From assembly GCA_043228905.1 (NCBI GenBank), contig JBHGNT010000014.1:6882001-6946000 (forward strand): a stretch of 64,000 nt of DNA, written 5' to 3'. Within the stretch, counting starts at the first letter, position 1. Each line of letters starts with the position of its first letter. Of the stretch, positions 1 to 64,000 are shown piece by piece. The notes beneath the pieces are model-generated. The model was given only the letters and a program-made list of their open reading frames with translations, did not search any database and had not been told where the DNA came from. The position numbers and the translations under genes were made by a program. This DNA is from Azolla caroliniana (lineage: Eukaryota; Plantae; Polypodiophyta).

Positions 1-887
1 AGTGAGTTTACAGAGGCAATGACCTCGTGCTCACAATCTTCGCCACAGGCGGCGGTTACAACAGAGGCAACAACCTCTTTCTCTCTCTCTCTCTCTCTGT
101 ACACAGTTACGCGCTCTCTCTCTTTCCTTGCACCAACAAGGATGACAACAACAGTAAATAAAAGTTTGCCCTAAGTCATATTTATACTAATATGACTTTT
201 CGGCTATTTACAAATATAGCCTCGATGGACTCTCAGAAAAATATTTACGAATATGTCTCTTCATCCGGTTTCGGCATTCCTCACCGGGTCTGCGCCATCC
301 AGCTCTCCGTAGCCGGGTACTCCTCATCCGGTTCTCACCGGGTCTGCACCATCCGGCTCTCCGTAGCCGGGTACTCTTCATCCGGTTCTCACCGGGTCTA
401 CGTCATCCGGCTCTCCGTAGCCGGGTACTCCTCATCCGGTTCTCACCGGGTCTGCGTCATCCGGCTCTCCGTAACCGGGTACTCCTCATCCGGTTCTCAC
501 CGGGTCTGCACCATCCGGCTCTCCGTAGCCGGGTACTCCTCATCCGGTTCTCACCGGGTCTGCACCATCCGGCTCTCCGTAGCCGGGTACTCCTCATCCG
601 GTTCTCACCGGGTCTGCACCATCCGGCTCTCCGTAGCCGGGTACTCCTCATCCGGTTCTCACCGGGTCTGCACCATCCGGCTCTCTGTAGCCGGGTACTC
701 CTCATCCGGTTCTCACCGGGTCTGCACCATCGGGCTCTCCGTAGCCGGGTACTCCTCATCCGGTTCTCACCGGGTCTGCACCATCCGGCTCTCCGTAGCC
801 GGGTACTCCTCATCCGGTTCTCACCGGGTCTGCACCATCCGGCTCTGTTCTTCTCCCTTCCCATCCGGAGGGACCTGTCTCCCAACA
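1..887 (-). mobile_element. LTR of copia family A (Tnt1/Tork-like), cut by window start
   Basis: Reverse complement of the LTRs at 16126-16858 and 20930-21609. Starts TGTTGGGAGACAGGTCCCTCCGGATGGG at 887 on the minus strand. No PPT next to it, so it is a 5' or solo LTR. Confidence 0.9.
281..846. repeat. 54-bp tandem repeat, about 10.5 copies, inside LTR U3
   Basis: Unit TCACCGGGTCTGCACCATCCGGCTCTCCGTAGCCGGGTACTCCTCATCCGGTTC recurs every 54 nt from 281 to 821; ORF 192..947 shows the 18-aa periodicity. Confidence 0.97.
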
Positions 888-1077
888 GATTTGCACCTGG
901 GAGAAACCACCATCCTTCTTCTACCTGCAATCTATGCTGATGATTGAAGAAAACCATGCGAGTGGGTTGAGGACCACTCAATCGGATAGCCGGATGCTGT
1001 ACATGCAGGCGGATCGGCCCCGTGGGTGTGGAAGGCGAGGTGGTTCAGCACGCAATAGCGGTGACCGGCAAGATTAG
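888..1077 (+). pseudogene. copia gag fragment (G/B-like)
   Basis: Translates to EKPPSFFYLQSMLMIEENH...RMLYMQADRPRGCGRRGG, matching the gag of the B and G elements in this window. Confidence 0.75.
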
Positions 1078-1628
1078 TGTTGAGAAATCGGTCCCTCCGG
1101 ATGGGATCCGGTTGTGAATGAAGAGATCCAGAAACAAGATCGGATGGACCCGGTTAGAGCCAGAAGAGAAGACAACTTTGTAAATATGTCTTGAGTAAGC
1201 CTGTTGAGGCTACATTTGTAAATAGCCCTAAGTTCATATAAGTATAAATATGACTTAGGGCAATCGCTTTAAGTGTAAGAGAGAGTTGTATGTTGTAGTT
1301 GTTCATATCATTGTAATTGTTGTATAGAGAGAGAGTGATAGAGAGGAAGAGAGCGTGAGATACAGAGAAATACTTTGTTGTAACCGCCGGTTGGCGAAGA
1401 TACAAAGTTCGAGGTCATTGCCTCAGAGGTTCTGATTGTACCTGTCTCGTATAGTGATAGTTGGAGTCCGTGGGCTCCCATGGTTTTTCCCTATTTGGGT
1501 TTTCCACGTAAACATCTTGTGCATTTCCTTTGTGTACTCTCTACTTCCCATTTCTGTGTTTGATTCTCATTGAAGTGATTCGGTACTTGATTGTGACTGA
1601 GCTATATTCCGCGCTATTCTCAACAAAC

Positions 1629-1640
1629 TGGTATTAGAGC
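1629..1640 (+). promoter_or_regulatory. PBS for tRNA-iMet (TGGTATTAGAGC)
   Basis: One mismatch to the canonical TGGTATCAGAGC, 3 nt after the LTR end. Confidence 0.9.
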
Positions 1641-1654
1641 GAACAACACAAGAA

Positions 1655-4413
1655 ATGGAAGAAGTGAACATAGCATCCAACACTGCCTGTGAGTTGTGGC
1701 ACAAAAGATTGTGTCACATGAGTGAGAAGGGGATGAAGAGGTTTGCCAAAGACAACCTCATTTCGGTGAAGGACGTGCAACTTCAAAAGTGCACCGATTT
1801 CTTGGCCAGCAAGAAAACCCGAACCTCCTTCCAGTCAAGGCTACCGATGAGACGGAATGCACCATTGGAGCTGGTGCATATCGATGTGCGTCAAGTGGAC
1901 ACGAAGTCAAATGCCGGAGCGCAGTACTTTGCGATGTTCATAGATGACCACAGCTGGAAGTTATGAGTCTCACCACTGAAGATGAAGGATCAAGTGTTAT
2001 CCGTCTTCAAGGAGCTCCACGTGAGAGTGGAAAGAGAAACCGGCCGGAAGCTAAAGGCGGTTCGAGCGGACAATGGAGGAGAATACCGGGGGCAGTTTGA
2101 GGAGTATTGCCGGTCGAAGGGAATATGGCTCAAATTTACCGTGTCGAAGATGCCGGAACTAAACGGGTTGGCTAAATGAATGAACTGGATCGTGATGGAG
2201 AGAGTCCGGAGCATGCGCACACATGTCAAGTTACCCAAGACGTTTTGGGCTGAGGTGTTGACGACGGCGACCTATGTGATAAACAAATCACCCTCAGTCC
2301 CCTTGGGAGGAGACTCACCTCAGAAAGTATGGACTAGTAAAGATGTGTCTTACTGGCATCTGAAGGTGATCGGGTGTCTCACATATGTGCATGTGGCGAA
2401 GGACAAGAGAGCAAAGTTGGATCCGAAGTCCCGGCCATGCATATTCCTTGGATACGGTGATGATGAGTTCAGTTACCGGGTGTGGGATTTGGTTTTCAAG
2501 ACGGTGTTCCAGAGTCGAGACATAGTCTTCATGGATGACAGGACCATTGCCGACTGGGAGTTGGAGAAGAAGATGATGAACTCCAGATTATCCAATGAAG
2601 ACCGGCTTGAGGACACAAGGATATACCCGGTTGAAAGCCGGATGCTAGCTGGTAACCGGATGACACTCGACGAACCGACCAGATACGGACAAGAAACCGA
2701 ACCGACCGAAGAAGAAGAAGAAGAAGAAGAAGAAGAAGACATCAGAACTAGACAAGATCCCGAATCATATTCGGATTCGGAGCAGACGGAGGAACCGGTA
2801 GTCAGAAACCAGGGACAGAGATATCCTCTTCGGGAGAGAAGAGCCCCCCAGAGATTTCCGGATGCAAAGCATGTTTTGCTAACCGATGAGGGGGAGCTAG
2901 AAAGCTTCGAAGATGGATTCCCTGCATGAGAACCACATGTATGAACTGACAGAGATTCCGAAAGGGAAGAGTGCACTCTGGAACAAGTGGTTGTACAAGC
3001 TGAAACCGGGAGACACCGGAAATCCACCAAGGTACAAAACCCGGATCGTGGTGAAGGGCTTCCAACAGAAGAAAGGAGTGGACTTCGGTGAGATCTTTGC
3101 CCCGGTAGTAAAGATGACATCCATCCAAACGGTATTGGGCATAATGACAAGCATGGACCTCGAGGTAGAGAAACTAGACGTGAAGATGGCATTCCTCCAT
3201 GGTGACCTTGAAGAGGAGATCTACATGCATCAACCAGAAGGATTTCAGAAGAAATAGAAGGAGCACTTGGTGTGCCGGTTGAAGAAGAGCTTATATGGAC
3301 TGAAGCAAGCTCCCCGGGAATGGTACCGGAAGTTCGACTCCTTCATGACCGACCAAGGGTACCACAAAACGCAAGCTAATCACTATGTGTTTGTGAAGAA
3401 ATTTGACGCAGGAGATTTCTTGATACTCCTCCTATATGTGGATGATATGCTAATCATCGGACAAGACCAGGTCAAGATACAGATGTTGAAGAAGGCTCTG
3501 AACCGGACCTTCTCAATGAAAGACTTGGGTCTAGCAAGACAGATATTGGGAATGCACATCATTCGGGACCGGTCAAAGAAGCTGTTGTGGTTGTCACAGG
3601 AGATGTACGTGACAAAGCTGCTTCAACGGTTCAACATGTCAAAGGCAAAACCGGTCTGATTGACACTTCTGGCAAATTGCAAGCTATCCGGAAAACAAAG
3701 CCCGAGGACAAAGGCGGAGAAGACGGATATGATGAAGATACCATATGTGTCTGCCGTCAGGAGCTTGATGTATGCAATGGTATGTACCCGGCCGTATATC
3801 GAATATGCAGTCGGAGGGGTGAGCCGGTTCATGAGCAATTCCGGCAAAGAGCATTGGAACGCAGTCAAGTGGATACTCCGGTATGTGAAAGGCACTTCGA
3901 GTATATGCCTTCGGTTCGGCTCCGGTAATCCCCAGCTTGATGGATTCAGGGATTCGGATATGTCGGCTGATGCAGATACCAACCGGTCTACATCCAGATA
4001 TGTCATGACTTATGCAAGGGGAGCTGTATCATTGCAGTCGAGGCTGCAGAAGACGGTTGCGATGTCAACCACGGAGGCGGAGTACATGGCAGCTGTAGAA
4101 GCCGACAAGGAGATAATCTGGATGAAGGAATTCATCGGAGAGCTAGGGATCCAACAGGAGGAATACTAGCTCTACTATGGCAATCAAAAGTTCCATCCAC
4201 CTTGCAATGAATGCGGCCTACCATTCCCGGACGAAACATATCCAGCAAAGGTACCACTGGATCCGGGAGAGAGTAGAAGATCAAGAGTTCATGCTGACGA
4301 AGATCTACATGGAGGAGAACGGGTTGGATATGCTGACCAAGGTGTTGACAACCGACAAGTTGGACACGTGCTGAAAGAAGATCGGGCTGACAAGACATCC
4401 CATGCTGGAGTGA
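1655..4413 (+). pseudogene. copia pol (GAG-pre-integrase, integrase, RT, RNase H) with stops and frameshifts
   Basis: Motifs LWHKRLCH, ADNGGEY, YVDDML, DSDMSAD, RTKHI spread over several ORF fragments. Confidence 0.92.
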
Positions 4414-4804
4414 AGGGGGAGATTGTTGGGAAATTGGTCCCTCCGGATGGGATCCGGCTGTGAATGAATAGATCCGGAAATAGGATCGGATGGGCCCGGT
4501 GAGAACCGGAAGAGACCCGGTGAGAACCGGAAGAGAAGATAGATTTGTAAATATGTCTTGAGTAAGCCTATTGAGGCTGCATTTGTAAATAGCCCTAAGT
4601 TCATATAAGTATAAATATGACTTAGGGAAATCACTTTGTGTAAGACAGAGTTGTATGTTGTAGTTCATATCGTTGATAAATGTGGAGGATGACGAGATGG
4701 TGCAAATATGTCTCGGCGGCCTTGCACCACGATTCGGCGCAATGCGGACCATCGTACTAGCACGGGAAAATCCACCCTCCTTCTTCAATCTTCAATCCAT
4801 GTTG

Positions 4805-5358
4805 TGATGGGAATATGTCCCTCCAGTGGGAGGATGATCCGACTGTTCGGAAAGACGACAGTCGAAGAATCGAAAAACAGGAGCCAAGTTGATGAGGGAC
4901 TCAGCCGAGGCCGAAACCGGAATCGTGTAAATAGCCAACTCGGGAGACTTTAGCAGGTGCGCCCCATGAGGGCTACGTATGTATATATGTACAAACTTTA
5001 GCAGGTGTGCAACTGAGTATAGAAGTTGTTGTGTGCGGCATAGCGTGATGTGGGATAGAGAGAGAGAGAGAGAGAGAGAGAAGAACCGTGAGCCGCACCA
5101 TAGGTGTGTTTGTAATAGCAGATGCGAAGAACCCTGTGCGGCTGATGCACTCGTGAGAGAGTGTTGTAATCTTCTCGCTATTGTATATCCACTTTTGTAT
5201 AGTGAAGGATTTGTTCCCGTTGTTTTCCCTGTTTTAGGGTTTCCACGTAAATCTCTGTGCACCATTGTTTATCTTGTCTATTATGTTATTCGAGTGTGAT
5301 TCGTATTTCAGTGTTGTCTGTCTATTGTGATTTAAATTCTGCGACGAGTTTCTCAACA
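4805..5358 (+). mobile_element. solo LTR (A-related) with 5-bp TSD TGTTG
   Basis: TGATGGG...CTCAACA flanked by TGTTG at 4800-4804 and 5359-5363. Removing it restores gag QSMLLVEENH. Confidence 0.92.
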
Positions 5359-5363
5359 TGTTG

Positions 5364-8300
5364 TTGGTCGAAGAAAACCATGTTCGAATGAGGAGCAACG
5401 CCTCGGAAGGCCACATGCTCTATATGCATTCGGACGGAGGAAGAGGACACGGCCAAGGACGAGGCGGACAAGGCCCGACTTACAAAAACAACTCACAATT
5501 TCGACATCAAGACACAAGCCATCGGGGAACCTTCGGAAGAAGGGGGAGCTTCCATTCCGGTCCAAACCAACAAAGCTCGATCGGATGCGGATATTGTGGA
5601 AAAATCGGTCACCATGAAGAAGAATGCCGTAAGAAGATACGCGAGTCGGCTTCCACTAGCTGACAACTCACCAACAACGCCATCAACTCCGACTATGACG
5701 ATCGTGGCGGAATGTTCGTGATGAGACATAGAGCGAATTCTATGTCGGCCTCTACTTCTACTAATGCCTCTGGTCCGGAAGACGTATGGTTCATCGATTC
5801 TAGTGCCTCGAACCATATGACGTCACATCAAGAATGGTTCCGAGAACTTCGAGAGCCGAACCGACCCACCTATGTCGAAACCGGAGACGAAACTACACAC
5901 TCGATTCGGCACATCGGCAATGTTCTGTTCGGAGAAGAAGGTAAGCAAACTTATATTAAAAATTTCTTGCATGTACCAACTATCACGAAGAATTTAGTCT
6001 CCTTCAACCAAATTGTAGAGCAAGGAATGCAAGTATGATTTAATCAAGGCGGTTGCTTCACTGAAAAAGAGGGCCGACTCATCGCTCGTGGACGAAGAGA
6101 GGGGCGAATGTTCATTCTCGACACACACGAGATGAAATCGGCCATGTTTGCAAAGGGCATGAAATTCGATTCCAACATAGAGTTATGGCACAAGCGGATT
6201 GGCCATATCAACTTCCAAAAGCTCAAGGCAATGCAATTGAAAGGAGTCGTCATCGGGCTCCCGACATTCACGGAGAAAGAGATTGAAGGCGTGTGTGCCG
6301 CTTGCCAATTCGACAAGCAACATTGGCACCCATTTCCGAAGGAGCGGAATGTGAGCAAAGGCATACTTGACGTAATTCATTCTGATGTATGGGGTCCGGC
6401 TCAGACGGCGACACTCGGCGGATGCCGATATTATGTAACCTTCATCAACGACTTCTCTAGGCACACTTGGATCTACCCAATGCGGCAAAAGAGCGATGTG
6501 TTCGGACACTTCCAAAAATTCAAGAGTGGAGTCGAAAAAGCTACGAATCAACACGTACGGTGCCTTCGATCGGATGGAGGCAAGGAATATTTCTCGGATG
6601 AGTTTACGACGTATCTATGGAAAGAAGGAATGCGGCGAGAGTTTTCTGGTCAAGATACGCCACAACAAAACGGAGTGGCTGAACGAAAGAATCGACACAT
6701 CCTCGGAGTAGCCCGGGCCATGATGAACGAAAAGCACGTGCCGAAGTCGTACTGGGCAGAAGTGGCTAACACGCCCGTATACCTCATGAATCGGTGTAGG
6801 ACAACCGGCGTGCATGAACTCATGCCGCACAAGAAGTTTTTCGGAAAGAAGCCGGACCTATCGCATGTCCGGATATTCGGCTCCATTGCATATGTGCACA
6901 TACCTGATGAAAAGCGACAAAGTTCGACCCAAAGTCAGAGAAATGTATCCTCATAGGATACTCATTGGAGCAAAAGGGGTACAAGTGCTACAATCCCTCA
7001 ACTCAAAAATCTCGAGTAAGTCGACACGTCGTTTTCGATGAGTCCGCATCCTGGTACGCACCAGAGATAACTTCGACTCTAATTCCCCTCGACCTGGAAT
7101 ACCCCGAAATAGAGATAGAAGCCGAAGATCGACTCACGCGCATGTTCAAAGAAAGCCCAATTACGACAAGGCTTAGTGGGCCACAAGAGCCCCTGCACGA
7201 TCAAAGCACATCTTGATCAAGTCCGAAGTTGGACAAAGGGAAGGCGAAAATGCTGGAGTATGAAGACGATCATTTCAACGGAAACGAATCAACTCACTCC
7301 CTCAATAGTGAGTTCGAAGGCCTTGAGATCCGGACGAATGGAGCGGAGAAAGCCATAGTATCCGCAAACGAGAAGCTCCGCCGATCCACCCATGAAAAAA
7401 ACCCCGTAAGCCGATTCGGCTATGATGAGTACATGGCATACCATTACGCATTTATGATGAAGGTCGCAATAGTAGGGGAACCGGAAACCTTTTCCGAATC
7501 CGCGAAAGACCTGCGATGTATCCAAGCAATGAACGAGGAGATGCGTGCACTACGCAAGAACGACACATGGGATCTTGTTCCCCACTCACTGCACAGGAAG
7601 GCGATCGGATGTAGATGGATCTACAAGGTGAAGTATAATGCCGACAGCTCCATCAACCGCCACAAAGCTCGACTCGTACTGAAAGGGTACACACAAACAC
7701 ATGGCGTCGACTACGAAGAAACATTTTCCTCGGTGGCAAAGATGACGACTGTGCGGACCGTAATTGCACTCGCAACAGCTAAAGGGTGGCACCTCCATCA
7801 AATGGACATCAAGAATGCCTTTCTTCAAGGCGAATTAGATGAGGAGGTCTACATGGTACAACCACCCGGCCTCGAATCACGTATTCATCCAAAAGCTGTA
7901 TGCCAACTCAAGAAGCCTCTCTACAGCCTCAAGCAAGCACCATGTGCTTGGCATTCGAAGATTACACATTACCTTCATCAAATTGGCTTCTGAATGTCGA
8001 AATCCGATAACTCCCTCTACGTACGACATGACTCTAGAAGCCTATTTGTCATCATCCTATACGTGGATGATCTGGTCATTGGAGGTGAAAGTCTAGTCGA
8101 CATCAACAAGGTCAAGTCCCTCCGCTCCGGAAAATTCAAGATGACGGACATGAAGGAGCTCCATTACTTCCTTGGCATCGAAGTAATTCGGATTCCGGCC
8201 GGCATTATGATCTCTCAAGGGTAAACTGACGTGAACTGGGCAGGCTACAAAGCTGATCGATGATCGACCTCCGGATTTGTCTTCTCGCTCGGTTGCGGAT

Positions 8301-8712
8301 CAATATCTTGGAGTAGTAGGAAGTAGCCTAAAGTCGCACTTTCGAGTACGGAGGCCGAATACAGGGGCGCAACCATAACTGCATGTGAAGCCATATGGCT
8401 CAAGAGGATTTTGAAGGATCTGGGCGTCCCTATCAAGGATCCGACTTCCATTTACTGCAACAATATGAGTAGTATATATTTGGCTCGGAACCCGGTGTTC
8501 CACGCGCGCACAAAGCACATCGAAGTACACTATAAATTCATTTGAGAGCGCGTACAGGCCGGAGATGTCGACCTTCAACACATCAACATGAATCTTTAGA
8601 CGGCCGACATCTTCACCAAAGCCTTAGGAGCCGACAAGCTTCAGCAATTCATGTCAGACCTTGGATTGACGATCCCTGACTTGCCAAGCTTGACGGCGAG
8701 TACAAGTGAGAA
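5364..8712 (+). pseudogene. copia B1 gag-pol remnant (zinc knuckle, PR, INT, RT, RH)
   Basis: CGYCGKIGHHEEEC, WFIDSSASNHM, SDGGKEY, LYVDDL. Several stops, and an RT deletion near 8220. Confidence 0.9.
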
Positions 8713-9446
8713 CCGGTGTCGCAAAGTTTCGCGTTGTCGCGTTGTTACGCGCGTGCGTGGAGAACAAGGCGGGACCACTGGGGTCTTGGACCGAGGAATA
8801 GGTGAGGAAAGAGAGAGAGAGATAGAGAGAGAGAGAGGCTCACTCACGTATAGACAAAGAAGCGCACAGGGACGCGAGTTGAGAACACTAGAGTATGTAT
8901 GTAAATATAGGCATGTATTTGTATGTATGCAGACGACTCGAACGGTTACAGCCGATCAGGTCGGCGAGGTGGATACCAACGCCTGATCACCCACGCACAC
9001 AGGAAAGCAAGATGGAGATTCTGCCGGAAGCAAGATGGAGATTCTGCTGGAAGTACATGGGCGTTCCACGGAGCAGAATCAGCCTCCTCAGAACCTGCGC
9101 AAAAGAAAGCTATGGAGAACGACAGAGAAGAAGAGCTCGGTCCCAGTCCGACAACACTTCGTTCCTTCTAGCGCGCGATATCCTCTCTCCCCCGTCTCCC
9201 TCTCCTTTCGGACAGAGATACTCCTCGATTTCCCTTATAGAATATTGCTACCTAGGATTTAACCTTTGTGCCTACCTATCTACTATACGACAAGGGACAT
9301 GCCCACGTGTAAGGGTCGGTTCACACACACTATACACGGTTTGCGCCTGGGGATGGTTTTCTTCATGACATCCGGCCCCACCTAACCGCGCATCCACCAG
9401 TATGCGCCAAAATTAGGTTCCTACGGGAGAAAACCAATCCTTGCTT

Positions 9447-12400
9447 TTATTCCTCGTTTACCGGTTCATCCTCCGCCTCGGGCTGCTCGTCGTCGTTGTC
9501 CATGCCCCCTAGCTCTGGCTCCCCATCGTGCCGTTTCTTGAACGCTTTGATCCTCCTCCCTACTACCGGTATTGCCATTCTCGTACCGTCGAGCTCCGTG
9601 AGATGGTACATCCCATTGCCGTTGGGGCTTGTTACTACGTAAGGCCCGAACTACCTCCTCGCAAACTTCCGCGTGGCCCTATGCTGATTGTCGAGGCTGC
9701 TGTCGTAGACTAGCACCCAGTCTCCTTCCTCGATCTTCATTGGCCGGAGCCGGTGTGTTCGGTCGAACCGGGCTTTGTTCCTTATCCTCGCTACCCGAAG
9801 TTTCTCCGCAGCACGCTCTACGTCCTCCGGCCTCTACTCGAGCTGTCGAATCCGCGCCGCCAACAGTTCCTCCCGGCTCATCTCATCCCTCCAGTCCACC
9901 GTGGCCCACGAGGAGATCGTTCGCTCTGTTGGCATGATCTGCTTTTGTCCGAACATCAACTCGGCTGGCATGAACCCGGTTACCAAACTGTGCATAGTCC
10001 GGTCCGCCCACAAGGCATAAGGTAGCAGTCGTGGCCAGTCCCCGACTCGGCCTCCGCACACCCGTACTAGCGCTTTGACAATTGGCCCGTGTCCGCGCTC
10101 CACCTTCCCGTTCGCCTCCGGATTGTACGCTGAGGTGAGCGAAAGTTTGACTCCTAGCCGGTCGAACAGCTCTTCGGCCTCTTCTGCGTCCAAGTCACCA
10201 CGGTCAGCCACGATCTTCCCTACGCACCCGTATCGGCATACCACGTCCTCAATCAAAAACCGGCATACGGTTGCAGTCGTCTTGTTCTATAGGGCTTGGC
10301 CTTCAACCTGGTTTGTTAGATCCTCCCGAGCCAACACCAGATACCGCATCTGTCCTACCCCCATTGGCATCGTCACCAAATCCACCATCCATTTGAAGTG
10401 GACGGTCGGAGGGTAGGTCGGGTGGAGCTCGTCCCGGTGTCGGATCATGGAGTGGACCTGGCAGCTTTCGCAAGTCGTTACGAACCGATGCACGTCCCGG
10501 TATAGTCCCGGCCACCAGTACTTCCCCTTTAGCTTTTCGAACGTGGCCCACGTTCCACGGTGTCCAGCCCAAGGACTATCGTGGTACGCCGCCAGCAAAT
10601 CCTCCTGTTCCTCCTTCTTCGCCACCACTCGGACCGGGATGCCGTTCCTCTTCTTTGGGTGCTTCCATATGTATCCGTCCCAGAGAAAGAATCGGTAGGC
10701 TTTCTTCCGAATCCGGTTGGCCTCGTCCGTTGTCCATGCTGCGTCCGGTGTCATTGTTTTCAGGAACCCGCCGATCTGCAACCACTCCCCGTCGTACTTG
10801 CTCTCGTCGAAATCGTTAAGCGTTGGAGAGCATTCCCTGCCGGTTGTTACGTAAGCCGCCTCGAAGAAGTCCACGCCGACTTCCTCGTCCTCTGAAACGA
10901 TGCCGCCGTCGTTTTCGAACCTCGCCCTTGAAAGCATGTCGGCCATGGCGTTGTCTTTCCCGGAAATGTGTCGTATTTCCGGGTTCAGGGACTTGATGTA
11001 CGCTATCCACCTGAGCATTGCCAGGTCCGGCGTCACGCATCCGGAAACCATACCAAGGATCGGCAAGCAGTCCATCTCGATAATTGCCTCTGTCCTGATC
11101 AGGTAGTCTTTATCGGCCTTTACTGCCGAAACGATACCCCAGAGCTCGCGTTTAACCTGGGCATATCCTCGCTGTCGCTCGCTGAGGACCTTCGTGTCGA
11201 ACCGGATCGGGGAACGCATGCCGTCCTCGTCCTCTTGGTTGATGACCCATCCGATCCCAGTCGGACTCGTGTCTACCGTTACGTAAATTGGAGTGCTCTT
11301 TCCGTAGACAGCCTTTCGGAGCGCCGGAGCTGCGGCAAGTGCTTCCTTCATCTTCCGGACAGACTCCGTATGCTCATCTCTCCACTCGAATTTTCGCCCC
11401 TTTTTCAGCAACCCGTATAATGGCTCCGCGACGTGAGCGTAATGCGGGATCCATATGTGGTAGAACGAGCACGCTCCCAAGAACCTCCGAACCTCCGTGA
11501 TTGAGCTACAATCGTTCTTCATCGCGGAGATGGCTTCTACCTTAGCCGGAGACGGTTTCCGGCCGTACGGCCCGCATAGGTGTCTGACGACCATGATCTC
11601 TGGTTGCCCGAAGGCCGATTTTCCCTCGGAGAAGGTGAGCCTTGCGCCCTCCAACCTCTGCAGCACCTTCTCGCAGTCATTGATGTGCGTCGCCACGAAT
11701 TTCCGGCACCCGTCCGGTCCGATCGTCTCGTTCCTTTCCTCCACCGGGCATCCCTTGATCGGGACGTCGTCCAGAAATGGCATGGTGATGTCCGGGATAC
11801 AATCCCTCAGCACCTTGTTCATTGCGTTCACCATGTGAGCCACCGAGTTCGTCCCTCCTTGTGGTAGGGTACACATCCGTACTAGGCCGAGAGGAGTTCG
11901 CATTGTCGTGATGTCTCTGCTCTCTATGGCTAGCTGGAACTGATCGTACCCCGAGTAGAGATCACCGACCGAGTAAATCGACCTTCCGGCCAAGGCCTCC
12001 GCGAACTCGTCTATTGTCGGTCCGATTCTTGTGTTTCGAATGGTCACCTTGTTGACCGGCTGTAGGTCTTGAATAAAGTGCAGCGTGCCGTCCTTCTTCG
12101 GCACGGTAAACCACTGATTCGAGTATGGGGCACTCGACGGTTCGAGGATTCCCATCTCGACCTTCTGCTTTAACAACATACATCTTTGCACGAACGGGGG
12201 ACGTCGATCTTGAGGGCCGCCACTCTCTCTCCTAGCTTGCGCTATTTGGAGATCTCGCACCATCTTTGTGAGCTCATCTATTGCCGACCCTCCCGACGGT
12301 GCTTCAACCACGTTTCTCTCGGGGACGAACCTTGCATTTGCTTGCTCTCTTTCTTGAGGTATTCTACCACCCCTGGGTTCATATGTCTCACTAATGGAGC

Positions 12401-13070
12401 TTGTGGATGTTTGGCCGCTCAACAGAGACCCGTCATTCCATTCCCGTCTCTTATCGAAGCGGCTACAAACCCATTTTACCATAGCCTAATCCTTCGTGAG
12501 CCCATCATCAGTTTCGAGGAGGTACCCCACCTTCTCTCGGTCTCGTGCATCAACAGTCTTTATGAATAGTAGGACCTTGCTTGTGTCAAGCACCATCCTA
12601 TCGAGCGTTGAGAGTCGCGCAAAGCGCTTCTCAAATTCTTGGAAAAGTACAATAGTATTTCTCCCTTTGCCGGGAACCTCAACCAACTCCATTAGATCCC
12701 TTTTCGAATTTCTCAGTGAGTCATCAAGGCCATACTTCTCGAGGAGTCTTTCTTCAAACTCCACCCAATTGCAACAATCCGCTTGGATCTCGAGTACCTC
12801 CGCGTGGATACTCGGCATTACCACTCTAGCGAATCCGGTTAGCCACCTATCTTCGGGGACGTTTCGCATAAGCATTTCGGCCTTATTGGCATCCAAGTAG
12901 CTCGTGATATCTCTTCCATTGAACCGACCCGTAGTGCTGACCACTGTCTCTATGGCCCGGTCTAGGCCGGTGATGCCTTCTCGGGCATTTACCAAGCGGT
13001 CCACCGCCGCCGTCATCACTTCAGCGAGTTCTCCTCCTCGCATCTTGGTTCTCCCTTGCCTCCCTTTCAC
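9447..13070 (-). pseudogene. gypsy gag fused by deletion to RT-RH-INT
   Basis: ORFs 12486..13070, 10287..12482 and 9834..10256 align with C2 gag and pol (LPQGGTNS, FLDD, VDTSP, HDSPWAGH). Confidence 0.9.
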
Positions 13071-13083
13071 GTCGGGTTCACCA
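13066..13083 (-). promoter_or_regulatory. PBS for tRNA-Trp (TGGTGAACCCGACGTGAA)
   Basis: Identical to the C2 PBS. Complementary to the plant tRNA-Trp(CCA) 3' end as I recall it. Confidence 0.8.
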
Positions 13084-13209
13084 ATTTATGTCGCGAAGTT
13101 TCGCGTGCGTGTGTTACTTGGGTGGGACCACGGGGGTCTTGGACTTGGGAGTACTCAAGGGATAAATATTTATTTATTTATTTATTTTAAATCTTATAAA
13201 TATAAAGCA

Positions 13210-13842
13210 CTCTTTGAACCCACTCTACGAATCCTCTCTACGAATCTTCACTCTATGAATCCTTACTCTACGAATCTTCACTCTACAAATCTTCACTCTA
13301 CGAATCCTCACTGTACGAATCTTCACTCTACGAATCCTCCCTCTACGAATCTTCACTCTACGAACTCTCTCTACGAATCCTCTCTACGAATCCTCTCTAC
13401 GAACCCACTCTACGAATCCTCTCTTCATACACTCTACGAATCTCCACTCTACGAATCCTCACTGTACGAATCTTCACTCTACAAATCCTCCCTCTACGAA
13501 TCTTCACTCTACGAATCTTCACTCTACGAACTCTCTCTATGAATCCTCTCTACAAACCCACTCTACGAATCCTCTCTTCATACACTCTACGAATCTCCAC
13601 TCTACGAATCCTCACTGTACGAATCTTCACTCTACGAGTCTTCACTCTACAAATCTTCACTCTACGAATCTTCACTCTACGAACTCTCTCTATGAACTCT
13701 CTCTACGAATCCTCTCTACGAACCCACTCTACGAATCCTCTCTTCGAACCCACTCTATGTACTCTCTCTACAAACTCTCTCTACGAATCCTCTCTTCGAA
13801 CCCACTCTATGAACTCTCTCTACGAATCCTCTCTATGAACCC
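13210..13842. repeat. 13-15-bp minisatellite (core CTCTACGAATC) in C1 5' LTR
   Basis: Dozens of degenerate CTCTACGAATCTTCA / CTCTACGAATCCT units. Confidence 0.93.
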
Positions 13843-16125
13843 AAGGGGACGATAACACAAACACGAATGATATCGGCCAAAGGAGTAAATACGTGTTCGA
13901 TTCCAACGCAAGAGGCCCCTTTATAAATAGGGTTTGATTATGTAAAGAATCAAGAGATGGATTCTTGTGAAGCGGAAGAGATGTGAGTTATGTGTGTGTG
14001 TAAGAGAGAGAGGGAGAGAGAGAGAGAGAGAGAGAAACACAGAGAATATGCAAGGTAAAAGTATATTGACAAAGGAGAAAGACTTAACTCTATACAAGGT
14101 GGGAGGAGGGTGCTTTATGTAGTCACCCTCTCTCTTCATTAACTACAAGCCTCATGGAGCATGGGGAATGTGAAATCTCATAAGTTATGTGTCATAGAAT
14201 ATGATTCTATGACTTATACTAAATGTTAGAATACAAAGTGGTGACATAATGGTGACTCTTGACCGTTGGAGTGTATCTTCACTCTCAAGGTGAGTTCATA
14301 CACTAGACCAAGTTCAGCTTGATTCTCAACATGCCCCCTCAAGCTCAAGTCGGGTCGGTTTCATACGGTATCCCAAATCCTCTTCAACTCGCGTTCCGGA
14401 GTCCGCGTCGACTCGCGTCGGCTCGCTTTATGCGAAGTTGCAAAATCCGTGCTCCAGCTTGCGTTGTGCAAAGTCTGTGCTTCGGCTTGCGTGCGTAGTT
14501 GCGAAGTCTATGCTTCGGCTTGCATCTTTCTTCGCGGCTTTGCGCGGTAGATCGGCTCTTCACTGCTTCGTTGCGTGGTTGTGGAATCCACGCGTTATTG
14601 CGTAGTGTCTTCAGTACTCCCCCTCAAGCTTGGCAGGTTAGGGATCGTCAATCCGAGATCGGTCATGAATTGCCACAGCTTGTCGGCTCCTAAGGATTTA
14701 GTGAAGATGTCGGTCGTTTGAAGATTGGTGCTAATGTGTTGTAGGTTGACATGGCCAGCCAGAACATGCTCTCGGATGAAGTGATAGTGCACTTTGATGT
14801 GCTTTGTCCGCGCGTGGAACACCGGGTTCCGAGCCAGATAAATACTACTCATGTTGTCGCAGTAAAGGGAAGTCGGATCCTTGATGCGTACGCCCAGATC
14901 CTTCAAAATTCTCTTGAGCCATACGGCTTCACACGCAGCTACGGCTACGCCCCTGTATTCCGCCTCCGTACTCGAAAGAGCGACGGTAGGTTGGTTCTTG
15001 CTACTCCAGGATATTGCTTTGTTGCCGAGGGAGAAAACAAATCTGGAGATTGATCTTCTATCAGCTTTGTAGCCGGCCCAATCGGCGTCTGTGTACCCCT
15101 CGAGTCGTATTGGCATCACGATCTTGTAGAGGATGCCGCAATCCATTGTGCCGCTGACATAGCGTAAAAATCGCTTAGCGCAATCCATTGTGCCGCTGAC
15201 ATAACGTAGAAATCACTTAACGCAATCCAAGTGAGTATCACGTGGTGTTTGCATGAATTGGCTAAGGAGACCGACCGGATAACTGAGATCGGGTCATGTG
15301 ATCGTGAGGTAGATGAGACTCCCGAGGAGTTGCCGATACTGAGTCGGCTCACACGCTTTGGTGCCGGAGTTTGCATCTAGTTTGAGATTACAATCGAGCA
15401 GGGTTGCCACAGATTTGCACTCAGCCATCCTGAACTTGTATAACAAGTTGAGGATGTAGTGTCGTTGAGAGATCATGATTCCGGCTGGAGTCCGAATTAC
15501 CTCGATGCCGAGGAAGTAGTGGAGCTCCTTCATGTCCATGATCTCGAACTTGTCGGAAAGGAAAGATTTGACTTTATTGATTTCGACGAGATACTCACCT
15601 CCAATGACTAGGTCATCCACATATAAAATGATGACGATCGGACTTGCGGAATCGCTTCGTATGTAGAGGGAGTTGTCCGATTTTGACACACGGAAGCCGA
15701 TTTGATGAAGATATTGCGTTATCTTCGAATGCCAAGCATGCGGTGCTTGCTTGAGCCGTAGAGTGGCTTCTTAAGTTGGCAAGAAGCTTTCGGATAGGTG
15801 CTCGAGTTGAAGCCGGGTGGTTGGATCATGTACACCTCCTCTTCTAATTCGCCTTGTAGAAAGGCGTTCTTGACGTCCATTTGGTGGAGGTGCCACCCTT
15901 TCGCCGCGACAATCGCAATTATGGTCCGCACCGTCGTCATCTTTGATACCGGGGCAAAGGTCTCTTCGTAGTCGACACCATGCGTCTGAGCGTATTCTTT
16001 CGCTACAAGTCGAGCTTTGTAGCGGTTTATGGAGCCATCGGCGTTATACTTCACCTTGTAGATCCATCTACATCCGATCGCCTTTTTGTGTGGTGAGGTG
16101 GGAATGAGATCCCACGTCTCGTTCT

Positions 16126-19100
16126 TGTTGGGAGATAGGTCCCTCCGGATGGGAATGGAGAAGAACAGTGTTGATGAACAAGCTCGGCCGAGGCCGAAAC
16201 CGTATGAGGTGGACCCGGCTACGGAGGGTCGGATGATGCAGACCCGGTATGAACCGGATGAGGAGTACCCAGCTACGAAGGGCCGGATGATGCAGACTCG
16301 GTGAAGACCGGATGAGGAGTACCCGGCTACGGAGGGCCGGATGATGCAGACCCGGTGAAGACCGGATGAGGAGTACCCGGCTACGGAGAACCGGATGAAG
16401 AGACATATTCGTAAATATGTTTTTCTGATAGTCCATCGTGGCTATATTTGTAAATAGCCGAAAGTCATATTAGTATAAATATGACTTAGGGCAAACTAAT
16501 ATACTGTTGTTGTCATTTCCTTGTTGGTGCAAGAAGAAGAGAGAGTACGTAACGTTGTACAGAGAGAGAGAGAGAAAGAGGTCGCTGCCTCTGTTGTAAC
16601 CGCTGCCTGTGGCGAAGATCGTGAGCACGAGGTCGTTGCCTCTGGGATCTCACTGTTTTGTACATTCTTACATAGTGATAGTTTGCAGCCTGTGGGCTGC
16701 CGTGGTTTTTCCCCTAGTTTGGGGTTTTCCACGTAAACCTCCTGTGTAATTTTTTTTCTCCTCTTCTCTGTGTCGCGTCTTATTTCCTGTTTTCTGTGTA
16801 TCATTCTAAGCTTGGTTGTGGCCGAGCATTGCGCATAAGGAACGACCAGTTCCCGTCAAGTGGTATCAAAGCGAAACAACAGAGAAATATGGACGAATCG
16901 TTTGGTGGCATGTTCAAGCTCACCGGCTCCAACTATTCGGTATGGAAGTCGAAGATGAGGGACATGCTCGTGGTTAAAGACCTCTGGCTGCCGGTTCAGT
17001 TCGGGGACAAGAGACCGGACAAAATCGACACCGCGATATGGGAGGTGATGCACATGAAGACAACGACGTACATACAGTGCTTCATCGACATGAGCCTGTA
17101 CAACAACTTCAATGAAGAGAGCAAGGCGCATGAGCTCTGGGAGAAGATCGGCATAATGTTTCAAAACAAAAATGCTGTTAACCAGGTTTCGGTATTCCGG
17201 AAGCTAGTAAGACTCTGGTACCAAGATGGCTCCAGCATGGCGGAGCATATGAATGCCTTCCAGGGGCTGATACACCAGGCAACTTCATTGGAAGTACCTC
17301 TCGCCGATGAGGTACTTGCGCTACTCCTGCTCGGTTCCCTCCCGGACAGCTGGGAGACGTTGGTTGTCACTTTGGGCAACGCCGGACCGGAAGGAAAACG
17401 GTTATCCCTAGCCAGAGTAAAGTCGAGCTTGCTAGATGAGGAGGTGCGTCGGAAGGATAAAGATACGAGCTTCGACTCCAAAGCGCTCCTTACCGAATCG
17501 GAACGCGGAAGACATAGAAACCGTAGTCCCCAGAACCGGGAGAAGTCGGGGACACGGTCAAAGTCAAGGGGGAGGCTCACTTGCTTCTATTGCGGCAAGC
17601 CGGGTCACTTCCAAAAGAACTGTCGGCATTTCCGTAAAGACAAGGAAACCGATGGTACCGATTCGAAGCAAACCCCGGACTAGAACGGTAAAGACCGGAG
17701 GGGGCCGGACCGGAAGGGAACGACGGCAATCACGGCAAGTGAAGAAGATTTGATGCTCATCACCGAGGAGTGTGAGATAAACCTTGCCGGCGACGAGATG
17801 ACCTGGGTGGTAGACTCCGGAGCATTGTTCCACCTTACCCCGGACCGGAAATGCTTCTCATCCTATTCAGCCGGTGATCACGGCTGTGTCCGGATGGGGA
17901 ATGAAGGAACATGCCGAATTGTCGGCATAGGAGACGTGTGGCTGACAACACCAACCATATGCAAGTTGCTGCTGAAGGATGTCCGACACGTTCTGGAGGT
18001 TCGTCTGAACATGATATCAGCCGGTCGGCTAGATGATGAGGGCTACACGGGTAGCATCCGGAACGGCGTCATGAAGTTCAGCAAAGGGAGCTTGATTGTG
18101 GCTCGGGCCCGAAAGGTAAACACATTGTACCTGATGAATGCCCGGTTATGCCCGGAAGAACTGAACGTGGCATCCGACACTGCCGGTGAGCTGTGGCACA
18201 AGAGGCTGTGTCATATGAGTGAGAAGGGGATGAAGAGGCTTGCAAACGACAACCTCATTCCAGTGAAGAACGTGCACTTAGAGAAGTGCACTGATTGTCT
18301 GGCTGGTAAGCAGATCCGGACCTCCTTCCGACCAAGGCCACCGATGAGACGTAATGCACCACTGGAGTTGGTGCATACGGATGTGTGTCAAGTAGACACC
18401 AAGTCACATGCCGGAGCACAGTACTTCGTGACCTTCATAGATGACCACAGTCGGAAGCTGTGGGCCACACCGTTGAAGACAAAGGATCAGGTGTTATCCG
18501 TCTTCAAAGAGCTCCACGCGAGAGTGGAAAGAGAAACCGGCCGGAAGTTGAAGGCGGTTCGAGCAGACAACGGAGGAGAATACTGGGGGCAGTTCGAGGA
18601 GTACTGCCGCTCGAAGGGAATCCGGCTCGAATTTACCGTGTCGAAGACGCTGGAACTAAACGGACTGGCCGAGAGGATGAACTGGACCATAATGGAGAGG
18701 GTCCGGAGTATGCTAGCGCATGCAAAACTACCCAAGAAGTTTTGGGCTGAGGCATTGTCGACGGCGACATACGTGATAAACAGATCACCCTTAGTACCCT
18801 TGGACGGAGACACGCCACAGAGAGTTTGGACCGGTAAGGAAGTATCCTATCGGCATCTGAAGGTGTTCGGGTGTCTCGTGTACGTGCATGTAGCTAAGGA
18901 CCGGAGAGGAAAGTTAGATCCAAAGACCCGGCCATGCATATTCCTCGGTTACGGTGACGATGAGTTCGGCTACCGAGTGTGGGACCCGGTCGACAAGAAG
19001 GTATTCCGGAGTCGAGATATTATCTTCATGGAGGACAAAACGCTCGCCGACTGGGAGTCGGAGAAGAAGATAATAAACTCTGAGTCAACCGGTAAGGATA

Positions 19101-21609
19101 GACTCTACGATGAGCAGACCCAACTGGCAAGAGACCGGTTAGCACTCGAGGAACCAGCCGGTTACGGTGAGGATACCGAACCGGCAGAAGAAGAAGTAGA
19201 GGACGCTGAGACCAGAACCGGCCTAGACCCCGAATCGGATTCGGATGAGGAGCAAATGGAGGAGCCGGCTACCGAAGCCCAAAGACGGGAATATCCTCTC
19301 AGAGAGAGAAGGGCCCCCCGGAGATTTCTGGATGCAGAGCATGTTCTACTGACTGATGAGGGGGAGCCGGAAAGCTTCAAAGAAGCGAAGGATGACACCC
19401 ACAGCCGAAAATGGTTAAGTGCCATGCAGGACGAGATGGATTTCCTGCATGAGAACCATACGTACGAATTGGTGGAGTTGCCGAAAGGAAAGCGGGCACT
19501 TCGAAACAAGTGGGTGTACAAGTTGAAACCGGGAGATGCCGGAAACCGCCCGAGATACAAAGCCAGGATCGTGGTGAAGGGGTTCCAGCAGAAGAAGGGC
19601 GTGGACTTCATCGAGATATTTGCCCCGGTAGTAAAGATGACCTCCATCCGGACGGTGCTGAGTATAGCAGCAAGCATGGACCTCGAGGTAGAGCAGCTGG
19701 ACGTGAAGACGACATTCCTTCACGGTGAACTTGAAGAGGAGATCTACATGCAGCAACCGGAATGATTCGTGGAGAAAGGGAAGGAGCACCTGGTATGCCG
19801 GTTGAAGAATAGCCTGTATGGACTGAAGCAGGCTCCCCGACAATGGTACCGGAAGTTCGAGTCCTTCATGACCGATCAAGGGTACCACAAGACACATGCC
19901 GATCACTGCGTGTTTGTGAAGAAGTTCGAAGGAGGCAACTTCTTGATACTCCTTCTGTACGTGGATGACATGTTGATCGTCGGACGTGACCAAGTCAAAA
20001 TACGGATGCTGAAGAAGGCTCTCAACTGGACCTTCTCAATGAAAGACTTGGGTCCGGCAAGACAGATGTTGGGGATGCACATCATCCGAAACCGGTCAAA
20101 GAAGCAATTATGGCTATCACAAGAGAAGTACGTGACAAAGGTGCTTCACCGGTTCAACATGTCAGATGCGAAACCGGTCGGATGGACACTTCCGGCAAAC
20201 TGCAAGCTATCCGGCAAGCAAAGCCCGAAGACCAAAGCAGAGAAGGTGGATATGATGAAGATCCCATATGCCTCTACCGTCGGGAGCTTGATGTACGCAA
20301 TGGTGTGTACCTGACCGGATATAGGATACGCATTCGGAGTGGTGAGCCGGTTTATGAGCAATCCCGGCAAGGAGCACTGGAACGCGGTCAAATGGATACT
20401 CCGGTACTTGAAGGGCACTTCAAATATGTGTCTCTGATTCGGCTCAGGAAAACCTCAACTGGACGGTTTCACCGACTCGGACATGTCGGCTGATGTGGAT
20501 ACCAGCCGACTCGAACATATGCAGGGGTAGCTGTTTCGTGGCAGTCGAGGCTGCAGAAGACGGTTGCATTGTCGACCACAGAGGCGAAGTACATGGCGGC
20601 TGTGGAAGCCGGCAAGGAAATATTATGGATGAAGGACTTCATCGGAGAGCTCGGTATCCGGCAAGAGGAATACCGACTCTATTGCGACAGTCAAAGTGCC
20701 ATCCACCTTGCTAAGAATGTGGCCTACCATTCTCGGACGAAGCATATCCAACGAAGATATCACTGGATCCAGGAAAGAGTAGAGGACCAGGAGTTCGCGC
20801 TGACGAAGATCCACACGGCCGAGAACGGGTTAGATATGCTAACCAAAGTGCTGATACCCGACAAGCTGGATGCATGCCGGAAGAGAATCGGACTGGTAAG
20901 ACACCCCATGCCGGAGTGAAGGGGGAGTTTGTTGGGAGACAGGTCCCTCCGGATGGGAAAGGAGAAGAACAGTGCTGATGAACAAGCTCGGCCGAGGCCG
21001 AAACCGTATGAGGTGGACCCGGCTACGGAGGGCTAGATGATGCAGACCCGGTGAAGACCGGATGAGGAGTACCCAGCTACGGAGGGCCGGATGATGCAGA
21101 CCTGATGAAGACCGGATGAGGAGTACCCGGCTACGGAGAACCGGATGAAGAGACATATTCGTAAATATGTTTTTCTGATAGTCCATCGTGCCTATATTTG
21201 TAAATAGCCGAAAAGTCATATTAGTATAAATATGACTTAGGGCAAACTAATATACTGTTGTTGTCATTTCCTTGTTGGTGCAAGAAGAAGAGAGAGTACG
21301 TAACGTTGTACAGAGAGAGAGAGAGAAAGAGGTCGCTGCCTCTGTTGTAACCGCCGCCTGTGGCGAAGATCGTGAGCACGAGGTCGTTGCCTCTGTGATC
21401 TCACTGTTTTGTACATTATTACATAGTGACAGTTTGCAGCCTGTGGGCTGCCGTGGTTTTTCCCCTAGTTTGGGGTTTTCCACGTAAACCTCCTGTGTAA
21501 TTTTTTTTTTCCTCTTCTTTGTGTCGCGTCTTATTTCCTGTTTTCTGTGTATCATTCTAAGCTTGGTTGTGGCCGAGCGTTGCGCATAAGGAACGATCAG
21601 TTCCCGTCA
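16126..21609 (+). mobile_element. copia A2, full length, TSD GTTCT
   Basis: LTRs 16126-16858 and 20930-21609, PBS TGGTATCAAAGC at 16861-16872, PPT GAAGGGGGAG, GTTCT at 16121-16125 and 21610-21614. Confidence 0.96.
16889..20919 (+). pseudogene. copia A2 gag-pol with a few stops and frameshifts
   Basis: CFYCGKPGHFQKNC, WVVDSGA, ADNGGEY, YVDDML, RTKHI. Confidence 0.93.
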
Positions 21610-24589
21610 GTTCTTCCATAGTGCTTGCATCTCCTCGTTAATTGCTTCGATCCATCGCGGGTTCTTCACGGCTTTCGAAAAGGTTTCCAGCTCCCGTACT
21701 GTCGCTATCTTCATTATAAAGGCATAATGGTATGCCATATAATCGTTATAGCCGAACCGGCTTACAGGGTTCTTTTCACGTGTGGAGCGACGGAGCTTTT
21801 CATTTGCTGAGATGAGGTCTTTCTTAGCTCCGATTGGTAAATCGAAGCCGCCGAACTCACTGTCGAGTGAGTGAGTCGACTCATCGTCGTCGAAACGATC
21901 ATCTGCGTATTCCGCCATTTTCGCCTTGCCCTTGTCCATCTTCGGGCTAGGCCGTGATGTGCTTTGATCGCTCAAAGGCTCTTGTGGTCCGCTCAGTCGG
22001 GTCGTGATCGGACTCTCTTTGAACATGTGCGTAAGGCGATCCTCATCCTCTATCTCTTGTTCGGTGGATTCCTGGTGGAGCGGAATCGGAGTCGGAGTTG
22101 TCTCTGGTGCGTACCAGGATGCAGACTCGTCAAAGACTACGTCTCGACTTACTCAAGATTTTCGAGTTGAGGGGTTGTAGCACTTGTACCCCTTTTGCTT
22201 CTCATCAGGGATATGCACGTACACTATCGCGCCGAATATCCGGGTGTGCAATAAGTCTGGCTTCTTTCCAAAGTATTTTTCGCGCGGAATGACCTCGTGC
22301 ACGCCGGATGTTGTGCATCGGTTCATTAGGTAGACGGTCGTATTTGCAGCTTCGGCCCAATATGACTTGGGCATATGCTTCTCGTTCATCATGGCCCGCG
22401 CTACTTCGAGGATGTGCCGATTTTTGCGCTCGGCTACTCCGTTTTGTTGCAGAGTGTGTAGGCAAGTGAATTCTCGCCGAATTCCTTCCTTTCGGAGATA
22501 CGCCGTGAAATCGTCCGAGAAGTACTCCTTGCCGCCATCCGAACGAAGGCATCGTACATGTCGGCCCGTGGCTTTCTCGACTTCATTCTTGAAATTTTGG
22601 AAGTGTCTAAACACTTCGCTCTTTTGCCGCATCGGGTAGATCCAAGTGTACCTAGAGAAGTCGTCAATGAAGAGCACGTAATATCGGCATCCGCCGGATG
22701 TAGCCGTCTGCACCAGTCCCCATACGTCGGAATGGACTACGTGGAGTAGACCTTTGCTCACGTTCCTCTCTTTCGGGAATGGGTGTTGGTGTTGCTTGCC
22801 GAATTGGCACGCTTCGCATACACCTTCGATTTCATTGCTTTGAGTTTGTTGAGATTGATGTGGCCGATTCGCTTGTGCCATAGCTCTATGTCGGAGTCGG
22901 CTTTCGTGTTTTTCGCGAACATGGTGGATTTCATCTCACGTGAATCGAGAATGAACATCCGTCCCTCTCTTTGTCCGCGTGCAATGAGTCGGCCCTCTTT
23001 TTCGATGAAGCAACCGCCTTGATTAAATCGAACTTGCATCCCTTGCTCTACAATTTGGCCGACGGAGACCAAATTCTTCGTAATGGTCGGTACATGCAAG
23101 ACATTTTTAATGTAATTTTGCTTACCTTCTTTTCCGAATGGAACATTGCCGATGTGCTAAATCGGGTGCGTAGTGTCATCTCCGGTTTTGACATAGTTGG
23201 GTCGGTCTGGCTCTCGAAGTTCTCGGAACCATTCTTGATGCGATGTCATATGGTTCGAGGCACCGGAATCGACAAACCATACGTCTTCCGGACCGGAGGC
23301 ACTAGTTGAGGTAGCGGCCGACATAGAGTTTGCTCGATGTTTCATCATGAACATTCTGCCACGGTCGGAGTTGTGCACCTACATTCCGCCATGATCTTCA
23401 TAGTTGGAGTTGTGCCTGTACATTTCGCCACGGTCGGAGTTGTGTGCATACATTCCGCCACGATCTTCGTAGTCGGAGTTGTGTGCGTAATTCGTGAGTT
23501 GTCGGAGTTGTGGAAGCGGATTCACGCATTTTCTTTCGTCACTCTTTTTCGTGGTGGCCGAGCTTTCCGCAATATCCACATTCGGTTGCGTTTTGACGGC
23601 TCGGGCCGGAGTGGAAGCTCCCCCTTCTTGCGAAGGTTCCTCGTTGGCCTCCGTTTTGCGGCCAAAATTGGGAGTTGTTGTCGTAGGTCAGACCTCGTCT
23701 GCCTTGTCCTTGGCCGAATCGGCCTCTTGCTTGTCCGCGTCCTTTTCCTCCATTAGAGTGCGTGTAGAACATGTGGCATTCCAACTCATTGCTCCTTGTA
23801 CGCATGTGGTTTTCTTCCACCAATAGCATTGATTGGAGCGCGAAGAAGGAGGGAGAGTTCTCCCGTGCTAGAACGGCAGTTCGCATCGCGCCGAACCGTG
23901 GTGCGAGGCCGTCGAGGCATATTTGCACCATCTCATCATCATCTATACTTACGCTTATTGAGCTGAACGAGTCGCAAAGCTCCTTGATCTTCAAGGTGTA
24001 TGTCGTGATGGACATGTCCCTTTGTTGAATGTTGTTCAACACTTGGCGGAGTTGAAGCTTCCTCGCGGTCGTGTTGGCGGCGAAAATCTTTCGTAGATTT
24101 TCCCATGCTTCCTTCGGCGTCTTGGCTTCTCGAATGTAACCGAGCATGTGGTCATGAACACATGTCGCCAAACAATACATCACGCGGCTTGCGGCTTGCT
24201 CCCATGTTGCGTATCCGGGAGCCGCTTCGGCGGGTCGGTTTTCATGCACTCCTTTGATGTAGCTCCAGTAGCCTTGTCCGACAAGGTATTGGTGCATCTT
24301 GTACTCCCAAGATGCGAAGTTGTTTCCATCCAACTTCTTGGTAGGTAGAGCGCTCCCCATTTGAGTATTCATTATGTCGATTCTTCTTCTTCTTCTTCTC
24401 TCTTCGAATGCAAGCTATGTAGCGAAGCTACAATAGCTATGAGCCAGTTCTTGGTCGTCGGCGTAGAGCACAACACACGATCACGATGAGGCGAATGGGC
24501 TAGATCGAGCTACCAAATCGCTCTGATACCATGTACAGAATCAGGAGATGGATTCTTGTGAAGTGGAAGAGATGTGAGTTATGTGTGTG

Positions 24590-24624
<35 letters not shown>

Positions 24625-25814
24625 CAGAGAATATGCAAGGTAAAAGTATATTGACAAAGGAGAAAGACTTAACTCTATACAAGGTGGGAGGAGGGTGCTT
24701 TATGTAGTCACCCTCTCTCTTCATTAACTACAAGCCTCATGCAGCATGGGAAATGTGAAAGCTCATAAGTTATGTGTCATAGAATATGATTCTATGACTC
24801 ATACTAAATGTTAGAATACAAAGTGGTGACATAATGGTGACTCTTGACCGTTGGAGTGTCTCTTCACTCTCAAGGTGAGTTCACACACTAGACCAAGTTG
24901 AGCTTGATTCTCAACAGATTACAATAGCAACTTCTAGCTAACCACCAGCTCAATGAAAACATCAATACTAAATGCCCTTAAAGACAAGAGCAAAACCGAC
25001 CACGACGAAGATGACCACATGAGCACCACCAAAATGCCAACCCCAATGAACCACGACCACCTGAACGGCGAGCACACGGGCTCACAATGACGAACGGGGT
25101 GGAGCAACGTCGAACCAACAAAGCTTAGGCTCACGAGCACTTCCAATGCCGACGTGAAGAAGATGAGCACGAGGCGGTGGGGGGATGAAGGCATATGAGA
25201 TGAAGAGAAGTGGTGAATAAGAAGATGAAGAGCTCCGAAAGAAAATTGGTGATAGTCTCCTCCTCCCAAAAAAACGTCATCTCGAATGAGCCCCCCTCGA
25301 CCTCCTTCTATAGGAAAAAAAGAAGGGGGGTCGCCAATTTTGTCTTCAATGGAAAAGGAATAAAATTCCTTAAATCACACTACATTGTAAGAGTAGATTT
25401 GAACCGTGCACCTCTAGCTAGTAGTCAATGTGACTATCCACTAGCCAATTAACTCTCTCTTGTATATTATATAATTCTATCTCTATAAATTCAGAGAATG
25501 TCTCCCCTCTACCTTTTATCTCTCCTCTCTCTTACTTTTTGCACGAGTTTCTATACCTCCTTTCCACCCTTTCTTTTCCTTTTTTATTTTGCATATGCAC
25601 AATTAATCGCCTTTGTGTGCACACACATTGCACATGCACATTTTGACCCCCCTTTCGCCGGTTTTTCCTACTCTCGAGCATGTCACATCACGACACTGGA
25701 TACCGTCCGAATCGGGTACGAGCCGAAGGGGACACCGGAGATCATCCGAACCGGATACCAACCGAAGCAGACATCAATCTAAAGGAACCAACCCGAGTTG
25801 AGCTTAAGGGGGTG

Positions 25815-26269
25815 TGTTGAAAATCAAGCTCAACATAGCACAACGTGTGAACACATCTTTTGAGAATCTATGATTACTCAAAGGTCAAGAGTCACACCAC
25901 TACTCTCTACACATTAACTATGTGTTATAAAATTATATTCTATGACACATAACTAATGAGTTACATATTCCCCATGACTATGAGTTTTCACATCCCCCAA
26001 GAGAGAGAGTGGTTGTTGTAAAGTTAGTGAAGAGAGAGGGTGACTCTATATAAACCACCCTCCTCATACTTCATACTAAGTCGGTTGCGACTCCTTGTAA
26101 TGCTACAATTTTGTATATTCATTCTACTTGTGAAATATACAACTTCTTCTTCTTGGGTATTCCTTTTTCTATCTATCTTGTGTTCTCTCATCTCTCCTCT
26201 AATTCCTCTCACACATACACATAACACACATCTCTTCCGCTACACAAGAATCATACCCGATTCTTTACA
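25815..26269 (+). mobile_element. 3' LTR of copia B1
   Basis: TGTTGAAAATC..TTCTTTACA, preceded by PPT-like TTAAGGGGGTG; homologous to the B2 and B3 LTRs. Confidence 0.88.
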
Positions 26270-26555
26270 GGGATGTTCTGACTCGGACCACTCTCCAGTC
26301 GGCAACCAGATCAATGTTGCCGACACCTGATCCGGAGAAATCCTCTCACTAGAGGATTCGATGATCGGAGAAGTCTTCTACAGTGCAAAAGTTGCACACA
26401 CGTGGCTACTAGACTCTGATGCCACATTTCATGTGACCCCCAACATTGAATGGTTCTCGAACTATTCAGCCAACGCCAGTGGCACAGTCCGACTGGGAAA
26501 CGGGCGGGAGTGCAAGATAGCCGGAACCGGGGAGGTACCCATCAGATTGCCAATG
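26270..26555 (+). pseudogene. copia protease fragment of another family
   Basis: WLLDSDATFHVTPNIEWFSNYS...VRLGNGRECKIAGTG. Confidence 0.75.
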
Positions 26556-27827
26556 AACTCTTCTTTGAATCGGTAGTGCAGTTTCTTTCTCTTTCTGGAC
26601 ATGCCAGCAATTCTTCTGGAAGTTCCCTGGCTTACCACAATAGAAGCAAGGATGCCTCCCCCTTGACTTCAACCTTGTCCCCGATTTGTGTACCGGTTCT
26701 GGGGACTCCGATACCGGCATGTTCCCTAGTTGTGGTCATCTTCGGTGGCCAAGGCCTTCGGATCGGTTCCGGACTCCCGGTCTTTCCGGTCTTTCCGGTG
26801 AGCTTCTTCATCTACCAAGGTTGATTTTACTCTTGCTAGGGACAATTGTTTTCCTTCCGGCCTGACATTGCCCAATGTGACAACTAACGTCTCCCAGCTA
26901 TCCGGGAGGGAACCGAGCAGGAGTAGTGCGAGAGGTACTTCCAACGAGGTGGCTTGGTGTATTAGCCCTTGGAAGGTGTTCATGTGCTCCACCATACTGG
27001 AGCCGTCTTGGTACCTGAGCCTCACTAGCTTCCGAAATACCGAAACTGATTAACTGCATTTTTGTTCTGGAACATGATGTCGATCTTCTCCCAGAGATCA
27101 TGAGCTTTGCTCTCTTCATTGAAGTTGTTGTACAGGCTCATGTCGATGAAATACCAGATGTATGTCGTCGTCTTCATGTGCATCACCACCGACACTATGA
27201 CATCGATCTTATCTAGTCTCTTGTCCCCGAACTGAACCAACAACCAAAGATTTTAACAACCAACATATCCCTCATCTTCAGCTTCCACACTGAGTAGTAG
27301 GATCCAGTGAGCTTGAACATGCCGCCGAATGATTCTTCCATTTCCTGTGTTTTTCGCTCTGATACCAGTTTGTGGAGAATAGCGCGGAATATTGCTCGGC
27401 TACAACCTAGTCTTGAATCACAAAAATGGGAAGTAGACAGTACACAGAATATTTACGTGGAAAACCCTACTAGGGAAAAACCACGGGAGCCCACAGACTC
27501 CAACTATCACTATATGAGAGGAAACACAAAGTGAAGAGACAGAGGCAACGACCTCGTGCTCGCACGACGGTTACAACAAAGAGTGCTCTTGGCTACTCAT
27601 TTGCTCTCTCTCTCTCTCTGTACAATAATTACAACTTACAAGAATAATCACTGTGTATCTTACTATATCTATGTGTTTTCCCTACGTCATATTTATACTT
27701 ATATGACCTTGGGACTATTTACAAATGTTGCCTCAGTGGGCTTACTCACCACCGGTTTCTGGATCTCATCCGGATCCGGTTTCCGAATCTCATCCGGATC
27801 CCATCTGAAGGGACCGAAATCCCAACA
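26556..27827 (-). mobile_element. copia A3: 5' LTR, PBS and gag only
   Basis: LTR 27371-27827, PBS GCTCTGATACCA at 27356-27367, gag MEESFGGMFKL through CFYCGKPGNFQKNC. Confidence 0.88.
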
Positions 27828-27899
27828 AATGTTCCGTAATGATCTAGAATATTCTATACTGTTGTATGCATACATCTCTTAATAATGACATGAATTATT

Positions 27900-28295
27900 A
27901 TCGTATAATCTAAATGACCTACTGGGTAAGGTGCTATAACATGAGTGCCAGGGTCTAAGGTCCGAGCTTTGGCATGACCAGTAATCATGACAGCGAGCAA
28001 CAATCGGCTATATTCTGAAACTCCAAGCGAAGACGGACTTCTAAGAGCATTGTCACTATGGGAAACATACTTGATGTGTGCACTCTCTCCACTACGAGAT
28101 GGTACGACAACCCTTAGAACCGATACACACCAAAATTTGTGGGCCGATGCTCGAGAGATATCTAAGCGGTTCCTAGTATTTCATCATCTTCTTTGAAAAT
28201 TTCACTTGGAAAGTTTGGCCTTACTCGATCAAGTCCAAAGATGAAGTGCTTGAAGTTTTTGCTCGGTAGCTAACTGAAGTCCAAAATTGATTGTA
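27900..28295 (+). pseudogene. very degenerate copia integrase fragment
   Basis: RQPLEPIHTKICGPM-like and KSKDEVLEVF-like remnants. Confidence 0.5.
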
Positions 28296-28382
28296 AAGAG
28301 CTAGATGTGGAAGTGAATGGACAAACACAACTGGCTCTATTGGACAACATCACACAATGAGTTAAACACAGAGAATGTAGGG

Positions 28383-30497
28383 AGATAGATAGATAGATAG
28401 ATAGATAGATTATATTATCGTCTTCCGAGGTCAAATATGACCTATGAGACCAAAAATATTATATTTCATGTGATACGTGTGAAAGTGAATAGTGAGTCTC
28501 GATGTTCAAGAACTCTACCAATGAATGTTGCAATCGAGAGTGCACATTGTGGTTGTGAGAGGAATTCATGCAAGGATTGGGCTCGGTCGAATATGATCAA
28601 AGGCAGAGCTTTGTATCAAAGTGTGATACTCAGACTTGCGAACGTTTTAGGGCAAAGTGTGCAAAGACGACCACTCTCATCACTTGTGCCCCAACGCCCA
28701 TCTCACATTGCAATGCATGTGAGCTAAGTCGCATGGAAGCAATGGTTTGAATGGCAGATAATGGTATGGGCTCTAACATGTATCGGTGTGTACGATTTCC
28801 CCATTTCGCAAAGAATATGGTTTTGTAGTTAGGTGCAACATGTGTAGTATAATGCGTGAAGCGTGAGCCTCTACATTTGTCCCATGTCATGATACATTGG
28901 CGTTGAAAAAAGGCCTCATTTACAGAGGAATCTAATGATGTATCATGAAGAAAGTGTCTCGCATCCCATCTACCAAACCATTTTTCTATATCTTGCATCC
29001 AACCAAAACACAAAATTTCTCTTTTATGCGTCTTTTGGATCTTTTTTCTTGCTTCTCATACAATTCTAGGAAGTCGATGTGAGGGGCTTTTTTGAACATT
29101 AAGCATGTATTCAAGAACCGTTTCCATTGCCATGATCTCAATGGGAAGCGATCCCGTCTCAAGGAGGAGTAGGGTGTAGGGCGTTTGTTTCTTAACTTGT
29201 AGAAACTTTGTAAGAAAATGTTTTTGGACATTTTCAAACTCTTTCCACATAGATTTAGGGATTCTACCGCCCCATACTTCCACCCCATAGAGAAGAATCG
29301 GTGTAACCAAAGTGTCGAAAAGATATTTCTTGAGGACCCAACACTTAATATCTCCAAGATTGCATGTGTTCTCAAATGCATAGTATGCTTGCTTACCCGC
29401 CTCTAAGCGGTGTGTAGCACATTCATTACATCTATGATTTGAAGGAACTTCAAGGCCAAGATATTTGAAGCTTTCCACACATTCAAGTGGCTCATTGTTA
29501 TACATAATGCATGGTTTATCTCTTTCTTGGCTCTTCACAAGCATAATCTTTGTTTTAGAGCTATTGACACTTAATTTAATATGCATGCAAAAAAATTCCA
29601 ATGCCTTCATAAGCTTTTGTGCATCTCCTAAATTATTTGCAAAAATCACTAGATCATCTGCATATAGCAAAAGCATAATCACAACATTCCCAATAACAAC
29701 TTCTTCAACACATTCTTCCTTTGCAAACTTGGTAGCCATGTCTTCCAATTCATCAATGCCTAGACAAAATAGTGTTGGTGAGAGTGGGCATCCTTGCTTA
29801 ACACCAATAGTACTTTTGAAAAAAACTGAAAGTTTATCTCTCATGCGGACACAACATATAACCTTCTCATAAATTCGGGAAATTGCAAGCATATATTCAC
29901 TTGGCACCTCAAGTTCTTCCATTCGCCTCTAAAGATGCTCACGAGGTACCATATCGAAAGCTTTCTTGAAGTCTACAAAGAAACAATATAAACCTTTACC
30001 CCTAAGGAGACTTTCTTCCATTAATACTCAAAGGGTGACAAGGTGATCAATGGTGCTATGGTGTTTTCGAAAGCCAGCTTGTCCAAAAGCCCCCTTACCA
30101 TTTTCTTCAGCCCATACACTTATCTTTGATTCCATTATACATCCAAACAGTTTTGCCATTAATGAGCCAACCATGATGGTTAGATAGTTGTTTACATTAT
30201 TTACATCTCCACTTTTATGTAAAGGTTTGATCCAATTTGTAGTCCAATCGTACGACATACCATGTTGCAATGCATCATTCAACATATCATTTATCCATAC
30301 ATGTGCTTCATTTCCCGTCCATTTGAGCATTTCAACCTTTATACATTGAAGATCGCTTGCTTTTCGAGAGGCCGATTTCTTAAGTCCTATGCATATATCT
30401 TCAATTGTAAAGAAGGGAGACATATGTGAAAGAGAACCATAACACATCATCTTTCCGACAAGAGATAACTCATATAAATTCTTACAATGAATAGACA
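28383..30497 (-). mobile_element. 5'-truncated non-LTR retrotransposon (LINE) RT pseudogene with (ATCT)n tail
   Basis: QAGFRKHHSTIDH, GVKQGCPLSPTLF, LLYADD, FKYLG. (GATA)n at 28383-28410 lies at the element's 3' end. Confidence 0.9.
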
Positions 30498-30575
30498 AAG
30501 AGTTTCAAACGAGAGTTGAGAGGGAGACCGGCCGAAAGCTAAAAGCAATTCGAGCAGACAATGGCGTTCAGATAT

Positions 30576-32267
30576 TGTTAGGAAATAGGTCCCTCCGGAT
30601 GGGAAGTGAGAAGAACCGTGTTGATGAGCCTGCTTCAGTCTGGTTGATGAAGAGCCTATACAGACTGAAGCAGGCTCCCCAACAATGGTACCGGAAGTTC
30701 GACTCCTTCATGACCGACCAAGGATATCACAAAACGCAAACCGATCATTGCGTGTTTGCGAAGAAGTTCGAAGGAGGTGACTTCCTGATACTCCTATACG
30801 TGGACGACATGTTGATTGTCAGACAGGACCAAGCCAAAATACGGATGTTGAAGAAGGCTCTCAACCAAACTTTCTCAATGAAAGACTTAGGCTCGGCAAG
30901 ACAGATACTGGGGATGCACATCATCCAGGACCGGTCAAAGAAGTAATTGTGGTTGTCACAGGAGAAATACATGACAAAGGTGCTTCAGTGGTTCAACATT
31001 TTAGAAGCAAAACTGGTTGGATCGACACTCCCGGAAAACTACAGATTATCCGGTAAGCAAAGCCCGAAGACGAAAGCAGAGAAGGCGGATATGATGAGGG
31101 TTCCATATGCCTCTGCCGTCGGGAGTTTAATGTATGCAATGGTGTGTACTCGACTGGATATTGGATACGCAGTCGGAGTGGTGAGCCAGTTTATGAGCAA
31201 TCACGGCAAGGAGCACTGGAACGTGGTCAAATGGACACTCTGGTACTTGAAGGGCACTTCGAATATGTGTCTCCGATTCGGCTCCGGTAAACCTCAACTT
31301 GACAGTTTTACCGATTCGGATATGTCAGCTAATGTGGATACCAGCCGGTCTACATCCGGGTATGTAATGACATATGTAGGGGGAGCTGTTTCGTGGCAGT
31401 TGAGGCTGTAGAAGAGGGTTGCATTGTCAACCACGAAGGCGGAGTACATGGTGGCTGTTGAAGCCGGCAAGGAAATATTATGGATGAAGGACCTCATCGG
31501 AGAGCTCGGTATCCGGCAAGATGAATACCGACTCTATTGCGACAGTCAAAGTGCCATCCACCTTGGTAAGAACGGAGCGTACCATTATAGGACGAAGCAC
31601 ATCCAGTGTAGGTATCACTGGATCCGGGAGCGAGTAAAAGATCGAGAGTTCGCGCTGACGAAGATCCACACGACCGAGAACGGGTTAGATATGCTAACCA
31701 AAATACTGATACCCGACAAGTTGGATGCATGTCGGAAGCGAATCGGACTAGTAAGACATCCCATGCCGGAGTGAAGGGGGAGTTTGTTAAGAAACAGGTC
31801 CCTCCGGATGGGAAGTGAGAAGAACCGTGTTGACGAAACCGGAAATCGTGGAGATAGCCAACACGGAAGGTTAAACTTATAAATAGTTAAAAGGTTACAT
31901 TACTATATAAGTACTTAGGGCAATCATGTTAAAAGTGTGCATTATTGTAAAGTTACTGTCGACGAGGTTGTTGCCTCTGTAACTGTGAGAGTGAACGAGT
32001 GTGAGTGGAAGCGTGTGAGGTCCATAGCCTCCTGTTGGCAAAGCAGGATCCCGAGGTCGTTGCCTCTGAGATCTCTGATTGTATTCCTTTTCTCTCATAG
32101 TGTTCTGTTTCGGAGTTTGTGGACTCCACGTGGTTTTTCCTAGTTCGGGTTTCCACGTTAAAATCTGTGTCATTCTCAATTTCTGTATTCTGTTTTTCCC
32201 TTCCATTAGATTGACTATTATTCCGCACACATACAATTGGTTGTGGCTGGCAACGATTTTAACTTTA
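30576..32267 (+). mobile_element. copia A4 deletion derivative, TSD GATAT/GATAC
   Basis: About 50 bp of 5' LTR, then RT C-terminus and RH, PPT, and 3' LTR 31785-32267. Removing it restores host gypsy VQIRLGND*KT. Confidence 0.8.
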
Positions 32268-32272
32268 GATAC

Positions 32273-32812
32273 GTCTTGGCAATGATTGAAAGACTCTACA
32301 CTCAGTATGGACACTTCAAATACATGATTATGCCTTTCGCTCATGAATGTGTTGGCAATTATTCAACACATGGTAAATGATATTGAATACTCAAGAGGAT
32401 CATGACATACATGCATCAAGTCCTCTAACCGTTGTGGGAATATGGGCTCTATGCCAAACTAAAGAAATGTAGCTTTGATGGTAACCATGTCGAAAATTTG
32501 GGGTACGTGATTTGACAAAAAGGTCTATCTATGGATCCATCCAAGAGTTAGACAATTATGAATGGATAAACATCTCACTCAGTGTGTGATTTTAGTGGTT
32601 CTTGGAATTTGCAAATTTTTACCACAAATTTATCAAAAATTATTTGAACATCATGATGCCTCTCACGACGCTTACATGGAAGAATGAGTCATTCACATAG
32701 TCCTAGTGTAGCTGAGACTTTTGATAACCTAAAGAAAGCATTTACTTATGCTCCTATTCTAGTTCATGCTAACCTAGAAAAGCCCTTTATTATCAAGGCA
32801 GATGCACTTGAT
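32273..32812 (+). pseudogene. degenerate Ty3/gypsy RT-RNase H (family D, chromovirus-like)
   Basis: QYGHFKYMIMPF, AKLKKCSF, FANFYHKFIKN, LKKAFTYAPILVH. Confidence 0.8.
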
Positions 32813-32959
32813 TTTTTTTCCCTCAAAAAACATATCATTTCATTAGTTTTAAAAACCATATCCGCTGCAAAATACAAAATAGATGGAAAGGAAGTGACTA
32901 TCCTTCCTCAGACCGTCTTGTGTAAGACATGATTTCAGCATGTATGAGCATGTCTTTAT

Positions 32960-33375
32960 GTAAAGCCCTGTGATCGGCACCCACCTTGAGGGATCGCAAC
33001 CCATCGAACAGTTTATATGCATCTAATAAACTTCCACATGTTGCATATATATAAACTAGAGTGCTTCCAATGAGCATATGCAAGTTGATACCTAGATAAG
33101 CGATGGCAATATGGATTTCTTTTCCTTCTTTTAAATCAAATGTGTTCGAACATAAAAAGCACACCTTGAATACAAGATTTGAAGAACAATGACTCCATCC
33201 ATCTCATAAGAAGAAATGGAATTATGTTTTTAGCCTATCTTGAAATTAGTGTAGTTCAAGAGACTATATTCTGTAATGGAAGTCTTTTGAAGCCACTTCA
33301 TTTAGTTGTATCCCATGCTTTCTCATCTCTTTAAGTAGTTGAATTGCCTTATTAGCATAGCCTAGAATCATGAAA
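32960..33375 (-). pseudogene. PPR (PLS-type) gene fragments
   Basis: LKEGKEIH...IGSTLVYIYATCGSLLDAYKLFDGL and MILGYA..AIQLLKEMRKHGIQLNEV resemble PPR motifs. Confidence 0.7.
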
Positions 33376-33379
33376 ATGA

Positions 33380-33780
33380 CTACCAGACTACTCGTATTGA
33401 CCACTAGCGATCCTTCCTCTGGGTTTGAGGAAAATACTGGTGTTGGCTCTGGATTTTGTGTTGAGAAAGCCGATTTTAACCATTCCGTAAATCTGGGAAC
33501 CAATTGCAAAAGCCAGCCCAATGGCAATAGAATCTGGCATTGTTGCAAACCCTGCCAGGTCGGGTCTGGAAACTTGGTCTGCTCTTTTAATTCGGTTGCC
33601 TTCTATTCATTGGCCTTTTGTATCCACTCTATAGCCTACTTCCGGGTTGCCCCTTGGGCGTCCCACTCTGCAGCTTTCCCTTTTGATCGGGTGGTGACTT
33701 GTTGTCCATCCATGACTTCTACAGTCACAATGTTCATTGTCGGTTGTTTCTCATTAGACTTGGCTGGGCACCAACTACTA
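33380..33780 (-). pseudogene. probable gypsy gag-pol linker fragment
   Basis: VTTRSKGKAAEWDAQ and LPLGWLLQLVPRF-like segments; weak recognition. Confidence 0.4.
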
Positions 33781-33811
33781 TAATGGCCTTCCTTCTAACA
33801 ATAGTAACAGT

Positions 33812-35220
33812 AATACATAATGTAACGGTAAATAATGACCGTTACAAAAGAGACGACTGTTACACTCTTGTCACATGCACATAATTGTGCATGTGCTCAC
33901 ACATACTCATCCTCACACACTCATTTACTTTACACATACACATCAACCACATCATTACACATACCTTTATGTCTCCCTGTATATTCTTACGGGTAACACA
34001 TGGCACGTCTGTGGGACAGTGCATTGCACAGTGAACCCACTGGCCATGGCAACTCTTCTCGACCGGAACTCCATCGGTCTTCTCAATAGTCGAAAATCCC
34101 TCGACCGGATCACTGCTCTATGATCGATAACTTCGACTGGAGGTTTGCTTGACTCAAACCTTCTCGTTTGGTCAGCACAAGTTGCGATTCGATCATACAC
34201 CAATCGGCTAGTTCAATGTGGCATGGGTCATGAAATCATGTTGTGCATTTGTGTATTCTTTCTTTCATCATGTGAAGTGAGTTTTATATTTTTTACCCTT
34301 TGGTCTTTAGAATTTTTCCCTCAAGTTTTTATTTTTAATTTTTAAATAATTTATTTTATGCCCTTGAATTTTCGAAAACTTCCCTTCTACCCTCCAGTTT
34401 TTGAAATTTGGTCTCATGCCCTCGAGCTTTTAAAATTCCATCATCTGCCCTCGAACTTCTAAAATTCGGTTTTGATGCCCTCCAATTTTTGAAATTTTGT
34501 GATCTACCCTCGTGCTTTTTGAATGCCTCTCTCTTCTTGCTTCCATTCATATTCTCGTCTTTCACTTCTAGCGGATTGCGGTGGCAGCAACGACGATTGT
34601 GGCGCTGATGTCAAGGACCATTTTGCTGAAGATGTTGTAATCGTCCTTGCCATTGATGCTAGGAGTAGAGCTCTCGAGAATGGATGCACTTATTGCTGGA
34701 GCTGGCTGTAGTGGTGACGATGGAGTTGTTGATGATGGCTCTGCTAATATCCGTTCATGAGCATAATGTGTTCTTCTTTCTGGATTAAGGTGTAGATGCC
34801 TTATATGATTCAGTGTGAGGGCTTGGTTGTTGATGATGATGAACACCAACACTATTAGGATAGCCATGGAACGACACAAAACAGGTGGCCATATATGTGT
34901 GAACTTCCTTCATTGCCACCATTAAACCTCCATTCAGACTAGATCCATTTAGGTTACATATAAAGAGAGAGCTAGAAAGAATGACAAATAGGAAATGACA
35001 CAAATGTGAGAGGGGAAAATGTATATCCATTAGATGCCCCATAAGGGGTTTATACAATATATAATGTAATGGTAAATAATGACTGTTACAAAAGAGGCGA
35101 CCGTTACACTCTTGTCACATGCACATAATTGTGCATGTGCTCACACATACTCATCCTCACACACTCATTTACTTTACACATACACATCAACCACATCATT
35201 ACCCCGTATATTCTTACGGT
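33812..35220. repeat. pair of ~170-190-bp direct repeats (33812-33998, 35056-35220), LTR-end-like, related to E LTR
   Basis: Near-identical copies, the second lacking about 17 bp. The first ends GGTAACA and is followed by CATGGCACG, as in element E. Confidence 0.75.
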
Positions 35221-35343
35221 TTTTCCGGATCAACATGAACTAGAATAGGAGTTGATGTAAATGCTTTTGTAAAGAATCGGGTATGATTCTTGTGTAGCGG
35301 AATAGGTGAGAGATGTGCGTTATGTGTGTGTGTGTGTGAGAGC

Positions 35344-35375
<32 letters not shown>

Positions 35376-38249
35376 ACAATAGATAGATTTTTTGTGAGAC
35401 AATAGAATACTCAAGAAGATGTATATTACAAAGGAGATTAATCGACATAATTACAAAGTAGGAGGAGAGTGCTTTATATAGTCACTCTCTCTCTTCATTA
35501 ACTACCGAAGCTCATGGGTCATGGGGAATGTGAAAACTCATTAGTTATGTGTCATAGAATATGATTCTATGACACATAGTTAATGTGTAGATAAGAGTGG
35601 TGACTTTTGACCTTTGAGTGCACACTCTCAAGGGTGTGACTTTTGACCTTCGTGTGCACACTCTCAAGGGTGTGTTCACACACTAGACTAGGTTGAGCTT
35701 GATTCTCAACACGCCCCCTCAAGCTCAATTTTGGTTGGCTACTTCGGTTGATGTCCGCGTCGGCTCGTATCCAGTTCGGACGGTATCCGGTACATCTGGC
35801 TCATATTTGGTTCGGACGGTATCTGGTTTTCGCTTGTACTCCCCTTCAAGCTTGGCAAGTCAAGGAACCTCAACCCAAGGTTTGACAGGAATTGCCGAAG
35901 CTTGTCGGCTCCTAGGGCTTTGGTGAAGATGTCGGTTGTTTGAAGATTTGTAGACATATGTTGAAGGTCGACATCGCCAGCCTGAACATGCTCTCGAATG
36001 AAGTGATAGTGCACTTCGATATGCTTCGTGCGTGCGTGGAACACCGGGTTCCGAGCCAGATAAATACTGCTCATGTTGTGCAGTAAAGGAGAATCGGATC
36101 TTTGATGGGAATGCCCAGATCCTTTAATATCGTCTTGCGGCATACGACTTTACATGCAGCCACCGCCGCACCCTTGTATTGGGCCTCTGTGCTCGAAAGA
36201 GCGACAGTTGGTTGCTTCTTGCTACTCCAAGAGATGGCTCCACTTCTGAGGGAGAAGACAAAACCAGAGGTTGATCGTCGGTCGGCTTTGTAGCCTACCC
36301 AGTCGGCATCTGTGTACCCCTCGAGTTGAATTGGCATGGCCGACTTATAGAGAATGCCATAGTCCATCGTTCCGCTCACGTATCATAGCATTCTCTTAGC
36401 ACAATCCAAATGGATATCTCGTGGCGTTTGCATGAACTGGCTAAGAAGGCCGACCGGATAGCTCAGGTCTGGTCGAGTGATTGTGAAGTAGACAAGACTA
36501 CGGATCAGTTGTCGATACTGAGTCGGCTCACACTCTATGGTGCCAAAATTGGCATCTAGTTTGAGGTTTCAGTCGAGCGGTGTTGCCACAGACTTGCACT
36601 CAGTCATCCCGAACTTGTATAACAAGTTGAGAATGTAGTGCCGTTGGGAGATCATAATTTCGGCTGGAGTCCGAATTACCTCAATGCCAAGGAAGTAGTG
36701 GGGCTCTTTCATTTCCGTCATCTCGAATTTGTTGGAAAGGAGGGATTTGACCTTGTTGATGTCGACTAGATGCTCACCTCCAATGACCAGATCATCCACG
36801 TATAGGATGATGACGATCGGACTTTCGGAATCGCTTCTTACATAGAGAGAATTGTCGGATTTTAACTTTCGGAAGCCGATTCGATGAAGATTTTGTGTTA
36901 TCTTTGAGTGTCAAGCACGTGGTGCTTGCTTAAGGCCGTAGAGAGGCTTCTTGAGTCGGCAGATGGCTTTCGGATGAATGTTGGATTCGAAGCCAGGTGG
37001 TTGTACCATGTACACTCTTCTAATTCTCCTTGAAGAAAACCGTTCTTGACATCCATCTGGTGGAGGTGCCACCCTTTCGCTGCTGCAAGCGCTATCACGG
37101 TTCGCACGGTTGTCATCTTTGCCACCGGGGCAAAGGTCTCTTCATAGTCGACGCCCTATGTTTGTGTGTAGCCCTTTGCTACGAGTCGAGCTTTGTAGCG
37201 GTTGACGGAACCGTTGGCATTATACTTCACTTTGTATATCCATCTGCAGCCAATTGCCTTCTTGTGCGGTGAGTGAGGGACGAGATCCCATGTCTAATTC
37301 TTGTTGAGACTTGCATCTCCTCGTTCATTGCTTCGACCAATCGAGGATCTTTAGCGGCTTCGGCAAAGCTCTCCGGTTCTCGAATTGTTGCCACCTTCAT
37401 CATAAAGGCATAATGGTATGCCATATAATCGTTGTAGCCGAATCGGCTAACTAGATTCTTCTCTTGGGTGGAGTGACAGAGTTTCTCATTTGCCGATGTG
37501 AGTGCTTTCTCAACTCCGGGTGACCTCATAAGAGGCACATCAAAGCCATCAAACTCACTATCGAGTGAATGAGCCGATTCGTTGCCATCGAAGTGATTAT
37601 CTTCATATTCCGGCATTTTGGCCTTCCCTTTGTCCATCTTTGGACTTGGCCGAGATGAGCTTTGGTTGCTCGGAGGCTCTTGTGGTCTGCTCAATCCAGT
37701 TGAGATTGGACTCTCTTCGAGTATTGACCTTAGTTGATCATCATCTTCTGTGTTGTCGAGGTCGTTCGTAGATGGTTCGGGAGGAGTTGGCTCGGGTTTG
37801 TACCATGATTTTGATTCGTCAAAGATTGTTATTCGCTTAGCCGGACAAGGCCTAACACAAGGTGTCACGGAGACACTTCACCAAAGGGGTGATTACGGCA
37901 TAGGATTAAGATTCAACGATTACACCGACTTACGTAGGTTACACGATTAGATTGCTTTGGTTAATTACACGCGTAAGATATAACAGTGATTACAGAACGG
38001 AAATCAAGACAGAAGTATAAACATCATAAGCTCTATTAATTATCCGCTGCGATTACAATGGGGTCCGGGCCTTTAAATAGGTTTCCGGCCCGTAGTACAA
38101 AACGGTGCCTATCGCACCTATTCGGGATCCGTCCGGATCTGGAACGGCATACCGTTTCCAGTCCATCCGTCCACACTATGCTCATTTACAACCATATTTA
38201 ATTAATTCCTTCACTCCGTATTTTGGACTCCTTGCCGGCCGGTAACACA

Positions 38250-38266
38250 TGGCACGCCCGTGGGAC
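38250..38266 (+). promoter_or_regulatory. tRNA-Arg PBS-like motif TGGCACGCCCGTGGGAC, antisense to E coding strand
   Basis: 2 nt from the LTR end. Matches the complement of a plant tRNA-Arg(UCU) 3' end as I recall it, with a 1-nt gap. Confidence 0.7.
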
Positions 38267-38299
38267 AATACCTTGTACGTCGAACCCTGCTCGGCCCCT

Positions 38300-40999
38300 T
38301 CATTGTTCACCCAAATTGTCCAAAATACTTTGTTCAAGAATTTCCACTTGTTCTTCCGGTTGTGGTTCTTGCGGCTGTGCTTGCTGCTGCTGCTGTGGTT
38401 GCGGTTGGGACTGAGGCTGCTCCGGCTGCTCTGCTTGCTGCTGCTGCTCTGTTTGTTCCGCTGACTCCGGTTGCTCCGTTTGTCTCTCTGACTCCGGCAT
38501 CTCCGTTTGACTGCTTCCGGTCCGGTCTCCTTCCAGTAACGGTTCCTCATCACTGAGGTTGACCGTAACCGGTTCTCGTTCTTTCTCTCCCCGGATCCGA
38601 GACCTCTCGTAGCTTTCAAACTGGATCTGCGCCTCCAGCCTGTCGTCGTCCAGCTGAGCTACAAGTTGCCGGACTTGCTCTAGTTGGTCCTCTGCCAAGG
38701 CTTGAAAGTCTTCGGCTAGCTCATCTCTTATGCCGGTGAAGTCTTCGGAATTCAGCATATAGCAATCATCTCCCTCCTTCCGCCGGTTCTCTACGTCGGG
38801 CCGGAGCAATTGGAGTTCCGCCGCGTTCGTGGCCCACTTGGTCCACCATTTGACGGACCCGTTGTCAATCAAGCTCTTGGTCTGGTTCAACCAGGCCCGC
38901 ATTATATCCTGGATGCGACTTGCCCCCATTTGCGCTCTGCTTTCCACCACTTGTCGCTCCTCCTTCAACTGCTTGATGAGATTTGCCGTATCCTCCGCCT
39001 GCTCTCTGTAGCGCGTCAGCTGCCCTTGATATGTCGTTTGCAGCCTCTGCAGTACCTCCGCCGCTCTTTCTTTTTCCGCCTGCTGTTGCCTGAGGAGCTC
39101 TGTCCGAACCTTCTCCGCCTCTTCCAACCGTCTTCTGTTTTCCGCTTGTTCCTTGGCGAATGCGGTTGCGGTCCGATCAACTGCTTGCCGGAGCTCATCC
39201 GTCCGTTCCTTGTGCTCCATTTGCAACCGTTTATACTCCCGGTGCAAGTTCTCAAATTCCTCTGTTTTTTGTTTGAGCTTGTCGTTGATCTGGCGATGGT
39301 TCCGGTCTTCCCGGTCCTTTACCTGCCGGAGTTCCTCTTTCAGGCGCTCTACTTCTGTTTCGGCGTTCCTCCGGAGCCTCTCCTTCTCTTGCAGCATTTT
39401 CTCCTTCTCCTCCTTGAGCCGGTCGTACGCTTGGTGGCCTTTCCGTAAGCTCTCCTCGGCCCGGCGTAGATTCTCAGCAGTCTTTTTGAGTTCTGCCTCC
39501 GCTGCCGTCTTCAATTCTCTTTCGCGGCTCCTCAGCGCTTCTTGGGCAGCTAGCTCATCCTTTAAGTCCGCAAGCTCTTGGGCTTGTGCCGCATTTCTTT
39601 CCGGAACGGTTTCCGTTGCCGGGGTCTGATTGCTATGTACAGGTTGATTTGACACTTTATTCTGTACATTGCCCGGAGTCACCGGTGCTTGGACTTGTGT
39701 TGTCAAAGCGAATTGAGCCATTTCCCTTGTGACCCTGTCCAAGTCTTGTTCAAGGCTCCGGATTCTGGACCGGGCCGTCTCTAGATCTACGGTTGTGACG
39801 AGCAACCGTTCCTGGTGCGCTCTCTCTTCCGCCTCTATATACTCGACCGCTCCGGCGATTTGCTCGCCTACCCACCGTAGCCACATGCTACTGGTGCCTT
39901 GTTGCTGTACTGGTCGGGTCGGCTCATTCCCTGTGGAATTGTCTGGCCTAAGTGCCTGCATATGCCGTTCTGGTTCTACTCCTTGGCCGCCGTGTGCTCT
40001 GGCTGGGCTCGCCGGCTGTTGAGTTCCGGTTCTCGCCGTCTCCGGAGCCGTTGGACTGACTTCTTCTATAGAAGTCGACAAGACCGGTTCCCTACGCACC
40101 GGTTCCGGTTCTTCCCTTGCGGTTTGCTCAGGTTGAGTTGGGGGCGTTTCTGCCTCTCGCGGGTACGACCGCTCCCCTCCTGTCTCGGCGGCCCTACTTC
40201 TTGACCGTCGTTGGAGGTGCTCTTCTGGCTCCTCCGTTTCCTCTTCCTGTGTCACGGCATGTTTCTGTGCCGTCAAGGGTTCCGGTTCCTTCTGTCCCGG
40301 TCTCCGTAAGGTTATCTTGACGGGTCGGACCGGTGACACCTCCTCCGGTTCTGGGACCCGTTTCTTCCCTTTCGTCGCCTTCGACGCCAGCAGCTGCTGT
40401 CGTTTGGACGCCGGCTTCGAGGTGCTTCCTTCCGATACTCTTGGCCGCTTCTTTGGCTGAACGGTCTCGACCGGCGGCACGAGCAATGTTATCCACTGAG
40501 CGACGGCATGCCACAGCTTCCGGCCCTCCTTGCCGTCCTTTCCTCGTACCATGTCGATTGCCACGCACAAACCGTCTGCAATCAACACCGGCCAATCCAC
40601 CTTGGTCCCTTCATAGGTGGCTATGATCATCCCTGCCCGATTTTTTGGCATGACAGGGGGTCGGGGGTACACGTGGCCGTACTCATGGAGCACTCGAGCT
40701 ATCTCCCTGAACAGCGGATCTTCGCCGCCCTGCGTTCGATAGCCTTTGCCGGCAACAGAGTACTCACCGAAATATCGGGTGAGTTGCTCCGAGGTTGGAT
40801 TATCAATCTGAAAAATTCGTCCCTCCGGAAGGCCTGTTAGCGCACGGATCGCTTCCTCGGTGATGACTTCCTTGTCGAGCTCCTTGATGACCTGGTCGGC
40901 TTCTCTGTGCGGTGGTGCTTCCATGATGGCCAAGAACCCCTCCAGTCCGTGTTGCCTGAACCATTTCCTGGCCGCTTCCGACAGCGTTTGTGGTTCCAT
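38300..40999 (-). CDS. extra 3' ORF of element E, 899 aa, long coiled-coil, unknown function
   Basis: Uninterrupted ORF between integrase and 3' LTR; E/R/Q-rich heptad region and Q/P-rich tail. Confidence 0.85.
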   Translation of the reverse strand: MEPQTLSEAARKWFRQHGLEGFLAIMEAPPHREADQVIKELDKEVITEEAIRALTGLPEGRIFQIDNPTSEQLTRYFGEYSVAGKGYRTQGGEDPLFREIARVLHEYGHVYPRPPVMPKNRAGMIIATYEGTKVDWPVLIADGLCVAIDMVRGKDGKEGRKLWHAVAQWITLLVPPVETVQPKKRPRVSEGSTSKPASKRQQLLASKATKGKKRVPEPEEVSPVRPVKITLRRPGQKEPEPLTAQKHAVTQEEETEEPEEHLQRRSRSRAAETGGERSYPREAETPPTQPEQTAREEPEPVRREPVLSTSIEEVSPTAPETARTGTQQPASPARAHGGQGVEPERHMQALRPDNSTGNEPTRPVQQQGTSSMWLRWVGEQIAGAVEYIEAEERAHQERLLVTTVDLETARSRIRSLEQDLDRVTREMAQFALTTQVQAPVTPGNVQNKVSNQPVHSNQTPATETVPERNAAQAQELADLKDELAAQEALRSRERELKTAAEAELKKTAENLRRAEESLRKGHQAYDRLKEEKEKMLQEKERLRRNAETEVERLKEELRQVKDREDRNHRQINDKLKQKTEEFENLHREYKRLQMEHKERTDELRQAVDRTATAFAKEQAENRRRLEEAEKVRTELLRQQQAEKERAAEVLQRLQTTYQGQLTRYREQAEDTANLIKQLKEERQVVESRAQMGASRIQDIMRAWLNQTKSLIDNGSVKWWTKWATNAAELQLLRPDVENRRKEGDDCYMLNSEDFTGIRDELAEDFQALAEDQLEQVRQLVAQLDDDRLEAQIQFESYERSRIRGEKEREPVTVNLSDEEPLLEGDRTGSSQTEMPESERQTEQPESAEQTEQQQQAEQPEQPQSQPQPQQQQQAQPQEPQPEEQVEILEQSILDNLGEQ

Positions 41000-41325
41000 G
41001 TCTGCTTCGAGGTCGAGGGAAGATGGCGAGGTAGAGTGGTGATGAGAGTGAGGACGAGAGAGAGAGCGTTCTGAACGTGGGGGTTCTCTGCGTGCAGGTT
41101 CGCGTTTGCTCAGCTTCCACTATCTTGGTGCTTCTGTGCTTCTTGGCTCGCGAAATGAAAAGGTCTCCATGCGTTCTGCTTCTTCTTTGTGCGTTTTGGC
41201 GCCTTTTTCGAGCATGCACACGTCGTGTACCAATTTAGTATTAAGTAGTGTGGCGTCTCTTAAATGCCCACTACGTACCTTTTCGCTCCTTGCTTTCACA
41301 CCCGTTCATACCTCGATTTTTAATG

Positions 41326-41333
41326 TTTTTTTT

Positions 41334-41366
<33 letters not shown>
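41326..41366. repeat. poly(T) tract (poly(A) on element strand) in pol/extra-ORF spacer
   Basis: A 32-T run plus an adjacent shorter run. Confidence 0.9.
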
Positions 41367-41691
41367 CAATTTTTAATGACGGTGGGTGACCTTACACATC
41401 CGTAGGTCCCTTCGGACCCTTACCGTTTTCCTTACGGGTTGCCGTGTCTTCCTTCGTCTCTGCTACGGGTTCCCCGTCGTCTTTTTCTTCCGGATCGATC
41501 CGTACCGATCCCGGACAGGTTCCCGGTATAGTGCCGGTTTGCTGCATAAACGGGTTCTTTGGCATCGGTCCTTTATAGGGCTTTAGTCGAAATCCGTTCA
41601 CCCACTTGCCTAGTACTTCACCGGCAAGTGTCCCTATCTGATAGGACCCGTTGTATTCCCTTGTCAGCCAATACGGGCCTGTCCATCTGAA

Positions 41692-44628
41692 TCAGAGTTT
41701 ACCCGGCATCTTGCCCATCCTCGTTTGGAATACTAGCACCGGCTTTCCAATTTCGAACATCTTCTCATTACCTTTCCGGTGACGGTCAACGAACGCTTTC
41801 CGTCGTCGCTGCTCCAGTTCCATGTGTAGGATGCTGGCCAGCCGTTGCTCCTCCAATTCGCATAGTGCTGCTAGCCGCATTTCCTCCGACTTCTTTTCAT
41901 TCAGCCGTTCCCGTAGTTGGATCCGTAAGCTTGGTACCTGAAACTCGACTGGCATGACCGCTTCTAAGCCGAATGCTAACCGGAACGGCGTTGTCCGGAT
42001 ACTTGTTTTGTATGCCGTTCGGTACGCCCATCGCGCGCTATGGAGCTTTGTATCCCAGTCCGTCCGGTTTTCGTTGACGATTTTGCGGAGAATGTTCTGC
42101 AGCGTTTTGTTGGTGGACTCTGCTAACCCGTTCCCCTGTGGGTAGTACGGTGTGCTTCGTTTATGGACCACGGCATAGAACGTTGTTAAGCTTTCCACTA
42201 CCTGGCCGAGGAAGTGGCCTCCTTGGTCGCTGATTAATTCAATCGGACATCCATATCGGCACCAAATGTTTTCGTACAGGAATTTTGCTGTGGATGACGC
42301 GGTGTTGTCTCTCAGGGCCTTAGCTTCCACCCATTTAGTGCAATAATCCGTTGCCACGATGACATAACGATTACCCGTTCTCATTGCCGGTGGCTTGAAC
42401 GGTCCGACAAAATCCAACCCCCACTTCTGGAATGGCTCTAGTGGAAGTACCGGTTGGTGTGGCATCCGTGCTTGCTCCGTAGGCTGGCCCATTCGTTGGC
42501 ATAGGTCGCATTCCTTAGCATACTTGACGGCGTCTTTTAACGTCGTGGGCCACCACAAGCCGCTCTGCCATACTTTCCTTGCCGTCGCTTCCCCGGCATA
42601 GTGTCCTCCGGCAACCCCACAGTGTGCTTCCCGTAAGATTACTTCTTTCTCGTCACTACGGACTGCCCGTCTCCATATTCCATCTGCTCCCTTGTGGTAG
42701 AGAGTGTCCCGTAATAGACAGAAATTGCGGCTCTGCACTGCCAGTCGTTTCCTCTCGTCCCGGTTCATTTCCTCCGGTGGCAGGCCCGTGCTTAGAAACT
42801 GGTGCATGTTTGTCAGCCACCTATCTTGTGATGCCACCGTGCCGTCCGCTGCCGTTTCCGGGGTGATACGGAATAACTCTGCGTCCGGGAATTCATCCGC
42901 TACTCCGTCGCCTGGTTCTCCGGACTCTAATCGGCTTAGATAGTCTGCTACGGCATGCTGGATACCGGGCCGGTGGAAAATCTCGAATTCGAACTCCTGC
43001 AACAGCAAGGTCCAACGGGCCAATTTACCGGTCAGGGACGCCTTGGACACTAAGTACAGGAGCGCCGAGTGGTCCACATGAAAGGAGAACTTCCTTCCCA
43101 ATAGGTAATGCCGAAACTTTGTTACACTGTAGATCATGCCCAGGGCCTCCCGTTCCGTCGTTGAATAGTTCTTCTCCGCTTGGGACAGCTTCCGGCTGGC
43201 GTAATATACCGGCCGGTACCATTTGGGCTCCGTAAGTTGCATTAAGGCGCTGCCGATAGCGATGTCGGAAGCGTCAACGAACACATGAAATTCCTTGCTC
43301 CAATCCGGAGGTTGCACGACGGGTGCTTGCGACAAAAGTACCTTCAGGGCATTGTATGCCTTATCCTCCGTCTCCGTCCATTGGAACGGTGTCCGATGTA
43401 CCGCGGTGTGTAATGGTGTCGCCAAGTCCGCCAAGTGACGGAGCATCCGGCTGTGCCACCGGATTTGTCCTAAGAATCGGCTTAGTGCTTTGGCTGTTTT
43501 CGGTGCCGGTGCCCCTAGTATAGCGTTTACTTTATCCGGGTCGACCGCAATGCCCTCCTTACTTACAATGTGTCCCAACAATATTCCACTTGAAACCCCA
43601 AAGATGCATTTTGCTGGGTTTAAGCTTAGCCGATATAACCTACACTTTTCAAGGCATAACCGTAGGTGCTGCAAATGGTCTTTTCCCCGGCTATAGACTC
43701 CAAAATCATCCAGGAAAACTTGCATGAAGGCAGGAATGTATTCGCCGAAGATCTCCATGATGATTCGCTGGAACGTTGCTGGTGCCGTTTTTAGGCCGAA
43801 CATCATGACTTCGGCCACAAACACCCCCCATTCGGTGACGAACGCTGTCTTCTCCTGGTCGTCCGGGTGCATCCGGATTTGATTGTACCCGCTGAACCCG
43901 TCTAGAAAGCTATAAACTTCATGACCGGCGACGGCATCCAGTACTCCGTCCGTGAACGGAAGAGGGAATGCATCCGTAATTGTGGCGGCATTTAGTTTCC
44001 TGTAATCTACACACACACGGATTTTACCGTTCTTCTTGGGGACGACGACGATGGGGCTTAGCCACGTCGCTTTCTTTACCGGCCGGATGAAGCCCACTCT
44101 TAGGAGTTTGTCGATTTCCTCCTTCACTTTGGCGGGGTAGTTGGGGTTCATTCGGTAACGTCGTTGCGCCACTGGTTTCGCGTCCTTGCCTAAGTGGATC
44201 TGATGCTGATATAATTGAGGGTCCAGCCCTCGCATGTCCTCGTATGACCAGGCGAATATGTCGCGAAACTCCGTGAGAAGTTTGATCATCGCCGCTTTAT
44301 CTTCCGGCTTCATTTCTTTGGCGATGTGAACCGGCTTTGATTCGTCCTTGCTTCCTAGGTTCACTTCGTCGAGCTGGGATGTTTTTACCCGTTGGGAAAC
44401 GACCATTTCCCGTTCCAATGCTTCCTGTGCTTGCCGTAATTCCCGAATTGCATCTTTGTCTGGTTCGGCTTCGGTGTCGTCCCGCTGCGGCAAGTATGGC
44501 GCTACGGCTTCAGCTACGTCAATCTCGAAGAGTGGTACGATCTTCGGGTGTTCCTCCAAGTACTGGGCTTCTTCGTCGTCTGCCAATCCTTCAAGCATGT
44601 TCACACATTCCGCATACAGCGGTGTGCA
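41692..44628 (-). CDS. gypsy pol (RT-RNase H-integrase), N-truncated, nonsense codon in integrase C-terminus
   Basis: VCVDYRKLN, FLDDF, FVDASD, HCGVAGGH..CDLC, ISDQG. The TGA at 41692-41694 is followed in frame by FRWTGPYW. Confidence 0.92.
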   Translation of the reverse strand, partial: CTPLYAECVNMLEGLADDEEAQYLEEHPKIVPLFEIDVAEAVAPYLPQRDDTEAEPDKDAIRELRQAQEALEREMVVSQRVKTSQLDEVNLGSKDESKPVHIAKEMKPEDKAAMIKLLTEFRDIFAWSYEDMRGLDPQLYQHQIHLGKDAKPVAQRRYRMNPNYPAKVKEEIDKLLRVGFIRPVKKATWLSPIVVVPKKNGKIRVCVDYRKLNAATITDAFPLPFTDGVLDAVAGHEVYSFLDGFSGYNQIRMHPDDQEKTAFVTEWGVFVAEVMMFGLKTAPATFQRIIMEIFGEYIPAFMQVFLDDFGVYSRGKDHLQHLRLCLEKCRLYRLSLNPAKCIFGVSSGILLGHIVSKEGIAVDPDKVNAILGAPAPKTAKALSRFLGQIRWHSRMLRHLADLATPLHTAVHRTPFQWTETEDKAYNALKVLLSQAPVVQPPDWSKEFHVFVDASDIAIGSALMQLTEPKWYRPVYYASRKLSQAEKNYSTTEREALGMIYSVTKFRHYLLGRKFSFHVDHSALLYLVSKASLTGKLARWTLLLQEFEFEIFHRPGIQHAVADYLSRLESGEPGDGVADEFPDAELFRITPETAADGTVASQDRWLTNMHQFLSTGLPPEEMNRDERKRLAVQSRNFCLLRDTLYHKGADGIWRRAVRSDEKEVILREAHCGVAGGHYAGEATARKVWQSGLWWPTTLKDAVKYAKECDLCQRMGQPTEQARMPHQPVLPLEPFQKWGLDFVGPFKPPAMRTGNRYVIVATDYCTKWVEAKALRDNTASSTAKFLYENIWCRYGCPIELISDQGGHFLGQVVESLTTFYAVVHKRSTPYYPQGNGLAESTNKTLQNILRKIVNENRTDWDTKLHSARWAYRTAYKTSIRTTPFRLAFGLEAVMPVEFQVPSLRIQLRERLNEKKSEEMRLAALCELEEQRLASILHMELEQRRRKAFVDRHRKGNEKMFEIGKPVLVFQTRMGKMPGKL

Positions 44629-47600
44629 TGTTATTCGCTTAGCCGGACAAGGCCTAACACAAGGTGTCACGGAGACACTTCACCAAAGGGGTGATTACGG
44701 CATAGGATTAAGATTCAACGATTACACCGACTTACGTAGGTTACACGATTAGATTGCTTTGGTTAATTACACGCGTAAGATATAACAGTGATTACAGAAC
44801 GGAAATCAAGACAGAAGTATAAACATCATAAGCTCTATTAATTATCCGCTGCGATTACAATGGGGTCCGGGCCTTTAAATAGGTTTCCGGCCCGTAGTAC
44901 AAAACGGTGCCTATCGCACCTATTCGGGATCCGTCCGGATCTGGAACGGCATACCGTTTCCAGTCCGTCCGTCCACACTATGCTCATTTACAACCATATT
45001 TAATTAATTCCTTCACTCCGTATTTTGGACTCCTTGCCGGCCGGTAACAAAGATGACATCCCGACTTACACGAGTCTTCCGAGTAGAGGGGTTGAAGCAC
45101 TTGTACCCGTACCCCATGAGGATGCACTTCTCTGATTTTGGGTCAAACTTCTGCCTCTTCTCATCGGGAATGTGCAAGTATGCAATGCAGCCGAATATCC
45201 TTGCATGGGATAGATCCGGCTTCTTCCCATAGCATTTCTCGTGCGGGGTGACCTTGTGCACTCCAGATGTTGTACACCGGTTCATGAGGTAGACGGCAAT
45301 ATTTACAGCTTCTACCCAATATGACTTGGGCATATACTTCTCATTTAGCATGGCCCTTGACACTTCAAGGATGTGCCGATTCTTGTGTGTGGCTACACCG
45401 TTCTGTTGTGGTGTGTGTCGGCCAGTGAATTCTCTCCAAATTCCTTCTTGTCGAAGGTATGCCGTGAACACATCGGAGAAGTATTCCTTTCCTCCGTCTA
45501 ACCGAAGACATCATACATGACGCCCAGTTGTCTTTTCGACTTCGCTTTTGAATTTTTGGAAGTGTGTAAACACTTCTCTCTTCATCCTCATGGGAAAGAT
45601 CCATGTGTATCTAGAGAAGTCATCGATGAAGGTAACATAGTACCGACATCCTCCGAACGTAGCCGTTTGTGCCGGTCCCCACACATCCGAGTGGACCACG
45701 TTCAATAGGCCTTTGCTCACGTTCCTCTCCTTCAGGAACAGGTGTCGATGTTGCTTGCCGAATTGGCATGCTTCACATACTCCTTCAATCTCTTTCTCTT
45801 TGAAGGTCGGGAGCCCAATGACAACTCCTTTCGATTGCATCGCCTTGAGTTTGTTGAGATTGATATGGCCGATGCTTTTATGCCATAGCTCCATGTCGAT
45901 GTTGTGTTTGAGGCCCTTTGCAAACAACACTGATTTTACCTCGTTTTCTTCGAGGATAAACATTTGGCCTTCCCCTCGACCACGAGCAATTAGTCGGCCT
46001 TCCTTCTCGATGAAGAAACCTCCTTGGTTGAATCGAACTTGCATCCCTTGCTCCACAATTTGGCCGACTAAGACCAAATTCTTCGTTATGGTGGGTACAT
46101 GTAAGACATTTTTTATGTAAGTTTGTTCACCTTCTCTCCCGAATGGGACATTGCCAACATGCCGAATCAGATGAGTAGTGTCATCTCCAGTCTCGACATA
46201 ACCAGGTCGATCCGGCTCTCGAAGGTCTTTGAACCATTCTTGATGGGACGTCATATGGTTCGTAGCACTGGAGTCGACGAACCATACATCTTCTGGATTG
46301 GAGGCATTAGTCGAAGTAGAGGCCGACATAGGATTTGCTCTATGTCTCATTACAAACATTCCGCCATGATCTTCATAGTCGGAGTTGGTGGCGTAATTGG
46401 TGAGTTGTCGACTTGTGGAAGCCGACTCGCGCTTCTTCTTTCGGCACTCGTCTTCATGGTGGCCGATTTTTCCGCAATAACCGCATTCGATCAAGTTTTG
46501 TCGACTCAAACCAAAATGTAAGCTCCCCCTTCTTCCGAAGGTTCCTCGATGGCTTCCATCTTGTTGCCGAATTTGGGAGTTGTTGTCGTAAGTCGGACCT
46601 CGTCCGCCGCCTCATCCTTGGCCGAATCGGCCTCTTGCTCGGCCGCGTCCTCTTCCTCCATTCGAATGCGTGTAGAGCATGTGGCCTTCCAAGGCGTTGC
46701 TCCTTGTTCGAACATGATTCTCTTCGACCAATAACATAGATTGAAGATCAAAGAAAGAGGGAGGATTCTCTCTTGCTAGGACGGCAGTTCTCATCGAGCC
46801 GAACCGTGGTGCAAGGCCGTCGAGGCATATTTGCACCATCTGATCATCATCCACATTGACACTTATTGAGCCGAACGAGTCACAAAGCTCCTTGATCCTC
46901 AAGGTGTAGCTTGTGATGGATATGTCCCGTTGTTGGATGTTGTTCAACCCTTGGCGGAGTTGAAGCTTCCTCGCGGTCGTGTTGGCGGAGAAAACCTTTC
47001 ATAGATTTTCCCACGCTTCCTTTGGCGTCTCGGCTTCTCGAATGTAGACGACCATGTGGTCGTGAACACATGTTGCCAAGCAATACATTACTCGACTCGC
47101 CACTTGCTCCTATGTTGAGTAGTCGGCGTCTTCCGGGTCGGGTCGGTTTTCTTGTGCTCCCTTGATGGAACCCCAATAGCCTTGGCCAACGAGGTATTGG
47201 TGCATCTTGTACTCCCAAGATGCGAAGTTGTTTCAGTCCAACTTCTCGCTAGGGAGAGAGCTCCCCATTTGAGTATTCATGGTGTTCGATATAGATTTCT
47301 TCCTTCTTCATCTCTCTTGAATACGAGCTATGTAATCGCACTACAATAGCGATGAGCCGGTTCTTCTTGAATGTTGGTGTAGAGCTCAACACACGCGGAT
47401 GGGCTAGATGGAGCTACCAAACCGCTCTGATACCATGTAAATGAAAATAATGGCGTGCGGAAGCAATATAGGAAAACCGAACAACAGAAAACGCAGGTTT
47501 AATGGAAAGCTTAGGTCTTCACAGTACGCACGGGGGAAGACAGAGAGAGAGTAACACAAGAACTTAAATTCAAAAAATAATACTCAATCTGTACATAGGA

Positions 47601-49629
47601 TGTGCTCAGTGAGCACTTTTATACAAGCCCTGACAGTGGGCTGACACAAGTACTGATAGTACTTGACTACTCATAAATGAGCCTTGACACTTACTCCCAA
47701 AACTATTCCTTACGAGGAATACCTTTCTAACGGCCTTTCGGTCTACGCATCGATACGGCCTTTCTACGCACCGGTCTGTGTACCGGTTTTATGCACGCAG
47801 TCTACGCACTGGTTACGCATCGTATTACGCACAAATGTTGAGCTTGTCTCTCAACACTCCCCCTCAAGCTCAACTTGAGGTTCCGCCTGCTCTGTCGGAC
47901 CTACGCTCCGGCTTCTCCTTGCTCCATGCCTCGCTCGCGCTCCTCGGCCTGTTCGACTCCGCGCGCTTTGGCCCTTCTGATCGGCTTGTCTGCTCCCATG
48001 GCCCTTCACAGGTCCCTTGCTGTCGCGGTGTTGGCGCTTCTCCTGCTGCCTTCTTTTCCGCTTCGCCCTCAGTTGATTCAGTGTATCTAAATCAAACATC
48101 TGAACCGACTCGGCTACCTCCGATCGGTTTTCGCTCTCGTCCGAGCTCTCATCCGAGTTGGCTGTCTCCAACTCGTCTCCGGTCTTCTCACCCTTGACGG
48201 CGTCATCTCCCCCATGCCTGGTTGGCTTTGGCTCTTTCTTTCGGCTACTCACCTTGTGTCCGCTTTCAGACTTTTCCACGGATCCGCTCTCGGCTTCTTC
48301 AGCCGATTTGAGGTCTTTTCCGCTCCTTTCCTGCTCCTTTTCGTGGTCATCTAGAACGTTTCTCCCCCTCAAATTCGGCATGTCGAAGTGACGCAATCCA
48401 AGCGCACTCGAAAATTGTTGCAACTTGTCCAGACCAAGAGGCTTGGTGAAGATGTCGGCGGTCTGCCGATCTGTCGGAACATATTGAAGTTCGATTTCAA
48501 CAGAAAGAACACGCTCACGGACAAAATGGTAGTGCACCTCAATGTGCTTGGTCCGTGCGTGGAAGATGGGGTTCTTCGCGAGTTGGATGCTGCTGAGGTT
48601 GTCGCAGTAGATCGTCGTCGGATTGGACACCTCCTCCTGCAGATCCTTAAGTAGCCACTTCACCCAAATGGCTTCGCATGTTGCGACAGCCGCTCCTCTA
48701 TACTCAGCTTCGGTGCTCGACAGTGCAATTGTCGACTGCTTCTTGCTACTCCACGCTATCGCGACACTCCCAAGAGAGAACGCATGTCCGAACGTGGATC
48801 GGTGATCGGCGACATTGCCGACCCAGTCGGCATCAGTGTAGCCAACCAACTGCGGGGCTGTATCGGTCCGATATAGCAGTCCGCGGTCCTTAGTGCCGCT
48901 TACGTACCGCTGTCGTGAAGAAAACCGCCCACAAGAGGAATCGGAGGAACAAGGCGTGGGAAACGGCTCTACACACACACGCGCGCCAAGAAGTACCTAA
49001 GGACGAAGTAGGTACATACGAGGATCCTAGGTGGGTAGATTCGGTTGGTATGCAGTTAATGCCAAACGGCCTCTTGACGGGCTATAAAAGGAAGAGGAAG
49101 AATAGAAGTGGGGATCTCCCGCGGAGAGGACGAAGTGCTGCCGAACCGATTTCGGAGCTTCTCTCTCACTCCTGCTCTCTCTGTCTTCTGCTCCATCGCG
49201 TACCTGTGCAGGTTTCGAGGAGGCTTGCGCTGTTCCGTGGAACGCCCCGAGTGCGTCCTGCAGCACCTCCGACCTGTTTTCCCTTTCTGTGCGTCGCGAC
49301 ATACAGGGGTCGGCAGCTGTTCGCCGCCCTGTTCGTTTTCGTTAGTATCTATTTTGTGCCCCACCGTGGGTTGTAATACTTTAGTCTGTTATTTTCTTGC
49401 GTTCATAAGCACATATCTCTCGTTGTTGCGTCCATCTGCGTCGGCGTCTATTTGTGATCTCTGTTTGTTGGGCCGTGTCCCTGTGCAATCGTCGGTTCTG
49501 CGCAATCGGATCTTCGGTTCTGTGTAATCGGGTCTCTCTCTCTTACTCCTCTCTCTCTTGCTCTTCGGTTCGAGACCCCCGTGGTCCCTCCTCCTTTCTA
49601 CACGCAAGGGCGTAGCAACCCCGACATCT

Positions 49630-49647
49630 TGGTGAACCCGACGTGAA
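49630..49647 (+). promoter_or_regulatory. PBS for tRNA-Trp
   Basis: TGGTGAACCCGACGTGAA, 3 nt after the LTR. Confidence 0.82.
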
Positions 49648-49669
49648 AGAGGCGGCAGAAGAGTAGGAA

Positions 49670-51796
49670 ATGAAGGGGGCGGATCTTGCAGAGGCCATGG
49701 CTTCGGCCGTGGATCGGATAGTAAGCGCGCGCGAGGGCACCGGCGCCCTCGATAGAGCTATTGAGGCGGTCGTCGGAACGATCGGTCGATTCACTGGAAA
49801 AGATGCCACGAAGTACCTGGCGTCCTACGGTGCGGAAATGTTAATGCGGGACATTCCGGAAGACAGGCGTCTTGCCGGTTTTCCCCGAGTGGCGATGCCG
49901 AGCATCCACGCGGAGGTGCTCGAGGTGCGGGCGGAGAGCCGTACCTGGGAGGAGTTCGAAGGTCGGCTCCTGGAAAAATACGGACTGGACGACGCGCTCC
50001 GGCTTTCGAAGCGAAGCTTCATGGAGTGGGTGGAGTCTCCCGGGAAAGGAAGGAATGCGTCGGCACTCCTCCGGGAGTTCGAGGAGAACTTCGCGCGCCT
50101 TTCGGCGCTTGACAGGATGGTCCTGGATACAAGCCGGGTCCTGCTGTTCGTCAAATCGGTTGACGAGAGGGATCGGAGTCACGTGGGCGCCCTGCTAGAA
50201 ACCGAAGACGGGCTGACAGCCGACTGGGCGGCGGTCAAGAGAGCCTGCGGCCGTTTCGACAAACGGCGAGAATGGGAGGATGACAGAGCAGCCGGGTCGG
50301 GCTCAGTCGCGGCGAGGAAACTCGAGCCGGCGCAGCCGGTGCGAAGGGAAGAGACTCGGGAATGGCTGGAATCCGGTTCAGCTCCGACCGGCGTGATCAG
50401 AGGCTCGACTGGAGGAGCTGCGTTGGAGGAACTGACGAGGGCGATAAAAGACCTCCAAATCGCACAAGCCCGCAGAGAAGGCGGAGAACCTGCTCGTGAC
50501 CGACGGCCGGCGGCAGGGAACAGGTGCATGTGGTGCGACGGGGTCGGCCACATCCGAAAAGACTGCGGCGATTTCGCAGAGGCGCTGAGGAACCGGGTGG
50601 TGTACCTATGGGAAGGCCGGGTTCACGCCAACGACACGAGAAGGGCCCTAAACCGAAACGACGGGCGAGGCGGAATGAAGAGGTTGATGGAAGAGGCGGC
50701 GGCCCGACATGCGGAAACCGTCCACTACTCGGCGTCGGCCGGTATTCGAGTCGGGGGCGGCGAGGCCCGAAAGGAAAGCAAAGCCGGATTCTGGCCGACG
50801 ATGCTGGAAGGCCTTGCCGGTGCAGGGCTTAAAGGGGAGGAATCGGACCGTGCGGAGAAACGGGTACGGGAGATGACCGGGTGGAGCGACCCGGTCGAGG
50901 AAAAGACGGGCTTCGTGGAAGCCGCTTGCCGGAACTACGAGGCTCTGGTAGAAGAGAAGCGGGTGGGGAAACCCGGGACGACCGGGCCCTCACAACGATA
51001 CGAGACCCGGTCCGGGCCACGACGGGACGAAGCCGGCGGGGCCGGTACGCAAGATAAACCCCAGAAGGGCGGGTACCGTCTGGGGACGGAGATAGAAAGA
51101 ACCACGGACTTACGAAAGGTCCTGGAGGAACGGATCCTCGACAGCAAGGTGGAGCTGTCGCTACGGGAGGTGCTGGGAATCGCCAAGAAGGAGTTCCACG
51201 ACTCCATCGTGGACTTGGTGAAACGGAAGAGGCTGTCAACGGAGACAGAACCGGAAAGACCGGTGGAAGTGCGGACGACGCACCTAGACAACATGGCGCT
51301 GGGAGACGAGTGGGCGGAAAGCCACTATTCGAGACCGCACTGGGCCCGAGCGACCACGGAAACCCCGGTGAAGATCGGCGATGTCCAGGAACCGGTGATA
51401 GCTTTGGTGGACCACGGATCGGAGATCAATTTGATGTCCATGGACTTCTATAAGAAGGGCAAATGGCCGATCAACACCAAGCACGGGTGGAAAATAAGGG
51501 CAGCAACGCGCGCCACCGAGGAACTGCACGGGGCCTGTCCGAATGTGCGAGTCAAGATCGGCGACGTCGAGATTGACCAGCACTTCTTCGTGCAGGAGAC
51601 GTCTTCGCATCCGGTCATACTGGGAGAGCCGTACATCACGGCGGCGCGGATGGAGACCAAGGTGTTGGACAATGGTTCGGCCTACGCGAGGGTCAAAAGC
51701 CAAGACGGGCGCCATTCGGTCCAGTTTCTGACGGTACGGCCGAACCACGAACGTAACCGCGACTCCCTCGGTTCCGATAACCGAGAGGATTTTTAG
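49670..51796 (+). CDS. gag: gag-protease polyprotein
   Basis: 708 aa. CMWCDGVGHIRKDC zinc knuckle; aspartic protease ALVDHGSEINLM...ILGEP. Confidence 0.92.
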   Translation: MKGADLAEAMASAVDRIVSAREGTGALDRAIEAVVGTIGRFTGKDATKYLASYGAEMLMRDIPEDRRLAGFPRVAMPSIHAEVLEVRAESRTWEEFEGRLLEKYGLDDALRLSKRSFMEWVESPGKGRNASALLREFEENFARLSALDRMVLDTSRVLLFVKSVDERDRSHVGALLETEDGLTADWAAVKRACGRFDKRREWEDDRAAGSGSVAARKLEPAQPVRREETREWLESGSAPTGVIRGSTGGAALEELTRAIKDLQIAQARREGGEPARDRRPAAGNRCMWCDGVGHIRKDCGDFAEALRNRVVYLWEGRVHANDTRRALNRNDGRGGMKRLMEEAAARHAETVHYSASAGIRVGGGEARKESKAGFWPTMLEGLAGAGLKGEESDRAEKRVREMTGWSDPVEEKTGFVEAACRNYEALVEEKRVGKPGTTGPSQRYETRSGPRRDEAGGAGTQDKPQKGGYRLGTEIERTTDLRKVLEERILDSKVELSLREVLGIAKKEFHDSIVDLVKRKRLSTETEPERPVEVRTTHLDNMALGDEWAESHYSRPHWARATTETPVKIGDVQEPVIALVDHGSEINLMSMDFYKKGKWPINTKHGWKIRAATRATEELHGACPNVRVKIGDVEIDQHFFVQETSSHPVILGEPYITAARMETKVLDNGSAYARVKSQDGRHSVQFLTVRPNHERNRDSLGSDNREDF

Positions 51797-54700
51797 AGAG
51801 GGCTGCCAAGGCGTGGGGCCGCGACAGTCCGGACACCCCGGGAAAACCCCACACCTGTATGATAAAACCGAAGAAACCTTGTACCATAGGTAGGGAATTT
51901 TTGTTCTCCGACAGCGGAGCGTGTGCGATGGTCGGCATCGCCGGCCGAGAGAAAACAAAGACGGAGGCGAGACTTCGAGCGTGCGGAGTTCTCGGCCCGG
52001 ACGAGGAAATCAACAGAGCCGTGGAGGCGGTCTCATTCGACGACACCTTGGGAATGCTGGGAAAGGTAGTCGAAGAAGGCCTTAACGAAGACCGGACGAT
52101 ACCGGTGTGTTCCGAGGAGATGTACGAAGTCATCGCGGACTTCGGTCGAGGGCTCGAGTCAGTTCGGACGGCCCACGTAAACACCAAGTACAAGACTGTG
52201 GACCGGAAGGTAAGGCCAGTAGCGGCACCCTTACCGGAGGACAGCGCGTCGAGAATCAAAGGGGTTGCATCGGACCCTAGTCTACGAGATCCGGCCCGCA
52301 TAGGGCACACCTTTACTGACGAGACGCTCCGAGAGCTCAAAATCGGTGGGGGCGGGTTCCTACTGCCGGCGGAGGAAGACCGGTTTCGGAGAATGCTCGG
52401 AAGGCACGGGAAAGCCTTCGCATTCTCGCCGGAGGAAATCGGGTGCGTTGACCCGACGATCGTGGAGCCGATGGTGATATTCACGGTACCGCATGTACCA
52501 TGGAATCTCAAGCCAATCCCGGTTCCGAGAGCTCACATCCCGAAGTTGATGAAGCTGCTGAGGCAGAAAATTGATATGGGAATTCTCGAGCCGTCGAGCG
52601 CCCCATATTCGAATCGATGGTTTACCGTACCGAAGAAAAACGGTTCGCTGCGCTTCATCCAGGACCTGCAGCCGGTCAATCGAGTGACCATTCGGAACGC
52701 AGGGATCGGACCGACCATAGACGAGTTCGCGGAGGCCTTCGCCGGAAGGTCAATTTACTCGGTCGGGGATCTATACTCAGGGTACGACCAGTTCCAGCTA
52801 GCCGTGGAGAGCAGAGACATTACGACGATGCGAACTCCCCTCGGCCTAGTTCGGATGTGTACACTGCCGCAAGGAGGGACCAACTCGGTGGCCCACATGG
52901 TGAATGCGATGAACAAGGTTCTGAGGGACTGTATCCCGGACATCACCATGCCGTTTCTGGACGACATCCCGATCAAGGGATGCCCGGTGGAAGAAAAGGA
53001 CGAGACGATCGGGCCGGACGGATGCCGGCGATTCGTGGCGACGCACATCGACGACTGCGAGAAGGTGCTGCAAAGGCTAGAGGATGCGAGACTCACCTTC
53101 TCCGGGGAGAAGTCGGCCTTCGGGCAGTCAGAAATCATGGTGGTCGGACACCTGTGCAGACCATATGGCCGGAAACCGTCTCCGGCAAAGGTAGAAGCCA
53201 TCTCCGCGATGAAGCCCGACTGCAGCTCGGTCACGGAAGTACGGAGATTCCTGGGGGCATGCGCGTTCTACCACATGTGGATCCCGCATTACGCACACGT
53301 CGCGGAGCCACTGTACGGGTTGCTGAAAAAGGGGCGAAGGTTCGAATGGCAAGACGAGCACGCGGAATCGGTCCGGAAGCTGAAAGAGGCCCTTGCAGCG
53401 GCACCGGCACTCCGGAAGGCGGTATACGGGAAGGGTACCCCGGTATTCATAACGGTGGATACCAGTCCGACCGGGATCGGATGGGTCGTGAACCAGGAAG
53501 ACGAGGACGGCAATCGGTTTCCGATCCGATTCGGCGCGAAGGTCCTCAGTGAACGGCAGCGAGGATACGCCCAGGTTAAACGCGAACTCTGGGGTATTGT
53601 TTCGGCGGTTAAGGCCGACAAAGACTACCTGATAACGACAGAAGTGATCATCGAGACGGATTGCCTGCCGATTCTCGGAATGGTTTCCGGATGCGCGACT
53701 CCGGACCTGGCGATGCTCAGGTGGATAGCGTACATCAAGTCCCTGGACCCGGAAATACGACACCTTTCCGGGAAAGACAACGCCATGGCCGACATGCTTT
53801 CGAGGGCGAGGTTCGACGACGAGGGCGGCATGGTTTCGGAAGACGAAGAAGTCGGCGTGGATTTCTTCGAGGCGGCATACATAACGACCGACGGGATGAG
53901 CACTCCGGCGCTTAACGAGTTCGACGCGAGCAAGTACGACGGGGAGTGGCTGCAGATCGGCGGGTTTTTGAAGACAATGACGCCCGATGCGTCATGGACG
54001 AAGGACGAGGCCAACCGGATCCGGAAGAAAGCATATCGATTCTTTCTCCGAGATGGGCATCTATGGAAGCACCCGAAGAAGAGGGACGGCGTCCCGCTCC
54101 GGGTGGTGGCGATGAAGGAAGTACAGGAGGAGCTACTGGCGGCCTACCACGACAGCCCTTGGGCTGGACACCGTGGAACGTGGGCGACGTTTGAGAAGCT
54201 GAAGGGGAAGTACTGGTGGCCGGGATTGTACCGGGACGTGCATCGGTTCGTGTCAACTTGCGAGAGTTGTCAGATGCACTCGATAGTCCGACACCGGGAC
54301 GGGCTTCACCCTACGTACCCTCCGACTATCCACTTCAAATGGATGGTAGATCTGGTGACGATGCCGATGGGGGTAGGACAGATGCGGTATCTGGTCCTAG
54401 CGCGGGAAGACCTGACGAACCAGGTGGAAGGCCGAGCCCTTCAGAACAAGACGACCGCGGCCGTGTGTCGGTTCCTAGTCGAGGACGTGATATGCCGGTA
54501 CGGGTGCGTCGGGAAGATCGTGGCTGACCGAGGGGAGTTGGACGCCGAAGAGGCCGCGGCGCTGTTCGACCGGCTTGGAGTCAAGCTCTCGCTCACCACT
54601 GCGTACAATCCGGAGGCGAATGGAAAGGTGGAGCGCGGACACGGACCGATCGTCAAGGCGTTGATTCGGGCATGCGGAGGCCGAGTCGGTAACTGGCCGC

Positions 54701-55284
54701 AGCTGCTACCTTATGCTTTGTGGGCAGACCGGACCACGCACAGTTCGGTAACCGGGTACATGCCGACGGAGCTCATGTTCGGCCAGAAGCCGATCATGCC
54801 GATTGAACGGACGATCTCCTCGTGGGCAACGGTCGACTGGAGGGACGAGATGAACCGGGAGGAGTTGTTGACCGCACGTATACGACAGCTCGAGCGGAGA
54901 CCGGAGGACGTGGCACTGGCTACGGAGAAGCTCCGGGTGGCGAGGACAAAGAACAAAGCCCGGTTTGACCGAACGCACCGGCTACGACCGAAGAAAATCG
55001 ACGAAGGTGACTGGGTGCTCGTCTACGACAGCAGCCTCGACAACCAGCACCGAGCAACAAGGAAGTTCGCACGGAGATGGTTCGGGCCGTACACGGTACA
55101 GAGCGCCAACGACAACGGGACGTATCATCTGGCGGAACTCGACGGTACGAGAATAGCGATACCCGTGGCCGGGAAGAGGATCAAAGCTTTCAAGAAGCGG
55201 CACGACGACGAACCCGACCCGATTCTCCTGGACAGCAGCGACGACCGATCCGAGGCCGAGGAAGGGCCGGCAGGCGAAGAGTAA
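51781..55284 (+). CDS. pol: pol (RT-RNase H-integrase), in -1 frame relative to gag
   Basis: Frame open from 51781; FIQDLQPVN, FLDD, VDTSP, HDSPWAGH..CESC, VADRG, WFGPY. Confidence 0.93.
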   Translation, partial: PRGFLERAAKAWGRDSPDTPGKPHTCMIKPKKPCTIGREFLFSDSGACAMVGIAGREKTKTEARLRACGVLGPDEEINRAVEAVSFDDTLGMLGKVVEEGLNEDRTIPVCSEEMYEVIADFGRGLESVRTAHVNTKYKTVDRKVRPVAAPLPEDSASRIKGVASDPSLRDPARIGHTFTDETLRELKIGGGGFLLPAEEDRFRRMLGRHGKAFAFSPEEIGCVDPTIVEPMVIFTVPHVPWNLKPIPVPRAHIPKLMKLLRQKIDMGILEPSSAPYSNRWFTVPKKNGSLRFIQDLQPVNRVTIRNAGIGPTIDEFAEAFAGRSIYSVGDLYSGYDQFQLAVESRDITTMRTPLGLVRMCTLPQGGTNSVAHMVNAMNKVLRDCIPDITMPFLDDIPIKGCPVEEKDETIGPDGCRRFVATHIDDCEKVLQRLEDARLTFSGEKSAFGQSEIMVVGHLCRPYGRKPSPAKVEAISAMKPDCSSVTEVRRFLGACAFYHMWIPHYAHVAEPLYGLLKKGRRFEWQDEHAESVRKLKEALAAAPALRKAVYGKGTPVFITVDTSPTGIGWVVNQEDEDGNRFPIRFGAKVLSERQRGYAQVKRELWGIVSAVKADKDYLITTEVIIETDCLPILGMVSGCATPDLAMLRWIAYIKSLDPEIRHLSGKDNAMADMLSRARFDDEGGMVSEDEEVGVDFFEAAYITTDGMSTPALNEFDASKYDGEWLQIGGFLKTMTPDASWTKDEANRIRKKAYRFFLRDGHLWKHPKKRDGVPLRVVAMKEVQEELLAAYHDSPWAGHRGTWATFEKLKGKYWWPGLYRDVHRFVSTCESCQMHSIVRHRDGLHPTYPPTIHFKWMVDLVTMPMGVGQMRYLVLAREDLTNQVEGRALQNKTTAAVCRFLVEDVICRYGCVGKIVADRGELDAEEAAALFDRLGVKLSLTTAYNPEANGKVERGHGPIVKALIRACGGRVGNWPQLLPYALWADRTTHSSVTGYMPTELMFGQKPIMPIERTISSWATVDWRDEMNREELLTARIRQLERRPEDVALATEKLRVARTKNKARFDRTHRLRPKKIDEGDWVLVYDSSLDNQHRATRKFARRWFGPYTVQSANDNGTYHLAELDGTRIAIPVAGKRIKAFKKRHDDEPDPILLDSSDDRSEAEEGPAGEE
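51787..51852 (+). promoter_or_regulatory. putative -1 ribosomal frameshift signal (G_GAT_TTT + H-type pseudoknot)
   Basis: Heptamer 51787-51793; stems 51800-51805/51825-51830 and 51813-51818/51847-51852. Confidence 0.75.
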
Positions 55285-58200
55285 AGGCGGGCCGGTTTTC
55301 TCCGTGCCAACTTAATTTGGCGCATGCCGGTGGATGCGCGGTTAGGTGGGGGCGGATGTCGTGAAGAAAACCGCCCACAAGAGGAATCGGAGGAACAAGG
55401 CGTGGGAAACGGCTCTACACACACACGCGCGCCAAGAAGTACCTAAGGACGAAGTAGGTACATACGAGGATCCTAGGTGGGTAGATTCGGTTGGTATGCA
55501 GTTAATGCCAAACGGCCTCTTGACGGGCTATAAAAGGAAGAGGAAGAATAGAAGTGGGGATCTCCCGCGGAGAGGACGAAGTGCTGCCGAACCGATTTCG
55601 GAGCTTCTCTCTCACTCCTGCTCTCTCTGTCTTCTGCTCCATCGCGTACCTGTGCAGGTTTCGAGGAGGCTTGCGCTGTTCCGTGGAACGCCCCGAGTGC
55701 GTCCTGCAGCACCTCCGACCTGTTTTCCCTTTCTGTGCGTCGCGACATACAGGGGTCGGCAGCTGTTCGCCGCCCTGTTCGTTTTCGTTAGTATCTATTT
55801 TGTGCCCCACCGTGGGTTGTAATACTTTAGTCTGTTATTTTCTTGCGTTCATAAGCACATATCTCTCGTTGTTGCGTCCATCTGCGTCGGCGTCTATTTG
55901 TGATCTCTGTTTGTTGGGCCGTGTCCCTGTGCAATCGTCGGTTCTGCGCAATCGGATCTTCGGTTCTGTGTAATCGGGTCTCTCTCTCTTACTCCTCTCT
56001 CTCTTGCTCTTCGGTTCGAGACCCCCGTGGTCCCTCCTCCTTTCTACACGCAAGGGCGTAGCAACCCCGACACCGCAGTACGCGTTGCGCACACTGAAGG
56101 TGCTCCTCGGTAGGTCACGCCATGAACTGACTGATCACCCCGACCGGATAACTTAGATCGGGTCGGGTGATGGTCAAGTAGATAAGGCTTCCGACAACTT
56201 GTCGGAACCTTGTCGGATCACAAACCTTGCCGGAATTGGGGCGAAGCTTGACAGTTCTGTCCAGAGAAGTCGAGACGGACTTACAGTCTGCCATACCGAA
56301 TTTGAAGAGCATATTCAGCGCGTAATGACGTTGGCTGATTAGTATGCCTTCGGGGGTGCGGATCACTTCGATCCCAAGGAAGTAATGAAGGTCCCCAAGA
56401 TCCTTCATGTCGAATGATGCCGCAAGCTGGAGCTTCACGCGGTTGATCTCACCTAGGTCGGCGCCGATGATGACCAAGTCATCAACATAGAGTAAAATAT
56501 TGACCGGCCCGAGTCAACCTTTCCTAATAAACAACGAGGAGTCCGATTTTGACGTCGCAAAGCCCATCCGACGCAGCCAATGCATGATTTTTGCATTCCA
56601 GGCATGCGGGGCTTGCTTCAGTCCGTAAAGAGACTTCTTCAATCGGCATACTGCCGACATGTTCCGTCCGGAGTGAAATCTGGGGGCTGTACCATGTACA
56701 CTTGGTCCTCAAGCTCACCTTGCAGGAATGCATTCTTTACATTCATCTGATGTAGGTGCCATCCCTTGGCCGCGGCTACTGCGAGCAAAACACGGACGGT
56801 CGTCATCTTTGCGACCGGCGTGAACATCTCATCGTAGTCGATGCCATGTTTCTGCGCGTAGCCTTTTGCCACTAACCAGGCCTTGTATCGGTTGACCGAG
56901 CCGTCGGTGTTGTACTTGACCTTGTACACCCACCTACATCTGATCGCCTTCACACCCTTCGGTGCGTCAACCAGATCCCAGGTCTCATTTTCCGCCAATG
57001 CGTGCATCTCTTCCTCCATCGCGGCGAGCCAATTCGCATCCTTCGCCGCTTCTGCATAGCTCCCCGGCTCACGCAATTCCGCTAGACGGGTCATGTACGC
57101 ATAGTGATGCGCCATGTACTCGTCGTATCCAAACCGTACAACTAGGTTCTTTTGGCGGGTAGATCGGCGTAATCAGTTATTAGCCGATGTCGAGGTCTTC
57201 TCGGCCAACCCGGACTTCGTTCCTGAAGGCCCGTCACCGCCTCCCTCGGAGTCGGACTCGCGTCGGTCTGACTCATTCCTTTCCGTGCCGGAATCCGACA
57301 GCTTCTTCTTCCCTTTCTCTTCGCGCGTAAGCCGTCTCCTCAGCTTCCTACGCGTGGAATGCACGGCCGAATCTCTACTACTCGCCGGCTCTTCATTGGA
57401 CTGGTCGTACCGACTCAATCGTCCATTTCCATCCACTTAAACGAACCGAAATCGGACTCTCTTCGGGGGTTCCGATTTCAAGCTTAGCCGGAGGCACCTC
57501 GGCCTCGCTGTACTCATCGTCAGAACTCGGATTGGAGGTGAGGTCCGGAGTCGGAGGCAAGTACCGGGACGCGGAAGCATCAAACACAACGTCGCGGCTC
57601 ACGCGCGGTTGTTTGGTACGCGGGTTATAGCACTTATAACCCTTCTGCTCGTCCGAATAGCCGACCAAGATACACTTCTCGGCTTTTGCATCCAACTTCC
57701 TCCTTTTCTCCTTCGGCACATGTACATACGCAATGCTACTGAAACTCGTAAGTGTCGCAAGTTCGGCTTTGTTCCAAAGTATAGCTCGTGCGCTGACACT
57801 TTTTCTCTGATCCGGTTCTGGATGTATACAACAGTTCTTACCGCCTCGGCCTAATAGAACTTGGGCAAGCTCTTCTCCTCCAGCATTGCGCGTGCAGCTT
57901 CCACAACTGACCGATTTTTTCTCTCGGCCATGCCGTTTTGCTCTGGCGTGTATCTACAACTGAATTCGCGCCGAATTCCCATCTGTTGTAGATAACCATT
58001 GAATTGACCGGAAAAGTATTCTTTTCCTCCATCTGACCGCAGGCACTTGATCTTTCTTCCTGTTTCCGTTTCCACGAACCCTTTGAGGTCCCGGAAATAG
58101 TCGAAGACTTCGCTTTTCCTCTCAATGAGGTAGATCCACGTGTGCCGTGTGTAGTCGTCCATGAAGGAGACAAAATATCGGCACCCGCCAAGACTAACGT

Positions 58201-59879
58201 TTTGTGCCGGCCCCCACACATCAGAGTGTATCAAGTCTAGCTTATTCCGGCTCCGATTACGCTCGTTTGGGAAAGGAAGTCGGTGTTGCTTCCCAAGCCG
58301 GCAGGCATCACAAATTTGTGCCTTCCGGCCACTAAATTTGGGCAATCCAAACACCACTTGTTTCGATTGCAGGTCTTGAAGCCGCTGGTAGTTGACGTGG
58401 CCTATCCGTTTGTGCCATAAGTCGATGTCTGACTCGACTTTTTTTCCCTTCGCGAACATTGCGGTGCCACCGTCAGTAGAGTCGAGGATAAACATCCTCC
58501 CATCTCTGCGCCCTTGTGCAATAATACGGCCTTCTTCCTCAATGAAGCACCCAAGATGCGTAAACCGAACTTGCATCCCCTGGTCGACGATCTGCCCGAC
58601 TGACACCAGATTCTTTGTGATGGTCGGGACGTGTAACAGTTCATAAGTTTCCCTTTCTGCCCGACATGGCTCAAGGGAACTTCACCGACATTCGCGATCG
58701 GATGCGGAGTGTCTTCTCCAGTTGCGACTACTCCTGGTTGCGTCGGTTTCTCAAGGTATGAGAACCACTCCTTGTGGCACGTCATGTGGTTTGACGCGCC
58801 GGAGTCGACATACCACACCTCGTCTAATTTTGGGGCGGACTATTTCATTGAGTTTGCTTCGTGTCTCGTCAGGAAGACTGACCCTTTTCCGGCTTTTCCG
58901 GATCCTTCGGCGTAGTGCGATTGCTGCCGATTTCCTTTGTCGGTATGTCCGGAGCAAGAGCTCTCCGACTCGGCGCGCTTCTTCCAACACTCACTCTCCC
59001 TGTGGCCTTTCTTGCCACAGTACCAGCATTCCGTGGCGGATTTCCCTTTCTGGTTCTCGTCGCCTCGAGTCCCCCTATTTCCGGAGGGTCCGGAATTACT
59101 GTTGGCATCACTTTGATGCGTTCTTCCTTGATCCCATCGGCCGCCTCCATTGCGTACCGACTCGCCTCGTCCGCCACGGCCACGGGGCCTTTCTCCCTCC
59201 GTGTAACCATCGACATAGCTCCAGTAACCATGTCCGAGCAGGTACTGGTGCATCTTGTAGGACCAAGATGCGTAGTTGGTTCTGTCGAGCTTCTCCGTTG
59301 GAAGCGAGCTAGCCATTCCTCTGTCCATCGTTTTCCTTGTTCTTCTTCGTTGGTTTTTCCTTCAAACAAAGTCAGTTGCAGAGGTTCTCAACCCTCGCGC
59401 TTTGATACCATGAAAAGAATGGCGTGCGGAAGCAATATAGGAAAACCGAACAACAAAAAATGCAGGTTCAATGGAAAGCTTAGGTCTTCACAATACGCAC
59501 GGGCGAAGACAGGGAGAGAGTAACACAAGAACTTAAATTCAAAAAATAATACTCAATCTGTACATAGGATGTGCTCAGTGAGCACTTTTATACAAGCCCT
59601 GACAGTGGGCTGACACAAGTACTGACAGTACTTGACTACTCATAAATGAGCCTCGACACTTACTCCCAAAACTATTCCTTACGAGGAATATCTTTCTAAC
59701 GGCCTTTCGGTCTACGCACCGATATGGCCTTTCTACGCACCGGTCTGCGTACCGGTTTTATGCACACAGTCTACGCACTGGTTACGCATCGTATTACGCA
59801 CAAATGTTGAGCTTGTCTCTCAACAGTAAAGAATCCGGTATGATTCTTGTGTAGCGGAATAGGTGAGAGATGTGCGTTA

Positions 59880-59910
<31 letters not shown>

Positions 59911-60227
59911 TAGAGGAGAGAAACAATAGATAGATTTTTTGTGAGACAATAGAATACTCAAGAAGATGTATATTATAAAGGAGATTAATCGACATAATTA
60001 CAAAGTAGGAGGAGAGTGCTTTATATAGTCACTCTTTCTCTTCATTAACAACCGAAGCTCATGGGTCATGGGGAATGTGAAAACTCATTAGTTATCTGTC
60101 ATAGAATATGATTCTATGACACATAGTTAATGTGTAGATAAGAGTGGTGACTTTTGACCTTTGAGTGCACACTCTCAAGGGTGTGTTCACACACTAGACT
60201 AGGTTGAGCTTGATTCTCAACAACGTT

Positions 60228-60328
60228 CTTAAGACTTACAAAAGTCGTGTCTGCTTCCTTACACCAAACAAACGCATGCCCCTTCTTGGTAAGTTGTGTG
60301 AGAGGCAAAATAAGCTTTGAGTAGTCCT
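60228..60328 (-). pseudogene. gypsy D RT-RH fragment (continues at 35216-35267)
   Basis: KDYSKLILPLTQLTKKGHAFVW..FVSLK. Confidence 0.75.
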
Positions 60329-63300
60329 TGAAAGGAATAGGCCCTTCTAATCTCCTTCACCACTCGGCCACAACCGAGTAAGCGCGAATCGATGGAGCAG
60401 AAAATAGGAACCACAAAGAGAAACAAAACGCGAGTACACAGGGATTAACGTGGAAAACCCTAGACGGGAAAAACCACGGGAGTACGAGACTCCAAACCAA
60501 CACTATACAGAGAAGTATACAATGGCGAGCTGCAAGGCGACGACCTTGAGCTCGCTGTCCTCGCCACAGGCGGCGGAAATACACAGAGGCGTCTACCTCT
60601 TCGTCTCTCGCGCTCTATCTCTCTCTCTCTCTCTCACGGCTGCTTACACTTCACTCCTCTTGAGTGGAAAAACAGAAAAAATGAGAAGCAACAGTAAAAC
60701 TGTTTGCCCTAAGTCATATTTATACTTATATGACTTTGGGCTATTTACAACTGTAGCCACAGGGGCCCATAGCGAACATATTCACGGATATGTCCCTGCA
60801 TCCGGATCGCTCTCCGGGTACATTCGTCATCCGGTACCGAAACCGGGGTCTTCGTCATCCGGTGCCGAAACCGATACCGGGCTTGTCGGCATTCATCTCC
60901 GATATCCGACCATCCCATCCGAAAGGGACCGAAATCCCAACAAACTCCCCCTTCACTTCGGCATGGGATGTCTCTCCAATCCGATCCTCTTCCGGCATGC
61001 TTCTAGCTTGTCGGGTGTGAGCACCTTGGTCAGCATATCCGACCCGTTCTCGTCCGTGTGGATCTTCGTCAGCACGAACTCCTTGTCTTCTATCCTTTCC
61101 CGGATCCAGTGATATCTTCGCTGGATGTGCTTCGTCCGGGAGTGATAGGCCGCGTTCTTTGCAAGGTGGATTGCACTCTGACTGTCGCAGTAGAGTCGGT
61201 ACTCCTCCTGCCGGATACCGAGCTCTCTAATGAAGTCCTTCATCCATATTATTTCCTTGCCGGCTTCAACAGCCGCCATGTACTCCGCCTCCGTGGTTGA
61301 CAGCGCAACCGTCTTCTGCAGCCTCGACTGCCATGAAACAGCTCCCCCTGCATACGTCATCACATACCCTGATGTGGACCGGCTGGTATCTACATCAGCC
61401 GACATATCCGAATCGGTGAAACCGTCGAGTTCGGGCTTTCCGGAGCCGAATCGGAGGCACACATTTGTTGTGCCCTTCAGGTATCGGAGTATCCACTTGG
61501 CCGCGTTCCAATGCTCTTTGCCGGGATTGCTCATGTACCGGCTCACCACTCCGACTGCATATCCTATGTCCGGTCTCGTACACACCATGGCGTACATCAA
61601 GCTCCCGACGGCTGAGGCATACGGCACTTTCATCATATCCTCCTTTTCAGCCTTTGTCTTGGGACTTTGCTTGCTGGACAGCTTGCAGTTTGTCGGGAGG
61701 GTCGATCCGACCGTTCTTGCTTCCGACATGTTGAACCGGTGAAGCACCTTCGTCACGTACTTCTCCTGTGACAGCCACAACTGCTTCTTCTTCCGGTCCC
61801 GGATGATGTGCATCCCTAGTATTTGCCTCGCCGGACCCAGGTCCTTCATTGAGAAGGTTCGGTGAAGAGCCTTCTTCAGCATCCGTATCTTGACCTGGTC
61901 CCGTCCGACGATCAGCATGTCGTCCACGTACAGGAGGAGTATTAGAGAGTCTCCTCCTTCGAACTTCTTCACAAACACGCAGTGGTCGGACTGCGTTTTG
62001 AGGTACCCTTCGTCGGTCATGAAGGAGTCGAACTTCCGGTACCATTGCCGGGGAGCTTGCTTCAGTCCGTAAAGGCTCTTCTTCAACCGGCATACCAGGT
62101 GCTCCTTCCCTTTCTTCTCGAATCCTTCCGGTTGCTGCATGTAGATCTCTTCATCGAGGTCACCGTGAAGGAATGCCGTCTTCACGTCCATCTGTTCTAC
62201 CTCGAGGTCCATGCTTGCCGCTATGCTCAGCACCGTCCGGATAGAGGTCATCTTCACTACCGGGGCAAATATCTCGTCGAAGTCGACGCCCTTCTTCTGC
62301 TGAAACCCCTTCACCACGATCCTGGCTTTGTATCTCGGGGGGTTTTCGGCATCTCCCGGTTTCAGCTTGAACACCCACTTGTTTCGAAGTGCCCGCTTTC
62401 CTTTCGGCAACTCCACAAGTTCATATGTGTGGTTCTCATGCAGGGAATCCATCTCGTCCTGCATGGCACTCAACCACCTGCGGCTCTGGGTGTCATGCTT
62501 TGCTTCTTCAAAGCTCTCCGGCTCCCCCTCGTCGGTTAGCAGCACGTGCTCTGGTTCCGGAAATCTCCGGGGGGCCCTTCTCTCTCTTAGAGGATATCTC
62601 CGTTCGGGAGCTTCGGTAACCGGTTCTTCCGATTCTTCTTCTTCATCCGAATCCATTTCGGGATCGGGGCCGGTTCCGGTATCATTTTCATCTTCTTCAG
62701 CCGGTTCTGTTTCTTCACCGTCTTCGGCCGGATCCTCGAGTGTTAACCGGTCCCTTGCCGGTCGGGACTGCTCCTCGTAGAGTTGATCCTCACCGGTCAA
62801 CTTGGAGCTCTTCATCTTCTTCTCCGACTCCCAGTCGGCGAGTGTCTTGTCCTCCATAAAGACGATATCTCGACTCCTGAATATCTTCTTGTCGACCGGG
62901 TCCCATACTCGGTAGCCGAACTCGTCGTCGCCGTAACCGAGGAATATGCATGGCCGGGTCTTCGGATCTAGCTTTCCTCTCCGGTCCTTTGCCACATGCA
63001 CGTATGCGAGACATCCGAACACCTTCAGATGCCGGTAGGATACTTCCCTACCGGTCCACACTTTCTGCGGCGTGTCTCCGTCCAAAGGTACTGAGGGTGA
63101 TCTGTTTATCACGTATGTCGCCGTCGACATTGCCTCAGCCCAGAACCCCTTGGGTAATTTCGCATGTGCCAGCATACTCCGGACCCTCTCCATTATGGTC
63201 CGGTTCATCCTCTCGGCCAGCCCGTTCAGTTCCGGCGTCTTCGGCACAGTAAACTCGAGTCGGATTCCCTTCGAGCGACAGTACTCCTGGAACTGCCCCC

Positions 63301-64000
63301 GGTATTCCCCTCCGTTATCCGCTCGTATTGCTTTCAGCTTCTTGCCGGATTCTCTTTCCACTCTCGCGTGGAGTTCTTTGAAGACGGACAATACTTGGTC
63401 CTTTGTCTTCAACGGTGCCGTCCACAGCTTCCGGCTGTGATCATCAATGAATGTTACGAAGTACTGGGCTCCGCCATGTGACTTCGTTTCTACCTGACAC
63501 ACATCAGTGTGCACCAACTCCAATGGTGCGCTACGTCTCGTCGGTGGCCTTGAGTGGAAGGAGGTCCGGTTTTGCTTACCGGCCAGGCAGTCGGTGCACT
63601 TCTCCAGGTGCACATGCTTCACTGGAATAAGGTTGTCTTCTGCAAGCCTCTTCATCCCCTTCTCACTCATGTGGCACAGTCTCTTGTGCCACAGCTCACC
63701 GGCAGTGTCGGCTGCCACATTCAGCTCTTCCGGACATAACCGGGCATTCATCAGGTACAGGGTGTTGTCTTTCCGGGCCCGAGCCACTATCAGGCTCCCC
63801 TTGCTGAACTTCATTACGCCGTTCCGGATGCTACCTGTGTAGCCTTCATCGTCTAGCCTCCCGGCCGAAATCAGGTTCAATCGAACCTCCGGAACGTGTC
63901 GGACATCCTTCAGCAGCATTTTGCATCCGGTCGGGGTTGTCAACCACACGTCTCCTATGCCGGCAATCCGGCACGTACCTTCATTCCCCATCCGAACACA
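60329..64000 (-). mobile_element. copia A5, 3' part; runs off window end
   Basis: 3' LTR about 60329-60942, PPT (AACTCCCCCTTC on the plus strand) next to 60943. Confidence 0.9.
60953..64000 (-). CDS. pol: copia pol (PR end-INT-RT-RH), uninterrupted
   Basis: At least 1012 aa open; LWHKRLCH, ADNGGEY, YVDDML, DSDMSAD, RTKHI. Confidence 0.95.
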   Translation of the reverse strand, partial: CVRMGNEGTCRIAGIGDVWLTTPTGCKMLLKDVRHVPEVRLNLISAGRLDDEGYTGSIRNGVMKFSKGSLIVARARKDNTLYLMNARLCPEELNVAADTAGELWHKRLCHMSEKGMKRLAEDNLIPVKHVHLEKCTDCLAGKQNRTSFHSRPPTRRSAPLELVHTDVCQVETKSHGGAQYFVTFIDDHSRKLWTAPLKTKDQVLSVFKELHARVERESGKKLKAIRADNGGEYRGQFQEYCRSKGIRLEFTVPKTPELNGLAERMNRTIMERVRSMLAHAKLPKGFWAEAMSTATYVINRSPSVPLDGDTPQKVWTGREVSYRHLKVFGCLAYVHVAKDRRGKLDPKTRPCIFLGYGDDEFGYRVWDPVDKKIFRSRDIVFMEDKTLADWESEKKMKSSKLTGEDQLYEEQSRPARDRLTLEDPAEDGEETEPAEEDENDTGTGPDPEMDSDEEEESEEPVTEAPERRYPLRERRAPRRFPEPEHVLLTDEGEPESFEEAKHDTQSRRWLSAMQDEMDSLHENHTYELVELPKGKRALRNKWVFKLKPGDAENPPRYKARIVVKGFQQKKGVDFDEIFAPVVKMTSIRTVLSIAASMDLEVEQMDVKTAFLHGDLDEEIYMQQPEGFEKKGKEHLVCRLKKSLYGLKQAPRQWYRKFDSFMTDEGYLKTQSDHCVFVKKFEGGDSLILLLYVDDMLIVGRDQVKIRMLKKALHRTFSMKDLGPARQILGMHIIRDRKKKQLWLSQEKYVTKVLHRFNMSEARTVGSTLPTNCKLSSKQSPKTKAEKEDMMKVPYASAVGSLMYAMVCTRPDIGYAVGVVSRYMSNPGKEHWNAAKWILRYLKGTTNVCLRFGSGKPELDGFTDSDMSADVDTSRSTSGYVMTYAGGAVSWQSRLQKTVALSTTEAEYMAAVEAGKEIIWMKDFIRELGIRQEEYRLYCDSQSAIHLAKNAAYHSRTKHIQRRYHWIRERIEDKEFVLTKIHTDENGSDMLTKVLTPDKLEACRKRIGLERHPMPK

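Follow-up and report, generated by a model that had tools for sequence, protein, structure and literature searches.

According to PMC5371799 and PMC7197481, retroviruses and LTR retrotransposons have in common that their second DNA strand is primed from a polypurine tract. In the yeast elements Ty1 and Ty3, the binding of the tRNA is bipartite and includes the T-arm, with the two segments of Ty1 being split by a small internal loop; these bipartite sites, however, prime the first strand only, while the second strand starts from a polypurine tract (PMC5371799). The self-priming of Tf1 and Tcn1, and the use of half-tRNAs as primers, indicate that the choice of primer can change by lineage, but these cases also concern the first strand only, and none of them, as described in the cited passages, replaces the polypurine tract (PMC5371799, PMC6317226). 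Among the Ty3/gypsy elements of plants, Athila combines the domain order reverse transcriptase (RT), RNase H and integrase with the lack of both a chromodomain and an extra RNase H, a 5-bp target duplication and an extra open reading frame (ORF) between integrase and the 3' LTR; it is further characterised by a tRNA-Asp, Asn or Ala primer, by LTRs longer than 1.2 kb and by a tract whose core is TTGGGG (PMC6317226, PMC2844528). What defines the Tat clade (TatIII, Ogre, Retand) is an additional RNase H of archaeal type; primer sites for tRNA-Arg predominate in TatIII and Ogre, and extra ORFs occur near the 3' end (PMC6317226). Here, we describe a Ty3/gypsy group that is devoid of a polypurine tract and has a match to the end of a tRNA beside each LTR, which we refer to as "site A" (beside the 3' LTR) and "site B" (beside the 5' LTR); as judged from sequence comparison, host tRNAs may prime both DNA strands of this group, a reading to which we assign a probability of roughly 0.55.

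The element was found in a 64,000-nt stretch of the Azolla caroliniana genome (the window), which consists, from position 1 to 64000, almost wholly of nested LTR elements, among them several copies of copia whose primer sites and tracts are ordinary. A second gypsy element at 48911-56072 has identical 716-bp LTRs, an ordinary primer site, a purine tract and a 4-bp target duplication, CCGC, which fits the NCGN target preference that is given for Phygy (PMC6317226). Tandem arrays with periods of 54 bp and 13 bp are located at 172-927 and 13208-13871, and the 54-bp unit recurs, inverted, within copia LTRs at about 16198-16398 and 21002-21148.

The element under study is a young Ty3/gypsy LTR retrotransposon, located inside a copia whose empty sites are visible as joints in public contigs. 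Its coding strand is the minus strand, on which the 3' LTR occupies positions 37827..38247 and the 5' LTR positions 44629..45049; the two 421-bp LTRs (TGTT...AACA on both strands) differ at one of 421 positions, and they are flanked by the 5-bp target-site duplication AAGAT at 37822-37826 and 45050-45054. Pol (41692..44628, minus strand) encodes RT, RNase H and integrase, in that order, and is cut by the LTR on its 5' side; near its integrase end, an in-frame stop occurs at 41692-41694, beyond which the frame stays open, and this codon differs in most of the matching contigs. The extra ORF (38300..41119, minus strand; 939 codons from stop to stop) ends 12 nt before site A; a Pfam search with it returned no match, and a weak lead (score 0.84) points to clusters of plant-transposon and ATHILA ORFs. 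A run of about 40 T at 41326-41367, i.e. poly(A) on the coding strand, is situated between pol and the extra ORF.

Gag, protease and the primer site at the other LTR are missing from the window copy, where pol ends exactly at 44628/44629 and the LTR end is fused straight to it. In other copies (contigs of runs X4, X8, X2, X6 and X14) pol continues past this joint, and site B is found beside the LTR; a protein that is 89% identical to the window pol also extends beyond the joint position, into a region that we take to be protease-like. Because the other copies and this protein run on at this point, gag, protease and the first primer site must have been deleted from the window copy, and its pol-LTR joint is bridged by no contig among the contigs listed. 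The window copy is likely a deletion derivative, whose joint, located at the terminal CA of the LTR, would have been made by integrase and followed by LTR-LTR recombination, deletion circles with integrase-made joints of this kind having been described (PMC7197481); a nested insertion with LTR-LTR recombination would be equally able to yield the joint. Self-priming at the pol-LTR edge was also considered and dropped, since the edge is a deletion joint.

Regarding its classification, the element lacks a chromodomain after integrase, both in the end of pol and in 41404-41691 (E 0.01), and is thus not a chromovirus. All the elements of the Athila layout that are listed above are shared by the window element, which differs from Athila in its Arg-type sites, its 421-bp LTRs, the absence of a tract and the presence of a second tRNA site; as the likeness is confined to the layout, and the primer, LTR-length and tract features do not agree, we have not assigned the element to Athila. 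The type of primer site and the extra ORF near the 3' end are reminiscent of the Tat clade, but the added archaeal-type RNase H that defines it was not found in the window element. In a quick RT tree of 76 rows, built without lineage-labelled references and after four of 79 proteins were dropped for short coverage, the element and an Adiantum protein share a clade of 15 rows (SH-aLRT 98), from which the matches from seed plants are separate.

The sequence beside the 3' LTR is where the element departs from these systems. On the plus strand, the AACA end of the LTR (38244-38247) is followed by a 2-nt spacer (38248..38249), by TGGCACGCCC (38250-38259) and GTGGGAC (38260-38266), by a 13-nt insert (38267..38279) and by TCGAACCC (38280..38287). 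The proximal part of site A (38250..38266, plus strand) is the complement of the 3' end of tRNA-Arg(UCU), with 10 nt, one skipped tRNA base and 7 nt, while the distal part (38280..38287, plus strand) is the complement of the T-loop and T-stem of the tRNA; site A is thereby located on the strand that would be the first-strand cDNA. A preliminary description of the locus had read this motif as the 3' end of tRNA-Arg(UCU), including CCA, placed where a purine tract would be expected. The first part of this reading stands in a modified form: the motif does correspond to the end of a real tRNA-Arg(UCU) gene, CCA included, minus one base and plus the 13 inserted nucleotides, the matching gene being that of a phage, called tRNA-Arg(TCT) by ARAGORN and retrieved by a pattern that was built from the motif; what this gene adds is that a sequence of this kind exists as a genuine tRNA-Arg 3' end, and the tRNA of the host may differ from it. 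ARAGORN called no tRNA in the 64-kb window itself, and Rfam gave no match across 37800-38400. The second part is borne out by the composition of the 15 coding-strand nucleotides that adjoin the 3' LTR, which contain eight purines and no run of four Gs, compared with 11-12 purines and a run of four or more Gs in all four control elements of the window: the polypurine tract is absent beside the 3' LTR of this element.

Against the phage tRNA-Arg, site A pairs over 10 bp, followed by one bulged tRNA base, 7 bp, the looped-out insert, and 8-11 bp with the T-loop and T-stem. The co-fold of tRNA-Arg with the site A of the window has an energy of -47.9 kcal/mol with RNA parameters, against -26.0 kcal/mol (sd 2.9, lowest -34.2) for 200 shuffles. 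With the sites of three relatives, the 3' end of the phage tRNA-Arg(TCT) co-folds into a three-way junction, from which the insert protrudes as a hairpin; unlike these, the co-fold of the window copy does not show the insert hairpin.

One scan of metagenome contigs has revealed the pattern of site A at 22 distinct loci. That the tRNA-matching parts do not vary from locus to locus follows from the search pattern itself, whereas the context that directly precedes the motif, AAC(A/C) and 2 nt, lies outside that pattern and occurs in 22 of 22; with this context recurring at every one of the 22 loci, the motif is not a chance occurrence. The segments upstream of the motif, from these loci and the window, fall into about ten LTR groups, a count in which 3 of 23 segments are too short and short segments may be over-split. 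Also independent of the search pattern are contigs that match the window up to position 38287 and then diverge, of which there are 55, 44 and 13 in three of four runs; beyond 38287, their loose ends start with ACA (two runs) or ACG (one run), prolonging the match to the tRNA. Viral contigs contained no relative of pol and no site A, and prokaryote genomes contained no site A. The 3' part of the extra ORF follows the motif, on the opposite strand, in six of the 22 loci, with 24-47% identity, and the motif is joined to the end of the extra ORF in contigs of runs X8 and X4. These results bear on the alternative, foreseen in the preliminary description, that an ordinary element has had its interior inverted in the window copy alone: this copy is indeed rearranged at its other LTR, but the shared orientation of motif and extra ORF in six diverged loci and in contigs of two other runs, together with the lack of any strand-change joint among the 15 joints listed (141 more exist), largely excludes a one-off inversion. 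The sequence comparisons instead indicate that the arrangement around site A is a real feature of a whole lineage, and not the peculiarity of one copy.

The insert that splits site A is conserved in length and in structure: it is 13 nt long in 24 of 26 copies and 14 nt long in the other two, when 5-25 nt were permitted, and it can form a hairpin of 3-4 bp with a 3-nt loop (3 bp only in the window copy), which covaries between families. When one copy per variant is considered (14 of the 26 copies), 89% of the cells of the hairpin are paired and three of the four pairs are changed on both sides; the pairing score and the covariation score are attained by none of 500 shuffles, and the count of two-sided pairs is attained by 91 of 500. 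Three of four unpaired cells, with the window copy among them, are A-C on the DNA strand and G-U on the RNA strand, which would be a slightly better fit for a role of this hairpin as RNA. There is a second explanation, according to which the RNA of the element itself primes the second strand: the tRNA-like stretch that ends in CCA would survive RNase H, be cut 2 nt before the LTR, and thus act as an unusual substitute for the tract. No second cellular primer would be needed and the canonical logic would be kept (PMC5371799); apart from the G-U cells, it is in favour of this explanation that in several copies the motif on the coding strand can adopt a T-arm-like stem that encloses a hairpin. 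This RNA fold is inconstant, however, as 8 of the 14 variants fold otherwise, including the window copy; its outer stem is shortened in several families, the T-stem that an RNA mimic would form being cut to 3 bp; RNA within an RNA/DNA hybrid is paired and not folded; and the fact that the match stops at the end of the tRNA T-arm is poorly accounted for. We consider priming by the element's own RNA unlikely, yet deserving of attention.

A second match to a tRNA end, site B, is located beside the other LTR, on the strand opposite to site A, in 10 of the 22 loci and, for the family of the window element, in three of four runs. The contigs with site B were assembled from short reads of repeats, and collapsed copies may be among them. 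In the window element's family, GTGGTCGCCA is found 6 nt from the LTR in three of four runs, which come from three studies and contribute one contig each; the contig from run X15 has a depth of 11.4 of about 13, and among the rows listed for run X2 there is none with the family site B. Read on the coding strand, this site B is a primer-site-like 10-mer after the 5' LTR, and the tRNA that it matches may be Arg or another. A plant tRNA-Arg(UCG) has such an end. An end of the GTGGTCGCCA type is present in 44 of the 70 tRNAs that were called in 65 phage loci, 29 of these 44 being Arg and the rest Asp, Trp and others; in a study of HERVs, the same start is labelled Arg or Trp (PMC4724089). The preliminary description had predicted that relatives would share the anatomy of the window element, and they do so in the orientation of the motif, in the tRNA-end match that follows the other LTR on the coding strand and in the absence of a tract. 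LTR, site B, gag, pol and site A occur together on no single contig examined.

The 10 loci with site B all belong to one related, non-coding family group; in L001, L002, L007, L008, L014, L016, L020 and L022, this family has about 2-3.6 kb between the sites and LTRs of 330-380 bp. Here, GGGCGTGCCA (one change allowed) is followed by TG and then by the start of the LTR, where 0.06 exact 10-mers would be expected by chance; the flank of L008 places the LTR start at TGTT, which gives site B a spacer of 2 nt. Sites A and B flank one interior in eight contigs. The family is likely a non-autonomous partner; sometimes its copies are in tandem or, as in L002, adjoin one that has the extra ORF.

Sites A and B are complementary over 10 nt in the non-coding family, which is compatible with a third explanation, namely that site A binds tRNAs or their fragments for other ends, such as the bridging of the genome ends, strand transfer, packaging or silencing, while the second strand is started by an unrecognised signal. 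A precedent is found in Ty3, where the tRNA is bound by segments at either end of the genome, some 4800 nt from each other (PMC5371799). On the coding RNA, however, site A is identical and not complementary to the tRNA, so that it cannot act like the 3' segment of Ty3; the CCA end keeps its 2-nt distance from the LTR at all 22 loci, which is a priming geometry; and in the window element's family, GTGGTCGCCA is not complementary to site A, so the two sites cannot pair together. A role of site A other than in priming thus seems to us very unlikely.

The strand of the packaged RNA is of importance for the reading of both sites. As had been proposed from the sequence of the window, both ORFs and the LTR signals lie on the minus strand: pol and the 939-codon ORF are joined there by a TATA-like box, CCTATTTAAAGG, which occurs once per LTR (44872..44883 and 38070-38081, minus strand), and by TTGTAA. 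Among the data sets listed as containing the element there was none of RNA, which is no evidence on its expression. Of 19 LTR segments, 13 carry a TATA pattern on the coding strand and two carry it on the other strand, both of these two having a coding-strand match as well; the pattern was chosen to admit TATTTAAA, and its matches come mostly from one family group. The canonical TATATAAA is present at a like position in four LTR segments, and the part of the LTR downstream of the TATA box is more pyrimidine-rich in four of four.

These signals have to be weighed against a fourth explanation, in which it is RNA of the non-coding strand that is packaged, so that site A would be an ordinary primer site of the first strand, split as in Ty1, and the second strand would start from a purine-rich run or from site B. 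Site A does have the 2-nt spacing of a textbook primer site and exceeds site B in length and strength, and the primer site of Ty1 is bipartite with a small internal loop (PMC5371799). Moreover, both families have, on the non-coding strand, a purine-rich run just upstream of site B and 15-20 nt from the adjoining LTR: that of the non-coding family is AAGGGGGGTAGG (L002, 3121-3147), and that of the window element's family is AGAAAGCAGGAA, found in the loose ends at window position 44629; in a described Athila-like element, 24 nt separate the core of the tract from the LTR (PMC2844528). The orientation of the TATA box and the pyrimidine-rich downstream part favour the coding strand, however, and it is a copy of a tRNA end, and not purines, that adjoins that LTR; antisense RNA would have to be packaged in trans; and, with site B as the primer, both strands would still be tRNA-primed. 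We regard replication from antisense RNA as quite unlikely. One further argument against it, that the conserved missing base excludes a first-strand site, as the copying of the tRNA would restore the base, was rejected because of the counterexample of Ty3, whose primer site is not perpetuated from the tRNA (PMC5371799).

Dual priming by tRNAs is the likely explanation, because there is no tract and because matches to tRNA ends are located beside each LTR, on opposite strands. It is further supported by the priming geometry that is found in all the loci, by the two different tRNA ends in the window element's family, and by an insert that is free in sequence and yet paired, located where it would loop out. 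What is observed is that there are two sites, how they are oriented and spaced, that the tract is missing and that the hairpin covaries; from this, we infer the following priming mechanism. RNA would be transcribed from the coding strand, and a tRNA would prime the first strand at the short site B, of 10-11 nt, after the 5' LTR; after strand transfer and the removal of the RNA by RNase H, site A would be exposed on the first-strand DNA, where tRNA-Arg(UCU) could anneal over 10, 7 and 8-11 bp, with one bulged tRNA base and the looped-out DNA hairpin. The CCA end of tRNA-Arg would then prime the second strand 2 nt before the LTR, in the same geometry as at an ordinary primer site. A tRNA on DNA is a substrate of RNase H, which counts against a tRNA primer; we speculate that the bulge and the junction may shield the primer from the enzyme. 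We keep both the antisense RNA and the element's own RNA as alternatives because of the G-U cells, this RNase H issue and the purine-rich run near site B. With odds that we place slightly above even, a widespread Ty3/gypsy lineage of spore plants would have dropped the tract, with host tRNAs priming both strands, the second by means of an RNase H-resistant three-way junction of tRNA and DNA.

The arrangement is a real, lineage-wide variant of the replication signals of LTR elements, and it is apparently undescribed. Keyword and motif searches of the open literature returned no description of an arrangement that lacks the tract and is mirrored in its tRNA sites, and, among the matches listed in the motif search, no title was that of a paper on plant retrotransposons; subscription papers, e.g. 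the original descriptions of Ogre, of Tat and of fern genomes, may hold one.

The known variation in the priming of LTR elements affects the first strand; the absence of a tract from a lineage with many copies and recent integrations would imply that the priming step of the second strand is also replaceable. If dual priming is true, the presence of a tRNA site at each end would make the element, in principle, copyable from RNA of either strand. Annotation tools that are based on the primer site and the tract may mis-orient or mis-score such elements, and with a lineage that has no tract, the way in which RT and RNase H select and spare a primer can be tested directly.
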